From: a virus | DNA length: 64,000 nucleotides | Direction: 5' to 3' (one strand) | IMG/VR virus record: IMGVR_UViG_3300025127_000009 | Coordinates: 32,001 to 96,000 of that record | Shown here: piece by piece, positions 1 to 64,000 of the stretch | Position numbering within the stretch: the first letter of the stretch is position 1 | Layout: each line of letters starts with the position of its first letter | Made by a program: the position numbers and the translations under genes | The notes under the pieces: generated by a model | Databases searched by the model: none | Seen by the model: only the letters and a program-made list of their open reading frames with translations | Told to the model about the DNA's origin: nothing

Positions 1-1960
1 TAAAAGATACCATACCTAAAGCGCTATCTTCAAGTGTTACAACTCTGTTTGTGCGACCAAGTTTCCAGGTGCCTACAACGTGTACTGGTTCGTTTTGCTC
101 GTCATAAGGAGAGTGCCTTGAAACAGAAAGTTTATTATTGTCAGTACGTCCGGATGACATTCGACGCCTATACACTTGAACAGTAATTAATTTTAACCTA
201 CGAGTCACCCAATCCTCTAGACCTATGTAATCTTCATAAGGGCTTGAATCAACAGTTCTGGTGCCGCCTTGATTAGTAAGAACATTATAATCTTTCCATA
301 TTTTTTCTTGTCCTTTATTTAACTCTTCAAGAGTTATGGATCCACGGCCATTGTCATATTGCCTATAGAGTTCACTGCTGGCAGCATCTGCAGCGGCTCG
401 ATCAAAATTTCTGTTTCTAGTTAAAACAAAGTGCGGGTATTCATCAATTCCAGGCAAACCGTCATTGTGTCTAATTGTAAGTTTGGAGCGCTTATCTAAT
501 GCTTCAATTAATGGATATAATCTTGCATTGTTTCTATAGATGTCAAGCATATTTACTTGGAAATGAATACTCGCTTGACCATTTACAGTGTGAAACTGTG
601 TGTAAGCATCATATATACCAAAAAAATTTTTGTTTCTTTTACTAAGGTAGTTATCGATTAAAAGACTTGAGGCTTGAAGGTTTGAGTCCCCTTGTTGCAA
701 TTCTATAGAAGGAGGTTGAAAGTGTGTCATTTTAGACCTTTCGATTTTTCTTAAGTCTTGAACTTTTGTTCTGGGTACGAAAGTTCTTATTAACTCTCTG
801 CTATCAGGTGTGTGTACTAAACCGCTCATAACGCCACCACCTTGCATATTATGCACAGGCCCCACATAGGCTTCTCCTGTTGCCACATCGCGGTAGACTA
901 AAGATTGTGATTCTACTTTATTGTTTCTTGTAATTCTATCATAAGTAATGTCACCTATAAAATGACCCAGTTGACTCACCAGTCTGTCATTAACATCATT
1001 TCGTGAATCTAAAGATATTATGCTTGAGAAATCAAAATAAGTAAAACAAAAAAGATCTAAATTGGCACCACTATATTTATCTGTTGAAAGGTTAAACGTT
1101 TTATTATAAGGTATAACATTAACTAAATTATTCTCACTATCATACGTTTGATATTGCGAATTTGCAAGTTCTAATCCGATTGATTGTGGTCTGCCATCCA
1201 TAACTGAAAAAATTGCTTTATGCATGCCTGGGGCATTTATAGACCTGTTTGTTATTTGGGACGTTTTTCTAACTAATCTTTCATAAAAAGTACCTTCATT
1301 GTTGGGTCGTGGCATTTTTTTGCCCTGCGCTATTAAATTAGAATCTACTAAAAATTGATAAATTTGTTGACTTGCCTCTGGTGATGTGGTTAGAACTAAC
1401 CCTATTTTTAAGGCACTAAGCACTTCTTCTCTAAATTGATTATTTTGCTCGCCTGCTATGGCTCCTCTGCTTGCATATCTGCCTGACATTGATGTGACTT
1501 GTTGTGGAGCGACTGACATGTGTTTAGCAATATTTCCTCTCGCATTATTAGGGGGAAGTTCTTCATTTTGTGTTTGTGAAAATATACCAATAGTCCCGTC
1601 TTTTAGGACATCTTTTATATTAAAATCAATAGACACTCCAAGCGCAGGTTTAGGAGCGCCTCTGATGGCCTGCCCGCCTGCTGCTAAGTTAGGAAAAAGT
1701 TGAGAATATTGTGGAATATGTCTACTAGCAAAATCGTGTTTTTGAGCGTCAGACAAGCCTCGCAAAAAGGGACTAGTATACCACCAACTATCTTCAGGAA
1801 TTGGCTGAGAGTCGCCAAGAATTAGCGGATCATTCCCAATCCTTCCTGAAACTGAATATTCTTGTTGGGTTGATAGAGAATCTTCTAAAGTAATTCTTCG
1901 AGTGTATATTTTTGGAAGAAATTGTCCTACTATTGCACCAGGTGTAGAATAATTAGTCAT
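1..1960 (-). CDS. Hypothetical (probably virion/baseplate-module) protein, over 650 aa, 3' end runs off the window
   Basis: ATG at 1960 overlaps the stop of the 417-aa ORF (ATGACTAA). Manual translation (MTNYSTPGAIVGQFLPKIYTRRITLE...) stays open to base 1. It is missing from the ORF track because no stop lies in the window. Confidence 0.8.
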   Translation of the reverse strand, partial: MTNYSTPGAIVGQFLPKIYTRRITLEDSLSTQQEYSVSGRIGNDPLILGDSQPIPEDSWWYTSPFLRGLSDAQKHDFASRHIPQYSQLFPNLAAGGQAIRGAPKPALGVSIDFNIKDVLKDGTIGIFSQTQNEELPPNNARGNIAKHMSVAPQQVTSMSGRYASRGAIAGEQNNQFREEVLSALKIGLVLTTSPEASQQIYQFLVDSNLIAQGKKMPRPNNEGTFYERLVRKTSQITNRSINAPGMHKAIFSVMDGRPQSIGLELANSQYQTYDSENNLVNVIPYNKTFNLSTDKYSGANLDLFCFTYFDFSSIISLDSRNDVNDRLVSQLGHFIGDITYDRITRNNKVESQSLVYRDVATGEAYVGPVHNMQGGGVMSGLVHTPDSRELIRTFVPRTKVQDLRKIERSKMTHFQPPSIELQQGDSNLQASSLLIDNYLSKRNKNFFGIYDAYTQFHTVNGQASIHFQVNMLDIYRNNARLYPLIEALDKRSKLTIRHNDGLPGIDEYPHFVLTRNRNFDRAAADAASSELYRQYDNGRGSITLEELNKGQEKIWKDYNVLTNQGGTRTVDSSPYEDYIGLEDWVTRRLKLITVQVYRRRMSSGRTDNNKLSVSRHSPYDEQNEPVHVVGTWKLGRTNRVVTLEDSALGMVSF

Positions 1961-3206
1961 CGCAAATATCCTCTTCATCGCCTAATGATACAGGCCTGTT
2001 TTCATTGTTTGCAGATGACGGTCCACCAGTTGCTCCAGAGTCAGTTTGTACTGGTATACCCGTATCCTCTCCTGCATCATCCAGTACGCCGGTACGGCTT
2101 TGACCTATTTCTCCCATTGAGCCCAACGTTCTTGGTATCGTATTGATTGGATCGCCATCGGCAAAAGATGCCAACAAACCTGCGCGACGTAATTCGTCTA
2201 AGCGCTTATAATAATCGGATATTGCATTAGAAAACATATCTCTAAGTTTGTCTCTGTTTATGCCTCTCAAATCAAAGCCATAAAACTCGGCTAAATCTTG
2301 ATCTGTCATCATGTCAAAGTAATGCTCTATATATTCATATCCTGCTTCAGCAATTGAGTCACTGTTTGCACTATCAAGAAATTCGTTATTTGTTGTATAC
2401 ATTGGTATTAGTTCTTCTTCTGTAACAGTTCCATTTGGGTTTCGAAAATTTGGCCCTCTTTCTACCTCATAAAACTCGATTTCAAAGTTTTCTAAATCAT
2501 AATCAACATTATCTTCGATAACACTAAAAATCATAACACCCTCATCAACTGTTAGTTTTATATCGTCTACAAAACTAAACTCTCTTTCTAAGCCGGTATA
2601 CCTATTTTCAAATTGATCGCTTGTTATATTATAGTCTGGATGGTTTGATCCTAGTCTCTCTACGTTTAAGGTGTGATCTACCTCATATTCTAATACAGGC
2701 CTTTTCATACCTATGTGAGGGGAAGAAGAACTAACATTAACACTTTTTATCTGCCCATGCAACAAACTATCTAATTCCCAAGAAGGAACACCTTGCTCTC
2801 CAATTGTTGAATTACCTAAAAAGTTTCTTACTAGTTTCCTGTCATCAGCACCCATTTTTTCATCATACATGTGATCGGTGCCATATAACATTTCAGAGGG
2901 AGTACCCACAACGTCATTAAACCTATCTATTTTGTATGCTTTAAGTTTCGCAACCCTTGTCTCAACGCCTTCTTGATCGTAAAGAACTTTTAAGCGTTGC
3001 GTGTCTCTTTGAATTCTTTTAGATGTTTCTTTTCCAGTTTCATTAAACTTATCTGTATCCGAATTAACATACGCATTGTTATACAGTATTTCATCATCAG
3101 AAAAAGTATAGAAAACTGGCTTGAATTTACCCTTTGATAGTAAGTATTTGCCAAACTGAGTTAACTCAATGTCGATAACGTCTTCTTTTTTGTTAAAAAA
3201 CGACAA
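1953..3206 (-). CDS. Conserved-looking hypothetical virion-module protein (TTG start)
   Basis: 417-aa ORF directly downstream of the giant protein. N-terminus FFNKKEDVIDIELTQFGKYLLSKGKFKP resembles hypothetical proteins of large phage structural modules (from memory). Acidic C-terminal tail. Confidence 0.7.
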   Translation of the reverse strand: MSFFNKKEDVIDIELTQFGKYLLSKGKFKPVFYTFSDDEILYNNAYVNSDTDKFNETGKETSKRIQRDTQRLKVLYDQEGVETRVAKLKAYKIDRFNDVVGTPSEMLYGTDHMYDEKMGADDRKLVRNFLGNSTIGEQGVPSWELDSLLHGQIKSVNVSSSSPHIGMKRPVLEYEVDHTLNVERLGSNHPDYNITSDQFENRYTGLEREFSFVDDIKLTVDEGVMIFSVIEDNVDYDLENFEIEFYEVERGPNFRNPNGTVTEEELIPMYTTNNEFLDSANSDSIAEAGYEYIEHYFDMMTDQDLAEFYGFDLRGINRDKLRDMFSNAISDYYKRLDELRRAGLLASFADGDPINTIPRTLGSMGEIGQSRTGVLDDAGEDTGIPVQTDSGATGGPSSANNENRPVSLGDEEDICDD

Positions 3207-3224
3207 CTGCAGACCCTCTTAAAA

Positions 3225-6200
3225 TTACCTTGGCGCTCTACCTAAAAGATGCTTCAATTGCACCAGGCCAGATGCATCAGGAACAATTAACGACCTCTTA
3301 AACTTAAATTCAACTTCTGCATCCAAATTAATTAGTTCTACAAGAGAAAAATAATCATAGGGCCAGTTAAAACCATAATTAAACTTATCCTTTTCAATTG
3401 ACACAATTTTCTCTGGGTGACCATCTGGCAATCTATCTAATTGCTTTTTCCTAAAAAAGTCTGTCTCTGCTTTTTGTTTGACTTTAAAAACCATCCATTG
3501 TAATTTTTGAGATATGCCTCCCTTCCAGCCGTTAACTCTCCATCCTGTTCTGGGCACTTCTGTTAAAGAGACATTTGGATTTAATAAATCTTCAGCACCA
3601 AAAAGTTCGTGACTAACTGTAACTTCTTGTATTGTTTGCTCTCCACCGTTACGCCTGGCTTGGCCAAAAGCAAAATCTAGTCCAATATCTGGAGTTGTAT
3701 TTTGCCAAATTCTTGCTATATCCTGCTTTGACAACGTAACATCAAAAGGAAAGATATACATTGCAAAAGGCTCTATATATTTTCCATTCTTATCATTATA
3801 CTTTAAGAAATTTAACTGTGGAGGTATATTATACCTCAACATATTTTTTACCATTTCTGCGACGGAGTTTCTAACAGGTACTTTCGTCACTCCATCATTC
3901 AAAGTTCTTCTTGGATCATCTTGATCAGAGAAAAGTATATTATCTAATATGCCTGCGTTAGTTCTTTGATCAGCAATATCTTGCTCAGTTAGTTGTTTAT
4001 AATTAGGAAATCCCTGATCTCTGACTGCCTGATATACTTCTTCTTCTGGAAGTTTGAAAAACTGTTTTGTATTTTGTGACGTTACAAAAGGAATAGCAAC
4101 AACTGCTTCTGAAATTACTCTTTGTTCTGGCATTTTACCAATGATGCCATCGCCTTCTAATTGCACACCTAGTAAAGATTTCAGATCTCTTTTGTATCTA
4201 GACGGCCTCTTGTTCCCTATTATACTGACTCTTGGTCTCAGAGCGTTTTCTCCAAAATCACCAGACTGATGCCAAATACCCTTAATTTTAGGTAAATGCT
4301 GAACTGTCTTGTCTGTTCTCGGTTGGTTTGAAGTGACTTTTGTGAAATCAAATGTTGGGCATTCGAATTTAGTTTGTATAACTAAAGATCTCTTACCAGA
4401 TATTGGCTCACCATTGACATTGTAAGATTGAACAAACGCAGTTTCATTGTCTGCACTTAAGCCATAAAAACTTTCTGACAATTGCATAGCAAATCTTTTA
4501 TTGTAAGAGGGAACTGTCTTCCTGTTGTTTGACTTACCAGATCCTCTGTGACCGACAGAACCAGTGGCTCTAATCTGCCTACTATACACAACTTCTGTAT
4601 CTCTAAGAACAGACTCAACTGAATCATAAACTACATCGTCCTGTGGGGTAAACGTGTAATCTACAAATGCAACTTTATCATATTGAGGTGGGGTATATGG
4701 ACTAAAACCATAACCAACCTGTGTCAAGGATCTAGGAAGGTCATTTCCAAATATTTGAGTTCTAGAACTGCCCGCATCAACAGGAGGTCCAAAAGCAGCC
4801 GGGTTATTATACATGGGATTGTCACCAGGTCGGTTTCTTTCTTCAGCGACATCAGCCCTAACTAAAGATATCTGCATCTTGTATGGTATATTTCCACCTA
4901 TGCGGTCGTCAACTTCATGAACCACTGCTTCCTTTAACTCATCTGATGACCTTATTGTTACACCTGTTCGATTTTCTATGAAAAAATTTAGACTTTCAGC
5001 ATAAAAATTGTGCGCGGCTGCAGCGTAAAGAGACGATTTAGATTTTGCCAAATCCATATTAAATGTAGCCAGATTTGATGCTGAGTGTTTTGGTAAACCC
5101 ATAACAAATCTATCATCGCTTGAATATTCAGAAGTCACTCCGTCTGCTCTTAGAGGATTAAAATCTGATTTAAATACAAACTTATCTTTACTTGTCCCAT
5201 CTGTGCCAACAAAACGACGATTTCTTAAGAAAGTTGCATTCAAACTTGCACTTGGGTGTGGCTCCATATCATAAAACAAGGCAGTATTAACTTCACCGTC
5301 ATCTCCCATTGGGGGAGTAAATATTTCTGGTTCAATTATTGCCTCGAACGGTATTCTCACCGCTTTTCTAATACCAGTATTACCATGCAAACTTCTCCAT
5401 CCGTGTGAAAAAACGGTTGAATCATCACCAGAACCTGTAAAATGACTTATTCCGTAACTTGCTGAACCAATTCTTGGTATTGAATTGTCATCAGTAAAGT
5501 TGTGTTTACTTCCTTGTATGTAAGATGGTAATCTGACTGCACCAGTTATCTGCAAAGCAAAATCTTTAAATGTTCCTTCAAATGCTATTACATTTTTTTC
5601 TTGACCAAAATCGTCTGGTGTCCAATAATCTCCGCTCGCAACACCGCGTGTTTGAGACTTAAAAGGAAACCTCCAAGTCTTGTACCTAAATGCTGCACTC
5701 CTTGCGGCACCAAAACTGGCTGCACCAGCAAGAGTTGCTAGACCTGGATTTTCCGTAGAGTGATAAATATATGTATATTGATATGGATTTGACACATCTA
5801 CAATACCATTCCATCTTTGCCTTTGTTTTTCCATAGCAGGAATATCATTTACAATTGAACCTGACCAATCCGTAAACCCGTAAAATGTACCTGATAAAAA
5901 GTTTTTAGTAAAAGGAAAATCTTCTCTTAAGCCGTATGCGTTGACACTGCCTGTTTGCGCTGTAATAACTTTTCCACTGTGTAACGGCTGAGCGTGATTG
6001 AAGACAGGCAATCTGTTTGTTGTTGCGTGGCGACCACCTGCTGCATTTTGTGCTTCATTAGTTGTTTTTTTGTTATACCCAGTGTCATTACCAGGTCTAT
6101 ACCAGGCTACGATGTTATCATGTTTTGATTTATCAATTATAGTGTAAGGGTTAGTAGGCCCAATAAATTTTCCACTTGAATTAACTCTAGGTCTTGAGGG

Positions 6201-9200
6201 CGATGATACACCAAAAGACGATGTAAAATTATTGTTAAATTTGGGATTTTTAACAACACCAGATAAACCTTTTATTTCATCATTGGAAAGAGATTTGTTA
6301 ACAATAACAATTTCACTCATCATAAGTTCGCTTGGCTTTAGAAAATCTAAAAGAAAATCTTTTGTTCGAGGTGCAAACAATCCACCCCTAGCGTTTAATT
6401 CTCCAGCAACTGCATTAGACCGATCTACTTGGTTGGTTAGTCCTTGTCGGGCAACTGCTCGTTTTTGCTCACTATAATGGTAAGCGCCCAGACCACCTTC
6501 ACCGCCAACAAACTTGTTATCATTAAGAAACCTCAAGCACCCTATTTGGTTATTGGTGATTGTTACGTTTCCTGCTGGGCCTGGTAATAATTGATAGATA
6601 TCAACCTTGGCAACTGACACGTTTATCTCCGCATATAATTTAGGATGTGCGTTAACTGCTTTCCATATATTTTTAGCAATAGTGATGTCATCGGCAGATT
6701 TAGCGACATTCATGGCTGTTGGATTGAAATCGCCTCTAGTTGTAGTGCTTGATGCTGCTTTAAAAGTTATAGTTTCTCCATCTGTGGTATTAAACGAAAA
6801 GATAGTAGTTGCATCTGACAATGCATTGAAATTAGAGGCGTTTGTAATTTCTACAACTGCCATAGCCTGAGAATAGGAGCCTGACATCATGTGACTGTTT
6901 ATTCTATTAACGTTACCCAAGTGATTACCTATAAAACAATTTCTTGACCCATCCAATAATATTGGTGCCCCTGCAGTGCCGGGAGTGCCACCGTGAGATG
7001 CCGCATCTGTCCATGTTGTCCTGGTTGAAGTACTGTTTGTATGATCGTAAGCACTGTGAAAGTATTGTACGTGAGTTCTTCCTAAGTTGCCAAAGGGTGC
7101 ATTGTTGTGGTCTTTAGATGTGTTTGTTTCACCTGCTTGAGATGCACCTCTATCGGTATCATACTGGTGTCCGTTTCGAAAAACTTTAAAATGCTGTAGT
7201 TCTCTGCTTTTAAGATCTGCCTCTACATAAAAGTGATTCCAACCAGGGTGAGCCCAATCTGCCTCTACTAACGGATTACCAGGCATCGATCCAGTAGAAG
7301 TCATGCCAGGGCCAGATTGCCAACAAAAATAATTTTTACCATTTCCACCAAATAATTGAAAATATATTTGAGCGTGTGATTTATCTCCTGGAGAATACTT
7401 AAAGTCTGCAGCCTGCGGGTGGTCACCGCCGCGAGTTGTTGCGTTATCGACTGCTGCTGCATCAGGGGTGCTTCCATCGCTACCTACCAGGTCATTACTG
7501 GTTGATCCTCCCAATATGTTCTCTGTCTCGGAGACATTATCCATAAACGGACTGACTTGATATGTCAGGTGAAGTCCGGTTCTCCAAGAGTTTTTTGTTG
7601 CGTCGTTCCCACTTCCAAGCGAACAAATAACCCCTCTTTGACCGAGAAGTCTGCTGTCACCTACCCCGTTGCGGTGAACCCTGTTATTGCTGGATACATT
7701 CGGATCTGTTTCGTTTGTTGACGGCAAATACATCCAAAAAGATATTCCAAATTTACCATCATTTTCAAAGTCGCTACCAGTTAAGGCCTGTCCCCAATGA
7801 GATGCATCTCCTATTTCGATTCTATTTTTTGAAACGAAGCCAGCGTCAAATTGACGCGCAACGACTGCTGTCATATTACTACTACCAGCGTTTTCGTCTG
7901 CATGTTTGCTGGGGGTTCCAGAGTATACTATAGTCTTAACTCCTATTAAAACTATAACACTCTTGGGAGCATCTGCATCTGCGTAAAAAGTAAAACTTGT
8001 GCCATAGAAGGGGCCAAAATCTCGTCTTGCTCTTTCAGCAGTTGTGCATGCTATTTTTCCATTATGCCCACTAGCCGATTCTATAAGTGAAATTAATCCA
8101 TCTGCCCAAAATCTGCCTGAAGTGTCAGTTGGGTTTTCATTGGTAATATCAGCCGACTTGGCAAATTGCAGATTAGATTCTACTTCAGAGGGGCTAGTTT
8201 TAGCAGTGTAAGTTTTAGCGGTTCCATCCAAAGAAGTAATTACAAAAGTATCGCCATCTCCAAGAGCAGCACCGGCATATATGTGTGCAATTCCATTTTT
8301 TACTTCTGCAAAAGTCGTATTAGAATTTACTATAACTGAATCGCCAGGACCTGTAAAATCAAACTGAGTGTCGCCATTTGCATCTTTTGAAGAATAATTT
8401 TCTTCTCCAATTCCAAAATAGGATCCTTTGAAGTCTGCTAGTAAACTTGCACTTTGAAAAATAACGCCATACTGATTATATAGCCTATCTTCGTGTGGCT
8501 CGAACACAGGGTAATCCACTGCAATGCCTGATTTAACAGTGTTGAAGCCAATGCCAGGAGCATAATAAGGAGCCAAAACATTTCGCCAATGTCCACCGGA
8601 TACATACTGGTTGTACGACGAACTAAAATACGAGGCTAATTGAGTCATTCGATCCGCAGGGTAGAATCCTTTATAGGGTAAAAACTTTTTAAACGCCCTG
8701 CATGTTAAAGTGAGTCTTGTAGGAGACACAGAGCCGTCAGAAGTCGCAGGATATGTTTCATTAATTGACTCCTGTACAACATTAAACTGTTTCATAAAAT
8801 CAGTGTGACTGTATGTTTTGTAAAAATCACCTGAACCTGTGCTTGAACTGTTCGAATCTCCTAGTGCGCCTGTTAAAGTTAAGAAAGTATCTCGACAACT
8901 AAAGAATGGGTCTTCGCCTCCAACATCATTTATATAGTGATGCATATGTTCACTAATTCTAAACTCAGGAAGAACAGAATAACCCTTCGCTAAGAGTTTA
9001 GACTGGTATGAAAAGTCTTCATAACTATCAAAATTAAATGGATTTCTTGCTTCATCTTCCGGAACTTTGTAAAATTGAGAACCCCATAAGCAATTATCTA
9101 ATTTATCATTTTTAGCGTATATCATATGTGGCGCTTTCGAAGACGTCACTCTTACTTCAAAATCATAACTTCCAGAAGCATCTTCGAAACCTTGTATAAA

Positions 9201-12200
9201 ACCAGGAGTTTTAATATTTGTATATCTAATATCTGCATAATTATTAATATTTTTAAAATCTACAGCCGCTGGAACTATAAGAGACTCCCCGAAACTACTA
9301 ACATTGGGGCTAAAATATTCTCTTACCGTTCCAGCAGTTTGTACTTCTGCGCCGAATCCAGTTCTAAAGAGATTATTCTTTCTTGGAAGCCTAATTGTGC
9401 CGCCAGCGGTTGTATTACCACCTGCATTGTGATTTCCATCCAAAGATGCAGTGTTATGCATTTCAGTGATACCTACACCGACTCTTGAACTAAAATCTTC
9501 TCTATCAAAAAATATTTGCCTCTCCACTTCTTTCGTTTCATACACATTGACAAAAGTAATCAACCACTGTGATCGGTTAAAGGACGAGCCAAATTGATTG
9601 TGTAAGGTATTCGTTGAAGAAGGTATGTCTGCGTAAGTTAGAAACCTTATATTACCTTTTATAGATGCAGTTACAGTATGCTCAAAATGATGATATTTTA
9701 CTCTATTGTCTGTGCTAAAATTGTCAGTTGAACTAATTATAGGCACGTAAGAGGGGTCATAGGAAGAAGTAAGTGCAGAACCCGTTAATACACCTACAGT
9801 ATGCCAAGTTCCATCTTTACTAGATCCAACTTGAACATACAAAGGAAATCGGTTTTGCGGTCTGCCGTCAAAACCATCTGAACTATTTGCATGATATCTT
9901 ATAACCCCTGGAAATTGATATGAACTTGTAGTTCTAGCCCAAGAATAAGTGGCATTGGAGGAATTGAAATTTAAACGCGGTAAACCTTTTGCTGCAGCAG
10001 CACTAACTGTAGTTTGTCTATCTAAAGAAGCCAGTGGCTGACTTACCAAAAGAGACTTTCTCATACCATAATATGTCACGCCTCCATCATAGCCAGCCTT
10101 TAATTTTAATACCAAAGGTTCTGTAAGTTTAATTCTTTGCCTAAATTCAACAGTGTCTATTCCTTGATATGTGGATAAACCACTAGCGTTACCTGCAACG
10201 TTAACGGTGGTGCCGTCTTCTCTGGTTCGAACATGCTTCCCATTAGCATCGAGAGATAATTTTGAAACCCGAAAAGCCCCAAGAGAGCCACTATTGCTGC
10301 CACCGTGATGATGTTGACCTAAAGTAAAATCTTCTATCGTGCAAGTTGTGTTTGTCCCACTACTATCTCCTGTGTTGTTGCCACTACCATCAAGGTTTAT
10401 AACTGCAGTATCGCCACCCATGCAAGCCCATCCAATCGGGGGAAATCCCACTTCAACACCATAAGAAAAATCGCTTGAATTTTTGGGGTAAAAAGTAGGA
10501 ATAGTGTCTATGTTTGATTCAAATGAATCAACACTGTTCGAGCCATCTATAAATGTGTTGCTTACAGAACCAGCAGAATTTTTTGTTGCAACATACCAGG
10601 TTCCTGAATCACTACCATCTATAGATGTACCTGTGATAACTGTGTTTCCTGTTGCTCCGGGTCGAGTTTGCGTAATCACAACGTATGTTTGAGTAGCGGC
10701 ACCAATACCAGTTGGCCTCTCCTCTTTTGTTGCTATAAATTCATTGCCTGAAGGATCTATTTCCGTTGAATCTGTCAGATTAACCATTTGAATAAAGTTA
10801 TCTATTGTTTCTGAAACATCTGCGCCTATTCTATACCTTCTATCTGCTAAGCGCTTAACTGAGGATTGGCCGACGTTATCGCCTACTGTGTCACCAGGAG
10901 CGGTTACGGTGGTATTTGCTGTAAACCGGTAAACAATACCATCGGTAGATGTTAATAAAAGTGTTTTGCCATTAGTGGGCTGACTTTCCAAGCGTAAAAC
11001 GGCAAATGCTTTTTTTGCACCGGGAACATTTACAGTTTTACTCCTAAACGTATACGGACCTCTTGGTTGCATGTTGTTGCTGTATGATCCGCTTAATTTC
11101 AATATTTTATATTTGTTTCTTGCTGGGAGGCTGCTTGTTGATTGCATAGGAAAAGGTCTTGCAAATAACGCACTGGCGCTTGGAATCATATGATTGTTGT
11201 GAAAAATAGAGTACTCTGCGAACAGTTCTCCTGACCCTACTCCCTTTTCTGCACCTGTGCTATCAGTTCCTAGCAATCTATCTGTTGTTTTTCTTAACGC
11301 AACAGTTTTAAAATTTTGTTGAGCGTCTAAGGGCCAAACACTTAAACGTGATATCTTTTCTCCTTGAGAATTTAGTGCGTCTCTTTGTATTCTACTCTTA
11401 TGGTCTTTTCTCCAAAACTTTAATTTAAAGTTTGGTCTTCCTCTCGAAGACTTTAAAAATGCATTTTTTTCTTTTGGAAAAATACCCTCTCTATAGTAAA
11501 GTGCTGGCTCATATGCTTCATTGTTAAGAGGAAAAAGAGAAAACTGATCAATCCTTTTTAAAGTATTTTTCTTTTGCTTTTTTGTTAATTTAGTATCGGT
11601 AATAATAGCCAATTCTTCATTTGCAAAATTTGTGATATTATTAGAAAAAGTGTAAGACGCTAAGACAGGCAATTGGTTACCCGTGGTTGGCTTGCTAAGT
11701 GTTCTAATAGGATATTTGTTTATAGTAACAGGAGGCTCATTAAATCTATAATCTGTGCCCAGTTTATTAACTCGAACACCCCTAATCCCATAATGATCGT
11801 GATCTGATGTGTTTATCTTAATTGAAACCCATCTAAAGAAAACCTTATTTGCTGGTTCATCTATCACAGCGAATCGTTCATGAAAAGTATTTTTAGCAAG
11901 TTCAGAACCCTTTATATGATGTAGAGTCTTGTATTTTCCAGTTTCTCCGATCTTATATTGTAGGAACAGATCTTCCTGAGCCTCTGGGGCGTTCGTAAGA
12001 CTAAAATCTTGACTCGGGCCAGCGGAATCTGATCCTACAATGAATTCGTATTTTATAACTAGCGGTGCACTAAACGGCACAGAATACTCAACAGAGCGAA
12101 GATGCTTAAGGTTTGAATCAGGAGTACCTGTAAAACCAAAGCCTAAATTAAAAGTTTCGTTAAGAGCAGTATACGAAGCAAAGGTAGTATTTGCTGTTCC

Positions 12201-15200
12201 GATGAGTGCTAAAATCTTTTGACTACTGTCGTTAGCATTGGCCTTTATTCTAGGACCTGTTGTTACAGCAGCAGTAGATGCAAGATGTGTTGCCCAACCT
12301 TCTGGTACAGTGTCTACTGTTTCAGAAGAAAAACTATCTCTGTATTGTGTTTTTCCAACCTGATCAGAACTAGGTACACGTCTACCATATCGCGCTCGCT
12401 TGTGATCTATATTTTTAGGCCAACTATAATTACCTTGGCTAAAATAAGATGCATTGAATGCATTAACTCTACGGCCTGCATTGCTTTCATTTAAGAACGA
12501 TTCATCGTTAAATTCGAGTAAACCATTTTCATCTGGCGTGATCGTACCTTTTAATACTGGTGCATATATATTTCTCTTTCGCAACAATCTACCAAGTTGT
12601 GATTCGCCGCCTCTTATTTGTTTCCAACTAGGCCATCCATATGGACCTTGGCGATGCAAAATTGTTCCTGTTAGAAATTGACTGTTTATCGAACTAACTG
12701 TATTAGTATCCGTGTTGATATTGTCAATAACATGTGTATTCAAGCCCGCGAAGTCAAGCACATATTTTCTTATATTGCTACCCCGCTTTTCTTTTATTGC
12801 TGAGCCTGTTAAAAATTCATATGTTCTTTCATAACGCATAGAACCGGTGGCTGTTCCAAGAGACGCCTGTGTAAAAGAGTGTAGGTGCCCTGGAATTTGA
12901 TTTCTAACCAAGCCGTCTCTCAAAGATGCTGATATCCAGGAGTATTGATGATCATTTTGCGGTATCGGATGAGTAACAAATTTATTATCTTTTACTTTTT
13001 TAATTGTTACTGTACTGTTACTACTACCATGCGATCCATCGAAATACGCCACTCTTCTTGGTCGAGTGTTAATATTTATTTTATGATCTGTTTCCAGATT
13101 TGTAGAACCAACACTTGAACTATAAGAAAGGTGATCTAAGTAGTTTCTTGGTCCCCGCACTGATAAATTACGATAATTCATTGAGTTGTAAACAGAAAAT
13201 TGATTTGTTTCTCTATCTAAACTTTGACCACCTCTTGAATCTCCAGCAACCTCTGTGCCGCCAGGTGCAGAAAACCTTGATGTAATTGTATTTTTGCGTG
13301 TGGTTCTTGGTAACTTGCCAAATTCTTTTGCGCCAAAAAGAGACTTTGTGATGGCCTCAATGGGATGTGCAAATACGGCTCCACCATTCAACGGGTCGGT
13401 GCGGCCAGTTTCGCTAATTAGAATATAATCCGATCCAACTGCTACCGCAGCACCAAGTTCGCGTTGTCCTGCACTCGAAGGAGTAAACCTAAATTTTTGT
13501 TCCCAGTTGGTGCCATTTCTCTGAAACAAGTAGGCTGCGCCAGCATAACTATTATACCTCGCTGCACTCACAACGACATTATCACCAGAAATGGCCACTA
13601 CTTGGCCAAACTGTGAGTTCCCTGCCCTATCCGACGCAACAATTTTAGCCTGTTGGGACCATGTTCCGCTAGATTTTTTGAATATATATGCAGAACCTGC
13701 CAAGCCCAGAGTGTTGCCACCAGCAGCATCTTCGTCTTCAAAGTACGCTCCAACAACAATGTAGTCGCCTGATATCGATACACTAGTGCCAAACTCATCA
13801 ACGCTATTTCTATCAGAAGCAACAATTTTTTGAGTTTGAGACCAAGTTTCGCTTGATCTATCAAACACATATGCAGAGCCAGCCTTGCTCTTAGTGTTAG
13901 AGCCAGCAGCATCTTCGTCCTCTCGCGGTGCGCCGACAACCAAAGTATCGCCATCAAGTGAAACAGAGCGCCCAAATTCATCGTTGGCTGCTAAATCAGA
14001 AGAAACGACTTTTTGAGTTTGAGACCAAGTTTCGCCTGATCTTTTAAATATATAAACAGCGCCTGCCGACGTTGAATTGTCATGTGCTCCAACGGCTATA
14101 TAATCACCCGATATTGCAACGCCTTCTTCACCAAGGCTGAAGTCATCACCCGCTGCTCTATCAGAAGGAACAATTTTTTGTGTCTGAGCCCAAGTATTTC
14201 CAGTTCTTTTAAACACGTATGCGGAACCAGCAAGGCTTAGTGTATTTGAGCCTGCTGCGTCTTCATCTTCCTGTTCCGCACCAACAACAATGTAAGGATC
14301 ATCAATTGCAACAGAACTACCAAACTTATCTGTTGTGGCTCTATCTGAGGCCACAAGTTTTTGCATTTGCGTCCAAGTATTCCCTGTTTTTTTAAAAACA
14401 TACACAGAACCAGCACCACTAAGAGTATTAGAGCCCCCAACGTCATGGTCTTCTTGCGGAGCGCCAACAACAATGTAGTCGCCTGATATTGCTACAGAGT
14501 CGCCAAAATCATCGCCCAAAGCCGTATCGGAGGCTAAAAGAGTTGTGGGAGAACTAAGAGAGTTTATAATTGACTGTGATGTTGATGATGTTAATTGCTC
14601 AAGATTATCGACAACAAAACGCCCACTTTGTCTTGGTGATGTAAACTGCACAATATCAGATACGTGGCTGTAATTTCCTAGTGAATTTACTTTAATATTT
14701 TTTATATTTACAGGACTCTTCGCTAAAGGCTCTCTGAGAAAACGCGATGTAGCATAACTCTCATTAATTATTGGCACCTTCCCTGTTGTTAAGCCTGAAG
14801 CGTTAGGAGGAAGAACATATAATTTTTGGTCTTGCGCTAAAAGCCTAAAACCTTCAAACCGTGTAGTTTCAGAATCTTGTCCCTTATTTAAGCCAACATG
14901 TCGAAAAGCACTGCCACCAACAAACTTTTCTGTAAATGGAGACTGTAGCGTTACCTCTTTATCATCTCCATAAGCATCTGTGTGAAGGTTTGATATTTCT
15001 ACACCTTTCTTAACTTTGCTAAAAATTTCGGCGTGATAATCTTTTGGGTCATCCAAAGAACTACTATAAAGACTAAAAGGAGAAACAAGATCAGAATCGT
15101 GGTCTTTGCTTGTGTGAGATATATCTGCTGGTGCAGCCCACTTCTTTTTTTCGTTTGGAATTTGTACATCTGTGCAATCCACCCTTTGTATTTCAGAGCC

Positions 15201-18200
15201 TGTAATGGCAATGTAAGTTTTATGGCTTGGCTTTGTTACACCAGCATAAAATCTTCTTTTTGAATTACCGAAGAAACTACTACCACCCTTAACTTCTCTT
15301 TGGTTTTCTACAGTAAATTTATACGGTCTAGTTAACCTTCTTGTTACATATGTTGAGCCAGAAACATTAGTATTTGCAATTCTTCTAATGATTTCTCGGT
15401 CCCTATCTACAACAACGTTGCCGGAAGATGTATCAGTTACACGCTGTGCGCGTTCCTTCTTCCAAAGGCAATTATCACCACTCTTTGCCTTTACCACTGT
15501 AACAACATCTGGAATGGCAGGTTTTACAAAGGTGGCATTCATATTTGAATTAGAACCATAAGTAATTGTAAAAGTTCCACCCGAGTCATGAGTTAGTGTC
15601 ACAACGGAAGCCGTTCCATTGCCGCTGGAACCACCATCTGTTGTAACTGCTGCTGTTATTGCAACAGCGCCACTACTTGAGCCGTTAATTGCTGCAGCCA
15701 ACCTGGTGGCCATTGTGCCGTCACCAGGACCTCCACTGGCCGAAACAATATCGTCGTTACCATCGCCTATGTTCATAGTAACATAAACAATTCTGGTGCT
15801 TGAGCCATCATTTAACGTTATTGTGGAGTTACAACCAACACGACCACTGCATGTAAAACCAAGACTGCTACCATCAACAGTGCCATCAGGTATTGTTATT
15901 GTTGTACTGCCAGTATAACCTGCACCAGACTCAGTGATTATTCTATCCGCATCAAATGGTGCGTGCCCATGTTGCCAGTCATAAAGTAATTCGTTTATAC
16001 CTCTAACGTTACCTATGATTGTTGGCTCTTTAAGATTAATGCCTTGATATTTTGATCTGTATTTATTTCTCTCTAGGATGTGGCTTTCAATTACATTCTG
16101 AATGTCGTTAGATGATTCAACAGATGCTGGTATCAACTGATCAATCATAATCGAAAGGGAAGAATCAAGCCATTTGTAATACTCCATATACCTTTCAATG
16201 TCTGGTTCATTTTGTATTCTATCAAAAAACACCTGTCTTAGTTTTGACATTGCTTTATAGTCTTGACGGTATTTCTCGACAGGTGCTCCTATAAGATTAC
16301 TAAAGTCGTTTACACCAGCAAAAAAGTTCATCATCTCATCAGAAATTGCAGAGTACATGCTCTTTTCGAAAGAATAATAATAATCTATTGGTTTTGTTTC
16401 TCTGGTGAAAGTTTGATCATCATTAAGATTAATCTTAACCATATCAGAACTTCGAACACTTTCAAACGCCTGCAATTTAGCAGCGCTATCCATCTCCATA
16501 TCTACACTAGATGTGGTAGAGACAGCAAAATTTATTCCTTTTGCAGGATGCAATACTTTAGTTATTGCCCCAACCTTTCCAGCCCCAAGTCTATGTACAT
16601 CGTTTAAAGAACCAGAAGAGACATCATTAATCCACATTTGTCCCGTTTTGTTAGAGCCTGTTAGATTTGAAAAATCCCAGTTTATAGCAAGTAAATCAAT
16701 TTGAGGTATTTGAACATTTCCAATATTACTCAAAGGAAAAGACATCTGTGAAGGGCTCAATAAACCATACGAAGAAGGATCTATAGCGTGCCTGCGAATC
16801 TCTTCTTTGTCTAAACTTGTTAGCCAGTGCCTAAAGTTAGCAACTTTTACATCTGTTTCTTCTTGTAACTGATCATCGAAATCTTTTCTATGCGCACCTA
16901 GATAAAATCTTTTTGATGCAACACCAAAATCTTGAGTCGTTGAATTTACGCCACCTTGAAAATGACATTGCACTGTAGCATTTGCAATACTGTCGGCGGC
17001 TTCTGTTTCGCCAATGTCACCAACTATACTTTGCGTAAAAGTAATTTTTCTATTACCTGCATCGAAAGTAGCAATTATTTCTCCATTGTGACCAGAGGCT
17101 GCATTAACAGCATTCATCAGATTTGTATATGTGTTGGTTACACTACCGGCGTCAATAGTTACCGAAATGCTTCCTGCAGTCACTGATCCGTTACTATCAA
17201 ACTCGTATCTTTTTGAAGTTCCCTGTGCCGAGATTAGATTTATGAAATTTCCATCTGCTGGAAGTTGATCACCTGAAGAGTTATATTGAATAAACGCACT
17301 TGCTGCCGTACCTGCCGTGTTAAAATCGCTTTGAACATGGTACTCTCTTTTTATAGCGTCACCTATCGACTCGCACGCTATTAATTCTATTTTATTTACA
17401 ACTGCACTACCAGAAACATTAGAAGAAAAAGGTATATCAGAGCCAACTCTTACTGCTACGTTCCACCTGTTAGAATCGTACAAATCTACAATATATGGTG
17501 TTTCAATGGTTGAAAACAAATTGTTTCTACATTTTAAAACAAATTTAGCAGTCCTAGAATCGTTTGTATCCTTTGCTACATAAAGTTGAAAGTTAGCAAC
17601 ATCGTCTGATTCTGACGTCCAAGCCAAAAGTGACCCATCTGCTAAGTATTTTTCTCCAGTTTTTGAGTCTGTTTGACCAGGTGTACCTGTTTTTTTGCGT
17701 ACAGTGTGGCATCCCATGATACTAGAACTTATTGGCGTTGAAAAATAAAATGGATGTCCAATTGCATATCTTGGAGGAAAGAAAACTTGAACTTGAGTTG
17801 TAGATCCAAAGTCTGAAAAATTATGTGCTTCGCTGACTAGTGTCCCTGTCACATATCCTCTGGCGTCTGCTAATCTATAGTCGCCTGTTAGGCCATCTAT
17901 TGTTTGTATAATCGAAGAATCTGTGTGCGCTTCTGTGCTAAAATTTACATATTTAGTCCTTACAGATACAGGACTATAACCATTCTCAATTGGGTACTCC
18001 GAGTCTGTTGAATATAGATTTATTTTTATAAGTTCGTTATCTATACCAAAGCATCTAAATAAGTTTCTAAATGATTTTTCAGTTCCCTTAGACTTATAAA
18101 TGGCTTCTAGATTGTTGTAAATGTTGTTGTATATAAAGTTTTTAACATCGGAAAGTTTCTGTTTAAACTCGTCATCTTCATTTCTGTTCAAGAATAAATT

Positions 18201-19829
18201 TATTGTTTCGGTATCCAAAAATAGTTCAGGAGTTACCAGGCCCAAGGATTCAAGTTTGATATCGTTAAAAGGGTGTGGTTTATTATCTAAACTGTGATAC
18301 TTTCTCTCCGTGATAGATCTAAAATCTTTTATCTGCTGGTATAAACTGTCAAAATAACTCGCTACAATTTGAGTTACTTTTCTTAGTTGATTTCCATTTT
18401 CCCCGTCTTCATCAATAATCCAAGCGGGCATAGTATAATAAAGGCTAGAGTTATTATCTAAATCATATGCATACCCTTGTTCTTTCTTCGCGTCAGTAAA
18501 AGCAAGAACTTTAGGATGTTGCCTGTAGATGATTGGATCTTTAAACTCTTTAAATGAAGAAGAAGACTCGGTAATTGCTGAGCCATTATTCCTACCAACA
18601 CCAGCATAACCAACCCACTGCCCATTTGTAAGCCTACCAGAGTAATCTAAAATAACATTATCTATCTCATTTACTCCTGTGGTACCCTCATTGAACTTAT
18701 AATAAACTCCCAACGGTGTGTTCGCAACATCTTCATTAGAGCCTGCGCCAACCTGTGTGTTAAAGAATCTTCCGACTTCCTTGGAAGACCTTTCTTTCTT
18801 CCAAAACCTAAACTCGTCTAACGAGCCAGACAGTTTTCCGTAACCCAAACCTGCTGTACTCTGATGAAAGTCTCGATTTATTGTAGACAGCGTATTCTTA
18901 CCAGTGGCCAATGCCCCTATTACTCCAACTATAGGCGTATTAAGTTCTCCGACTGCAGAACCTGTTAGGGTAGAAAATTTGGGTGTGCCGTCAATATAAC
19001 CTCTAACTAAAACTGATCCTGAAATATTTTTAAAAGTAAACGCATAATGATGCCAGCCACCATCTTTAACTGAATTATATAAAGTTGAATCTCCAAAATT
19101 TAAGTTTTTGAATCCCGTAGTGCCCGACTGGTATGTCAAGTAAAATGGAGATTTTGAACCATTGCTCGAATCTAGTTCTATAGTCATGCGTCCGTGGCCT
19201 GACTTACTTTCACCTGTGCCTATTGTGTGCGCATCAAAGATTACCTCTCTTTGAGTTTTAGCAGTAACATACTCTGTCTTCTTCAGCCAAAACTCGACTG
19301 TGTTGCCTCTATTCCCATTGATTTCTAAATTAGAAGACCTAAAACTTGCAGTGCTATAAAAGTTGCCAATATTTGGGCCACCTTTTATATAGATGTATTC
19401 TTTTGTACCCGGATTTCCGTAAGACCCACTTGTGGTGCCTGAACTCCAGCCATTGCCGCCGGCTCGATTAGCACTTATTGTTATAAAACCTGTTGTTCTA
19501 GGGTATTCTTTTTCAAATAAATGAAGGTCAAAACCACTAGAGTTGTTGAAATATTCTTGCTTTTCTCTTAAAGAACCATCGTAAGGATATTCTTCCTGAA
19601 TTCTTTTTATGCCTGCTTCATAATATTCTGCCAAAGAACCGAATACTGCAAAGTTGGAACCTGTAGTGTAATCAGTGTGCGCTTTAAAACTATTTTTATC
19701 TTTGATATAGGCTTCGACGTAACCAATAGACTCTACATCATCAAGATATTGAGTAAAATTAGCCAGACTAACAATGTCTTTTTTAACGTCTTTACTGACT
19801 CTATCGCCAAATAACCTTTTTAAACTCAT
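3225..19829 (-). CDS. Giant (5534 aa) mosaic baseplate/adhesin-like virion protein: LamG domains, gp7/tail-protein-I-like segment, FG-GAP propeller, reelin-like domains
   Basis: Uninterrupted 16.6-kb ORF two genes downstream of the gp6-like gene. LamG motifs (NTVEFWLKK...GWHHYAFT...LDEFRFW), a wedge-like segment (YYTMPAWII...QIVASYFDSLYQQI) and seven FG-GAP repeats. Confidence 0.8.
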   Translation of the reverse strand: MSLKRLFGDRVSKDVKKDIVSLANFTQYLDDVESIGYVEAYIKDKNSFKAHTDYTTGSNFAVFGSLAEYYEAGIKRIQEEYPYDGSLREKQEYFNNSSGFDLHLFEKEYPRTTGFITISANRAGGNGWSSGTTSGSYGNPGTKEYIYIKGGPNIGNFYSTASFRSSNLEINGNRGNTVEFWLKKTEYVTAKTQREVIFDAHTIGTGESKSGHGRMTIELDSSNGSKSPFYLTYQSGTTGFKNLNFGDSTLYNSVKDGGWHHYAFTFKNISGSVLVRGYIDGTPKFSTLTGSAVGELNTPIVGVIGALATGKNTLSTINRDFHQSTAGLGYGKLSGSLDEFRFWKKERSSKEVGRFFNTQVGAGSNEDVANTPLGVYYKFNEGTTGVNEIDNVILDYSGRLTNGQWVGYAGVGRNNGSAITESSSSFKEFKDPIIYRQHPKVLAFTDAKKEQGYAYDLDNNSSLYYTMPAWIIDEDGENGNQLRKVTQIVASYFDSLYQQIKDFRSITERKYHSLDNKPHPFNDIKLESLGLVTPELFLDTETINLFLNRNEDDEFKQKLSDVKNFIYNNIYNNLEAIYKSKGTEKSFRNLFRCFGIDNELIKINLYSTDSEYPIENGYSPVSVRTKYVNFSTEAHTDSSIIQTIDGLTGDYRLADARGYVTGTLVSEAHNFSDFGSTTQVQVFFPPRYAIGHPFYFSTPISSSIMGCHTVRKKTGTPGQTDSKTGEKYLADGSLLAWTSESDDVANFQLYVAKDTNDSRTAKFVLKCRNNLFSTIETPYIVDLYDSNRWNVAVRVGSDIPFSSNVSGSAVVNKIELIACESIGDAIKREYHVQSDFNTAGTAASAFIQYNSSGDQLPADGNFINLISAQGTSKRYEFDSNGSVTAGSISVTIDAGSVTNTYTNLMNAVNAASGHNGEIIATFDAGNRKITFTQSIVGDIGETEAADSIANATVQCHFQGGVNSTTQDFGVASKRFYLGAHRKDFDDQLQEETDVKVANFRHWLTSLDKEEIRRHAIDPSSYGLLSPSQMSFPLSNIGNVQIPQIDLLAINWDFSNLTGSNKTGQMWINDVSSGSLNDVHRLGAGKVGAITKVLHPAKGINFAVSTTSSVDMEMDSAAKLQAFESVRSSDMVKINLNDDQTFTRETKPIDYYYSFEKSMYSAISDEMMNFFAGVNDFSNLIGAPVEKYRQDYKAMSKLRQVFFDRIQNEPDIERYMEYYKWLDSSLSIMIDQLIPASVESSNDIQNVIESHILERNKYRSKYQGINLKEPTIIGNVRGINELLYDWQHGHAPFDADRIITESGAGYTGSTTITIPDGTVDGSSLGFTCSGRVGCNSTITLNDGSSTRIVYVTMNIGDGNDDIVSASGGPGDGTMATRLAAAINGSSSGAVAITAAVTTDGGSSGNGTASVVTLTHDSGGTFTITYGSNSNMNATFVKPAIPDVVTVVKAKSGDNCLWKKERAQRVTDTSSGNVVVDRDREIIRRIANTNVSGSTYVTRRLTRPYKFTVENQREVKGGSSFFGNSKRRFYAGVTKPSHKTYIAITGSEIQRVDCTDVQIPNEKKKWAAPADISHTSKDHDSDLVSPFSLYSSSLDDPKDYHAEIFSKVKKGVEISNLHTDAYGDDKEVTLQSPFTEKFVGGSAFRHVGLNKGQDSETTRFEGFRLLAQDQKLYVLPPNASGLTTGKVPIINESYATSRFLREPLAKSPVNIKNIKVNSLGNYSHVSDIVQFTSPRQSGRFVVDNLEQLTSSTSQSIINSLSSPTTLLASDTALGDDFGDSVAISGDYIVVGAPQEDHDVGGSNTLSGAGSVYVFKKTGNTWTQMQKLVASDRATTDKFGSSVAIDDPYIVVGAEQEDEDAAGSNTLSLAGSAYVFKRTGNTWAQTQKIVPSDRAAGDDFSLGEEGVAISGDYIAVGAHDNSTSAGAVYIFKRSGETWSQTQKVVSSDLAANDEFGRSVSLDGDTLVVGAPREDEDAAGSNTKSKAGSAYVFDRSSETWSQTQKIVASDRNSVDEFGTSVSISGDYIVVGAYFEDEDAAGGNTLGLAGSAYIFKKSSGTWSQQAKIVASDRAGNSQFGQVVAISGDNVVVSAARYNSYAGAAYLFQRNGTNWEQKFRFTPSSAGQRELGAAVAVGSDYILISETGRTDPLNGGAVFAHPIEAITKSLFGAKEFGKLPRTTRKNTITSRFSAPGGTEVAGDSRGGQSLDRETNQFSVYNSMNYRNLSVRGPRNYLDHLSYSSSVGSTNLETDHKININTRPRRVAYFDGSHGSSNSTVTIKKVKDNKFVTHPIPQNDHQYSWISASLRDGLVRNQIPGHLHSFTQASLGTATGSMRYERTYEFLTGSAIKEKRGSNIRKYVLDFAGLNTHVIDNINTDTNTVSSINSQFLTGTILHRQGPYGWPSWKQIRGGESQLGRLLRKRNIYAPVLKGTITPDENGLLEFNDESFLNESNAGRRVNAFNASYFSQGNYSWPKNIDHKRARYGRRVPSSDQVGKTQYRDSFSSETVDTVPEGWATHLASTAAVTTGPRIKANANDSSQKILALIGTANTTFASYTALNETFNLGFGFTGTPDSNLKHLRSVEYSVPFSAPLVIKYEFIVGSDSAGPSQDFSLTNAPEAQEDLFLQYKIGETGKYKTLHHIKGSELAKNTFHERFAVIDEPANKVFFRWVSIKINTSDHDHYGIRGVRVNKLGTDYRFNEPPVTINKYPIRTLSKPTTGNQLPVLASYTFSNNITNFANEELAIITDTKLTKKQKKNTLKRIDQFSLFPLNNEAYEPALYYREGIFPKEKNAFLKSSRGRPNFKLKFWRKDHKSRIQRDALNSQGEKISRLSVWPLDAQQNFKTVALRKTTDRLLGTDSTGAEKGVGSGELFAEYSIFHNNHMIPSASALFARPFPMQSTSSLPARNKYKILKLSGSYSNNMQPRGPYTFRSKTVNVPGAKKAFAVLRLESQPTNGKTLLLTSTDGIVYRFTANTTVTAPGDTVGDNVGQSSVKRLADRRYRIGADVSETIDNFIQMVNLTDSTEIDPSGNEFIATKEERPTGIGAATQTYVVITQTRPGATGNTVITGTSIDGSDSGTWYVATKNSAGSVSNTFIDGSNSVDSFESNIDTIPTFYPKNSSDFSYGVEVGFPPIGWACMGGDTAVINLDGSGNNTGDSSGTNTTCTIEDFTLGQHHHGGSNSGSLGAFRVSKLSLDANGKHVRTREDGTTVNVAGNASGLSTYQGIDTVEFRQRIKLTEPLVLKLKAGYDGGVTYYGMRKSLLVSQPLASLDRQTTVSAAAAKGLPRLNFNSSNATYSWARTTSSYQFPGVIRYHANSSDGFDGRPQNRFPLYVQVGSSKDGTWHTVGVLTGSALTSSYDPSYVPIISSTDNFSTDNRVKYHHFEHTVTASIKGNIRFLTYADIPSSTNTLHNQFGSSFNRSQWLITFVNVYETKEVERQIFFDREDFSSRVGVGITEMHNTASLDGNHNAGGNTTAGGTIRLPRKNNLFRTGFGAEVQTAGTVREYFSPNVSSFGESLIVPAAVDFKNINNYADIRYTNIKTPGFIQGFEDASGSYDFEVRVTSSKAPHMIYAKNDKLDNCLWGSQFYKVPEDEARNPFNFDSYEDFSYQSKLLAKGYSVLPEFRISEHMHHYINDVGGEDPFFSCRDTFLTLTGALGDSNSSSTGSGDFYKTYSHTDFMKQFNVVQESINETYPATSDGSVSPTRLTLTCRAFKKFLPYKGFYPADRMTQLASYFSSSYNQYVSGGHWRNVLAPYYAPGIGFNTVKSGIAVDYPVFEPHEDRLYNQYGVIFQSASLLADFKGSYFGIGEENYSSKDANGDTQFDFTGPGDSVIVNSNTTFAEVKNGIAHIYAGAALGDGDTFVITSLDGTAKTYTAKTSPSEVESNLQFAKSADITNENPTDTSGRFWADGLISLIESASGHNGKIACTTAERARRDFGPFYGTSFTFYADADAPKSVIVLIGVKTIVYSGTPSKHADENAGSSNMTAVVARQFDAGFVSKNRIEIGDASHWGQALTGSDFENDGKFGISFWMYLPSTNETDPNVSSNNRVHRNGVGDSRLLGQRGVICSLGSGNDATKNSWRTGLHLTYQVSPFMDNVSETENILGGSTSNDLVGSDGSTPDAAAVDNATTRGGDHPQAADFKYSPGDKSHAQIYFQLFGGNGKNYFCWQSGPGMTSTGSMPGNPLVEADWAHPGWNHFYVEADLKSRELQHFKVFRNGHQYDTDRGASQAGETNTSKDHNNAPFGNLGRTHVQYFHSAYDHTNSTSTRTTWTDAASHGGTPGTAGAPILLDGSRNCFIGNHLGNVNRINSHMMSGSYSQAMAVVEITNASNFNALSDATTIFSFNTTDGETITFKAASSTTTRGDFNPTAMNVAKSADDITIAKNIWKAVNAHPKLYAEINVSVAKVDIYQLLPGPAGNVTITNNQIGCLRFLNDNKFVGGEGGLGAYHYSEQKRAVARQGLTNQVDRSNAVAGELNARGGLFAPRTKDFLLDFLKPSELMMSEIVIVNKSLSNDEIKGLSGVVKNPKFNNNFTSSFGVSSPSRPRVNSSGKFIGPTNPYTIIDKSKHDNIVAWYRPGNDTGYNKKTTNEAQNAAGGRHATTNRLPVFNHAQPLHSGKVITAQTGSVNAYGLREDFPFTKNFLSGTFYGFTDWSGSIVNDIPAMEKQRQRWNGIVDVSNPYQYTYIYHSTENPGLATLAGAASFGAARSAAFRYKTWRFPFKSQTRGVASGDYWTPDDFGQEKNVIAFEGTFKDFALQITGAVRLPSYIQGSKHNFTDDNSIPRIGSASYGISHFTGSGDDSTVFSHGWRSLHGNTGIRKAVRIPFEAIIEPEIFTPPMGDDGEVNTALFYDMEPHPSASLNATFLRNRRFVGTDGTSKDKFVFKSDFNPLRADGVTSEYSSDDRFVMGLPKHSASNLATFNMDLAKSKSSLYAAAAHNFYAESLNFFIENRTGVTIRSSDELKEAVVHEVDDRIGGNIPYKMQISLVRADVAEERNRPGDNPMYNNPAAFGPPVDAGSSRTQIFGNDLPRSLTQVGYGFSPYTPPQYDKVAFVDYTFTPQDDVVYDSVESVLRDTEVVYSRQIRATGSVGHRGSGKSNNRKTVPSYNKRFAMQLSESFYGLSADNETAFVQSYNVNGEPISGKRSLVIQTKFECPTFDFTKVTSNQPRTDKTVQHLPKIKGIWHQSGDFGENALRPRVSIIGNKRPSRYKRDLKSLLGVQLEGDGIIGKMPEQRVISEAVVAIPFVTSQNTKQFFKLPEEEVYQAVRDQGFPNYKQLTEQDIADQRTNAGILDNILFSDQDDPRRTLNDGVTKVPVRNSVAEMVKNMLRYNIPPQLNFLKYNDKNGKYIEPFAMYIFPFDVTLSKQDIARIWQNTTPDIGLDFAFGQARRNGGEQTIQEVTVSHELFGAEDLLNPNVSLTEVPRTGWRVNGWKGGISQKLQWMVFKVKQKAETDFFRKKQLDRLPDGHPEKIVSIEKDKFNYGFNWPYDYFSLVELINLDAEVEFKFKRSLIVPDASGLVQLKHLLGRAPR
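13360..14545 (-). repeat. Seven tandem FG-GAP (integrin-alpha-like) repeats forming a beta-propeller
   Basis: Seven units of consensus K(I/L)VASD...D.FG.SV(A/S)ISGDYIVVGA..ED.D..G.N....AG(S/A)(A/V)Y(V/I)F.R.G.TW.Q. Some blades share nucleotide blocks (e.g. caacaatgtagtcgcctgatat near 13755 and 14468). Confidence 0.9.
18790..19320 (-). other. N-terminal LamG/concanavalin-A-like domain of the giant protein
   Basis: TVEFWLK, GWHHYAFTF, GSLDEFRFWKKERS motifs typical of LamG-like jelly-rolls. Confidence 0.8.
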
Positions 19830-19831
19830 CT

Positions 19832-21757
19832 TTATTCAACTCTAAATTTAAACTCATCTTTGTTAACTACATTTTGTCCATAACAATCTGTAGATATTTC
19901 TAGTGCGTACATGTATCCGGGCTCAAAAAGAGACATGTCTAACTTGAAATAACTTCCACTTGAATCGTAAGAAGCCTTCGTATGAGGTATACTGCCTGAA
20001 CCATAAGATATAACCTCTGTATCATCTATAACCCTGTACGCTCTATAATATAAATTATATAGCACTTCGTTTGGACTTTTTCTTGTTGCAACAGAATAAA
20101 TGTTTGGTTGAAAATCTTTTTTTCTAACGTTGACCCTGAGAGAGGGTTTATCACTTGTTTTGTATGCTGACTTTAAATTGCCGATAGATAAAATATAATC
20201 TTCGTCTGCATTATTGTATGGAAGTGGTTTATGGGTTTTTACTTTTATTGCAGAACCAGTAAACAATTGTACTCCAGCAACAGTACTCCAAACATCATAA
20301 ACTTTAGTTGCAGATCCTGTATAGGCAAATGAAGCACTATACACACCTGTGTCCGTAGATAGATATGCAGATGCCCAATTCCTGTTGTTAACACGCACTC
20401 CTCCACCAATTGGAAACAATATCGGCTTTGCTGTGTTAGATATTTCATCATACAACCTTACTTTCATCAAAGTTTCCCCTGTTGATTGATCTGAGCCATC
20501 TGGTGAAGTTTTTAGAGCAGGTATATTACTTAAACCTTTTCTTGTATAGTTGTATATGTACAGTGTGTTTAAGTTTTCAGCACCTGTCGCTAGTGAAGAA
20601 CTTTTGAAAAAATTAGATCTGTCGTCTCCAATCGATGAATTCCATCTAGCCTCTATATGAGGCCTCTTAAAAAAGAACTCAGTGCCTCTGGCAAAAAACT
20701 TTTTTGTATAGTATGATCTGTTACGCGAACCATCTTCATACGTTCCTGACATTTTTATTAATACACCGTAGTTTTCTCTATCCGGATCAACTGTTGACTC
20801 TGCCTCCAGCCATTCTTCAACTAGGGATGTGATATTAATTTCTATATCTTCGGTCCCTTTGTGCAAAAACTGTGAATAGTGTGGGAGATTTTTCCCGGCA
20901 GTATATCCAACTTCATGGAAATCTCCCCCAGTGTTGGTCCAGCGAGTTTTTCCACCTTGTTGCACTACAGTTAAAGTAAAGACGCTATTATCTAATACGC
21001 TCGATGGGACAGTTGAACCTGCTGTGCCGCCGTTTCCGGTGTTAGTGAGTCTGACTGTTGCTCCGGTTGAGTCTGAAGTGTCGTCTTCTGATATTGAAGC
21101 AGAAATATTTATACTCTGAGCATCTAGTGCTGTTTTTACTTTTTTGGCAAAATGTTTAACAGTGGTCAAACCACCAGCAGATATATCTACTTCTATTTCA
21201 GTTCCGTCAAGACTAGGTGCTGATTGTGCCCCGTCATGATCAAACCAAAAATTGTATATGGCGTTGGAGTTGTCTCTTAAAACAAAATATTTTCCATTAT
21301 AATCTGCTTTTGTGGTGCTAATAAATTTAATGTCTGTAATATCGGGCACTTTTGTATCGTTGGCAAAAACCCAATTTGAAACCATTTCATCAGAATACTC
21401 TTCCATATCCAAGCCGCTGCCCTCAGACCAAGAACGCGATATAGGCAAAATCGCTAAAGAATAATTTTTTGGCAAAGATTGTCCGTGCTCCGCATTAAAG
21501 ATTCTAAGAACAAACTTGACACTACCTGACGCTGGTATTGTTGCTGCATCTCTGTCTGACTTTATTTTAGAGACAGGGAAATTTATTAACGCTCTAGACT
21601 TTTCCACGGAGCCTGACGAGGCTTGTCCGTAAATTGAAAAAACTTCAAGAATGTCAGATTCACCAGAATTGGAACCTGTGCCCCTAACAGATAAATTAGA
21701 TTTAAAAGCATTTGTAATCGTATTGTCAGCATTAGCAAAATATCTTTTAATAGTCAT
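19832..21757 (-). CDS. Baseplate-module protein with DNRLRE-like (jelly-roll) N-terminal domain, an inserted module and an Ig-like C-terminus
   Basis: KRYFANADNTI...SRALINFPVS...LAILPISRSWSEGSG...NYGVLIK...RPHIEARW pattern; lies between the gp6-like gene and the giant protein. Confidence 0.6.
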   Translation of the reverse strand: MTIKRYFANADNTITNAFKSNLSVRGTGSNSGESDILEVFSIYGQASSGSVEKSRALINFPVSKIKSDRDAATIPASGSVKFVLRIFNAEHGQSLPKNYSLAILPISRSWSEGSGLDMEEYSDEMVSNWVFANDTKVPDITDIKFISTTKADYNGKYFVLRDNSNAIYNFWFDHDGAQSAPSLDGTEIEVDISAGGLTTVKHFAKKVKTALDAQSINISASISEDDTSDSTGATVRLTNTGNGGTAGSTVPSSVLDNSVFTLTVVQQGGKTRWTNTGGDFHEVGYTAGKNLPHYSQFLHKGTEDIEINITSLVEEWLEAESTVDPDRENYGVLIKMSGTYEDGSRNRSYYTKKFFARGTEFFFKRPHIEARWNSSIGDDRSNFFKSSSLATGAENLNTLYIYNYTRKGLSNIPALKTSPDGSDQSTGETLMKVRLYDEISNTAKPILFPIGGGVRVNNRNWASAYLSTDTGVYSASFAYTGSATKVYDVWSTVAGVQLFTGSAIKVKTHKPLPYNNADEDYILSIGNLKSAYKTSDKPSLRVNVRKKDFQPNIYSVATRKSPNEVLYNLYYRAYRVIDDTEVISYGSGSIPHTKASYDSSGSYFKLDMSLFEPGYMYALEISTDCYGQNVVNKDEFKFRVE

Positions 21758-23553
21758 TAAATTGCTGTCCCTGTTATATCCTTGATTGGAAATTTGATTT
21801 CGTATACGTGATCGAAAGGTAATGTCAATGTTCTACCATCTATACTCAAATTGTCATTTATGATAAAAGTTATATCAGAGTATGGTCCACCTTTTTTGTT
21901 TGAGACAGTTACGTCTAATACATCTACAACTGAATCTAGGTTTCCGAGGATATTGTACACATCATTTAAATACAACCCTTCTCCGATTTCTGGGTGTATC
22001 CTAAAATATTCTTGAATTTCTCTATTGCATTGTAACACTGTTTCTGCCTTATTGGCTGTCGGGGCCACTAAAATTTCATAATTAATACCTAAATTAACTA
22101 TTTTAGCATCCATTATATCAAATGTATCGCCCATCATTTTATAAATTTCAATCCAATTTTTAAGATTATTCTTTAAAGTAATATTACTATTGATTAAACG
22201 TTTATCGTGATCTTCTGATATCACGTAAAGATTTATATTTCTTTTGAAAGAATCTCTATCAACATCAACTCTACATCTCTTTACTGCACCAAACTTTGAA
22301 GGCATTGCATAAGCCATGCTTACATAGTCTTGTCTTGTGACTGCCCTGTTTTGTGTTGAAAAAGAATTTTTGGCTCTAATTTTAATATCAGTCTCTGTAG
22401 GTATGGCGAGGTCACCGACAACCGGTTCTTCATTGAAGACTTCCAAAGAACGTCGTACTGTATTAAGTTTTGCTGCATCTAATGTTGCTTCGTCGTCAAA
22501 TTGTATTCTAGACTCGACCACTTTAGTTATTGAACCTGCAGGCGCATTAGAGACCTCGACGTCATCTGTTCTTAATTTTACCGACAGTGTTGTATTGGCA
22601 GGAGAGATTCCCATCTTATCTGTGGTCGTGAAATTTGTAGGATCTAGATAAGTGTTTGAAACATAATTTTTCCCAAACTGATTTAGCACAACGCGAGAAG
22701 GATCTAAGAAAGATCCAGATAATATTTCTTCATCACTGCCTTGACCAAATTGAATCTCTACGTAGCCAGGGAAGAATTCCGTCATAAATCTTCTTGGGAC
22801 CGAAAAAGGTTTTATTATATTTTTTACTCGATTTCTATCTTTGTTTCTATTAGAAACGTCTCTGTATATAACATCTTGAGAAAGATGCTCTACTTCATAA
22901 TACCTATGGCCTTCTGAATCTTCAACACTGATTACTTCTGAAATATTTTCGGCCTCTACTGTGACTTTGGCAAACCTTTTAAATATTCCTACATCCACAA
23001 ACTTTTCTTCTATAAAGCCAGATCTGACTTGTCCTGTTGCTTTTATGGCATATTCAGTAGGTGCTCCAGTTGTTGGATCAACCGTGGCAACAACAACTAA
23101 GTTATTAGAGTTTTTAAAATCAACATTCTCCATTAAGGAAAAGCGACCGCCACTTTCACTAGCGAAACTAGTTCCCTCTAAAGCAACAGGCGCATATCTT
23201 AAATCTGGGGCGTTGTTTGCAGAATTAACTGGTACAGTTATGTAAAGATCAACAATTCCGAAAGATGATATAGACTCGGAATATTTATAACCCATATTTT
23301 TAGATAAACTTATTATATTCTCTTTTTCTATTGCAGTATCTAAGAAACTTTCGTTTGCTTGATAATCTAAATAGAAAGACAGTACATCTCCCACATAAGC
23401 AACTGAGTCTAACAACAAAGAACCAAATGACGCTTCGTTAAAATCTTTATACGTATTGGGATAATACCTTTTTGCATGTTCCACCAACGAGTTTTTAATA
23501 GAATTAAAATCTCTGTCAGTGTATCTAATTGGAATATTTCTTTTTTCGGACAT
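21757..23553 (-). CDS. Baseplate wedge subunit, T4 gp6/baseplate J-like
   Basis: N-terminal YTDRDFNSIKNSL...DFNEASFGSLLLDSVAYVGDVLSFYLDYQANESFLDTA and internal QNRAVTRQDY, hallmark gp6-like motifs. Confidence 0.9.
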   Translation of the reverse strand: MSEKRNIPIRYTDRDFNSIKNSLVEHAKRYYPNTYKDFNEASFGSLLLDSVAYVGDVLSFYLDYQANESFLDTAIEKENIISLSKNMGYKYSESISSFGIVDLYITVPVNSANNAPDLRYAPVALEGTSFASESGGRFSLMENVDFKNSNNLVVVATVDPTTGAPTEYAIKATGQVRSGFIEEKFVDVGIFKRFAKVTVEAENISEVISVEDSEGHRYYEVEHLSQDVIYRDVSNRNKDRNRVKNIIKPFSVPRRFMTEFFPGYVEIQFGQGSDEEILSGSFLDPSRVVLNQFGKNYVSNTYLDPTNFTTTDKMGISPANTTLSVKLRTDDVEVSNAPAGSITKVVESRIQFDDEATLDAAKLNTVRRSLEVFNEEPVVGDLAIPTETDIKIRAKNSFSTQNRAVTRQDYVSMAYAMPSKFGAVKRCRVDVDRDSFKRNINLYVISEDHDKRLINSNITLKNNLKNWIEIYKMMGDTFDIMDAKIVNLGINYEILVAPTANKAETVLQCNREIQEYFRIHPEIGEGLYLNDVYNILGNLDSVVDVLDVTVSNKKGGPYSDITFIINDNLSIDGRTLTLPFDHVYEIKFPIKDITGTAI

Positions 23554-23571
23554 ACCAACAAACCTCAGTAA

Positions 23572-23579
23572 TAAATAGT
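23572..23579 (-). promoter_or_regulatory. Candidate late-promoter motif ACTATTTA
   Basis: 18 nt upstream of the gp6-like start; ACTAATTA occurs at similar spacing before two other genes. Confidence 0.4.
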
Positions 23580-23968
23580 TATCTATTGAATTTTGGATCG
23601 ATTGAAAGATTCAATATTTCATCTGTAGATATACCTGCAATTGAATATGTTAATTTAACCTGCATTAAATTTTCATTTTGTGCTTCAGTCATCCCTACTT
23701 CGACAAGTTGTATTTGTACGAAGGGCATATAAATAGAAACTTGCTCTATTATTGCAGATTCTAGTCTTGCCAAAGTAGTGCTTGACCCCTGATCAAAAAG
23801 ATAGTTTCTTAGGCCAACGCCAAACTCAGGATCCATCACTTTTTCTCCGGGCGCTGTTAGTATTAAATGTTTTAAATTTTGTTGCGTATTCTCTTCTATA
23901 GTTCTAGTTGCTTGAAATCCCTCTACCTTATTAATGTTTAAAGGTAGTTTTGGCGCTATACCATACAT
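23579..23968 (-). CDS. Baseplate wedge subunit, gp25/GPW-like
   Basis: QNLKHLILTAPGEKVMDPEFGVGLRNYLFD matches the gp25 family motif (L.T..GER...P.FG..L..YLF). Confidence 0.9.
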   Translation of the reverse strand: MYGIAPKLPLNINKVEGFQATRTIEENTQQNLKHLILTAPGEKVMDPEFGVGLRNYLFDQGSSTTLARLESAIIEQVSIYMPFVQIQLVEVGMTEAQNENLMQVKLTYSIAGISTDEILNLSIDPKFNR

Positions 23969-23980
23969 AATTTTACCCCC

Positions 23981-26900
23981 TTATTCTAAATCTTCGCACA
24001 TACCCATCGGCTCTTCTGGTGGCTCTTCTGGCTTTTCTTCTGGACATGGTTGATCTTCGCAACCATTTTCTCTCTTTAATCTAGCATGCTCTTCGCCAGA
24101 AAGTTCCCCAACAGACAACGCTAACAAACCTGGCGGACCCATAAATTGGCCATACCTTTCGGACTTATCTAGAGGAATTGGAACACCTGGCAAAGGAAAT
24201 AGATTAATAAAATGTTTTGCTGGCGTTATCATATTCTTTGCTGTTTTGAAAAAGTTTATAAATGGTGGCCACGGTGAAAGTGCTATAGAAAATATTATAT
24301 CTAGAGGAAACATCGTGGCCGGAACATAAGTTTTACAAGCCTGACCTTTTCTTATTCCAAAACCATTGTTAAGTTTGTTTCCTTTGTATTTAGGAGAAAA
24401 TCCTGACCGCATGGGTACACCTAATAATCCTGGCCTTAATCCAGACTTCATAGAACAAGGGTCTTCCATGTACTGTTCTTTCATATCTTTATACCCAGGA
24501 TCAGCAGTTTCGGCTACCTGTCTTATTGCTGCAAAAGCAGCCTGCGGAATCATCTTTGCCAACTGCTTCCAAATCATTTTCCATATATCGCCTATACCCG
24601 GCTCACCACCGCCCATGTTATCATTCATGGTTGCCATTGCATTTTTAGGCAAATTAAAACCTGTAGATGCAACAATATCATTCATCAAAACTATGTTTTG
24701 AACTATAAATAGTTTTGTTGCTGTCAATAATTCTTGTGTTTGTGCTTGAGAATCAAAAATTAAAACATTTTGCATTAAATGCATAGCCGCATAACGATCT
24801 AAAGGAAAAAGAAAATCAAACATCAACCTGTGAGGTTTCATTATCTCTTCTGGGGTGTTATTTTCTTGCTTTTTCGTGTCTTTAATTTTCCAACACTTAA
24901 CGTATGAAGCCTCGTCCTGATCTTCTCGCTTAGGTTTAACCTCCATAGACAGAAGATCCTCCAATAAAGAGTCCTCATATTCTTCGAAAAGTCCTCGATT
25001 AAAGAAGTTTTCGATATTTTCGAAGAAATTATCAGTTACAGCATCTCTAGGAGACAAAGTGTTTATAGTGTTTTTTCCTGTCCTTTTGCGTAGCAAATCT
25101 GAAAAACATTCTATAGGCTTTGCAATTTCATCTATTGGTATAGAATAAACCAGATTATCCATTATTTCAGTTGTAACTGGAGCCATCATAAAAGATGTTT
25201 CATCGGCTATTTTAGAAGTGTGTGCTTTCGTTATTTTTAAAGCGTTTTTATAAAATATAGAACTTTCATTCAAACTGCCTCCACTGTAAACTGGTTCAGG
25301 ATCTACATGTCCCAAAAAGCATCTTTTTTTAGTAAAAACGTTTCTGTTTGATGCTAAGCCAAGTCCAGAGTTCACGGGATCAAATCTAAGGGTTTGGTTC
25401 TCTTCTACTGCAGGAAATAAATCTCCATATATTTGTGACGGCTTTATTGTGTTTATTTTTGTAGCATCAAAACCTGTCTGTTCTTCTCTCTTGACTTTGT
25501 GACCAAACATTAATCGATAGCCAATTTGTAAATTTTCTTCAAGATGATTTACTATTCGTTGCCTTCTAGAGACAATGTATTCATCTTCTACAAGATAATT
25601 TGAGTTAATTGTTGGCTGATTTAAAACTCCTGGAGCGTTTCTATTTTCTGTTATTATTTGTCTTGGTATAACGCTGGGGATAAATACTCTAGAAATATAA
25701 TAATCCAAAACGTTCTTTTGAGCGAAATCAGTTTCTACATACTTGGGGGTACCATAACCTCCGAAGGATATTTTTCCGTTGGTTTTCCATCGCCACCAGG
25801 CGGCGCGATTATGAGCGGGCCAGAAGTCATTAGGATATTCCACTGATAAACTTGCAAATCTTAATATATTGTGGACTTTTTCGGTTCTTTCATCCATATC
25901 TCTATCGCTGAGTCTTATTCGATCTGGACTTTTTCTAAAGATAACTCTGTTACCTGGTAGCCCCATTCTACCGGTTGACGTTTGCCAACTGGGATCGTTA
26001 ATGGGCCAATAAGTTTTAAGTTCTGCAAATTCTAGCAAACAATCAATAAATATTTCAATTTTTCTGCGCAAAGGCAGTGACCTAGCCTCCTGACTAAGGT
26101 TTGAGTTTTCTGTAAAAGCCTTTGCAAACCAATAATAATCTTTTATGTTGTCTCCAAAATTTCTTCCAGCATAAGTGTTATATTTTTGTATGGCGCTATT
26201 TTCTGGAAAGATACTGCTTGGCTGTCTTGGCCAAGTAGTGCTTCTTTGAAATTCCGGCAGTCGTGATTCCCAATCAGAGGTTTCTGGATCTGAAGGGTTA
26301 TAATACCTGTTTTTATAAGCAAAATATGTCGAGTGAGCAGGCTGTATTCTTCTGTACGCCCTGTCGTAAAGTTGTTCTTTAGTAACACTACCTGCCCTGT
26401 AAAAACTATCAAATTCTGTAAATGATGTTCTGCCGCCTTCGGACATCTCTCTAGGTGTATCGTATGGACTTTGACTGATTTCACCCTCCTCTGCAATCAC
26501 GGTAACGCCATCGTTCGCATACACTGTTTCTTCGATTGTGAAAGAATTTCGATCTCTTACTCTTGACACACCTCTCAAATATGGTCTTTGCCAGTGAGTT
26601 TCGTTTGTTGTAATTCTTGTTGCGCGAACGCTTCCATCATCATTTGTTAATCGTCGAGCAGACATTGGTGCTTCTGGGTCATCCGATGTAGAGGCGACAG
26701 GTGCTAAAACAACATTAGTTGCCCCTGTTGTGAGTTTGCCGGGGTCGCCGTGACCAGTCATCACCAATCTTTCTCGATTTGAATTTTCGTAACGAGCGGC
26801 GATTCCCAAATCATACATAATTTGATATGCTAAACAGTTTTCATCTCTGATCTGATGGAGATTAGGGTGCTCCGATTGCCACATACTTTCTTTGTGTGGA

Positions 26901-29900
26901 ACAGTTTTTGTTGGTTCTGGGGGCGGTACTACAGCCGGTGGTATACCGAGTCCAACTTCGGGCTCGGGTTGCTTAAGAGAATCAACTAAGCCAGTTGTTT
27001 CAATAGCAGCGAAATATTGCGTCAACAAACTTAAAAAGACATGTTCTATAAATTCATATTCTGCAAAATTTCTATCTGCAGTTGCTAGCGCAGAATCAAC
27101 CAATTCTTCATCTGAAGCCCTGTTGGGTTGTCCATAAAGTAAGTTTATTAGATCTTCTGATGAAAGATATTCTGAATAATAATTCGCGCCTGTTGTATCT
27201 AAACTTGGAATTTTTCTATATGTATATTGTTGAAGAGTGCTAGATTCTGTATAATTTTTAACCTCATTGTAAATTGAGGAGAATTGTTCGAAGTTACCAA
27301 TTCTATAAAATTTTTCAATCCAGAAGTGACCAGAGTTTATTTTTTTGTTTATAGTCTCTTCATCAAAACCTTGAAATCTAAATTTATCTCTCAAGTTTGG
27401 AAGCATCAAACTTGCTGGAACTTCCGCTACATCTCCAGCACCATAAATAAAGTCTCCAAAGTTACGGTCATCTACAACTGTTCTTCCTCTTGGTAAATTG
27501 CCATAATCTTCAAAAACTCCGCGCAGCGATTCTGATAATAGGTTTTCTCTTCTTCTTTGTACTACAACTTTTGGATAATTTGTTGCGCTTGGTATGTGCT
27601 TTGCATTTTTTGCTAAGTCGTTATAAAATTTTTCTTTGTAAGAAGAACTATCATTTTCAAAAACTCTATCAACAAAATCTACCATTTTCTTCATGTCTAA
27701 GTTTCTTAAAACCATCGACTCTAGTGCTTCATCGTTGTCGTCAATGTTAGTTAATCTTTTCAAGATAGAGAATATTTGATTTCTAGTTTTTCTTTCTACT
27801 AAAGCATTTTTAAAGTCATTAGAAATTGTATCAACAAGATAATCCATTACGAATCTTTGATCAAACATTCTTTCAGCACCGAAACTTGAAAACATGAATA
27901 TACCTTTTAGCATAATCTCTAAGCCTGCCATAGTAACATAAACCTTAAACAAGCCTGATATCATTGCATCTTCATACGGACCATTTACATTAAAATCTCG
28001 GTCTACCGGATCGTGTTTTATTTTTGCAACTTCTGTTTTGTATCCTTGCAAAAATTCTTGCACCATCTTTTCAAAATCAATTGCTTTTTTATTTAATATG
28101 TAACAAGGAACCCCGTCTACATCACTGACAAAGTACAATCTCGTTAAATCATCTTTTAATTGTAAAAGTTCATCGTAGTTAAAATACTTTGATTGTTTTA
28201 TTATCTGCGAGATAGAGAAATTAATAGAATCAGAAACTGAAGAATATAACGGGTTGTTAGACAGTCTGCTTTCTAGCAATTGTTCTGCTAACTCTCCAGT
28301 TAAAACCTTGTTGTTTATTGCCTCAAGGCCATTTATCGTTCTAAACTGGCTAAAAGCGTCGTCAACCAGCGTTTGATCTGGGTTTGCGATATATCCTTGG
28401 ATTGCTGGCCTTATATTAGTGTTGGTGGGAGAACCGTGATCATTGTAAGTATCAAAACTATTGTTTTGAGAACTTTCATCTCCAAGGCTCTTATATTTTT
28501 CTATCAGTATCTCGGCAAAACCTCCTGGTCTCAATAGTTTGTGCTGGTGTATGGTAGATCTAACGTCTAATGACTCTTTTCTAAACTGCTGATATTCAGG
28601 CTTTAAATCTTCGCTATACACTCTGTTAAAGTAAGACCTATTACTCCTAAACACACTTGGTATGTTTGAGTATGAAAACCTATAACAGTCTTTTGCTTTA
28701 AAACCCCTCTTAAAAGGCAACTCAGAATACCCCACAGAATATCTAGCCGGTACGTTTGATGTTGATTCAATTCTTGTTGGTTCTCCTCTTACGGGTTCTG
28801 TCATCAATCTAACATGCAATTCTCTTACATTATCTGCAGATCCAGGGAACTTTCTTGTAATTGTTGTTTGATCTAACTTTACGATACTTTTTAATTTAGC
28901 CATTATGTCTGGATCTTGTATTTGATATTTTTGCACGTATCCTATAACGTATTTCTCTATTAGTTCACCAAACTCTTGCACTTTTTCAAATTGAAGTTCA
29001 CCCTCGTCCTCGTTGCTAGGTATTAACACATCTGGATAAAATTCATTTCCTTCCGCGTCTTCCTCTTTGTCTTCGGCCTTTGTGACATAAAATCTCATAT
29101 ATTGTCGATCATTCTCCGGAATACCCATTTCATCAAAAAAATCATTTGCCTCTGCTAGTGTGCTTGGATCTGCATCTATTTGATTATCGTTTTCGTCAAG
29201 GTACTCAACATTACAAGGCTTAAGTTTATGTATCTTTCTCGCAGTAAGCGGCGGGTCTTGTTGAAGGTTGTCAACCTGCTTAAGATAAAAAACATACATT
29301 GTATAGTCTAAAGCATTAAATCTAGGTTCGCCTGGTTGAACCAATTTGGTTGATCTAGACATTAGTAAATTTGGAAACGCTGCTATTTCTACATCAAAAT
29401 ATGATTTGATATTATCAATTAAAGTCTCAACCGACATCTTGACTAACCTGTCGTGCATCGGATTGTTGTACGGCCCCGGAAGACCGGCGTCTTTAAGGTC
29501 GTTATAATTTGTACCTGGTATCAGGCCACTTAGATCGCCCGTTCTCGCCAAGTCCTTCATGATGTCTCTTCTCTCTGCTGCTTTCTTTAATTCAGCAGCA
29601 ATTTCCTCTGGAGATGCTCCAACATCATCTAATAATTTTCTTATATCTCTTTCTCCGCCTTGACCACCTCCTTGACTATCGCCAAAACCACCACCAGTAG
29701 TTCCATCTTCAGGAGGACAAAGATCATTTGCTACAATCACATCATCTAATTCTTTAATCCTAGCACACATATTGGGATCAACAACTTGCCCTAAAGTTTG
29801 AAAGAACATAAAAACATCTTCTCTTGTCGATAAGACAGACGCTAAACTGGAAGAAGTTGCCTGTATAACGTTCAGTACAACTACTAGCACCTCTTCGCTT

Positions 29901-32644
29901 GCTTGGCCTTCCAACAAGGAACAAAGTTCATACGGAGTTAATACAAGACTTATTTTATCTAAAAGAGTAGCAACGGAATCTTCTGATTCACTGTTAAGAA
30001 CTGAGGGTGGTAATCCCATATTTTTCAAAGTGTCTGCTGTCTTTTCGTATAGACTTGCTTTTTCTTCAGCGTTAGCAAAAGGATTGTCTTCATTCTTTTT
30101 GTTGATATCAGATAAGGCCATCGCACCAAATTTTAGTAAATCAGCACAATCAGGTAACCTTATAGAATCTAAAATCATTTTAATAAGTGCGCACAAAAAT
30201 GCCATAATCATATCTGCTATCAGAATTTTTATTTGAGGTATTATAAACTGTAATGGGTCAAAAGATGGCATCTTTGGAAGTTTTGGTAGTTTCCAATTAA
30301 ACTCAAAATTCCAAGGACCTATCATTGGAACACACTTTAAAAAGTCACAAAGTATATAAGACATGTTCCATCTATTTAAAAACTGATTCCACATCTCTTC
30401 TATGTCGCAAGGAATCTTGCCAAAATCAGGAACTAAATCTGCTGTCACAATTGATCCGCCTTTTTGTTCGAAAAAAGTAGATTCCATAAGTGAATTTACG
30501 TTTCCTTCAAGCAACTTTGCAGCCTCTTCAAATTCCTGAGCGGCTGTTAGTAAACTTCCAGGATCAAAATTTATTTTTAAATCAACTAGAGGTTCTGTCT
30601 TTTGATTAAAACTAAAAGATATTATTGGCCAATGATATTTGGCAAAAAACTCAACCGCAGGAGAAGATATTAATTCAACACAAGGATTAACAGTAGCCAC
30701 CTCGCTTGCCATCTCATCAAGCGATACTAAATAGCCCATAATTGTCGGTGAAGTAAAAGGCTCCTCACTATTAAAACTTGGTATACCAGTTGTTAGTTCT
30801 TCGACCTCTCCAGATGAATGTAGATAGTTTATTTTAATAATTCGATATCCAACAATGGTGCCGAAGGTTGGACCCTGTTTTGGTCGCTCATCTAGGTTTG
30901 GAGACAAGTCTTCGTTTTCTGGTATTGATGCTGGAATATTTTTTCTAACCGGTGCAAAGAATATCTCTATTTTGTCACTTGAAAGAGGGCTTACAAGTAT
31001 AGAATAACCATTTGCTGCCATAAAACCACCAAGCGCTACTTGAACTGCTGCGAGTCTGTCTGCTTCGCTTTCAGGGTTAAAGTACGGTGTAATTGCATCT
31101 TTAGGCTTTTTGAAAGGAGACGCTTTTTCTACTCTAGGTTTATTTTTTAGTCTGAATTCTTTAATATCTGGCGCGAATGCCCTTATCTTTTCTGAAACAG
31201 CCAGTATGTTTGGTACAAAATTGCTTAACTTGTACGTAACCCTCACTGGATTTGAAAGCGCCAATTGCATTCTTTTTGATGCCATATCTGCTGCTTGGGA
31301 TGCTGCCCAGGCATCGTTACCAGGACCACCAAAAAACCCTCCTCTTCCAGATGTTGCGTCGGCCCAAGCATTTTTTAATGCATTTTTTCCAGCCTGTTCC
31401 AGTTTTCTCTTTTGACCTTTAGCCCACTTATCAACAGAGTCTTTAAATCTTCCAGCACCATCCCTCAAAAAGTCGCTTGTAAAAGGTTTTTTTAAGTCAT
31501 TAACTATAAAATCTTTGGCCTTGTTGAACCCATCTTCTGCCTCGTCTAAAGCATTACCAATTGCTTCATAGGTTGCTGGGTCTGCTAAGTTTACAGTGCC
31601 TCCAAGACGCCCTCTTTTGCCACCCCTTATTAAATCAAAAAGATCTCTTCTTATTGAAATCTTAATAGAATAAGTTGAACTAGGCCTAAAAGTTGGGTAC
31701 ATGATTTCTGTTACTGATGCAAATATCGGGGTAGCACCTGGCGTAAGATCTTGTCCAAAGAGAACATCAATCTTTTCTCCGTTTAACTGTTCGTTTAAAT
31801 CCATCCTATCCACCGTAAAGGTGAATCTCTGATTTTGCCTAAACCTATCTGATCTGTTTTGATATTGAACTATTTTTTCATACTGTTTTCTTTCATAATC
31901 TCCATCGTCACCTATTAGTTCATATAAGGCGTCCAGCCCCTCTGTACGTGGCGCTCCATCAACAACCCAAGTTGTATCTTTGCCATAAAAATCAAAAACA
32001 TTCAACACAGCCTCGCGAAACAATCCGCCCAACTGACTTTTTATATGAGAATCATCAGTCTGTGTCCCTTGTGGTCTTCTTACTTTTGTCACATAAGCGT
32101 ATTCCACAAACCTTCCTACAATCTTTGGAGGTTCTTGTTTTTCACCGGTCGTTTCAAAAGCCCGGTGCGCCATATTTAATTCTGTTTCTGCTAGTTTTTG
32201 AAACTCTGGAGATTCTAACAATTGCTTTGCTGCTTGCATGAATCCATTATCTAACATAACAAGGTAAGTTGGCTCTCCAAATTGTCCCTGTTCTGTAATA
32301 AACTCTCCTGGTGCGTCTATTCTAAGGTCTCCAATTCTTGCGCCACCAAGAGGATTTTCAAAACCTTCAATTGTCCACCCTGCTTTTTCGTAAATTTCGT
32401 CTCTATGATTCTGTTGCCATCTTCGCAGTGCTGTTTCAGTTATAATATCAAAAGTGGAATTAACCTCAGTAATAGAGCCAAGGCCCAAATAATACTTGAG
32501 TATTTGAATTATTAACCCACTAGGGCCTCTTTTCGGGTCGATTACCTGTTCTCTTCTGATTGGCAACTCAAAAGTAAATTCGGTGGCCTGTGTGCCTCCT
32601 TCAAAATTGTAATCATAAACTATAACGTATTTTTTCTTACTCAT
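23981..32644 (-). CDS. Giant (2887 aa) baseplate-region protein with a putative N-terminal peptidoglycan-binding domain
   Basis: GLIIQILKYYLG...NSTFDIITETALRRWQQ resembles PG_binding_1. The remainder is largely helical/unknown. It lies between the spike and gp25-like genes. Confidence 0.65.
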   Translation of the reverse strand: MSKKKYVIVYDYNFEGGTQATEFTFELPIRREQVIDPKRGPSGLIIQILKYYLGLGSITEVNSTFDIITETALRRWQQNHRDEIYEKAGWTIEGFENPLGGARIGDLRIDAPGEFITEQGQFGEPTYLVMLDNGFMQAAKQLLESPEFQKLAETELNMAHRAFETTGEKQEPPKIVGRFVEYAYVTKVRRPQGTQTDDSHIKSQLGGLFREAVLNVFDFYGKDTTWVVDGAPRTEGLDALYELIGDDGDYERKQYEKIVQYQNRSDRFRQNQRFTFTVDRMDLNEQLNGEKIDVLFGQDLTPGATPIFASVTEIMYPTFRPSSTYSIKISIRRDLFDLIRGGKRGRLGGTVNLADPATYEAIGNALDEAEDGFNKAKDFIVNDLKKPFTSDFLRDGAGRFKDSVDKWAKGQKRKLEQAGKNALKNAWADATSGRGGFFGGPGNDAWAASQAADMASKRMQLALSNPVRVTYKLSNFVPNILAVSEKIRAFAPDIKEFRLKNKPRVEKASPFKKPKDAITPYFNPESEADRLAAVQVALGGFMAANGYSILVSPLSSDKIEIFFAPVRKNIPASIPENEDLSPNLDERPKQGPTFGTIVGYRIIKINYLHSSGEVEELTTGIPSFNSEEPFTSPTIMGYLVSLDEMASEVATVNPCVELISSPAVEFFAKYHWPIISFSFNQKTEPLVDLKINFDPGSLLTAAQEFEEAAKLLEGNVNSLMESTFFEQKGGSIVTADLVPDFGKIPCDIEEMWNQFLNRWNMSYILCDFLKCVPMIGPWNFEFNWKLPKLPKMPSFDPLQFIIPQIKILIADMIMAFLCALIKMILDSIRLPDCADLLKFGAMALSDINKKNEDNPFANAEEKASLYEKTADTLKNMGLPPSVLNSESEDSVATLLDKISLVLTPYELCSLLEGQASEEVLVVVLNVIQATSSSLASVLSTREDVFMFFQTLGQVVDPNMCARIKELDDVIVANDLCPPEDGTTGGGFGDSQGGGQGGERDIRKLLDDVGASPEEIAAELKKAAERRDIMKDLARTGDLSGLIPGTNYNDLKDAGLPGPYNNPMHDRLVKMSVETLIDNIKSYFDVEIAAFPNLLMSRSTKLVQPGEPRFNALDYTMYVFYLKQVDNLQQDPPLTARKIHKLKPCNVEYLDENDNQIDADPSTLAEANDFFDEMGIPENDRQYMRFYVTKAEDKEEDAEGNEFYPDVLIPSNEDEGELQFEKVQEFGELIEKYVIGYVQKYQIQDPDIMAKLKSIVKLDQTTITRKFPGSADNVRELHVRLMTEPVRGEPTRIESTSNVPARYSVGYSELPFKRGFKAKDCYRFSYSNIPSVFRSNRSYFNRVYSEDLKPEYQQFRKESLDVRSTIHQHKLLRPGGFAEILIEKYKSLGDESSQNNSFDTYNDHGSPTNTNIRPAIQGYIANPDQTLVDDAFSQFRTINGLEAINNKVLTGELAEQLLESRLSNNPLYSSVSDSINFSISQIIKQSKYFNYDELLQLKDDLTRLYFVSDVDGVPCYILNKKAIDFEKMVQEFLQGYKTEVAKIKHDPVDRDFNVNGPYEDAMISGLFKVYVTMAGLEIMLKGIFMFSSFGAERMFDQRFVMDYLVDTISNDFKNALVERKTRNQIFSILKRLTNIDDNDEALESMVLRNLDMKKMVDFVDRVFENDSSSYKEKFYNDLAKNAKHIPSATNYPKVVVQRRRENLLSESLRGVFEDYGNLPRGRTVVDDRNFGDFIYGAGDVAEVPASLMLPNLRDKFRFQGFDEETINKKINSGHFWIEKFYRIGNFEQFSSIYNEVKNYTESSTLQQYTYRKIPSLDTTGANYYSEYLSSEDLINLLYGQPNRASDEELVDSALATADRNFAEYEFIEHVFLSLLTQYFAAIETTGLVDSLKQPEPEVGLGIPPAVVPPPEPTKTVPHKESMWQSEHPNLHQIRDENCLAYQIMYDLGIAARYENSNRERLVMTGHGDPGKLTTGATNVVLAPVASTSDDPEAPMSARRLTNDDGSVRATRITTNETHWQRPYLRGVSRVRDRNSFTIEETVYANDGVTVIAEEGEISQSPYDTPREMSEGGRTSFTEFDSFYRAGSVTKEQLYDRAYRRIQPAHSTYFAYKNRYYNPSDPETSDWESRLPEFQRSTTWPRQPSSIFPENSAIQKYNTYAGRNFGDNIKDYYWFAKAFTENSNLSQEARSLPLRRKIEIFIDCLLEFAELKTYWPINDPSWQTSTGRMGLPGNRVIFRKSPDRIRLSDRDMDERTEKVHNILRFASLSVEYPNDFWPAHNRAAWWRWKTNGKISFGGYGTPKYVETDFAQKNVLDYYISRVFIPSVIPRQIITENRNAPGVLNQPTINSNYLVEDEYIVSRRQRIVNHLEENLQIGYRLMFGHKVKREEQTGFDATKINTIKPSQIYGDLFPAVEENQTLRFDPVNSGLGLASNRNVFTKKRCFLGHVDPEPVYSGGSLNESSIFYKNALKITKAHTSKIADETSFMMAPVTTEIMDNLVYSIPIDEIAKPIECFSDLLRKRTGKNTINTLSPRDAVTDNFFENIENFFNRGLFEEYEDSLLEDLLSMEVKPKREDQDEASYVKCWKIKDTKKQENNTPEEIMKPHRLMFDFLFPLDRYAAMHLMQNVLIFDSQAQTQELLTATKLFIVQNIVLMNDIVASTGFNLPKNAMATMNDNMGGGEPGIGDIWKMIWKQLAKMIPQAAFAAIRQVAETADPGYKDMKEQYMEDPCSMKSGLRPGLLGVPMRSGFSPKYKGNKLNNGFGIRKGQACKTYVPATMFPLDIIFSIALSPWPPFINFFKTAKNMITPAKHFINLFPLPGVPIPLDKSERYGQFMGPPGLLALSVGELSGEEHARLKRENGCEDQPCPEEKPEEPPEEPMGMCEDLE

Positions 32645-32650
32645 AATAAA

Positions 32651-34450
32651 CTAATTTAAATTGTTATAAGAACTTCTTATAGAAAGTTCACCACCTGCAT
32701 CTAAGTAGGTTTTTGATATAGTTTCTAGTTGCCACTTTTCCGCAAACGTAGAAAAAGCATCCAAAGATATAAGTTTTGTTAAAGATGATATACAAACAGG
32801 CAATGCAGTTGGAGAAGGCATAGTTGGCGCTCCTGGTGGAAAACTCTGTGGGTGGAAGTGTGTTGCCAAAGCCATATCAACTTCTGCCAAATTCATTATA
32901 ACAGAAGAAAGCGTTCCTATCGTTTTGTCTAAGGCATCTGACATTTCTCTCAACATCTCTACAAGATTGTTTCCTAAAATCATTGGTTGTAAATTGCTAT
33001 CATCATTACCTGCGATCAGGTCAATTCCGCGAGCATTTCTAGAACTAGTGCCACCTTGAGAATTAGGTAGTTGAGGGTGATGTGTTACTAGTTTTATCCC
33101 TGAGTCTCTGGCGATAATTCGAATTGCATCTGACTTCATCGCAATTGCGGACCTTGCTTTCATGTTTCCCACTACACCGTCTGCCAAACTAAAGTTAGAA
33201 TCTACATCTGTTTTTTGAGATATATAAATTCTAGCCGCATCACAAACCTGCTTTCCATCGCCATTAAGTGCATATCCAAATATAGGAGATGCTTTTACCA
33301 AGTTACCTTCTCTGTCATGGGATTGAGGGAATGGAGACATTCTTCCTACCACTATATCTATTGCACCCGCTTGAGTGTGACCTAAACCAGGCCCATATCC
33401 AGTTGAAATACCTGCAGGGCGATCTCGCCCTAAGACTATCCATGTGTTGTTTTTGCCACTTACGACCACATCAGACGAAATCTTTTTAAATTCTGGAACA
33501 GGCTCTGGGCAAGGCCTGTCCAAAAGTCCTGAGTTAGATGCTAATTGTGCTCTATCTAGTTCACCCCCCAGCATGCCTGATCTATCAATATTGGCTTTTT
33601 CTGTGGTTGTTGTCTCTACTGGTGCTGTTCCTGGTTTATCCGCAGGCGATCCCACATCACTTGATTTAAAATCTACACTACCTAACCCTAAATTGTTAGG
33701 ATTTAAACCGTCAGGTAAGCCCAAGTCTGCTTTCGCTGCATCAAGTATGGAGCCTGCATCGGAAATAACATTTCCCACATCAGGTGTAGATGATGCTCCG
33801 CTAGGAATATTTCCTTCGGGACTTGAAGTATTTTCGGTCTCCAATCCAAGACTCTTACCTCTGTCTGATAAGATAGATTCTTTTGAGCCTTGCGTTAAAT
33901 CTAATGGAGTTGGTTCAGGTGCAGGATATGTTTCAAGACCACCCTGACCATAAAATAAATTATTCCCGCGCAATTGCTCTAGAAAACTTTGCGTCTCATT
34001 TGCGTTTGTGGGCCTATCTGGCATACGAGTGCCGGAATACGGTCTTTGCTCCGTTGTATTAAATGTTGGTGCTGGACTTGCTTCAGATCTGGTGATACTA
34101 CCTAAAATTCTTATTTGCAAATTATTTGTAGAGGCAGCCCATTCATCATACTGTTCTTTATTGTCAAACGTTAATTCTTCTAATTCCTCCCCAGTATCTG
34201 CATTTATAACTTTAACTATATATGTTGAGTCTGTTGGTGTACCAGTTCTTTCTATTCCTGCGCTTCTAGGGGTGGGTGGATTTTCACCATATTCTGGTTG
34301 TTTAATCTCTCGACCATCACCTTGATTGTCTAATTTTAAACTTTGTCTCGGGGGATCAATCCTTGGCGCGATATTAGTTCCTGACGGTGCTAACGATTGC
34401 GTGTGCGTGGGCTTTAATCTAACTAATGCTAATCTATTAATATCTACCAT
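32651..34450 (-). CDS. Putative baseplate central spike (gp5-C/gpV/gp138-like) with a long low-complexity N-terminal half
   Basis: C-terminal beta-rich region (GKNNTWIVLGRDRP...AIDIVVGR...AARIYISQKTDVD...KSDAIRIIAR) followed by THFHP, an HxH motif like the iron-binding apex of phage spikes; baseplate context. Confidence 0.6.
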   Translation of the reverse strand: MVDINRLALVRLKPTHTQSLAPSGTNIAPRIDPPRQSLKLDNQGDGREIKQPEYGENPPTPRSAGIERTGTPTDSTYIVKVINADTGEELEELTFDNKEQYDEWAASTNNLQIRILGSITRSEASPAPTFNTTEQRPYSGTRMPDRPTNANETQSFLEQLRGNNLFYGQGGLETYPAPEPTPLDLTQGSKESILSDRGKSLGLETENTSSPEGNIPSGASSTPDVGNVISDAGSILDAAKADLGLPDGLNPNNLGLGSVDFKSSDVGSPADKPGTAPVETTTTEKANIDRSGMLGGELDRAQLASNSGLLDRPCPEPVPEFKKISSDVVVSGKNNTWIVLGRDRPAGISTGYGPGLGHTQAGAIDIVVGRMSPFPQSHDREGNLVKASPIFGYALNGDGKQVCDAARIYISQKTDVDSNFSLADGVVGNMKARSAIAMKSDAIRIIARDSGIKLVTHHPQLPNSQGGTSSRNARGIDLIAGNDDSNLQPMILGNNLVEMLREMSDALDKTIGTLSSVIMNLAEVDMALATHFHPQSFPPGAPTMPSPTALPVCISSLTKLISLDAFSTFAEKWQLETISKTYLDAGGELSIRSSYNNLN

Positions 34451-34488
34451 ATCAAGTTACCAAAACTTACTTCATAATTATAAACCAT

Positions 34489-35961
34489 TTACTTTTTAGT
34501 TTTGTTAATATTAACAAACGGTCTCCACTTGCCACCAACAGACTGAAAATCATAATCATCTGTTGGGTATTGATCTTTGACCTGGGTTGAAATTAACCTT
34601 TCTGGATCGTCACTACCAAGAGGATTACTCAATCCTAAGCCCAATCTAGCAAAATCGAAATTATATCTCAAATCTACTCTGTTTCTCTGTACCATCCAGT
34701 GATGAATTATATGTTGGTTGTCCATAGGTATTCCTCTTCTGGAACATATGTCGCCTATCAAAGAGCCCAGTGCAGAGTATTGAGCGTTTGTATACATGCC
34801 TTCACCACCATATTTTCTATTTCCAGAGCGTGTATCCATAGCAGCCTGAAGGTCTATACCTATAGACCGCATGTTTATACTATTAGGATTCCAGGGCTGA
34901 TCGTTGTCTCCTGCTGCATGACTTACAGAATACGCTTCGGGAGTAAGCGCGTACACTGTTCCTTCCTTTGTTACATAATAGTGGCTACCTATATTAGATC
35001 TCCCTATAGATTTTCTACTTTGATCGACAAAAGAACGAACTGCGCTTTCACCAGATCTCCAACCATAACCTCCGTCATGTAACACAATTAAATCATATGA
35101 AAATCGAGCGGGCTTTTTCATTCGTCTGGCTGTTTGTCCATAATAAGTCATGTCAGAATTTAAAAAGACACCATCATCCAACTCTCCGTTATCTCCACCA
35201 GTAATAGAGGGAAAGTTACCCATTCTTTGAACCAACCCACCAGGTGAGCCTGCGCCACCAGCACCAAAACCGCCGAGTCCGCCAAAGCCACCTCCGCGTC
35301 CAACGGCTCCGATACCAAGACCACCAAGACCGCCGCCTGGTGCACCACTAGAGCCCGGAGAATGCGGAGGGGGAAAAGCAGCCTTTGCGCCAACCGCCGC
35401 TGCGCTAGGCTTAGTGCTATTAGATGCTGATGAATTTTTTGCATCGTCTGCAAAACTTTCTATGAAGCCAAAATTTGTACCTTTAAATTTAACTCTAGCA
35501 ACTTGACCAGTGCGATAAATGTTAGCCGCAGAAACAGAACCTTGATCAAATATTTCGTAAAATCTACTGAGCATTGTAAAAGGTACCATTTCAGGATCTA
35601 ACATAGACAAAGATCCTCCTTCCGCTACCCCATAATGAAGAACCACTGCCACATTTTCTAAATTTCTTGCCTCTTTTCGAATATCGCCCTGCGCTGACAT
35701 GATGATTCCTGCTATTTTTGGATCTGGGATGTTGTGAATACCCTCAAAAGCAAATGATTTAAATATAAGTGCCCTTCTCTCTCCTGATATACCATCGTCT
35801 TCTCTTTGGCCTTTTGCCATCTCGCTGGTCAAAGATGTAAGCGCTGATATAGGCTTTTCATTATCATCAACTACTATTGAATTAAAATTTAATTTTGAAT
35901 CATTAGAATCAATGTCAAAGAATCTTCTTACAACTCTGTCTGATGGCTTTTCTGCTGGCAT
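34489..35961 (-). CDS. N-acetylmuramoyl-L-alanine amidase (Amidase_2) fused via a Gly-rich linker to a possible OB-fold-like N-terminal domain
   Basis: LIVLHDGG...SHYYVTKEGTVY...HAAG...NMRSIGID...AQYSALGSLI...IIHHWMV, a T7-lysozyme/PGRP-type amidase pattern; GGGLGGLGIG...GGAGSPGG linker. Confidence 0.85.
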   Translation of the reverse strand: MPAEKPSDRVVRRFFDIDSNDSKLNFNSIVVDDNEKPISALTSLTSEMAKGQREDDGISGERRALIFKSFAFEGIHNIPDPKIAGIIMSAQGDIRKEARNLENVAVVLHYGVAEGGSLSMLDPEMVPFTMLSRFYEIFDQGSVSAANIYRTGQVARVKFKGTNFGFIESFADDAKNSSASNSTKPSAAAVGAKAAFPPPHSPGSSGAPGGGLGGLGIGAVGRGGGFGGLGGFGAGGAGSPGGLVQRMGNFPSITGGDNGELDDGVFLNSDMTYYGQTARRMKKPARFSYDLIVLHDGGYGWRSGESAVRSFVDQSRKSIGRSNIGSHYYVTKEGTVYALTPEAYSVSHAAGDNDQPWNPNSINMRSIGIDLQAAMDTRSGNRKYGGEGMYTNAQYSALGSLIGDICSRRGIPMDNQHIIHHWMVQRNRVDLRYNFDFARLGLGLSNPLGSDDPERLISTQVKDQYPTDDYDFQSVGGKWRPFVNINKTKK

Positions 35962-35963
35962 AC

Positions 35964-36260
35964 CTAATCCTCCGAATGTGAATTTATCATATCGAACAAT
36001 TCATCTCGTTCTTCGTCTGATATGGAAGTATCTTCTTGAGTTGCTGTTTTTTTATGGACTAATGTTGCAATTTTAACTAGTTGTTCGTTTGACCTTTGAA
36101 GGGTTTCTAAATATTTTGCCGCAACAATTCCGACCTCTCTGTGTCTGTCATCGCCAATTTGCATATACTTCATCAAACTCATTAGAAGAGTTTTTGTAGC
36201 GGCTCTATCTTCTTTGACGTTTCTAGTTGCTTCTGAAATTAGATCTTTTACATCTGACAT
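35964..36260 (-). CDS. Hypothetical helical protein
   Basis: 98-aa ORF abutting its neighbours, in the sense direction. Confidence 0.6.
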   Translation of the reverse strand: MSDVKDLISEATRNVKEDRAATKTLLMSLMKYMQIGDDRHREVGIVAAKYLETLQRSNEQLVKIATLVHKKTATQEDTSISDEERDELFDMINSHSED

Positions 36261-36274
36261 ATAGTAATTATGAA

Positions 36275-36979
36275 TTAATTTAATTTATCACCGCGATCAT
36301 ATTTTATAATAAAATACTTATACCGTTCTCTCATTTTATTCAGGGTGTTGACAATTTGCTTTGTTTTAAGTCCGGTAATTTCTCTGAGATACAAATAGAC
36401 AGCCTTTTTGTTCAAAATATCAATCTTATCAACATTGTCTAATAAAATTTTTACAGCGGCTAGTACTTTTTTTTCATTCTCTTTAACAAAGAGGTTCGAA
36501 TCCTGCCATCGCTCTACTTCATTTTTTAAAGAAAGCCAGAACTCTTCTCTAGATCTTTTTTGTAAATAAGTATAATCAGTGTAAACCAATCTTTCATGCA
36601 TATTTTCATGAACTATATCATCATAAGGGATCTCTCTTTTTGTTCTTGTGGAATTCTTTTTAAATTTGTGTATAAACCAATGTTTCGTAATTACTGAAAA
36701 ATAGGAAAAAGCCTTTGACCCTCGGTTGGGGTCGTATTTGCTTAATATTGTTGTTAACCAAACTTTACAATCTTCTTTCAAAATATCAATGTTTGGGATA
36801 TTTGTAAACTTGTAAGTATAAATAATTTTATCTACCATCTCACTGAAAGCAGGCTGGATAAATTCAATGTACAGTTCTTCTCTCTTTTTTGAGCAATCGG
36901 TAAGACAATATTCCACTATCGCTTCTTCATGTACGCTGGTAAAATAATAATTCTTTTTTGCTTTTTTATCTCTGGGCAT
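36275..36979 (-). CDS. Phage RNA polymerase sigma factor, T4 gp55-like (late)
   Basis: KYDPNRGSKAFSYFSVITKHWFI matches the sigma region-2-like motif of gp55-type factors (FDP.K..N.FAYFT.I....F); YFT-type N-terminus. Confidence 0.75.
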   Translation of the reverse strand: MPRDKKAKKNYYFTSVHEEAIVEYCLTDCSKKREELYIEFIQPAFSEMVDKIIYTYKFTNIPNIDILKEDCKVWLTTILSKYDPNRGSKAFSYFSVITKHWFIHKFKKNSTRTKREIPYDDIVHENMHERLVYTDYTYLQKRSREEFWLSLKNEVERWQDSNLFVKENEKKVLAAVKILLDNVDKIDILNKKAVYLYLREITGLKTKQIVNTLNKMRERYKYFIIKYDRGDKLN

Positions 36980-37271
36980 CTTCTTCCATCACTGGCTCCT
37001 CCTCCGAAGCCAAAGTTAATAAATCTTCATGTGCCTCTATTTCCTCCAGCACTTCTTTTGAATGAGCGATCATTGCCTGAAGTGTTTGATCTCCATAAAA
37101 CATTTCTGACTCATGTATTAGTTCTACATGCTCTCTAAACTTAGATAAGATTTCTTGCAAAGTGCCCAAGTTTACAGATACAATGTATAACTTTCGAGCA
37201 GCCATGCCAGCGTATACAAGCAAAAACAAATTTGCTAACAGAGAGGCAGACAATATTGCTGTTTCATACAT
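36966..37271 (-). CDS. Small membrane-anchored coiled-coil protein
   Basis: N-terminal hydrophobic helix (AILSASLLANLFLLVYAGMAA) followed by an acidic helical region. Confidence 0.6.
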   Translation of the reverse strand: MYETAILSASLLANLFLLVYAGMAARKLYIVSVNLGTLQEILSKFREHVELIHESEMFYGDQTLQAMIAHSKEVLEEIEAHEDLLTLASEEEPVMEEDAQR

Positions 37272-37522
37272 TATCTGTAAGATTCCTTGAGTTTTTGTTT
37301 CTCTTTTTTAAGTTCTGCTTTAGAATCTTCAATATGCTTTTTAACAATATCACCTGTTTTTTCCTTAAAGTTATCTTTGTCTACTTTTTTACTGATATTG
37401 GGTACAATTTTACCTATTTTGTTTGACTCACAATATATACAATTCTCTTGCGAATCATTCATACCTATAAAAACCTCAAAACGTTTTCCACAAGAAAAAC
37501 ACTCATAATCGTAAAGTGGCAC
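37271..37522 (-). CDS. FmdB-family zinc-ribbon protein (probable GTG start at 37522)
   Basis: PLYDYECFSCGKRFE...CIYCES, the canonical FmdB MP.Y.Y.C..CG..FE...C..C pattern. Confidence 0.85.
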   Translation of the reverse strand: MPLYDYECFSCGKRFEVFIGMNDSQENCIYCESNKIGKIVPNISKKVDKDNFKEKTGDIVKKHIEDSKAELKKEKQKLKESYR

Positions 37523-37523
37523 G

Positions 37524-37754
37524 TTAATCACTTCCAACTGTATTTTCTGATTCTTCGATGTCATATTCATCTTCTTCGTTATCAGGTGTAACGGGCGAAT
37601 TTTGAATTACAGGCGGGTTTTGTACAACAACTTCCTCTTTGTCGTTTAAAACTAAATCAAACTCCTTCAAAATAGGCACAATGTCTACTTGGTGCATTAA
37701 AGAGTTTTGAAGTGCCAGCATTATGGCTCCTAGTGCCTGATCAGATAATTTCAT
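37524..37754 (-). CDS. Hypothetical protein
   Basis: 76-aa ORF (MKLSDQALGAIMLALQNSLM...) tightly packed in the operon. Confidence 0.6.
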   Translation of the reverse strand: MKLSDQALGAIMLALQNSLMHQVDIVPILKEFDLVLNDKEEVVVQNPPVIQNSPVTPDNEEDEYDIEESENTVGSD

Positions 37755-37758
37755 TATA

Positions 37759-38304
37759 TTAGTCCTCCGGGTGTGTATGTTTAAAAATAAAACTTATTAG
37801 TTTTCTAATAGATTCTTCAACACTTTCTTCATTTGTGTTAATTATAAGATCCGCATTAGATGGTTTTTCATATGGATCTGATATACCTGTAAAATTACGT
37901 ATTTTATTCGGATCATCATCTGGCAATAGAGCCCTTTTGTATAAACCTTTAGGGTCGCGTCCCACAAGAGTGTCTAGGTCACAATCTACAAAAACTGTTT
38001 TTGCCAACGAATTGTTCTCTAGAACTTCTTTTCTAATATCATCATAGGGGTTGATGGCAGACATGATGCAAATAACATTATTTCTAGAAAGTACTTTACC
38101 AACAAATGAAAGTCTTCTGATATTTGTGTTTCGATCTTCTTTTGAAAAACCTAAATCTTTACACAAACCCTCTCTGTACTCATCGCCGTCTATAACCTCT
38201 ACGTTATAACCCATCTCTTTGAGTGTTCTTTGCACTCCAAAACCAATAGTTGATTTTCCTGCTCCACTTAAACCAGTCATTTGAATAAAAATTCCTTTCA
38301 TCAC
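37759..38304 (-). CDS. cysC: Adenylyl-sulfate (APS) kinase
   Basis: TGLSGAGKSTI P-loop, IDGD, LGFSKEDRNTNIRR, SAINPY, GLYKRA, FTGISDPYEKP, the full CysC motif set. Confidence 0.95.
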   Translation of the reverse strand: MMKGIFIQMTGLSGAGKSTIGFGVQRTLKEMGYNVEVIDGDEYREGLCKDLGFSKEDRNTNIRRLSFVGKVLSRNNVICIMSAINPYDDIRKEVLENNSLAKTVFVDCDLDTLVGRDPKGLYKRALLPDDDPNKIRNFTGISDPYEKPSNADLIINTNEESVEESIRKLISFIFKHTHPED

Positions 38305-38708
38305 ACAGACTCCATTAAATGTTTTCTAACTAGATCATGAATGGAAGGATCGACATTTTCTTTCCAGGCGTCACTGTTTTCAACAATCTGATTTCTTATA
38401 CTAGTTGCTGAAATGAAGCCGACATTTTGAGGTGGTACGTGTTCATTAATTTCATATCCGACGCCACGTCCGTAGTTCACACTTTCAATATCAGGAATTC
38501 TAATTACCTGCACTTGCTCAGTATTGCCATAAACTTGCTGTATCATATTGATTGTCTGGTCTGTACTAAATGGATTTTTTGCATCAGGGGGAATATCTCT
38601 AACTGCTATTAACACTGGTATCTCTTTTGCTAACTTTTGATCTATCAACCACTTATGACCATTGTGAAAGGGTTGCCAGCGTCCTATAAACAATGCTTTT
38701 TTAACCAT
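38301..38708 (-). CDS. Small HIGH-superfamily (cytidylyltransferase-like) nucleotidyltransferase; candidate minimal ATP sulfurylase
   Basis: FIGRWQPFHNGH (HxGH), YGRGVGY and ISATSIR motifs; overlaps the cysC start. Confidence 0.8.
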   Translation of the reverse strand: MVKKALFIGRWQPFHNGHKWLIDQKLAKEIPVLIAVRDIPPDAKNPFSTDQTINMIQQVYGNTEQVQVIRIPDIESVNYGRGVGYEINEHVPPQNVGFISATSIRNQIVENSDAWKENVDPSIHDLVRKHLMESV

Positions 38709-39417
38709 TTGCTACTTCCTCCTTCATGTATCCTAAGGTTTTAAGGCAAGATTCAAATGCCGGTATTTCAAATTCATCACATATTTCTTTATAAGCATTC
38801 AAGTCTTTTCCTATAGACTGTGTACCTAATTTTCTTTTGCCATAATTTTGCTTTGCAGACTCATCACCTGCTCTGGCCAAAACAGAAACATTCCATTCAA
38901 AAACCCAATCTTCAACATAATCGGGGTAATTTTTAAAACTGTGTTCTGATTCTAAACCAAATCTTTGCTCTATTTCGTTCTGTATTCTGCCCGGATATTT
39001 AATTAGATCTTCATACCTAACCTCTAAATCTATTACATCTTTAAACATTCCTCTTTGCCTAATCGATTCAATCCAGCGACGAGGTTTTACCCATTTACCA
39101 TCAGACAAAACAACATCTCTGCCATCTCGTACAACATTTATAATTGCTACACTTTCTTTTTTAATTGTATTGTGTTGCTCTTCAAAATTAGGCATCAAAA
39201 CATTACTTAACAAGGCAGGCGGGTGCCTTTTGCCGACGACGAAAGGTTTGTCGCTCTTATATTTAATAAAATCTTCAAAAGACAATTCATGCCCATCAAA
39301 TCCTTTCTTATAAAGAACATCCATATTCTTAAATGCATAAAACATTCTCAATAATAGTGTTGTACCAGACTTTGCACAGCCTGTAATAAAAATTTTCTTA
39401 CTCATTATATCTCCCAA
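38701..39417 (-). CDS. Sulfotransferase (PAPS-dependent)
   Basis: 5'-PSB loop ITGCAKSGTTLL, 3'-PB motif VRDGRDVVLS, and VRYEDL. Confidence 0.85.
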   Translation of the reverse strand: MGDIMSKKIFITGCAKSGTTLLLRMFYAFKNMDVLYKKGFDGHELSFEDFIKYKSDKPFVVGKRHPPALLSNVLMPNFEEQHNTIKKESVAIINVVRDGRDVVLSDGKWVKPRRWIESIRQRGMFKDVIDLEVRYEDLIKYPGRIQNEIEQRFGLESEHSFKNYPDYVEDWVFEWNVSVLARAGDESAKQNYGKRKLGTQSIGKDLNAYKEICDEFEIPAFESCLKTLGYMKEEVANG

Positions 39418-40028
39418 GTTTTGTATTCTGGATCTTTTGTTTTGTTATTATCATGCATGCGATAACGATAAAATGGAATCTTCAAGTGATCTATCTTGTA
39501 ATCTTGTCCCAATCTTTTTCTTAACTCTTCTTCTTCTCTGTGTCTCATCTTTTCATTGTACCCACCTGATGCTGTGAATACATCCTTGCGATACATTATA
39601 CCACATGAAATGTTTTGTTTTTCTGCATACCTTCTTTCTAAAACGTTCTCGAAGTCATCAACCATCAGATAGTCGCAAGAAACGCAGAATACATCATGAT
39701 TCGCTTCTAGATAAGTTTTCATTATATAACACATATCTGCGTTAACATAGTCATCAGCATCAACTCTAATAAAAAATTGACCTCTTGCGTGTTGTATACC
39801 AACATTACTCGCTACAGCAATTCCTGAATTTTTAGATGTGCTAACTAGTTTAATTTGATCTTTAAATGGATCCATTATCTCAATTGAATTGTCTGTGCTG
39901 CAATCATCTACAACGATCACTTCATGCTTAACTATTCTCTGATTTAAACAACTTCGTATTGCTCTAGGCACATACCTACTGTAATTGTAATTTGTTATTA
40001 TAATTGAAACATCAGGATTAGAACTCAC
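39405..40028 (-). CDS. Glycosyltransferase family 2
   Basis: VSIIITNYNY...VIVVDDCSTD...NSGIAVASNVGI...RVDADD (GT-A, DxD). Confidence 0.92.
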   Translation of the reverse strand: MSSNPDVSIIITNYNYSRYVPRAIRSCLNQRIVKHEVIVVDDCSTDNSIEIMDPFKDQIKLVSTSKNSGIAVASNVGIQHARGQFFIRVDADDYVNADMCYIMKTYLEANHDVFCVSCDYLMVDDFENVLERRYAEKQNISCGIMYRKDVFTASGGYNEKMRHREEEELRKRLGQDYKIDHLKIPFYRYRMHDNNKTKDPEYKTWEI

Positions 40029-40731
40029 TGTTTTTCTCCAGTATTTCCAAGTTCTTAATTAATCTAACATATTCTTGAAGACTATCTTTGTCAAACGAGG
40101 CTATGTGCCCACCTTCTGTACCAGATTGAGCATATATGTTATTCGAAAAATGTTTTTCTAAATATATCGCTCCCCTCATATATGCACGTACAGATGCAGC
40201 AATACCCAAACTGTGGTCGCTGTATCCGGTATATGCCCCTTCTTTGAAGAAGGGCATTTTTCTAAGTTTTTCATCATCTAGATAAGTTGGATACTTTGAC
40301 ACACAAAAAAGGTAATCAATATTACCATCCTTGCCGTAAGGAAATTGTCCAAATTCGTGCATACCTGTTGAAATCAACGTTGGCTTATTTTCTGCTAAGA
40401 TAAGTTCTGAAAGTTCTCTATCAAACTTTGATGTTCTGCTAGCAATTTTATGCGTTTCGACATTGAAGTCTTGCAGCCACTCAAGCCTTTCTTTATCAAA
40501 TACAGATGCCATAAACTCTATGCCGATTAAACTACAGTAGTTTGATAACTCCAAAGCATCATTGTACGATATGTCTCTATATTTTTTATTCTTTACACCT
40601 AACAATTTTTCAGAATCCATCAACTGTACTTTTACAGCGTGCGCCCCTGATGTGAACGCATTCAAAGTCATTCTTTTTAATTCTTGTAAACTTCCGAAAT
40701 GCTGGTTGCACAAATCAACTATTATTTTCAT
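40018..40731 (-). CDS. neuB: NeuB/SpsE-family nonulosonic acid synthase (no C-terminal SAF domain)
   Basis: NQHFG, AHAVKVQ, ASVFD, KIAS, ISTGM, CVSKYPT, GYSDHSLG, EKHF motifs. Confidence 0.9.
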   Translation of the reverse strand: MKIIVDLCNQHFGSLQELKRMTLNAFTSGAHAVKVQLMDSEKLLGVKNKKYRDISYNDALELSNYCSLIGIEFMASVFDKERLEWLQDFNVETHKIASRTSKFDRELSELILAENKPTLISTGMHEFGQFPYGKDGNIDYLFCVSKYPTYLDDEKLRKMPFFKEGAYTGYSDHSLGIAASVRAYMRGAIYLEKHFSNNIYAQSGTEGGHIASFDKDSLQEYVRLIKNLEILEKNSEF

Positions 40732-41413
40732 TTAAAAACCTTTTTATTTTATCTTTACATGTAAGATTGATTTCTTTCATTATATCAGAATTCATATCTT
40801 TTGTTTGGAAAAGTTTACCTCGATGATTCAACCTCTTTCTATCCACATCATTATTGATGATGCTTTGCAAGTTATCAATCAACATCACAAAACCGAGTTG
40901 ACATGTTTTAAAAAATAACTTATCAGGTGTATCTGTCTCTACGACTTTAACTGTATCTTGGTCTATTATGTCCCCACCGTCAATAGATGAATCAATATAA
41001 TGCAATGTTGTTCCAATTTTGTCAAAATTTTCTTCATAAATTGCCCAATACGAACTATCAACTCCACGATAGTGTTGAACTAACCCAGTGTGTATGTTTA
41101 CACACCCATATTCAGGAATACTATAAATTTCTTTTGGTAAAAGTGGCGCACCAAAAATAAAACCAACTTTTGGTTTTTTTCTTCTCAATGAAGTTAAAAC
41201 TAGATCATCTTTTAAATGAGATTTGTTGCACATCAGATACATAGAACCAATGCCAGACGCTCTAGGCCAAAACCTTCTTTCTTGTTTTGTAAAGTTTTTA
41301 TCGCGATTTTCTTTTGGTACAACGATAATTTGATCTATTGGCAAATGCATTCTTAAGGTGTTTAAAAATTGTATGTGTCTAGCCTGGTTGGATGTGATTG
41401 CAAAATAACTCAT
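40715..41413 (-). CDS. Formyltransferase (Formyl_trans_N; sugar N-formyltransferase-like)
   Basis: VNIHTGLVQHYRG...GTTLHYIDSSIDGGDII matches the N.H..L.P.YRG...G.T.H......D.G.I signature. Confidence 0.88.
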   Translation of the reverse strand: MSYFAITSNQARHIQFLNTLRMHLPIDQIIVVPKENRDKNFTKQERRFWPRASGIGSMYLMCNKSHLKDDLVLTSLRRKKPKVGFIFGAPLLPKEIYSIPEYGCVNIHTGLVQHYRGVDSSYWAIYEENFDKIGTTLHYIDSSIDGGDIIDQDTVKVVETDTPDKLFFKTCQLGFVMLIDNLQSIINNDVDRKRLNHRGKLFQTKDMNSDIMKEINLTCKDKIKRFLNENNS

Positions 41414-42099
41414 AGTTGCACTGGCAATGTTCCTATTCTTTTAAATGCTTCTGCCCGCTTGTTGGGGCCAATAGAATACCCTCTTACTCTGGACAGTCCA
41501 TCTAAATAAAATTCAATTCCAGGTATAATACCTAACTGAGATGAGTACACTTCCATTGCATATTCTTTTGCAGAATACTCTTTAGTTATATCTACCACAA
41601 AGTCTGGATTTGAAAAGGGATCTAATATTTCAAAACTTAGTAATTGAGATACCGCATGTGGTTCACCCAATTCCTCTAAAATATTTTCTGAGCATTTCCA
41701 AGTTGCTTCTTCTACAATCATCGAGGTGTTTTTGTGATCTCTGTGCTTGCAGATCTGGTTGTGGGTCAGTATTATGTCTGGCTTTACTTCTCTTATTTTT
41801 TTAATAACAGAATGAAATGTTTTTTTGTTGTTTGTTACTTCTTGGCAAGGTATACCAAGAGTGTGTATCTTTGAAACCCCTAGTACATGACACGCCAAAG
41901 ATGCTTCTTTCATTCTAATATCTGTAATATTTTCTCTCATATTAATATCACAACCTTGTTCTATGCCTGTGCCTCCGTCAGTCATAAAACAAACTTGAAC
42001 ATCTGATCCAGATCTTGACCACTTTGTAATTGTTCCTCCGCACCCAATTGTTTCATCATCTTGATGTGCAGCAAAAACTAAAACTTTTTTACTCAACAT
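41410..42099 (-). CDS. PIG-L/LmbE-family N-acetyl-sugar deacetylase
   Basis: VLVFAAHQDDETIGCGGTI...RMKEA...HRDH metal-binding motifs. Confidence 0.92.
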   Translation of the reverse strand: MLSKKVLVFAAHQDDETIGCGGTITKWSRSGSDVQVCFMTDGGTGIEQGCDINMRENITDIRMKEASLACHVLGVSKIHTLGIPCQEVTNNKKTFHSVIKKIREVKPDIILTHNQICKHRDHKNTSMIVEEATWKCSENILEELGEPHAVSQLLSFEILDPFSNPDFVVDITKEYSAKEYAMEVYSSQLGIIPGIEFYLDGLSRVRGYSIGPNKRAEAFKRIGTLPVQL

Positions 42100-42667
42100 T
42101 TATTCCCAAACTTTCTATTGCGTTGACATCTTCTTTTGAATGTACATCTATCAAATCGCAAACATAAGCCCCAGTCTTAACACTTAAATCTCTTTGATAA
42201 ACATACCAAGATTTCATTATTCGAAATGCTGCATTTTGCATCAGATTACCACCAACACTTATTAACTCATTTCTTTCATTTTGTAAAAAACAGTTAATTG
42301 CATCGTCCAGTATATTAGATGTAATTTGAGGTGAATTGGCTTGCAGAGAAATAACAACATCTTCTCTATCGCTTCTTTCTGATTCTTTTATAAAAGAATA
42401 ACAGTCTCTTATGGCATCCATCTTATAAACATGATCTTTAGATAAAGCAGGCGCTCTATCATGTACTTTGGCTCCATATGAGAGTGCTATTTTTTTTATC
42501 TCCAAATCTTCTGTTGAGACCCATACATCTGTTACAAACTTACTGTGTTGTGCAGCCTTTATAGCCCAAAACAACATTGGCTTACCCCATACAGGATATA
42601 TATTTTTCCTGTGAAGTCTTTTAGAACCTCCACGGGCAGGTATTATTGCGATTACTTTCATTAACAA
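42089..42667 (-). CDS. neuA: Acylneuraminate (nonulosonate) cytidylyltransferase, short form
   Basis: IAIIPARGGSKRLHRKNI, VWVSTED, LQANSP, IDVHSKED motifs. Confidence 0.88.
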   Translation of the reverse strand: MLMKVIAIIPARGGSKRLHRKNIYPVWGKPMLFWAIKAAQHSKFVTDVWVSTEDLEIKKIALSYGAKVHDRAPALSKDHVYKMDAIRDCYSFIKESERSDREDVVISLQANSPQITSNILDDAINCFLQNERNELISVGGNLMQNAAFRIMKSWYVYQRDLSVKTGAYVCDLIDVHSKEDVNAIESLGINVE

Positions 42668-42672
42668 ACCTC

Positions 42673-43389
42673 TTACTTAAAAAGGAACCCCATCACTTCT
42701 TTTGTGTTGCTTTTCTTAAGAACGAATCTTTCATTGGTGGCATCCCACTTGTTTCTCATTCTAACTATTTCCGATAAGTCTTCAGAATATTGAAACAAAT
42801 TAAACGTCTCTTCTTCGAAAAAATAAGATTCACTTGCCAAGTGAACAGACTCTTCAAAAACATTTCTTGGTCCCGGATTGTTTCCGGGCCTGTAATATAT
42901 ATCGTCAAACACAATACATCCACCTGGAGCAATAAGCCTGTAAGCGTTCTCAAAATCTTTCTTACATTGATCGTACTTGTGATTGCCATCGATGATTGTT
43001 AAATCAAAGGATGCATCTGGCATTTTTGATAATACTTCTGAAGAATCACCACAAACATAATTAACGTATTCCCCTAAATTAAATTTATTAATTAGTGATT
43101 TAGATTTTAACACAAACTCCTCGTTTATGTCAATTGTTGTAACTTTACCTTTTGCTTCAGAGTCTTCTAATGCTTTTGCCATATACAAACAACTAAACCC
43201 AGGTCCGGTACCAATATCTAAAATGTTTTTATATTTTCTATCTTTTATAATGCAGTAGATTGCTTGGGCCTCGCACACCTTAATAGACCCTTTTATGTAA
43301 TCGGGGATAGACGACACAGTATATCCCTCTTCGTACAGATCAACAAGGTCTTCTTTGTTTCTAGAAACTAGATCGTGTATATAACTCAT
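42673..43389 (-). CDS. Class I SAM-dependent methyltransferase (Methyltransf_24-like)
   Basis: ILDIGTGPGFS, TIDIN, GDSSEVL, FDLTIIDGNHKY, GGCIVFDD. Confidence 0.9.
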   Translation of the reverse strand: MSYIHDLVSRNKEDLVDLYEEGYTVSSIPDYIKGSIKVCEAQAIYCIIKDRKYKNILDIGTGPGFSCLYMAKALEDSEAKGKVTTIDINEEFVLKSKSLINKFNLGEYVNYVCGDSSEVLSKMPDASFDLTIIDGNHKYDQCKKDFENAYRLIAPGGCIVFDDIYYRPGNNPGPRNVFEESVHLASESYFFEEETFNLFQYSEDLSEIVRMRNKWDATNERFVLKKSNTKEVMGFLFK

Positions 43390-43411
43390 TTTTGCTCCCT
43401 GTTAAATTGAA

Positions 43412-44443
43412 TTATAACAGAACATTAAGTAAATTTTTAGATGAATTGGTGTGGTTATGAAGCCACTCTTCTTTTGCCTTCTCGAAAGACTGTTTTTTAG
43501 CGCCTTTTACGACTTGAATCATAGCATTCAACTTTGAAGTGTTAAAAGACGGATCCAGTGACTTAAGGTTTAAACAATAATCATAATCGTAGAGGTAAGA
43601 ATGGGTTACCCTATGTTTGTGAATTCTTCCATGTCTTTTCGCAGGTTTAATATCAAAATTAATTAAAGGAACATTATGCATTACGCATTCTTCTATCATT
43701 GTCGATCCAGAATTTACAACTAAATCACAAACCTCTAATAGTTCTTGAGTGGTATGTGGAAACCAAGAATCATCAAAAAATAATCTATTTCCATCCTCAG
43801 TTATTTTTTTTATTGTCTTTTTATCTATCGGATCTTTGCCTCTGCTTTTTATAAGAACCTGCCACCCCAGATCATTAAAGTTTTTAATTATGCTAATAGG
43901 CATATTGTGTAAATCTCTAGATTTTGGCCAAATGAACAAAACTTTTTTAGTATCTTTGTTTAGTTTATATTTTTCTAGAACCAGTTTGCTTTCTATGTCT
44001 ACGTCATATTTTGTTGTTCCAAAGTAAACATTTTTTTCAGTATTGCATTCATAGAAATCAGCGATATTTTTACTCGGCATCATAATCATATCATAAACTT
44101 GCTGATAATTAAACTTATGATAATTTAACACGAAATCAGTTTGATAAGTGGTTGTAACTTTTTTATCAACCTTGCATTGCGTTATTATATCCATACAAGA
44201 TTTCTCATTAGTAATAATATTATTTTTTACTTTTGTTAGTGAAGATATATTTTCTAAATTAACCGAATATTTTGAAATAAATTTTTCTAATTCTAAAAAG
44301 TTTTTTTCTAGCGATGGGCAGTTATACTTATTAGATTTTGCCATGTAAAACGTCGATGTTGCTCCGAGTTTCTTACCTTGTATAACTATCGGTGCAAAGT
44401 ATCTTAAGTGTGTCATTTCTCTGAGACAAAAATTCAGATCCAT
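43412..44443 (-). CDS. GT-B fold protein (TagF/capsule-polymerase-like); candidate nonulosonate transferase; probable start at 44443
   Basis: YFGTTKYD, KKVLFIWP, LLEVCDLVVNSGSTMIEECVMHNVPLI resemble the GT-B C-terminal motif; TAATG overlap with the upstream gene. Confidence 0.6.
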   Translation of the reverse strand: MDLNFCLREMTHLRYFAPIVIQGKKLGATSTFYMAKSNKYNCPSLEKNFLELEKFISKYSVNLENISSLTKVKNNIITNEKSCMDIITQCKVDKKVTTTYQTDFVLNYHKFNYQQVYDMIMMPSKNIADFYECNTEKNVYFGTTKYDVDIESKLVLEKYKLNKDTKKVLFIWPKSRDLHNMPISIIKNFNDLGWQVLIKSRGKDPIDKKTIKKITEDGNRLFFDDSWFPHTTQELLEVCDLVVNSGSTMIEECVMHNVPLINFDIKPAKRHGRIHKHRVTHSYLYDYDYCLNLKSLDPSFNTSKLNAMIQVVKGAKKQSFEKAKEEWLHNHTNSSKNLLNVLL

Positions 44444-45339
44444 TATAAATTCTCTGCCACTTCTAACACTTTTGCCATGCAACTTTGCCAAGAATATGGT
44501 TTATATTTGTTTTTAATTAAAGAAATATTAGAATTTAACAAATCTACCAATTCACTCTCACTCGAAAACACATTTTCTTCTCCGGCAAATTCTACAGCAC
44601 CACCGCCTTCACTATAAACTATAGTTGGTATACCGCACGCTACACTTTCAATTATGTGATTTGGCCCAGGATCATATCTTGTACCACTAACATAAACATC
44701 GTACTTCGACAATTCCTCTCCTAACTCTAAACCGTGAAGAGGCCTAATCATCATCGAGTTGTCCAAAGACTTTTTACAATTTCCAATATACGTAAAAGTA
44801 AACTTATCATCACTCCTTACATATTCATTTAAGAACATATAATAATCTAAACCTTTCATTGGATTGTTTGACCAATGGTGAGTAACAATATTAATTTTGT
44901 TGTTATCAATCTTCTTTCTTGGTTGAAAGTGATTTAAATCAACACCATTATAAACTACTGAATGATTTTTACAGCCCCAACCCAACGACAGGTGATGATC
45001 TTTTATCCAATTAGAAACAAAAATTGTATGATCTGATATCAAACTGCAGTTTCTAAGCATTGCATTCATGTTGTTTGTATTTTTTCTAGCATCACACTCA
45101 TTAACTCTATGCATTATCTTGACATTGGGAAATCTTTTTTTAAAATTATAAATTTCATTTATAGAAACATTTGTACTGCCATATCTTGGATCTTGAATAA
45201 AGATTAAATCTATATCATCTTCCAAGTGAGGAGTTACAGTATGACCTTTCTTTTTAAACTGATCATAAAAGGCTTTTAAGAAGAGGTTGCCTCCACCCCA
45301 CGGGCCATCTACGGGTACTCTGTTTATAAATACTTTCAT
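44443..45339 (-). CDS. Glycosyltransferase family 4-like
   Basis: GPWGGGNLF, VYNGVDLNHF, YDVYVSGTRYDPGPNHIIESVACGIPTI. Confidence 0.88.
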   Translation of the reverse strand: MKVFINRVPVDGPWGGGNLFLKAFYDQFKKKGHTVTPHLEDDIDLIFIQDPRYGSTNVSINEIYNFKKRFPNVKIMHRVNECDARKNTNNMNAMLRNCSLISDHTIFVSNWIKDHHLSLGWGCKNHSVVYNGVDLNHFQPRKKIDNNKINIVTHHWSNNPMKGLDYYMFLNEYVRSDDKFTFTYIGNCKKSLDNSMMIRPLHGLELGEELSKYDVYVSGTRYDPGPNHIIESVACGIPTIVYSEGGGAVEFAGEENVFSSESELVDLLNSNISLIKNKYKPYSWQSCMAKVLEVAENL

Positions 45340-46250
45340 TACATTTTTGATAAAACTGTTACAAATTCACTAAAACCTTGCGGTATGTGAATTTTTTTAA
45401 CGTTCTCTAGAGCCACTTTTGTATCAGTGGCACCACTATCTATATTACCGGGTTTAAATATAGATTTTTCACTTAATATTAAGCCTGCAGCACCAACATC
45501 TGTAGATAATATTGGAACTTCTATTGTTGCACATTCAAATATCGCTTGAGGTCCACCCTCATGGCGGGAAGCGACTATATACAAGTCTAAAGAATTATAT
45601 AGTTTGTTTAAATCTTCAAATGAAGGCAACTCATAATAGTGGTATTTTATACCAACATCTTCGAGCCTATTCATAACATATTGTCTGCGCCAGCCAGCCA
45701 GTAAAACTTCAACTTTTTTTGTTTTTGAAATTTGGTAAACGGCATCACAAAATTGATCTGGCCCTTTTTCTAGTTTTGGAGATTTAAGATCTGAGCCCTC
45801 GGTGTCTCTTTGAAAGGAACCAATCAAATACACGTCTTTTTTTATATTTAATTTTTCTCTAATTTTCAACTTGTTGTTCAGATTCTTCCACAAATTTTGA
45901 TTTACCCAAAACGGCTGCGTAAAAATAGGCTTGTTTGTAATATTTTTAATTTGATCTTTTGTTTTCTCACTAGGTACGTGATACATATCAACTAAAGCAT
46001 CACGATGCAAAAATTCGTTTAACTTAAAAGAATCAAACTTTTCTGGAACTATGTGATGAATGGTGCAAAGTACTTTTTTGCTTCGCAATATTTCTAATGG
46101 TATCCGCATCCACTGCCAGGGAGCGATAATCCAAATTATATCTGCTTCTAAGGGGTTTTCAGTAGAGATGTTCGGATTATTTTCATACCACTCTTTTCTA
46201 AACCTATCTACTACCCAAGATTCTTGTGGATTGTTTAGATATACCTTCAC
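45339..46250 (-). CDS. Glycosyltransferase family 4-like
   Basis: LYNSLDLYIVASRHEGGPQAIFECATIEVPILSTDVG (E-X7-E motif). Confidence 0.88.
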   Translation of the reverse strand: MKVYLNNPQESWVVDRFRKEWYENNPNISTENPLEADIIWIIAPWQWMRIPLEILRSKKVLCTIHHIVPEKFDSFKLNEFLHRDALVDMYHVPSEKTKDQIKNITNKPIFTQPFWVNQNLWKNLNNKLKIREKLNIKKDVYLIGSFQRDTEGSDLKSPKLEKGPDQFCDAVYQISKTKKVEVLLAGWRRQYVMNRLEDVGIKYHYYELPSFEDLNKLYNSLDLYIVASRHEGGPQAIFECATIEVPILSTDVGAAGLILSEKSIFKPGNIDSGATDTKVALENVKKIHIPQGFSEFVTVLSKM

Positions 46251-46951
46251 TTTCTTAATATTACTATACCATTGTCTGTAGATTTTCTATCTTCATTGAA
46301 GAGGTGGCCATGAAAACAGACCAATTCTGCTGAATATGATGGATTATTTTGTAGTATTTCATCTACAACTTTTTTAACAGAAAATTTAGTTGGATGATAA
46401 TCATCAAATAAAATAATACCACCTTCGCGAACTAATTGATCGCATATCTGAAAATCTTCTCTGATAATATTAATGTTTTCGTGATCACCATCTATAAATG
46501 CAAGATCAATTTCACCCTCGTATTCTTGAACAATAAACGGTATTTCTGACCTATGTTTAAACGATATCTTTTCTTTTTCTTGCCCTTCCACCATTTGATA
46601 CAACTCATAATTGGAAACTTGAAATGGCTGATATGCAATTGCTTCATTCTTTTTTTGAAAGTGCGAAACTATATCAACTGTTATGATTTCTTCTATTTCC
46701 TCTTCCAGGGCAACAGAATAGCACGCTGTTCCTCTACCTGTTCCTATTTCAAAGAAAGTAGAAGCACCAATGTGATTTGCTATAGACTTAACTAGAAAAC
46801 ATTGTTCAGACCCATACGACATTTCACCGCTCTTCTTAGTCTTATCGACTCTTGTTTTCGTCAACATGCATATGCTAGTCAAAGGTTTTAAATCTTTATT
46901 CCAGTCGTAATTAATTTTTTCAAAATATTCTACTAAGTTAGTTGTTTTCAT
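46247..46951 (-). CDS. Class I SAM-dependent methyltransferase (Methyltransf_24-like)
   Basis: FEIGTGRGTA, TVDI, IDLAFIDGDH, GGIILFDDY. Confidence 0.88.
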   Translation of the reverse strand: MKTTNLVEYFEKINYDWNKDLKPLTSICMLTKTRVDKTKKSGEMSYGSEQCFLVKSIANHIGASTFFEIGTGRGTACYSVALEEEIEEIITVDIVSHFQKKNEAIAYQPFQVSNYELYQMVEGQEKEKISFKHRSEIPFIVQEYEGEIDLAFIDGDHENINIIREDFQICDQLVREGGIILFDDYHPTKFSVKKVVDEILQNNPSYSAELVCFHGHLFNEDRKSTDNGIVILRK

Positions 46952-47846
46952 GTAATCTCCCTAAAAAATCGGAATATTGTTTTGCTACAAAAGTCATATC
47001 AATATTCGAAGAATGTAAATTCTCTCTTTTGTTTTGAAAATTTAAAGCAGGAGGATTGTACAAATCTAAAGGCTTAAAATCCCAATCTTCCTCTTCGATT
47101 ATCTGCGCGTCCAAACCTGCTATCTCTTTGGTTCCCCCAGATGAGGAACATATAATTTTACATCCAGATGCCCTTGCATCAACAACAACGTTAGGACAGT
47201 GATCTAGCCAAGCCAAATGAATAAAATAATCGCTTGCTTTATATACAGATATAAGATCGTTAATGTTTAAATTTCCAATATAAAAAATTCTTTTATGCTT
47301 TAAAATTTGAGACTTATCAACATCTCCTGCAATTATTAGACCGTCCCTTTCAGCACTGTGTTCTAAAAAATAACGAATATTTTCAGACAATCTTTTGTGT
47401 GGTCTCCAACTAGATGCACAACACCATATTTTATCGTAAGTTCTTGTGAAAGAATTATTCAATGGCCTTATGTTTTTTATATATTCAAAATCTGCACCAT
47501 TTCTTATAATTTTGTAGTTATGGTGATGTCCAAAATAATTAAATATGAGATCTTTGTTAAACTGAGTTTGGAATATAACTCCTGCCGCTTCATCGTATGT
47601 TCGTTTAATTAAACTATTCTGCATATTATAATCAAACTTGTTGTTAAAATAAATTCCATCCAGTCTTTGAACTAACGGGATGTTTTCTATTTTATTGTTT
47701 CTCTGTATAAAAGACAACTGTAGATCGAAGGCTTTATCAAACCTAAAAGTATGATCTAACAATTCTAGATATCTTTTAAGTTTGTTACCAAAGTGATTTG
47801 GGCCAGAAGTTGACATAATGTTTACGTTATCTAAAAATATGTTCAC
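46938..47846 (-). CDS. Glycosyltransferase family 4-like
   Basis: SGPNHFG, IIRNGAD, KRLSENI, SDYFIHLAWLDHCPNVVVDARASGCKII. Confidence 0.88.
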   Translation of the reverse strand: MNIFLDNVNIMSTSGPNHFGNKLKRYLELLDHTFRFDKAFDLQLSFIQRNNKIENIPLVQRLDGIYFNNKFDYNMQNSLIKRTYDEAAGVIFQTQFNKDLIFNYFGHHHNYKIIRNGADFEYIKNIRPLNNSFTRTYDKIWCCASSWRPHKRLSENIRYFLEHSAERDGLIIAGDVDKSQILKHKRIFYIGNLNINDLISVYKASDYFIHLAWLDHCPNVVVDARASGCKIICSSSGGTKEIAGLDAQIIEEEDWDFKPLDLYNPPALNFQNKRENLHSSNIDMTFVAKQYSDFLGRLHENN

Positions 47847-48586
47847 AACGAAGATACCCTACCATACGGAGTTTTATTTGTTACAATCGACTCAATTCTT
47901 AATTGTTGAGCCCTGTGTGCTCTATCAACTGATATCGGATTCAATCTGTTGTAAATATACAAAACTTTGTTGATCAACGTGATTCGATCTGGGCCTGCCA
48001 TCTCCACCATCGGATACATCATAACCCTATCAAAAGTAAATTTATAAAACTCGTCATCTTCATCTATCATGTCTTTAACATTAATTTTTTCAAACAACTC
48101 TTTTTTGAATGTTCTAAGATGAGAAAAAGACCAATGTTTTTTTCTTATATTGGTGTTCCAATATTCTTCTGTTACATACTCTGGTGTTACCACTTGATAA
48201 TTATCATTTTGCATATATGACCCAACAGTTAACCAGCAATCGGTGCTGTTATACACAGAATTTAGATACGACAAAACATTGTTGTCTGCCAAATAATCAT
48301 CACCATCCAATGTTAAAATTATAGTACCATCTTTTGCTGTTGTTATGTGATCATATAAATTTTTAAGCGCTCTAACGTTTTTTTTATTTGATACTAATTT
48401 AAATTTTTTGTTTGAATTAGAAAGTATTTCTTCTACCTTCATTTGTGTATTATCTGTTGATGCATCGTTAATGTAAACAACATCAAAATTATCGTATTCT
48501 TGTTCTAATGCAGAATTAAGATTTTTTTCTACCCATTCTTCGCAGTTGTACGCTGGTATCACTATTGTAAAATGATTCGACTTCAT
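47843..48586 (-). CDS. Glycosyltransferase family 2 (probable start at 48586)
   Basis: FTIVIPAYNCEEW, VYINDASTD, LTLDGDD. Confidence 0.9.
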   Translation of the reverse strand: MKSNHFTIVIPAYNCEEWVEKNLNSALEQEYDNFDVVYINDASTDNTQMKVEEILSNSNKKFKLVSNKKNVRALKNLYDHITTAKDGTIILTLDGDDYLADNNVLSYLNSVYNSTDCWLTVGSYMQNDNYQVVTPEYVTEEYWNTNIRKKHWSFSHLRTFKKELFEKINVKDMIDEDDEFYKFTFDRVMMYPMVEMAGPDRITLINKVLYIYNRLNPISVDRAHRAQQLRIESIVTNKTPYGRVSSL

Positions 48587-48588
48587 TT

Positions 48589-50685
48589 TTAAAATGCTTT
48601 TTGCCAAAAATACTTTGGTCTAGACTTTAAATATTCTACCGTTCCAGCGTAATCTTGATTAAACCACTCCTCGTCTTTGTGTTGCACTAAGTCGTTAATA
48701 TCTAATTCACAACCAAGCAACTTAGCCTCAATAACCATTCTTGGGCAAGTATCTAGACCAGATGGCTTAAAGCAAAGACCCTTCGACTCTGCTAGTTTTT
48801 GCAAAAATTCTTTGTAGTTCATATTCCACAAAACCTCGTAGTCATACTTATTTTCTCTACAGTGAGCCTCTGTTTCGTTTAGTCCCTTCACCCAACTTCG
48901 AGATCCAAGTACAACCCATTTGTCGTTCTTGTTCTTAGAAGAGTCTTGCAAATGATCAACAAAAGCAAAAAAACTTTCATCAAACAATGATGATAAAACG
49001 AACATGTTTTTGTTTTTTAATCCCGGTAATAGTGAGTTGTGTAAATTCATTTGTTCTTTTGACATAAAGAAGACAGATTTAGCGTTGTTGCAAAAACTTG
49101 TAAGCGCTTGGCCTCTATCTGTATTTTTGTAGTCGCATGTAGTTCTTTCCACCATTTCATATAGTTTTGGGTTTCTGTGTTTACAGAATTTGTAATCAAA
49201 CTCTACAAAACTATAGGATATGTTTGATTCTATTATATCCTTAATTATCTCATCGGTTAGCCCAGCAATATTGCCAAATACCCATTTAGCATCTGTGTTA
49301 TTGTTGATGAAATCTTTTGTAAGTTCTTTGCTATGCACTTTTACTTTTTTATTAGACTCGCAATTGCTAATTAGCGTTTGAAGGCTCATTTCCGCGCCAC
49401 CAACGTAGTCCTCTACAAACAAATCACTTACAAATATATATTCAGGTTTAACTAACCACTTCTCGGGAATTAGAGTATTAAGCATTTTCTCTAGTATAAT
49501 ATCTAAATTAACAGTTGACTTTAGGTGACTTGCTAACTTTTTTGCCCAAGAAAGATAAACACCATAATCTTTATAAACATTTCTTATCTTGTTTTTAAAA
49601 TCAAATTCTGACGGATAGCACCACATGGCATCTTGTTGTAAAACTCCGTCCCACACAGCCTCTTTTTGTATATGCCTTAAAGTGTAATCCACCTTTGAAA
49701 ACAAGGCTTTATTCTTCATCTTTTTAGTTCTTTTATTTCGGACTGGAGCGTATAGAAAATCCATATGTCCAGACCATCCAGGTGCTACAACTGGTAGTTC
49801 ATTGTATGCTGCTTCAAATAGTGGTAAACCAAAACCCTCTCCGTGGGTCGCACTAATGATGGCTTTTATTTTGGGGTGCTTATATAAAGAATTTATTTCT
49901 TCATCAGTCATATCTCCGTGCATAAAATACAACGAAGCCTTGCTGTCCTGTAAACCTTTAATTTCTATAAGTTGCTTGATTCTATTTAAACAATGCTCCC
50001 TATCTGCAATGCAGTTTTTTGCCATATTTGTTTTTAAAACTAATCCAACTTCTTCATCTTTAAATTCAGTCAAGAACCATTCTATTGTATTTTCTAAATT
50101 TTTTCTTATGCCCCACTGTGCTACGCAAAGAAAATTAAAATCTGTTTCTAATTCTAAATCTAAATCTGGACTATTTGGATACTCTCTGATAGGATAACTA
50201 ACGACTTCTACTGGCGCTCCGCAACCAACTCTTAACTCTTGTCCTGTCTTTTCATTTTTTGCTTGATAGAAAGTATTTTCAAATCCCCATTTTGCAAAAG
50301 TACTAGGCACAACTATTTTGCTCATCTCATATGATTTTTCAATCCAACTAGGAGCAACCTTGGTAGCCTCAATCCCGGCTGTGACACAAACACTGTAGGG
50401 CGCTTTCTTTTCAAACTCCACTGGAATTCCTATATGGATATGCACATCGAAATTTCTGTTTTCTTCTTTTAAAAGTTGAAACTTTGTTACTAAACTGTGA
50501 ATCCAATCTATTTCTTCACTATTGATACTTTGAAGCCAGTTTGTATCTCCCCAAGAAAGCGGTGAAACATATAAATCAAAATTTTCAATTCTTTTTCTTA
50601 ACGCTTGAAGCACTAACCTAGTGTGAACCCCGTATCCCGATCTTGTAAGCGCTGGGCCTTCTACTAATACTTTTACTACGCTCAT
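48589..50685 (-). CDS. Two-domain glycosyltransferase (GT4-like plus a second GT-B-like domain)
   Basis: N-terminal half RSGYGVHTR...RKNLE...THGEGFGLPLFEAAYNELPVV; C-terminal half SDLFVEDYVGGAEMS...KGL...DTCPRMVIEAKLLGC. Confidence 0.85.
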   Translation of the reverse strand: MSVVKVLVEGPALTRSGYGVHTRLVLQALRKRIENFDLYVSPLSWGDTNWLQSINSEEIDWIHSLVTKFQLLKEENRNFDVHIHIGIPVEFEKKAPYSVCVTAGIEATKVAPSWIEKSYEMSKIVVPSTFAKWGFENTFYQAKNEKTGQELRVGCGAPVEVVSYPIREYPNSPDLDLELETDFNFLCVAQWGIRKNLENTIEWFLTEFKDEEVGLVLKTNMAKNCIADREHCLNRIKQLIEIKGLQDSKASLYFMHGDMTDEEINSLYKHPKIKAIISATHGEGFGLPLFEAAYNELPVVAPGWSGHMDFLYAPVRNKRTKKMKNKALFSKVDYTLRHIQKEAVWDGVLQQDAMWCYPSEFDFKNKIRNVYKDYGVYLSWAKKLASHLKSTVNLDIILEKMLNTLIPEKWLVKPEYIFVSDLFVEDYVGGAEMSLQTLISNCESNKKVKVHSKELTKDFINNNTDAKWVFGNIAGLTDEIIKDIIESNISYSFVEFDYKFCKHRNPKLYEMVERTTCDYKNTDRGQALTSFCNNAKSVFFMSKEQMNLHNSLLPGLKNKNMFVLSSLFDESFFAFVDHLQDSSKNKNDKWVVLGSRSWVKGLNETEAHCRENKYDYEVLWNMNYKEFLQKLAESKGLCFKPSGLDTCPRMVIEAKLLGCELDINDLVQHKDEEWFNQDYAGTVEYLKSRPKYFWQKAF

Positions 50686-51950
50686 AATACTTTATTTATA
50701 CTCCAATGTTTTAGATTTCTAGATTCCCAAGAGCCCTGTTCTTCATGAATTTTTGTCAGTAAATTGTCCCAAGAACTAATATAATTTTCCATACTATAAT
50801 TTTTCATTACGTGTTCTCGACCTTTTTTGCCAAGTTCTTCAAGTTCTTTTTCGCTTTTTGAAAACATTTCTACCATAGCGTTTGAAACTTCTTCACCATT
50901 TACTCTATCTTCATATATCCAAGGAACTTCTTGCGACCCTATGATTGCTTTAGAAGCAGGCTGCAAACCTATACCAAACCAATCTTTACCATTTGTTACC
51001 TGCTCTTGCAATCCGCCTGTCATGTTGACAATTATTGGTGTTTCAGTTGCAAGAGATTCCAACGTAGAGAGACCAAAACCTTCTGCATCAGATATGTTAA
51101 TTGTACAATCACAAGAATTATAAAGCACTGATAACTGTTCTATTGAAATTTTTTGGGTAGATAATTTAAATTGATCGTCATCTAGATTAAGTCGCTTTTT
51201 AATTGCGTATAAATCTTGACCATTTGGATCATTTGGCTCAGTATGCATAATAAGCGTTGCCTTATCTCTCCCCACCTTATCTAAGAAATCATTAAACCAA
51301 AATATTAACGAACCAGATTGTTTTCTTCTAGCGTTTCTGTTGTTCCAGAAAAATACAAACCTTTTGTTACCTTTTGAATCAATGCCTACTTGATTTTCTT
51401 TTTTAAAGTGTTCAATCGTTTTTGTGTCTTTTATTTTCTCAAAAACAGAATCGTTTACTGCGTGAGGTATATGATACAAATCAACCTCTGGCGCTACATT
51501 TGCTACAATATCATTCGTTACCTTACTAATTGTAACAATGGCGTCGTTGGATAAATACCACTTTCTATTGAAAGTAGGGTAAGGTAGGTTGTCCCACACA
51601 TGATAATAAACCAAAGGAGCCACAGATCGTACTTCATTTTCTATCTCCCACAACCATGTCCAAAATCTTGGATCTGTCATAATCCAAACAATATCTGGCT
51701 TTTGCGCATGTAAAAGAGCCCTCACTTGTTCTTTTGAGCCGTAACCATCTACAGGGAATATAACCCAATCATCTCCGTATTCTTCTGTTTTTATGGGTTG
51801 ATAATCGTGATGTTTTATGGCACCACCAAAACAAACAAACTGAAATCTGCCAGTTTTTAGAAGGCCTTCTATCATATATCTTGTTTGGGTGCCGACACCA
51901 GATGGCGCGAGGGGACTATCTGCCAAGCAGAAAACTTTTATTTTTTTCAT
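50682..51950 (-). CDS. Glycosyltransferase family 4
   Basis: DSPLAPSGVGTQ, IPHAVN, NRNARRKQ, DAEGFGLSTLESLATETPII. Confidence 0.92.
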   Translation of the reverse strand: MKKIKVFCLADSPLAPSGVGTQTRYMIEGLLKTGRFQFVCFGGAIKHHDYQPIKTEEYGDDWVIFPVDGYGSKEQVRALLHAQKPDIVWIMTDPRFWTWLWEIENEVRSVAPLVYYHVWDNLPYPTFNRKWYLSNDAIVTISKVTNDIVANVAPEVDLYHIPHAVNDSVFEKIKDTKTIEHFKKENQVGIDSKGNKRFVFFWNNRNARRKQSGSLIFWFNDFLDKVGRDKATLIMHTEPNDPNGQDLYAIKKRLNLDDDQFKLSTQKISIEQLSVLYNSCDCTINISDAEGFGLSTLESLATETPIIVNMTGGLQEQVTNGKDWFGIGLQPASKAIIGSQEVPWIYEDRVNGEEVSNAMVEMFSKSEKELEELGKKGREHVMKNYSMENYISSWDNLLTKIHEEQGSWESRNLKHWSINKVL

Positions 51951-51953
51951 ATA

Positions 51954-52778
51954 TTACCTACAATGTTCAGTTTGATAAAATTCACAATATTTACAGGCTG
52001 TACGATTCTTAATAACGTTTCCTGCTTTAATGTTGTGTATCGCTTTTTTTAAATGCGCTAAAGCGTTACTTGTTTTTCTTTCTCCACTAGAAACTCTAAA
52101 TATCTCTGCTTTATCTTTTTTTGCAGTTCTTTTCAATAAAGCAAAATGTGTTTCAATGTTGTTCACATCAATATTATACTTCAAAGCGTAAAAGTTTTTA
52201 TACAAAGTTAACTGATATGAGATTATTTTATCTGTTTTCTTTTTCATGTCCCACCCCCAAGAACAAGTTTTCCAATCAATTATGTGATATTTGCCGTCTT
52301 CAGTTTTTAAGACGAGATCAATAAAACCCTTAAATTTATAATCTGTATCATGATCTTGTGTGCGAATATTTTCGAACAACATCTCTTCGACAGCAATCAC
52401 TTGATATTGATGAAAATGACTAGTTAATGATGGCAATATGTATTGTATGATATCGTCACCCTGTTTTCTCATATCTATTACAAGTTTTTTATTTAACTGA
52501 TGGGTTTTTGAAATTTCGGTTAACTCTTCCAAAAACTTTTTTTGAAATATGAGTTTTGCTTGTTCTATTTTTGAATTATCAACTACTAATTCTTCGCAAA
52601 CAAAATGTAAAGCCGTACCAAAAGCGGTGTATTCATTTCCCTGAAACTTTTTTATTTTGTCCAGATACACTAGTTTGTGCTTGTGGCTGCACTCCGTCCA
52701 CATCTTCATTTCTGAGTAACTTATCTTTTTGATTGGCGTTTGACCGACGTCTTGGAGTACTTTTAACTGATTTGACAT
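51954..52778 (-). CDS. PD-(D/E)XK nuclease, Cas4/RecB-like, with a probable 4Fe-4S cluster
   Basis: ISYSE...C, FGTALH, KGFIDLV, IIDWKT, Q..LY, C-terminal CKYCEFYQTEHC. Confidence 0.88.
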   Translation of the reverse strand: MSNQLKVLQDVGQTPIKKISYSEMKMWTECSHKHKLVYLDKIKKFQGNEYTAFGTALHFVCEELVVDNSKIEQAKLIFQKKFLEELTEISKTHQLNKKLVIDMRKQGDDIIQYILPSLTSHFHQYQVIAVEEMLFENIRTQDHDTDYKFKGFIDLVLKTEDGKYHIIDWKTCSWGWDMKKKTDKIISYQLTLYKNFYALKYNIDVNNIETHFALLKRTAKKDKAEIFRVSSGERKTSNALAHLKKAIHNIKAGNVIKNRTACKYCEFYQTEHCR

Positions 52779-53016
52779 TTTTTTCTTCTTTCTTTTTTGA
52801 GAAAACCCAAGTACCTTTTAGTGTAGGGTTGTTACCTGTAGTGCTGCAAAATGCATGATTTTTAATTTCAATACTGCTGATATTGTACCCTTCTTTTTTT
52901 AAAAAGTCAAGTACTTGATCGGTATCAATCGAAGCATATGGGTCTTTTGCAAACTTTCTTTCTTTTAAGGATGCGTGAACCTTAATTTCATCATTGCTAG
53001 TTTCTAACTTAAACAT
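52633..53016 (-). CDS. Hypothetical protein (3' end overlaps the nuclease gene)
   Basis: 127-aa ORF fills the gap between neighbours; its last 146 nt overlap the PD-(D/E)XK ORF. Confidence 0.55.
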   Translation of the reverse strand: MFKLETSNDEIKVHASLKERKFAKDPYASIDTDQVLDFLKKEGYNISSIEIKNHAFCSTTGNNPTLKGTWVFSKKKEEKNVKSVKSTPRRRSNANQKDKLLRNEDVDGVQPQAQTSVSGQNKKVSGK

Positions 53017-53653
53017 TTTCTAACTCCTCTAATTTTTTATATAAAACTGGACTGACTTTCTTTAAATAGATGTCTTTATGATAAAAATATGCTTCAAATC
53101 CATTAGCAAAGTATTCTCTTAGGGATGTTGCACCGTAAGGAGAGAAATATATACCTTGAGATATAGATGTCATCTCCGGATAACCTACATCATTGTAAAA
53201 AAAATCATCTAACCTTTTATCATATTCTACTTTTGACATCTCCAGAGAAGAATAACGATATCCATTTTTTTCGAGTTCCCCGTGAAGTTGCATTCTTTTT
53301 TTGACGAACTCTCTTTCTAGTTGTAAATCTGAATAAATTTCATTCCAGAAACCATCTTCTACTGCATGGCCAATTTCATGAATTATATCATCAATAACAG
53401 AAGAATTGTCTATTTGTGTACTTGAAACATAAATCGCACCATCCTTAAATGCTGCATTGAAGTGCATTTTTGTCAAGAAATCAAAATTTCCAAATATCAC
53501 ATAATCAACTAGTCTCCTAAAAGATCTTGGCAGTCTATCAAGAACTTTCGATAATTGTTTGCGATCTAAAGCAAAATTTAAATCGTCTTTAACAATCATG
53601 TTGATTCCGGAAACAGCAAAAAAGTTTTTTTTATTCTTGATGTGATTTTTCAT
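53009..53653 (-). CDS. Zincin metallopeptidase-like protein (lethal-factor/ATLF-like); probable start at 53653
   Basis: IIHEIGHAVE (HExxH) plus downstream SLREYFANGFEAY (third ligand E). Confidence 0.7.
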   Translation of the reverse strand: MKNHIKNKKNFFAVSGINMIVKDDLNFALDRKQLSKVLDRLPRSFRRLVDYVIFGNFDFLTKMHFNAAFKDGAIYVSSTQIDNSSVIDDIIHEIGHAVEDGFWNEIYSDLQLEREFVKKRMQLHGELEKNGYRYSSLEMSKVEYDKRLDDFFYNDVGYPEMTSISQGIYFSPYGATSLREYFANGFEAYFYHKDIYLKKVSPVLYKKLEELENV

Positions 53654-53906
53654 TTGCAATCTTTTCGCCAGCCTCAACATCTACTAAGGCTTGATGGTAT
53701 CCTCTTACCCAATTCTCTTCAGACACACAAAGAATTAATTCTGGAAACTCCTGAGATAAAACTTCTACAATCATTTCAAGATTAACTTCTTCGTTTTCTG
53801 GGTTTTTGACACCTCCTACATATTGCACGATATGGTCTTTCAATTCGCTTTCGTTGTTCATTTTAATCACATCTTTTAATGTGCTTTTTTCATCAAGTAT
53901 GTCCAT
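53631..53906 (-). CDS. Hypothetical acidic protein
   Basis: 91-aa ORF with GGAG upstream; directly downstream of PhoH. Confidence 0.6.
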   Translation of the reverse strand: MDILDEKSTLKDVIKMNNESELKDHIVQYVGGVKNPENEEVNLEMIVEVLSQEFPELILCVSEENWVRGYHQALVDVEAGEKIANEKSHQE

Positions 53907-53915
53907 TTTTTCTCC

Positions 53916-55238
53916 TTAAAGTATCTTTGATGCTATTGTTGCAACTTTAGATCTCTCACCTTTTACTAAAGTTATGTGACCTGCGACCTGTTGATTTTTA
54001 AATTTTTCTATGACATAGGTTAAGCCATTGCTTGTTTGATCCAGGTATACATTATCAATCTGTTCAATATCACCGGTCAAAACTATTTTTGTGCCTTCAC
54101 CCACCCTAGTAAGCACTGTTTTTATTTCGTGTTTTGTCATATTCTGTGCTTCGTCAATAATGATGTAGGAATTTGCTATAGATCGTCCCCGAATAAAAGT
54201 CATGGCCTCGACCTCTATTTTACCTTCTTCCTGATACATGTCCAAAGTAACTTTATCATTACCCATCAGATTTTGCAAATTGTCTTGGATCGGAGCCAAC
54301 CAAGGCATCATTTTATCTTCCATTGTTCCCGGCAAAAATCCTATATCCTTCCCTACTGGTTCAACGGGTTTTGTTACGATAACTCGCCTATAATTTAAAT
54401 CATTAGCAGTCTCTCCAAAACACTGTTGAAGGCCTGCAGCGAGTGCCAATAGTGTCTTTCCAGAGCCTGCTTTGCCGATTATGCTGACTAAATGAATGTC
54501 TGGATCAGTAAGCAAATCTAATGCAAAATTTTGTTCTTTATTTTTTGGACGCACACCCCATATTCCAGTTTTAAAACTATCTACTTTTTTGACGGGGACT
54601 TCATAATTTTTGAATTTGACTAGCGCTGTCTTTTTTTCATTTGAATTACTAATCAGCATCACAAACTGATTAGGTACCAGAGAGACATCGTTTTCTTCCA
54701 AATACACATCTTCTGACTTATAGATAGAATCTATTATTTGTTCATCGACTAGGTGGTTTTCTAGTCCAGTATATAGTGTTTCTATATCTTCTACCACCTG
54801 ATCATCGTTGTAATCTTGACAAGGAACTCCAAGAGAATCGCACTTAACACGCATGTTAATATCTCTAGAAACCAGCACAACCTCAACTTTGTTTTTGTTT
54901 TCTTTTTTAAGACTTAAAACTGTTGCTATAATTTGATTATCCGGGTTGTCTAAATCCAAATCATCTGGCAAACAAAAAGGATCATATTTTTTGACATACA
55001 GATTTGATTTGCCATCATTGATTGTAACTCCATCAAATAAATTACCATCTTGCCTCATTTCGTCCAATTTTCTAATTATATTTCTTGCGTGTACACCAAC
55101 AGAATCCTGTCTTTTTTTATGTTTATCGATTTCGTCTAACACTTTTAGTGGTATTGCAATATCGGCTCCCACAAATTTGTGAAGACAATTAGCGTCTGTT
55201 AAGAAGACATTGGTGTCTAAAACGTATATATTCTTCAA
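53916..55238 (-). CDS. phoH: PhoH-family ATPase with N-terminal PIN domain (PhoH2/YlaK-like), TTG start
   Basis: YVLDTNVFL...DEID...NPDNQII (PIN); GKAGSGKT, KPVEPVGKDIGFLPG, FIRGRSI, IIDEAQN, TRVGEGTKIVLTGDIEQID (PhoH). Confidence 0.93.
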   Translation of the reverse strand: MKNIYVLDTNVFLTDANCLHKFVGADIAIPLKVLDEIDKHKKRQDSVGVHARNIIRKLDEMRQDGNLFDGVTINDGKSNLYVKKYDPFCLPDDLDLDNPDNQIIATVLSLKKENKNKVEVVLVSRDINMRVKCDSLGVPCQDYNDDQVVEDIETLYTGLENHLVDEQIIDSIYKSEDVYLEENDVSLVPNQFVMLISNSNEKKTALVKFKNYEVPVKKVDSFKTGIWGVRPKNKEQNFALDLLTDPDIHLVSIIGKAGSGKTLLALAAGLQQCFGETANDLNYRRVIVTKPVEPVGKDIGFLPGTMEDKMMPWLAPIQDNLQNLMGNDKVTLDMYQEEGKIEVEAMTFIRGRSIANSYIIIDEAQNMTKHEIKTVLTRVGEGTKIVLTGDIEQIDNVYLDQTSNGLTYVIEKFKNQQVAGHITLVKGERSKVATIASKIL

Positions 55239-55260
55239 TCAATTCACCTTTTCTATATTA

Positions 55261-55268
55261 TAATTAGT
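55261..55268 (-). promoter_or_regulatory. Candidate promoter motif ACTAATTA (overlapping a TATAAT)
   Basis: 22 nt upstream of the PhoH TTG start, in the only divergent intergenic region. Confidence 0.4.
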
Positions 55269-55330
55269 TTATTTGCAGGGTTTTAAAAAAAATATTATTT
55301 TTATAACATAGTTATTTTAGAAGACAAATT

Positions 55331-56071
55331 ATGCACACGAAAATAACAATATTGTGTTTATTTATCGTAGGCTTAATTGCCGGGTGTGCATCTTTACAAG
55401 AAAGAAGAGCCTTCAAAATAAAATCATATGTAAAAGTTTTCTCTACAGTGGTCGGTACTAAATGTATAACTGATGTAAAAAATAAGAACCAATCTATTTG
55501 TATTGAAACTGAATTTACCTCTTCCGGTTCTGGCTCTATAGTTCATCAAACAAAAGACGAAACATCGATTTTAACCGCCGCTCACGTTTGTTTATATGAT
55601 TTGCCAGATGAAATAGAGAAAGAATTTGACAAAATAGAAAGAAAATATAAAATTCAAACTAGTGATAAAAAAATTAGAGAAGTCTTTCTTAGAAAGATCT
55701 CTCCTGGCTTTAAAAACAACAAAGGCATAGATCTTTGCTTGTTAAACTCTCCAAAATTAGATCTACCAAAACTTCACCTATCTAGCCAAGGACCTAAACT
55801 TGGAGAAAGAATTTACAATATGGCTTCGCCTCACGGTTCTTACAACCCACCAGCACCCATAATGTTTAGTGGGCATTATAGTGGAGAAAATGAAAACGGA
55901 CCTGAGTGTATTGTTACTTTACCATCAGCACCAGGAAGTTCTGGTAGTCCACTTCTTAACAGTAGAGGTGAACTAGTTGGTTTAGTTTTCGCTGTTAACA
56001 TGGAATTATCTACTCTTACAATGTGTGTGAAATATACAACATTAAAAGAATTCTTAGACGCCAGTTTATAG
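55331..56071 (+). CDS. Trypsin-like serine protease with a lipoprotein-type signal peptide
   Basis: Catalytic triad ILTAAHVC / IDLCLL / PGSSGSPLL; N-terminal K-hydrophobic-LIAGC lipobox; the only supported plus-strand gene. Confidence 0.9.
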   Translation: MHTKITILCLFIVGLIAGCASLQERRAFKIKSYVKVFSTVVGTKCITDVKNKNQSICIETEFTSSGSGSIVHQTKDETSILTAAHVCLYDLPDEIEKEFDKIERKYKIQTSDKKIREVFLRKISPGFKNNKGIDLCLLNSPKLDLPKLHLSSQGPKLGERIYNMASPHGSYNPPAPIMFSGHYSGENENGPECIVTLPSAPGSSGSPLLNSRGELVGLVFAVNMELSTLTMCVKYTTLKEFLDASL

Positions 56072-56236
56072 CCCCATTTTAATCCACTTATCAACTTTCT
56101 GTTCTTTTATCTCTACAATCTTTCTCAGTCTCTTGGCATATTGAACTTTATTGTTGTTTTCTGCTAGTTCTATATCTTTCCACATTTTTTCAATTTCAAT
56201 TTTAAGTGCGTTAATTCTATTGTTATATTTTTTCAT
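56066..56236 (-). CDS. Small basic coiled-coil protein (56 aa, below the ORF-track cutoff)
   Basis: Manual translation MKKYNNRINALKIEIEKMWKDIELAENNNKVQYAKRLRKIVEIKEQKVDKWIKMGL*; fills the gap between ORFs. Confidence 0.6.
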   Translation of the reverse strand: MKKYNNRINALKIEIEKMWKDIELAENNNKVQYAKRLRKIVEIKEQKVDKWIKMGL

Positions 56237-56244
56237 TTTTTATC

Positions 56245-56544
56245 TCACAATTTTTCAAATATAATATGAAGTTTAAATAATAAATTTATTCCATGAGTAC
56301 CGGTACCGAGTTTTGGAAAAAAATGAACTGTCTTTACAAGTGGGATATCTTCAATTTTTTTAATAAAAGACAAACTTAGTCTATCTACCAACAATTGAAA
56401 TGTATATTCCCTTCCATAAACTTTTGCCAAATCTTTCCAGAGAATCTTTACTTCCTTTTCCCCCTTAAGGGCATTTTCTAGTAAAATTTTTATCTGATCG
56501 ATTGTTAATTCTTTCTTTTTAACTCTTCTTTTTCTAGTAGCCAT
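56245..56544 (-). CDS. Hypothetical protein (probable start MATRKRR at 56544)
   Basis: Sense-strand ORF tightly packed between neighbours. Confidence 0.55.
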   Translation of the reverse strand: MATRKRRVKKKELTIDQIKILLENALKGEKEVKILWKDLAKVYGREYTFQLLVDRLSLSFIKKIEDIPLVKTVHFFPKLGTGTHGINLLFKLHIIFEKL

Positions 56545-56737
56545 CCTTGTACCAACCTCCACCTTTTAAGACAAAACTGCTTTTACCTATTATATTATAT
56601 AGTGTTAGTTCACCATCTTGACCACTGTAACACACTGGGCAGGGGCCTGGATTTTTAAGCATCTTTTTTTGTTCATAGGTCATTAACATAGACATGGTGT
56701 GGCCACAATTGCTACACTCAAAATTATACATGGGCAT
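56534..56737 (-). CDS. FmdB-family zinc-ribbon protein
   Basis: MPMYNFECSNCGH...CPVC...SSFVLKGGGWYKDGY, including the typical FmdB C-terminal F.LKG.GWY.DGY. Confidence 0.9.
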   Translation of the reverse strand: MPMYNFECSNCGHTMSMLMTYEQKKMLKNPGPCPVCYSGQDGELTLYNIIGKSSFVLKGGGWYKDGY

Positions 56738-56738
56738 T

Positions 56739-57371
56739 CTAAATAATCTCGTCTATCAGCCCATATTTGAGACACTTTTCTGCTTCCCACCAAAGATCAT
56801 GTTTTAAGATGTCTTCTAAAACTTTTTCTGGAATCTTTGTATGTTCTCTGTATATATTTTTTATTTTTTCCATTAACATTTCTGAATTTTCAATATCATC
56901 CTTCATTTCATGAAACTTTCCCCACATTCCTCCCGATAACTGGTGAATTAACATGCATGAATTTTTGTGCATACTTCTATGATGGCCAACAACTGACATC
57001 ATAGTTGCCGCAGATGCTGCGCAACCATCAATTATAGTTTCGACTTCTGTTTTAGAATTTTTAATGTAATCTATTGCTGCTAGTGCAGCAAAGACAGACC
57101 CGCCATAACTATTTATGTGTATCTTTATCGGAGGTGGACTATAGCCTATCACTTTTGACTTTTCAAAGGTATTGTTAAAACTTACAATTGCTTGATTTAA
57201 TTTTAAAATCTTTGGACGTGTTACGGCAGAATAAAAATATATTCTATTGTCTGCTGAAGTTACTGTATTAAAGTCATCTGCTCCAGCATTTTGCCTCTCT
57301 TGCAAAGATTCATGCACAGACAAAGGAGAGGACTCCTTTTCTTCTTTGCTCCCCCAAAATTTATCTCTCAT
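56739..57371 (-). CDS. clpP: ClpP-like protease (ATP-dependent Clp protease proteolytic subunit family)
   Basis: IHINSYGGSV, GCAASAAT (catalytic Ser), MLIHQ (His), DLWWEAEKCLKYGLIDEI (Asp); GGAG upstream. Confidence 0.88.
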   Translation of the reverse strand: MRDKFWGSKEEKESSPLSVHESLQERQNAGADDFNTVTSADNRIYFYSAVTRPKILKLNQAIVSFNNTFEKSKVIGYSPPPIKIHINSYGGSVFAALAAIDYIKNSKTEVETIIDGCAASAATMMSVVGHHRSMHKNSCMLIHQLSGGMWGKFHEMKDDIENSEMLMEKIKNIYREHTKIPEKVLEDILKHDLWWEAEKCLKYGLIDEII

Positions 57372-57420
57372 TTAATCTCCTATTGATGAAATTATAATAT
57401 CACAAAAAACAATATTTTTT

Positions 57421-57927
57421 TTAATTGTCAGTAACGATTGCAGAAGGCAGAGACATTGCCCTGATAATAAAAGGAGGGTATTCATTTGACCAAACAATTG
57501 TTTGATCACCAGAAAGGCTGGACTTTGCGGCTATATAATATGTATAAGATTTTCCAGGGGTCAGGCCAGTTAAAACCCAAGAAGCATTTATCATAACATC
57601 GTCTGATTCTTCAGCCTGCCAAAACAATCTTTCATCGCCAGCACTGTAAGAAGAATTAGTACTTATTGCCAAACTCAAACGAGCAGAATTGGTACCATCT
57701 GTGTCGGTTATATGAAAAAGAGTTTGTAGTTCCACATTTCCGCTAAAAGGTGCTTTGAAAGTTATTTTTGCTGTTTGATCAGTAGAGGCTATGTTTGTCA
57801 TAGTGGTCGTTACAGCATAAGATTGATTGCTAGCATTGTCTAGTGCTACGTAGGAAAGTATCAAACCACCTGCATTGATGTGTTTTGGGAGTATCTTTCT
57901 TATTCCTATATCTTTTAAACCGGCCAT
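57421..57927 (-). CDS. Hypothetical beta-rich protein (possible start MAGLKD at 57927)
   Basis: Ser/Thr-rich beta-strand pattern (ITFKAPFSGNVELQ...LTGLTPGKSYTYYIAAK). Confidence 0.6.
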   Translation of the reverse strand: MAGLKDIGIRKILPKHINAGGLILSYVALDNASNQSYAVTTTMTNIASTDQTAKITFKAPFSGNVELQTLFHITDTDGTNSARLSLAISTNSSYSAGDERLFWQAEESDDVMINASWVLTGLTPGKSYTYYIAAKSSLSGDQTIVWSNEYPPFIIRAMSLPSAIVTDN

Positions 57928-57935
57928 ATTTACCC

Positions 57936-58286
57936 TCACTCTATAATAGTATTTAGGTTGTATTTTCTAATATAAGACTTGAATTCAGTAACACTAAGAC
58001 CTAACAAGGAGGCTGCTTGTTTTTGAGAATTACAAAAGCGTAAAGAAAACCTAACCAAAGACTCTTTAGTTATCTGATTAATATTTTTAAATATAGGATA
58101 CCCGAATAGTTTACCATTTAGTCCTCTAGCACTTAACTCTAATTTGGCTGCTATTAATTCTTCTAGTGTTAAACTTGAAAGTACCAATTCGAAATCTTTA
58201 TTTTCAAATCTTTGTTCTATATCTTTAAGTACTGATTTGTACTTTTTTCTTTGTTTCTTCAAAACCACCAAACCCAACCACCTCAC
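57936..58286 (-). CDS. Protein with a C-terminal Fis-type helix-turn-helix (start GTG 58286 or TTG 58262)
   Basis: KESLVRFSLRFCNSQKQAASLLGLSVTEFKSYIRKY matches the Fis/HTH_8 pattern (AL......QAA..LG.....L...L.KY). Confidence 0.65.
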   Translation of the reverse strand: MRWLGLVVLKKQRKKYKSVLKDIEQRFENKDFELVLSSLTLEELIAAKLELSARGLNGKLFGYPIFKNINQITKESLVRFSLRFCNSQKQAASLLGLSVTEFKSYIRKYNLNTIIE

Positions 58287-58344
58287 TAAAATAGCATATT
58301 TTTTTTATGAATAAAAGATTTTTTTTGAAAAAAATAAATTTATT

Positions 58345-61308
58345 TTACTGACTTAGTTCGTCTGATCCCAAATCTTCTTGTTCATCTGGGTTATATGAAT
58401 CTGATTCTGGCTCGTCGGGCGCTCCGGCTAACTCTTCTTCAAATTTATCAAAGTATAATTTTATATTTGTTAGTAGATAATCATAAAATAATTCACGATC
58501 ATCCTGATTATGTAGGCTCTTGTATGCTTTTACGATTTCGCTCTTCGTTTGCTCAAAGTCTCTATAAGCATAATCACGACCAGTTAATTCTTCACCCTCA
58601 AGACCAAATTTTTCTTTAGGGTCTTCCTCTTCTTCTTCTTTGGGTCTAACGTCAATAAATTTATCTTCTTCGCTAGCGTTTAAAGGATCATCGTCATCAT
58701 CAGTTATGTTGATGTCTACCTCACTGATCTCTTCTTCATCTTTAACGTCAGCAGCCAAATCTACAGGTTTAAGTTCATTTTCTATAGCATTAAGTATATG
58801 TCTTCTGTAGGATTGTCTTTGTTCTGGATCTGTTGTTAACGATTTAAAGCCAGCCTCTAAAACCTCTACAATTTTATTTAATAAAACTTCAAGAGCATTA
58901 ATGGCTGTGCTCGGATGAGGATTTTTATCTACATCAGCCTCTGTAATTATTTTTCCTATCACAGACCTAAGTCTGAACTTTTCAGAAACCTCTTCTATTG
59001 TGGTTCTAATAAATTTTCTCCTTTCGGCTAAAAGAAATTTATTGATTGTACTTCTTAATTTTAGTTGTTCCATTATTTCAATCCTTGAATTGTAGTTCAC
59101 CTCACCAAAGTAATTAGTTTTCTTTTTTTGTTTCTTTTTGTTTTTACTTGGAGGTGAAACATGACCAGCAACTGCCGCAGCAACAGATGCTTCTTCGATA
59201 TCTTCCTCAGTATCGCAATCATTTTCGTTTTTCATGAATGCATTAGATTTATCAACTGGTCTGGCTTGATTAAACGGCGCACCGTATTTTGTTAAATCTT
59301 TCCTTCCAGTATCAAGCAATCTTTTATGGCTTTTGCTAGTTCTGGGCTTAGCCACTGCGGTTTGAAAACTTTCTTCCAGTTGATCATCCGATAAAGATTC
59401 CGAATCCATAACTTGTTCCGGCTCTTGTTTTTTTTTAACTCCAATAACATTATAAATTAACTCCGGGTCAACACCTTGAGGGATAAATTTTGTTATGTCT
59501 TCTCCCTTCTCTAGTGCTTCTCTAAATTCTGTGGCCCCCAATCCTTTATAGGTTGGAATTGCAAACTCACTAACATCGCCAGCGTAAACATTAGGCAAGG
59601 TGGATTCTTCATTGTGAAAATCTCTAAAAAGCCACCAATCAGGTTTTTGAGTTGATGGATCTTTTTCTCCAGTTTCTGGGTTTTTGCTTCCCGTTTTTGG
59701 GTCTAATTTATCGCTTCTGATAGGCACAACCATGTCTCCTTCGCTAGGAAATCCAATTTTTGCTAGCGCCTCATCCTCACCATTTAAAATATCAAACACA
59801 ACTTGAACAGGCGAATTCATACTAGACTTAACTACTGTAACTTGATTTCTATTAATTCCTTCAACTTCCATAAACTTATTTAACAAAGTTATAGAATGAT
59901 CTGCAGTTATTTTTGTACCATCACTCAAATCTCTGTCAATCGGACTAACAAGAACCAAAACATGACTACATTTCTTAAGCGCTTCTTTGATACTAAAGAG
60001 ATGCCCATTGTGAGGAGGTTTAAATTTTCCAGGATACACACCAAGAACTCTCTTGATATCCATGTATTCTACACTTTTGCCCTCCTCTTCTCTTAACTCT
60101 TTTCTTTCGCTTTGCCTATATTTCATTCCAAGAATTTGGTTGATAGGTGCAAAATTGCCTGTCAACTTATACGTAACATTGTCTGGACCAACAAAAACAA
60201 AACCTTCTGAAGAACCGATGTGCGCTGTTTTCACATCTTTTAATTTTTCAAGTTGTTTCGTTAACACTTTTATTTGCTCTTCATCTCCAGAATTCATAAC
60301 CTGAAGCCTAACGTCTTCTATCGCTTGTCGTATAGTTTCAGAGTTTTTTGATGGGTCTAAAATAAAAGCACTTTCAAACGCTCGCAATGCTTCAATTGCA
60401 AAATCATGTATCACCTCTTCAAGAGGAAGAACAGCGTCTTTGAACAACTGTTTGTTTTTTATAAGAGAAGAAACTTGAGTTTTTATTTCTTTTGGAAGGC
60501 CTTTTGTGATCTGAGGTGCGCCTAGAGCGCCTTTAAGGTTTAGCAACCTTAATACAACTTCTCGCTTCATTTCGTTTGATAGTGGTAGTTCCTTCACATG
60601 AGGCACTAAATTGGCAGCAATCATGTCGTTAATGTGATTATCATCATCTAATCCATACGTTTTTTGAATTTGCTTTATTCCACCTAATGCATTCTTGAGT
60701 GGTTCTTCGCTTAAAAACTTTTCTAATTGACGTATTGCTCCAACTTGGATGCGATAATTGTCTTTTGCAACCCTCTTGTTCATTCTTTCCATAGAAGATA
60801 TAAGTTTCTGCAAATTTTCAGATAAATCAACATCTATCACTTTTCTAGTTCTAGGGTCGATTCTAACATGTCCAACTCTATGAATTACCAGTTCTGTAGT
60901 GCTATAGTTGACAACGTTGATTGTTCTATAGTCAATAACTTCAGAATTGTAAAATATTTCGGCATCACCACCAAATATGTCTATTTGATCTTGTCGGTCC
61001 AACCCACGTACAGCCCTTTCAAAATTTTGAAATGCAGTGTTAAACGCTTTTTCAACTCCACCTCGTCCGCTAAATTTGGCGGCTAGTTGCTCAGCATCTA
61101 AACCACCTGCTTTAAGAGTTGTTTTGTTTCTTACGGCCTTTGCTTTTCCTTCTTTGACAGAATAGGAGACATAAAGATTCATACCGTCAAGTTTTTCTGT
61201 GCCTGTCAACTCACCTTGAGAGGCTGCTTTTAGTATTTCTTTTAACTGCCCAAATTTTAAAGCGCCATTATCATAGAGATGATTCATATGGCCGTAATAA
61301 GCACCCAT
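58345..61308 (-). CDS. Multidomain protein: ATP-dependent ligase-like (KxDG) domain, HIGH-type nucleotidyltransferase domain and an acidic helical C-terminal region
   Basis: GHMNHLYD...TEKLDG (motif I), SEVI, EGFV and YKL (motifs IV/V-like); GVYPGKFKPPHNGH and GATEFR (cytidylyltransferase-like). Confidence 0.75.
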   Translation of the reverse strand: MGAYYGHMNHLYDNGALKFGQLKEILKAASQGELTGTEKLDGMNLYVSYSVKEGKAKAVRNKTTLKAGGLDAEQLAAKFSGRGGVEKAFNTAFQNFERAVRGLDRQDQIDIFGGDAEIFYNSEVIDYRTINVVNYSTTELVIHRVGHVRIDPRTRKVIDVDLSENLQKLISSMERMNKRVAKDNYRIQVGAIRQLEKFLSEEPLKNALGGIKQIQKTYGLDDDNHINDMIAANLVPHVKELPLSNEMKREVVLRLLNLKGALGAPQITKGLPKEIKTQVSSLIKNKQLFKDAVLPLEEVIHDFAIEALRAFESAFILDPSKNSETIRQAIEDVRLQVMNSGDEEQIKVLTKQLEKLKDVKTAHIGSSEGFVFVGPDNVTYKLTGNFAPINQILGMKYRQSERKELREEEGKSVEYMDIKRVLGVYPGKFKPPHNGHLFSIKEALKKCSHVLVLVSPIDRDLSDGTKITADHSITLLNKFMEVEGINRNQVTVVKSSMNSPVQVVFDILNGEDEALAKIGFPSEGDMVVPIRSDKLDPKTGSKNPETGEKDPSTQKPDWWLFRDFHNEESTLPNVYAGDVSEFAIPTYKGLGATEFREALEKGEDITKFIPQGVDPELIYNVIGVKKKQEPEQVMDSESLSDDQLEESFQTAVAKPRTSKSHKRLLDTGRKDLTKYGAPFNQARPVDKSNAFMKNENDCDTEEDIEEASVAAAVAGHVSPPSKNKKKQKKKTNYFGEVNYNSRIEIMEQLKLRSTINKFLLAERRKFIRTTIEEVSEKFRLRSVIGKIITEADVDKNPHPSTAINALEVLLNKIVEVLEAGFKSLTTDPEQRQSYRRHILNAIENELKPVDLAADVKDEEEISEVDINITDDDDDPLNASEEDKFIDVRPKEEEEEDPKEKFGLEGEELTGRDYAYRDFEQTKSEIVKAYKSLHNQDDRELFYDYLLTNIKLYFDKFEEELAGAPDEPESDSYNPDEQEDLGSDELSQ

Positions 61309-61321
61309 TAGAAGATCTCCT

Positions 61322-62599
61322 TTATTTGATAAGTCTAGACATCAAGGCTTCGTTAATTTTTTCAAGTTTAATATTTTTAAGACTATTAATGCTGTTTTGT
61401 GATTTCTTAACTTCAGTTAAAGGGTTAACAGCAGTCTTAGACTCTTCCTGAATTTCTGGTTCTTGAGTTTCTTCCAATTCTTCTTGTTCTTCAAGTTGCA
61501 TATCTAAAATATCTGACAGTGCTTCGTTGAAACGAGAATACATTTGTTCACCAGCCATAGCATCTCTTTGAGCCATAAGTTGTGTTAAATCTTTTATTCC
61601 ACCCAATTTACGTTGAATGTGCTGGTCAATTTCTGCAATCTTTAATCCTTTTTCTGGATCTATGCTAACTTCAGATCCTCCACGGGGACCAATCTCTTCA
61701 GAATAAGTTTCTTCTTCTCCCTCGCTATAAGGAAGACGGCCCATGGCTTTACCTTGTTTGTAGGCTTTCATATATGCTGCTTGCACATCTGGGTCGTAGT
61801 ATTTGTGTGGCTTTACACCCTGTCTACCGTGACGCATGCCTTGTTTTTTTATTGCTTCTGCTTTTTCTTCGTCTGTCTGGGGTCCGATATCTTCTGGATC
61901 CACATATTTAAGAGGGTCGTCACCTTCTTCTACTTTTTCTTCGTCACCTTTTTTATCTTGCTTTGCCTTTACGTGCTTACGTAGTTGAGGTGGGATTTCT
62001 CCCTTCTTTGGCTTGCCAGCAGGTTTCTTGCCAGACTTGCCTTCTTTTTCTTTTTTGTCTTTCTGAGCCTTGCTTATTGGCTCTTTTGTATCACCGTCGC
62101 CATCCACATCTGGAAAATCTGGCTTTGCTGCTTCTTTTAAAATTGCTACTACCTTTTCTTTGATTAAGTCTTTAAGTTGATCCATTTTTTGTTCTCCTAT
62201 AGAAATTGGTGAGTTTGTTTGACTTTTGTGGGAATCTTCCCAATCACGAAATAACATATTTCCCTTTAAGTATGCTTCTTCTTCCATACTTCTCATGTGT
62301 GAATCTTTTTGAGCGTATCCCTCTGGTGTTTGTACATTTTTCAAATCACCTCTCATGTTTTGAGCGTGGTGCACCAATTCATGAGCCAAAGATCTTAAAG
62401 CATCTTTAGGGTGTCTGTTAGAAATATATACTGTGATTGCTTGATTTGCTGGCTCGTAATGAGCCGTGCGTCCAAGCATAGACTTTGAGTTATTTTCGTC
62501 GGTTACAAACTCAACACTTGGATTATTATCATATCCAAGATGTTCTTTGCAGTAAGACATTAGATCGCCAGAGGCTGTTTTGAAGTTATCATCATACAT
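61322..62599 (-). CDS. Zincin (HExxH) metallopeptidase-like domain plus a charged low-complexity C-terminus
   Basis: LGRTAHY...RHPKDALRSLAHELVHHAQ...MEEEAY; then PDFPDVDGDGDTKEPI and a K/E-rich tail. Confidence 0.75.
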   Translation of the reverse strand: MYDDNFKTASGDLMSYCKEHLGYDNNPSVEFVTDENNSKSMLGRTAHYEPANQAITVYISNRHPKDALRSLAHELVHHAQNMRGDLKNVQTPEGYAQKDSHMRSMEEEAYLKGNMLFRDWEDSHKSQTNSPISIGEQKMDQLKDLIKEKVVAILKEAAKPDFPDVDGDGDTKEPISKAQKDKKEKEGKSGKKPAGKPKKGEIPPQLRKHVKAKQDKKGDEEKVEEGDDPLKYVDPEDIGPQTDEEKAEAIKKQGMRHGRQGVKPHKYYDPDVQAAYMKAYKQGKAMGRLPYSEGEEETYSEEIGPRGGSEVSIDPEKGLKIAEIDQHIQRKLGGIKDLTQLMAQRDAMAGEQMYSRFNEALSDILDMQLEEQEELEETQEPEIQEESKTAVNPLTEVKKSQNSINSLKNIKLEKINEALMSRLIK

Positions 62600-62601
62600 A
62601 A

Positions 62602-62628
62602 AAAATACCTAAAGGTATTTTAATTAGT
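62602..62628 (-). promoter_or_regulatory. ACTAATTA motif followed by an 8-bp hairpin (AAAATACC-TTTA-GGTATTTT) covering the putative RBS; possibly also a purA terminator
   Basis: Perfect inverted repeat at 62602-62621 in the 28-nt gap between purA and the zincin gene. Confidence 0.4.
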
Positions 62629-63632
62629 TAAATTATTTCCTTATTTCCAGAAAACAATACGTTAATTCCCGGCCTTGCTTCCCCTAAATGCGATTCGATA
62701 TAGTCATACATCGATCCAGCATTTTCAAACTGCAACATATCGACACCGTGAAACAATTTCCAAGTTTCAATTTGATCCAGAACATCAACTTTGTTAATAA
62801 CCATTTTAGTCACGCCATTGATTTTAGCAGCCTTTTCTAATAGATCCACATCCATCCAATTAATTTGTCTAGGGCGGCCTGTGGTAGCACCATATTCTTC
62901 CCCAATGTCCCTTATAAGATCAAATTCTGGATCAATTCCTTCGAAATCTTTTGCTCCAACATAAGTTTCATATATTTTTGCCACACCCCAGACATCTCTT
63001 ATCGCTTGTGGCGGTACTCCATTTAGTATCGCTCCTCCAACTGTACAATGAGAAGACGTGACAAAAGGATAATCACCCCAATCTATGTCTAGCCCAAATC
63101 CTTGTGCACCTTCAAACAATATTTGAACGTCATCAAATTCTTTATTATTGTGAATCTCATCATACATGTCTATAATGTATTCTTCCAAATCAGGGATCTC
63201 TAGCGCTATCATGCCTTTTCTAGCATACTTGTCACGATACGCAGGACCATTCCCTCTTTTCGTAGTTCCTATTTCTGTATCTTTTTTATCTTCTGCCATG
63301 TGAAAATCTGTAATAATATGTACATTACTTGCGATTTTGATAAGACCCTCTGTCTTAACTCCTGCCTCTTCTAGCATTTCAATTTCGTCAAAAAATTGAT
63401 TTAAATTAAGAACACAACCAGGACCAATAACAGACTTTATACCGTGTAAAACACCGCAAGGAATATGGTGAGTTATGAGTTTTTTTCCGTTATGATAAAT
63501 AGTATGGCCTGCATTACATCCACCGTTGTAGCGTATAACGTGGGTATAATCGTTTTGAGAACATAAATAATTGGCGATTTTACCTTTTCCGCAGTCGCCG
63601 TACTGTAGATCTACAATTACATCTGCTAACAT
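62628..63632 (-). CDS. purA: Adenylosuccinate synthetase, short form
   Basis: QYGDCGKGK, GGCNAGHT, IGTTKRGNGPAY, EGAQG...DYPFVTSS, EYGATTGRPR, NKVDVL. Confidence 0.93.
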   Translation of the reverse strand: MLADVIVDLQYGDCGKGKIANYLCSQNDYTHVIRYNGGCNAGHTIYHNGKKLITHHIPCGVLHGIKSVIGPGCVLNLNQFFDEIEMLEEAGVKTEGLIKIASNVHIITDFHMAEDKKDTEIGTTKRGNGPAYRDKYARKGMIALEIPDLEEYIIDMYDEIHNNKEFDDVQILFEGAQGFGLDIDWGDYPFVTSSHCTVGGAILNGVPPQAIRDVWGVAKIYETYVGAKDFEGIDPEFDLIRDIGEEYGATTGRPRQINWMDVDLLEKAAKINGVTKMVINKVDVLDQIETWKLFHGVDMLQFENAGSMYDYIESHLGEARPGINVLFSGNKEII

Positions 63633-63666
63633 TTTTACTCCTTGTTAGAACAGAGTTATTGTATCA

Positions 63667-63993
63667 TTAATTATCGTTTGATTTTATATTATCATCTTCC
63701 ATAAGATGACCAGAACTTCTAACAATTTCTCCACCAATATACTTTTTAACTGTTGCTAAATAATCACTAGCCTTTGTTATTTTAGATTCAATCCAATCAT
63801 CTAAATCAGTTTCATCTCCAAACATGTTTAAAAGTTCTTGCACATCTCTAGAAATGGCCATTAGGTTGGTTCTTGCCATTTTTCCTGGACTCTTTTGTTT
63901 GCCATCTGCGGCTTGAGGCCCAACGCCCATATCACAGGGAGAATGATCTGCGCATGCTTCAAGTACTAGTTTTTTTAATTCATCAATGTCCAT
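63667..63993 (-). CDS. Hypothetical phage protein
   Basis: GKMARTNL...DLDDWIESKITKASDYL motif, recalled from hypothetical proteins of large T4-like phages. Confidence 0.65.
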   Translation of the reverse strand: MDIDELKKLVLEACADHSPCDMGVGPQAADGKQKSPGKMARTNLMAISRDVQELLNMFGDETDLDDWIESKITKASDYLATVKKYIGGEIVRSSGHLMEDDNIKSNDN

Positions 63994-64000
63994 TTTACGA

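Follow-up and report, generated by a model that had tools for sequence, protein, structure and literature searches.

Within the window, a 64,000-nucleotide stretch of a marine phage genome, three translationally coupled genes on the minus strand (37759-39417) encode a sulfotransferase, a 135-residue nucleotidyltransferase of the HIGH superfamily (hereafter NT) and an APS kinase, CysC. NT is probably a third, miniature kind of ATP sulfurylase, and is thereby a candidate for the enzyme that provides CysC, and through it the phage sulfotransferase, with substrate. With similar likelihood, the family of approximately 130-residue proteins typified by NT represents a third class of ATP sulfurylase, not orthologous to the known two, that arose from an NadM-like adenylyltransferase and not from Sat, occurs widely among large aquatic phages as a miniature PAPS synthase, either encoded by two genes or fused, and serves as the sole sulfate activator of a Dadabacteria-type lineage and of some Acidobacteriota. 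This putative sulfurylase function is supported by strong, partly independent genomic evidence: the adjacency and fusion of NT to APS kinase in both orders, an operon of sulfite reductase, CysH and NT, the complementarity of NT with Sat and CysD in one phylum, and the genome of G023, a free-living bacterium. A search of the literature found no description of an ATP sulfurylase that is small or of a third kind; subscription journals lay mostly outside its scope, and an earlier description is possible.

The mutual overlap of the three genes, reported in the first-pass annotation, is confirmed by the open reading frames, all of which are found at the coordinates given here, and by the junction sequences. 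The sulfotransferase frame (38701..39417, minus strand) is listed from a TTG at 39417; its probable start is the ATG at 39405, which yields a protein of 234 residues and is overlapped, as TAATG, by the stop codon of the upstream GT2 gene. The sulfotransferase stop and the start of the NT gene (38301..38708, minus strand) share an 8-nt overlap (ATGGTTAA), and a ribosome-binding site, GGAGGA, lies upstream. At the next junction, GTGTGATG, the stop codon of NT overlaps the start of cysC (37759..38304, minus strand) by 1 or 4 nt; the kinase begins at either GTG 38304 or ATG 38301. Judged from sequence, the catalytic motifs are intact in all three proteins. Because the pairing of NT with APS kinase recurs in viral and cellular loci, the three-gene arrangement is far beyond chance.

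The phage record is 192,597 bp long (193 kb), is estimated to be 100% complete, and encodes a single sulfotransferase. The observation that no recognisable Sat or CysDN is present holds for this entire record, in which there were no matches to PF01747 (Sat) and none to PF01507 (CysD and CysH), and hence no CysDN-type sulfurylase. The argument that NT occupies a missing step is nevertheless weaker for the phage than was first proposed, because the host could supply APS; it is the cellular genomes described below that carry the case.

Both neighbors of NT belong to recognized families. The sulfotransferase scores 27.7 bits against Pfam Sulfotransfer_3 (cut-off 27) and 20.3 bits against Sulfotransfer_1. 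Most of its 135 homologues carry PF13469 or PF00685, one of them being named 'sulfotransferase domain-containing protein' by NCBI, and none of the 31 homologues compared departs from the PAPS-loop motifs ITGCxKSGTT and RDGRD. The PF13469/PF00685 profile, together with the motifs for binding the 5'-phosphosulfate (KSGTT) and the 3'-phosphate (RDGRD), places the protein among the PAPS-dependent sulfotransferases; a sequence search of the PDB gave no meaningful match for it. The kinase matches Pfam APS_kinase with an E-value of 3.5e-47 and TIGR00455 with 179.5 bits (cut-off 138.7), and 20 relatives show no variation in its P-loop, DGD and LGFS..DR..NIRR columns. With its TIGR00455 score, the overlapping junction and the recurrent pairing, the phage locus shows the hallmark of a PAPS-synthase-type module, namely an intact APS kinase adjoining or fused to an adenylyltransferase. 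Prediction of a complex between CysC and NT returned a score of 0.00 (mark 0.32), which is evidence in neither direction.

NT itself matches Pfam CTP_transf_like with 23.8 bits (cut-off 21), and the previously noted motifs GRWQPFHNGH, YGRGVGY and ISATSIR are present at residues 9-18, 79-85 and 99-105. In an alignment of 39 diverse family members, Gly9, Arg10, His18 and Ser100 are invariant, and His15, Gly17, Gly80, Arg81, Gly84, Thr102 and Arg105 are conserved in at least 90% of the sequences. Like Sat and the PAPS synthases (Thermus 1v47, Aquifex 2gks and human PAPSS1 1x6v), NT belongs to the HIGH, or alpha-beta phosphodiesterase, nucleotidyltransferase superfamily, with an HxxH motif and an I/L-S-x-T-x-x-R helix; like them, it is found next to APS kinase or fused to it, with either gene first, and the same reaction is proposed for it. 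However, Sat has approximately 390 residues, including a PUA-like N-terminal domain, whereas NT is a single domain of 135 residues; the RNP that precedes HxxH in Sat is WQP in NT, and GRDHAGVG is replaced by GRG-VGY. When the Sat genes that were fetched, with RNPIHRAH and IVGRDHAGVGNYYGTY, are compared with GRWQPFHNGH and YGRGVGY from NT, only HxxH, Gly-Arg and GVG are common to both.

These differences bear on the first-pass annotation, in which YGRGVGY was likened to a collapsed GRDHAGVG..Y and NT was proposed as a possible stripped-down sulfurylase core. NT (P0002) has no match to PF01747 at E <= 0.1, and alignment of the family (A1) with eight bacterial Sat sequences by hhalign gave a probability of 4.7% and an E-value of 0.0086, so that the similarity to Sat is not significant. 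A distant family member, P0195, reaches 23.8 bits against the PF01747 cut-off of 24.3, through its C-terminal helix only. NT therefore lacks the features of a Sat-type enzyme: the profile match, the QxRNPxHxxH and GRDHAG motifs, and the length of approximately 390 residues with an N-terminal PUA-like domain. Nor do HxGH and ISxTxxR point to Sat, as had been suggested, since these motifs are common to the whole HIGH superfamily. The predicted NT fold was superposed on known structures with VIA-align. The Sat catalytic domains do superpose on the model, 1v47 with a Z-score of 10.6 and an rmsd of 2.7 Å over 126 residues, 2gks with 8.5 and 1x6v with 7.7; yet the nearest structures are those of NadM NMNAT (Z 14.2) and PPAT (Z 13.7). 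The absence of a PF01747 match, the hhalign result and the closer folds of NadM and PPAT together rule out a cut-down Sat, and the origin of NT lies nearer to NadM and PPAT.

NT is one of a large family of HIGH nucleotidyltransferases, as yet without a name, that resemble a trimmed NadM. It is 28% identical over 131 residues to the archaeal NadM-type NMNAT MJ0541 (1f9a; the M. thermautotrophicus enzyme is 1ej2), with which it shares the motifs GRxQPFHxGH, NPF(S/T) and SxTxIR, and the nucleotide-binding motifs among these, GRWQPFHNGH and ISATSIR in NT, fall at positions conserved family-wide. NT might accordingly be a short NadM, an NMN adenylyltransferase of NAD salvage, in a phage that uses host APS and whose sulfation module consists of CysC and the sulfotransferase only. 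Its best matches are indeed to NadM (for 1f9a, E 1.2e-5 with the single sequence and 3e-14 with the profile), and distant kinase-NT fusions from Xylella and Stenotrophomonas phages adjoin a NADAR domain. However, NT falls far below the NadM family cut-offs (TIGR01527 and NF002243; 46.8 versus 181.2 bits, and 52.2 versus 127), as does its Dadabacteria-type orthologue. The NT profile matches the NadM chains in the PDB at positions 8-76 only, which correspond to the ATP-binding half, and the alignment to 1f9a is interrupted from residue 75 to residue 95. NT has 19 residues linking strand 3 to the ISxT helix, and MJ0541 has 43; the acceptor-side segment is thus shorter by approximately 24 residues, and the full-length NMN acceptor half of the NadM fold is absent. 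The missing segment is presumably the one that bears the nicotinamide contacts.

The genomic setting of NT likewise differs from that of NadM, in that NT is encoded with APS kinase, CysH and sulfite reductase, not with NAD enzymes. In NT-bearing genomes of the phylum of G006, described below, NadD is present in all 30 checked and CoaD in all five sampled, and since both functions are already present, NT does not replace NMNAT or PPAT. In the phage, a second HIGH-family domain, located within a 987-residue protein, could serve NAD metabolism. A role as an NMN adenylyltransferase, which would in addition fail to explain why NT is almost always paired with or fused to APS kinase, as well as the operon in which it follows Sir and CysH and its exclusion from genomes with Sat or CysD, is considered improbable.

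The co-oriented array that extends upstream from the sulfotransferase (39405..51950, minus strand) contains, according to Pfam scans, a GT2 enzyme, NeuB, a formyltransferase, a PIG-L deacetylase, a CMP-sugar cytidylyltransferase, methyltransferases and several GT4 and GT2 enzymes. Given its place at the end of this glycan-synthesis array, its TagD-like size and its match to the generic CTP_transf_like family, NT could be envisaged as a small sugar-phosphate or glycerol-phosphate cytidylyl- or adenylyltransferase, of the TagD/HldC size class, that works for the adjacent glycan island. The structures of TagD, HldC and CCT nonetheless superpose on NT much worse, with Z-scores of 5.8-7.7 over approximately 90-104 aligned residues, and the island already possesses its own CMP-sugar cytidylyltransferase. 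Moreover, it is APS kinase, rather than glycan genes, that accompanies the NT family in other phages and in bacteria, and a part for NT in sugar activation is thus most improbable.

Linkage to CysC, proposed earlier as a means of checking the assignment, proved to be recurrent, with fusions in both orders. Among 80 viral loci with relatives of NT (53-73% identity), 62 have a tblastn match to CysC on the same strand, either upstream or downstream; five of the viral records without a strong match were checked by HMM, and all five carry an APS-kinase-family frame directly upstream of NT or fused to it. An APS kinase hence adjoins or is fused to NT in essentially all 80 loci. Fusions account for 47 of the 59 cluster representatives of at least 200 residues (45 detected by BLASTP against CysC and two more by Pfam), the kinase coming first in approximately 34 and NT in 11; both orders are confirmed by Pfam, P0125 being APS_kinase followed by NT and P0127 the reverse. 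The partner kinases score as true APS kinases (1e-40 to 1e-70). The regular expression applied to the 80 loci for sulfotransferases was too strict a pattern, and recovered for the most part homologues of the window's sulfotransferase. Among cultured phages, megablast found no match to the 6-kb region, and the only relatives of NT found by tblastn, all below 45% identity, were NadM-Nudix enzymes and the Xylella and Stenotrophomonas phage fusions mentioned above. The APS-kinase-like P-loop half of these fusions is weak; they may have another function, and were left out of the support for NT.

A pairing this tight would also be seen if NT were a non-catalytic partner of APS kinase with a role in assembly or regulation. 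A precedent exists in the hexameric APS kinase of Thiobacillus denitrificans (PDB 3cr8), whose inactive Sat-like domain superposes on the NT model with a Z-score of 9.0, and such a role is compatible with the presence of NT beside CysDN or Sat. Yet HxGH, GRG and ISxTxxR are invariant or nearly so in the 39 diverse members, which is unexpected for a scaffold. In addition, NT occurs apart from the kinase: it stands alone, unlinked to CysC, in the phylum of genome G006, and follows CysH without a nearby kinase in Nitrospirales. A purely structural role is therefore highly unlikely.

Cellular relatives were found by searching genome contigs with a profile built from a nine-sequence alignment. In four Nitrospirales loci, sulfite reductase, CysH and NT are encoded in tandem; the genomes with this operon also carry a Sat-CysC fusion. 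The phylum of G006 was sampled with 120 genomes, of which 78 contain NT, 18 contain Sat (with sat beside cysH) and 15 contain a CysD-type gene, five of the latter being confirmed above the TIGR02039 cut-off. No genome has two of the three. The Fisher p-value of 3e-10 for this complementarity is overstated, since the pattern is clade-structured and so reflects few independent evolutionary events, and the absences are provisional because many of the genomes are MAGs. Neither Sat nor CysD was found in the 24 NT genomes of this phylum assembled to chromosome or near-chromosome level, each of which has one CysC and one CysH. The CysH proteins from the NT genomes carry CC...CxxC Fe-S motifs in the four sampled, and sulfite reductase is present in five of five sampled.

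A further case is provided by G023, a free-living member of the Pyrinomonadaceae with a complete 4.5-Mb chromosome, in which CysC and NT are adjacent and no Sat, CysD or CysH was found. Because the organism is free-living, there is no host to supply its APS. In the acidobacterial order to which G023 belongs, NT is sporadic, occurring in six of 81 genomes (one of them the unpublished genome G163); so sparse a distribution tells little about complementarity, and no conclusion draws on it.

A canonical sulfurylase is nonetheless found alongside NT in 11 of the 46 NT-bearing cellular genomes examined, where an APS-making NT would be redundant; this is the chief evidence against the sulfurylase reading. 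Four of these genomes have Sat-CysC fusions (G024, G027, G028 and G221) and seven have CysD-type genes (G025, G211, G212, G213, G215, G216 and G218); at locus L101, cysN-cysD directly adjoins an NT-CysC fusion in divergent orientation. Such genomes, L101 included, would be accounted for if NT acted in sulfonucleotide metabolism without being a sulfurylase, either by adenylylating another small acceptor whose 3'-OH is then phosphorylated by the CysC-type kinase, in analogy to PPAT and dephospho-CoA kinase, or by recycling a by-product of PAPS use. PPAT is about as close to NT in fold as NMNAT, and CoaD and CoaE follow formally the same two-step logic as NT and APS kinase, a small HIGH adenylyltransferase preceding a P-loop kinase that acts on the adenosine 3'-OH. 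However, the acceptor differs, the kinases partnered with NT have the scores of genuine APS kinases, NT genomes encode CoaD as well, and no candidate for another acceptor is known. Moreover, the genomes that hold CysC, Fe-S CysH and sulfite reductase but neither Sat nor CysD would be left with no source of APS, as would G023. Adenylylation of another acceptor, or by-product recycling, is consequently judged unlikely.

As a putative sulfurylase, NT would fill the same pathway slot as the GTP-coupled CysDN, consistent with the mutual exclusion of NT, Sat and CysD in the phylum of G006. CysDN differs in having an unrelated fold, a PP-loop ATP pyrophosphatase with a GTPase, while NT has no GTPase partner; the two systems also occur together in some genomes. 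NodPQ, a dedicated duplicate of CysDN, provides a precedent for a second sulfate-activation system that is dedicated to a sulfotransferase and stands beside a housekeeping one.

The genomic context thus supports the functional part of the initial proposal, a minimal ATP sulfurylase completing a path from sulfate through APS and PAPS to a sulfated acceptor, and does so apart from the Sat-derived structure, which finds no support. In the proposed mechanism, NT would convert ATP and sulfate to APS and pyrophosphate, with sulfate as the likely acceptor, and the shortened acceptor segment, along with the family-specific arginine of the GRG motif, Arg81, may bind this small oxyanion. The adjacent kinase would then phosphorylate APS to PAPS and pull the unfavourable equilibrium forward, and the sulfotransferase would spend the PAPS, probably on a nonulosonic-acid glycan. 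This acceptor is probably the product of the upstream array. The three coupled genes would in this way give the phage a self-contained sulfation cassette.

Phage cysC has been described as an auxiliary metabolic gene and interpreted in terms of assimilatory sulfate reduction, with no mention of a partner sulfurylase or adenylyltransferase (PMC10914622). The APS kinases of that study and of the present module are alike phage-borne and from large phages, but here the partner NT and sulfotransferase point to PAPS production for sulfation. If NT is an ATP sulfurylase, phage cysC would belong to a self-sufficient source of PAPS for phage sulfotransferases, whose targets would be sulfated glycans or components of the virion or cell surface, and would not serve to raise cysteine synthesis in the host. 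Sat and CysDN would then be joined by a third class of sulfate-activating enzyme, by far the smallest of the three, and a 135-residue sulfurylase or a fused PAPS synthase of approximately 300 residues would be useful for regenerating PAPS enzymatically. For the whole lineages that possess CysC, CysH and sulfite reductase while lacking any known sulfurylase, and that would at present be classed by metabolic reconstruction as incapable of sulfate assimilation, the apparent hole in the pathway would be closed.

The 135-aa HIGH-superfamily nucleotidyltransferase (NT) matches only the generic CTP_transf_like family in Pfam (23.8 bits, cut-off 21), and its scores against the nearest NCBIfam models, those of the NadM-type NMN adenylyltransferases, lie far under the cut-offs (52.2 vs 127 and 46.8 vs 181.2). 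As a single sequence, its best PDB match is the NMNAT of M. jannaschii (MJ0541, 1f9a; E 1.2e-5); with the family profile the match reaches E 3e-14, limited to profile positions 8-76, which form the ATP-binding half. The AlphaFold2 model is confident (pLDDT 92, pTM 0.84). When structural matches to it were ranked by VIA-align Z, NadM 1f9a (14.2), PPAT 4nah (13.7), NadM-Nudix (12.8) and NadD (about 11) preceded Thermus ATP sulfurylase 1v47 (10.6; rmsd 2.7 Å, 126 residues), Aquifex Sat 2gks (8.5) and human PAPSS1 (7.7). The first-pass annotation had proposed that YGRGVGY is a collapsed Sat motif and the protein a stripped-down Sat; the superposition that it had suggested, in which NadM and PPAT both beat the best Sat, speaks against this. 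Furthermore, a profile-profile comparison of the NT family with eight bacterial Sat sequences was not significant (probability 4.7%). With similarity to Sat so weak, and NadM the best match in both sequence and fold, the collapsed-Sat origin is ruled out.

NT thus lies outside the Sat family by membership tests, and is NadM/PPAT-like by descent, yet outside the NadM family by cut-off. Judged from its sequence and predicted structure, it is a trimmed NadM-like enzyme, with 19 residues between strand 3 and the ISxT helix as against 43 in MJ0541. The motifs originally noted, GRWQPFHNGH (residues 9-18), YGRGVGY (79-85) and ISATSIR (99-105), are all exact. Across 39 diverse members, G9, R10, H18 and S100 are invariant, and P13, H15, G17, P46, G80, R81, G84, T102, I104, R105 and W115 are kept in at least 90%, showing that the catalytic apparatus is retained, together with a family-specific arginine in the GRG element.

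Nearly all genes of the window, bases 32001-96000 of the virus record, lie on the minus strand, among them the ORFs for the sulfotransferase (38701-39417, start probably the ATG at 39405), NT (38301-38708) and the APS kinase CysC (37759-38304). The gene overlap first reported is present at both junctions: the end of the sulfotransferase gene and the beginning of NT share 8 nt, preceded by a GGAGGA site, and GTGTGATG contains the overlapping NT stop and CysC start. These junctions are translationally coupled. A TAATG likewise places the end of the upstream GT2 gene on the sulfotransferase start, and the co-oriented glycan-building array upstream (39405-51950) comprises GT2, NeuB, a formyltransferase, a PIG-L deacetylase, a CMP-sugar cytidylyltransferase, methyltransferases and several GT4 genes. 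CysC clears the APS kinase threshold in full (TIGR00455, 179.5 bits vs cut-off 138.7), and its P-loop, DGD and LGFS..DR..NIRR columns show no variation among 20 relatives. The sulfotransferase, the only one in the whole phage, is barely above the Pfam Sulfotransfer_3 cut-off (27.7 vs 27 bits); most of its 135 homologues carry PF13469/PF00685, and the PAPS-binding motifs KSGTT and RDGRD are invariant. Neither Sat, CysD nor CysH was found in the entire virus record (192,597 bp, estimated completeness 100%), which extends to the whole phage the initial remark that no recognizable Sat or CysDN is present.

Several other genes of the window merit description. Two giant minus-strand ORFs, 3225-19829 (5,534 aa) and 23981-32644 (2,887 aa), share one co-oriented block with a 490-aa amidase-domain protein (34489-35961) and presumably encode virion or fibre proteins. 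A 987-aa protein (58345-61308, minus), encoded beside adenylosuccinate synthetase (62628-63632), has at residues 423-495 a further HIGH nucleotidyltransferase domain that is weakly NMNAT-like; it may be the true adenylyltransferase of the phage for NAD- or nucleotide-related reactions. A 440-aa PIN-PhoH fusion (53916-55238, minus) is encoded near a PD-(D/E)XK nuclease (51954-52778) and a ClpP-like protease (56739-57371). The 223-aa ORF at 53009-53680 (minus), with sub-threshold matches to the anthrax lethal factor N/C-terminal domain family (26.9 bits vs 27.4) and the M90 metallopeptidase family, probably encodes a small zinc metallopeptidase.

The NT family has 7,713 near-length members (90%-identity clusters) and 1,319 representatives at 50% identity, with matches in 546 stretches of viral contigs and 234 loci of species-representative prokaryote genomes. 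A survey of co-occurrence with CysC, also proposed at the outset, revealed a strong linkage. Among the best 80 viral loci, 62 have a CysC tblastn match on NT's own strand, either flanking NT directly on one side or the other or lying within about 3 kb, and in all five HMM-tested records without a strong match, an APS-kinase-family ORF lies immediately upstream of NT or is fused to it. Several of these five kinases are shortened, spanning HMM positions 4-110; those upstream of NT in viral loci L039, L059 and L067 (records G127, G130 and G131) are about 147-160 aa, match only these positions of 152 and are without the C-terminal kinase part.

Fusions tighten this association. Of the best 150 cluster representatives, 59 reach 200 aa or more, and 47 of these contain CysC (45 by BLASTP, two more by Pfam), with the kinase first in about 34 and NT first in 11; Pfam confirms both orders (proteins P0125 and P0127). 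Fusion of two domains in either order is a classic sign of enzymes acting in consecutive steps, and is evidence that NT and APS kinase do so. Other fusions join NT to DUF2061, a predicted membrane protein, and to DUF6717 (P0148 and P0138), or place an N-terminal domain of about 240 aa ahead of it (P0139, P0191 and P0223, about 375 aa). Distant fusions of about 246 aa in Xylella phage Bacata (L081, 3163-4339) and Stenotrophomonas phage DLP_6 (L082, 3593-4324) combine an NT half of 34-38% identity with a weak APS-kinase-like P-loop; the Bacata gene adjoins a NADAR-domain gene, and the role of this branch may lie in NAD or ADP-ribose metabolism rather than with sulfate.

Orthologues at 55-63% identity occur in MAGs labelled Dadabacteria/Thermodesulfobacteriota, many at chromosome level, and also in Acidobacteriota, Bacteroidota and Nitrospirales. 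In Dadabacteria-type genomes NT is solitary, in a housekeeping context. Among 30 NT-bearing cellular genomes, Sat is present in three and CysD in one, while CysC and NadD are found in all 30 and a CysH-type reductase in 27. Six of six sampled CysH proteins (four Dadabacteria-type) carry the Fe-S APS reductase motifs CC...CxxC and ECG(I/L)H, and sulfite reductase and CoaD were each found in five of five sampled genomes. The rest of assimilatory sulfate reduction is therefore in place, as are separate NMNAT and PPAT enzymes, and the Dadabacteria-type genomes are without any known route to APS. These cellular genomes carry the argument past the objection that APS could come from a host.

In 120 genomes of the phylum to which these Dadabacteria-type genomes belong, many of them MAGs, NT is found in 78, Sat in 18 (with sat adjoining cysH) and CysD in 15, all tiny, with five verified over cut-off. 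The three never overlap, although this exclusion is clade-structured and equals only a few independent events. Nine genomes have none of the three, and CysH persists in four of these fragmentary MAGs. At four Nitrospirales loci NT is third in an operon ordered sulfite reductase, CysH, NT, a slot usually occupied by sat or cysDN. In one Nitrospiraceae MAG (L094, 2641-5112), CysH-NT is preceded by an 823-aa sulfite reductase that joins NIR_SIR domains to a HEPN-like segment and, at the C terminus, a TusA sulfurtransferase domain. The complete 4.5-Mb Pyrinomonadaceae chromosome G023 has adjacent CysC and NT genes and contains no Sat, CysD or CysH; at a related locus (L083), a neighbour is weakly sulfotransferase-like.

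However, 11 of the 46 NT-bearing cellular genomes examined also contain a canonical sulfurylase, and NT could therefore have some other role tied to CysC. Sat-CysC fusions accompany NT in genomes G024, G027, G028 and G221, Nitrospirales with the sulfite reductase-CysH-NT operon being among the holders, and CysD-type genes do so in G025, G211, G212, G213, G215, G216 and G218; at locus L101, an NT-CysC fusion has a divergent cysN-cysD next door. Since dedicated second sulfate-activation systems exist, such as NodPQ alongside CysDN, this redundancy is not fatal to a sulfurylase function, and on balance we favor NT as a putative ATP sulfurylase.

HIGH-superfamily enzymes bind ATP through HxGH, arginine and ISxTxxR elements, and NT would hold it likewise, via HxGH, R10 and ISxTxxR. 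Its shortened acceptor side would fit only a small oxyanion; sulfate, perhaps bound by R81 of GRG and the NPF loop, would attack the ATP α-phosphate to yield APS and PPi. The ATP sulfurylase reaction is strongly unfavorable, which fits NT's obligatory coupling to APS kinase, whether as neighbouring genes or as one fused protein. Here PAPS would supply the phage's single sulfotransferase, which would probably act on the glycan of the upstream array; because CysH is lacking, the purpose would be sulfation, not cysteine synthesis.

Phage cysC has been described as an auxiliary gene for the assimilatory reduction of sulfate, with no partner enzyme mentioned (PMC10914622). No description of a small sulfurylase was found in the searchable literature, whose coverage is incomplete. 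Functionally, NT and CysC would form a module of the PAPS-synthase type, the chemistry of NT being putative. If NT is a sulfurylase, as seems somewhat the better bet, both reaction and module are known, and the enzyme family performing them is new.
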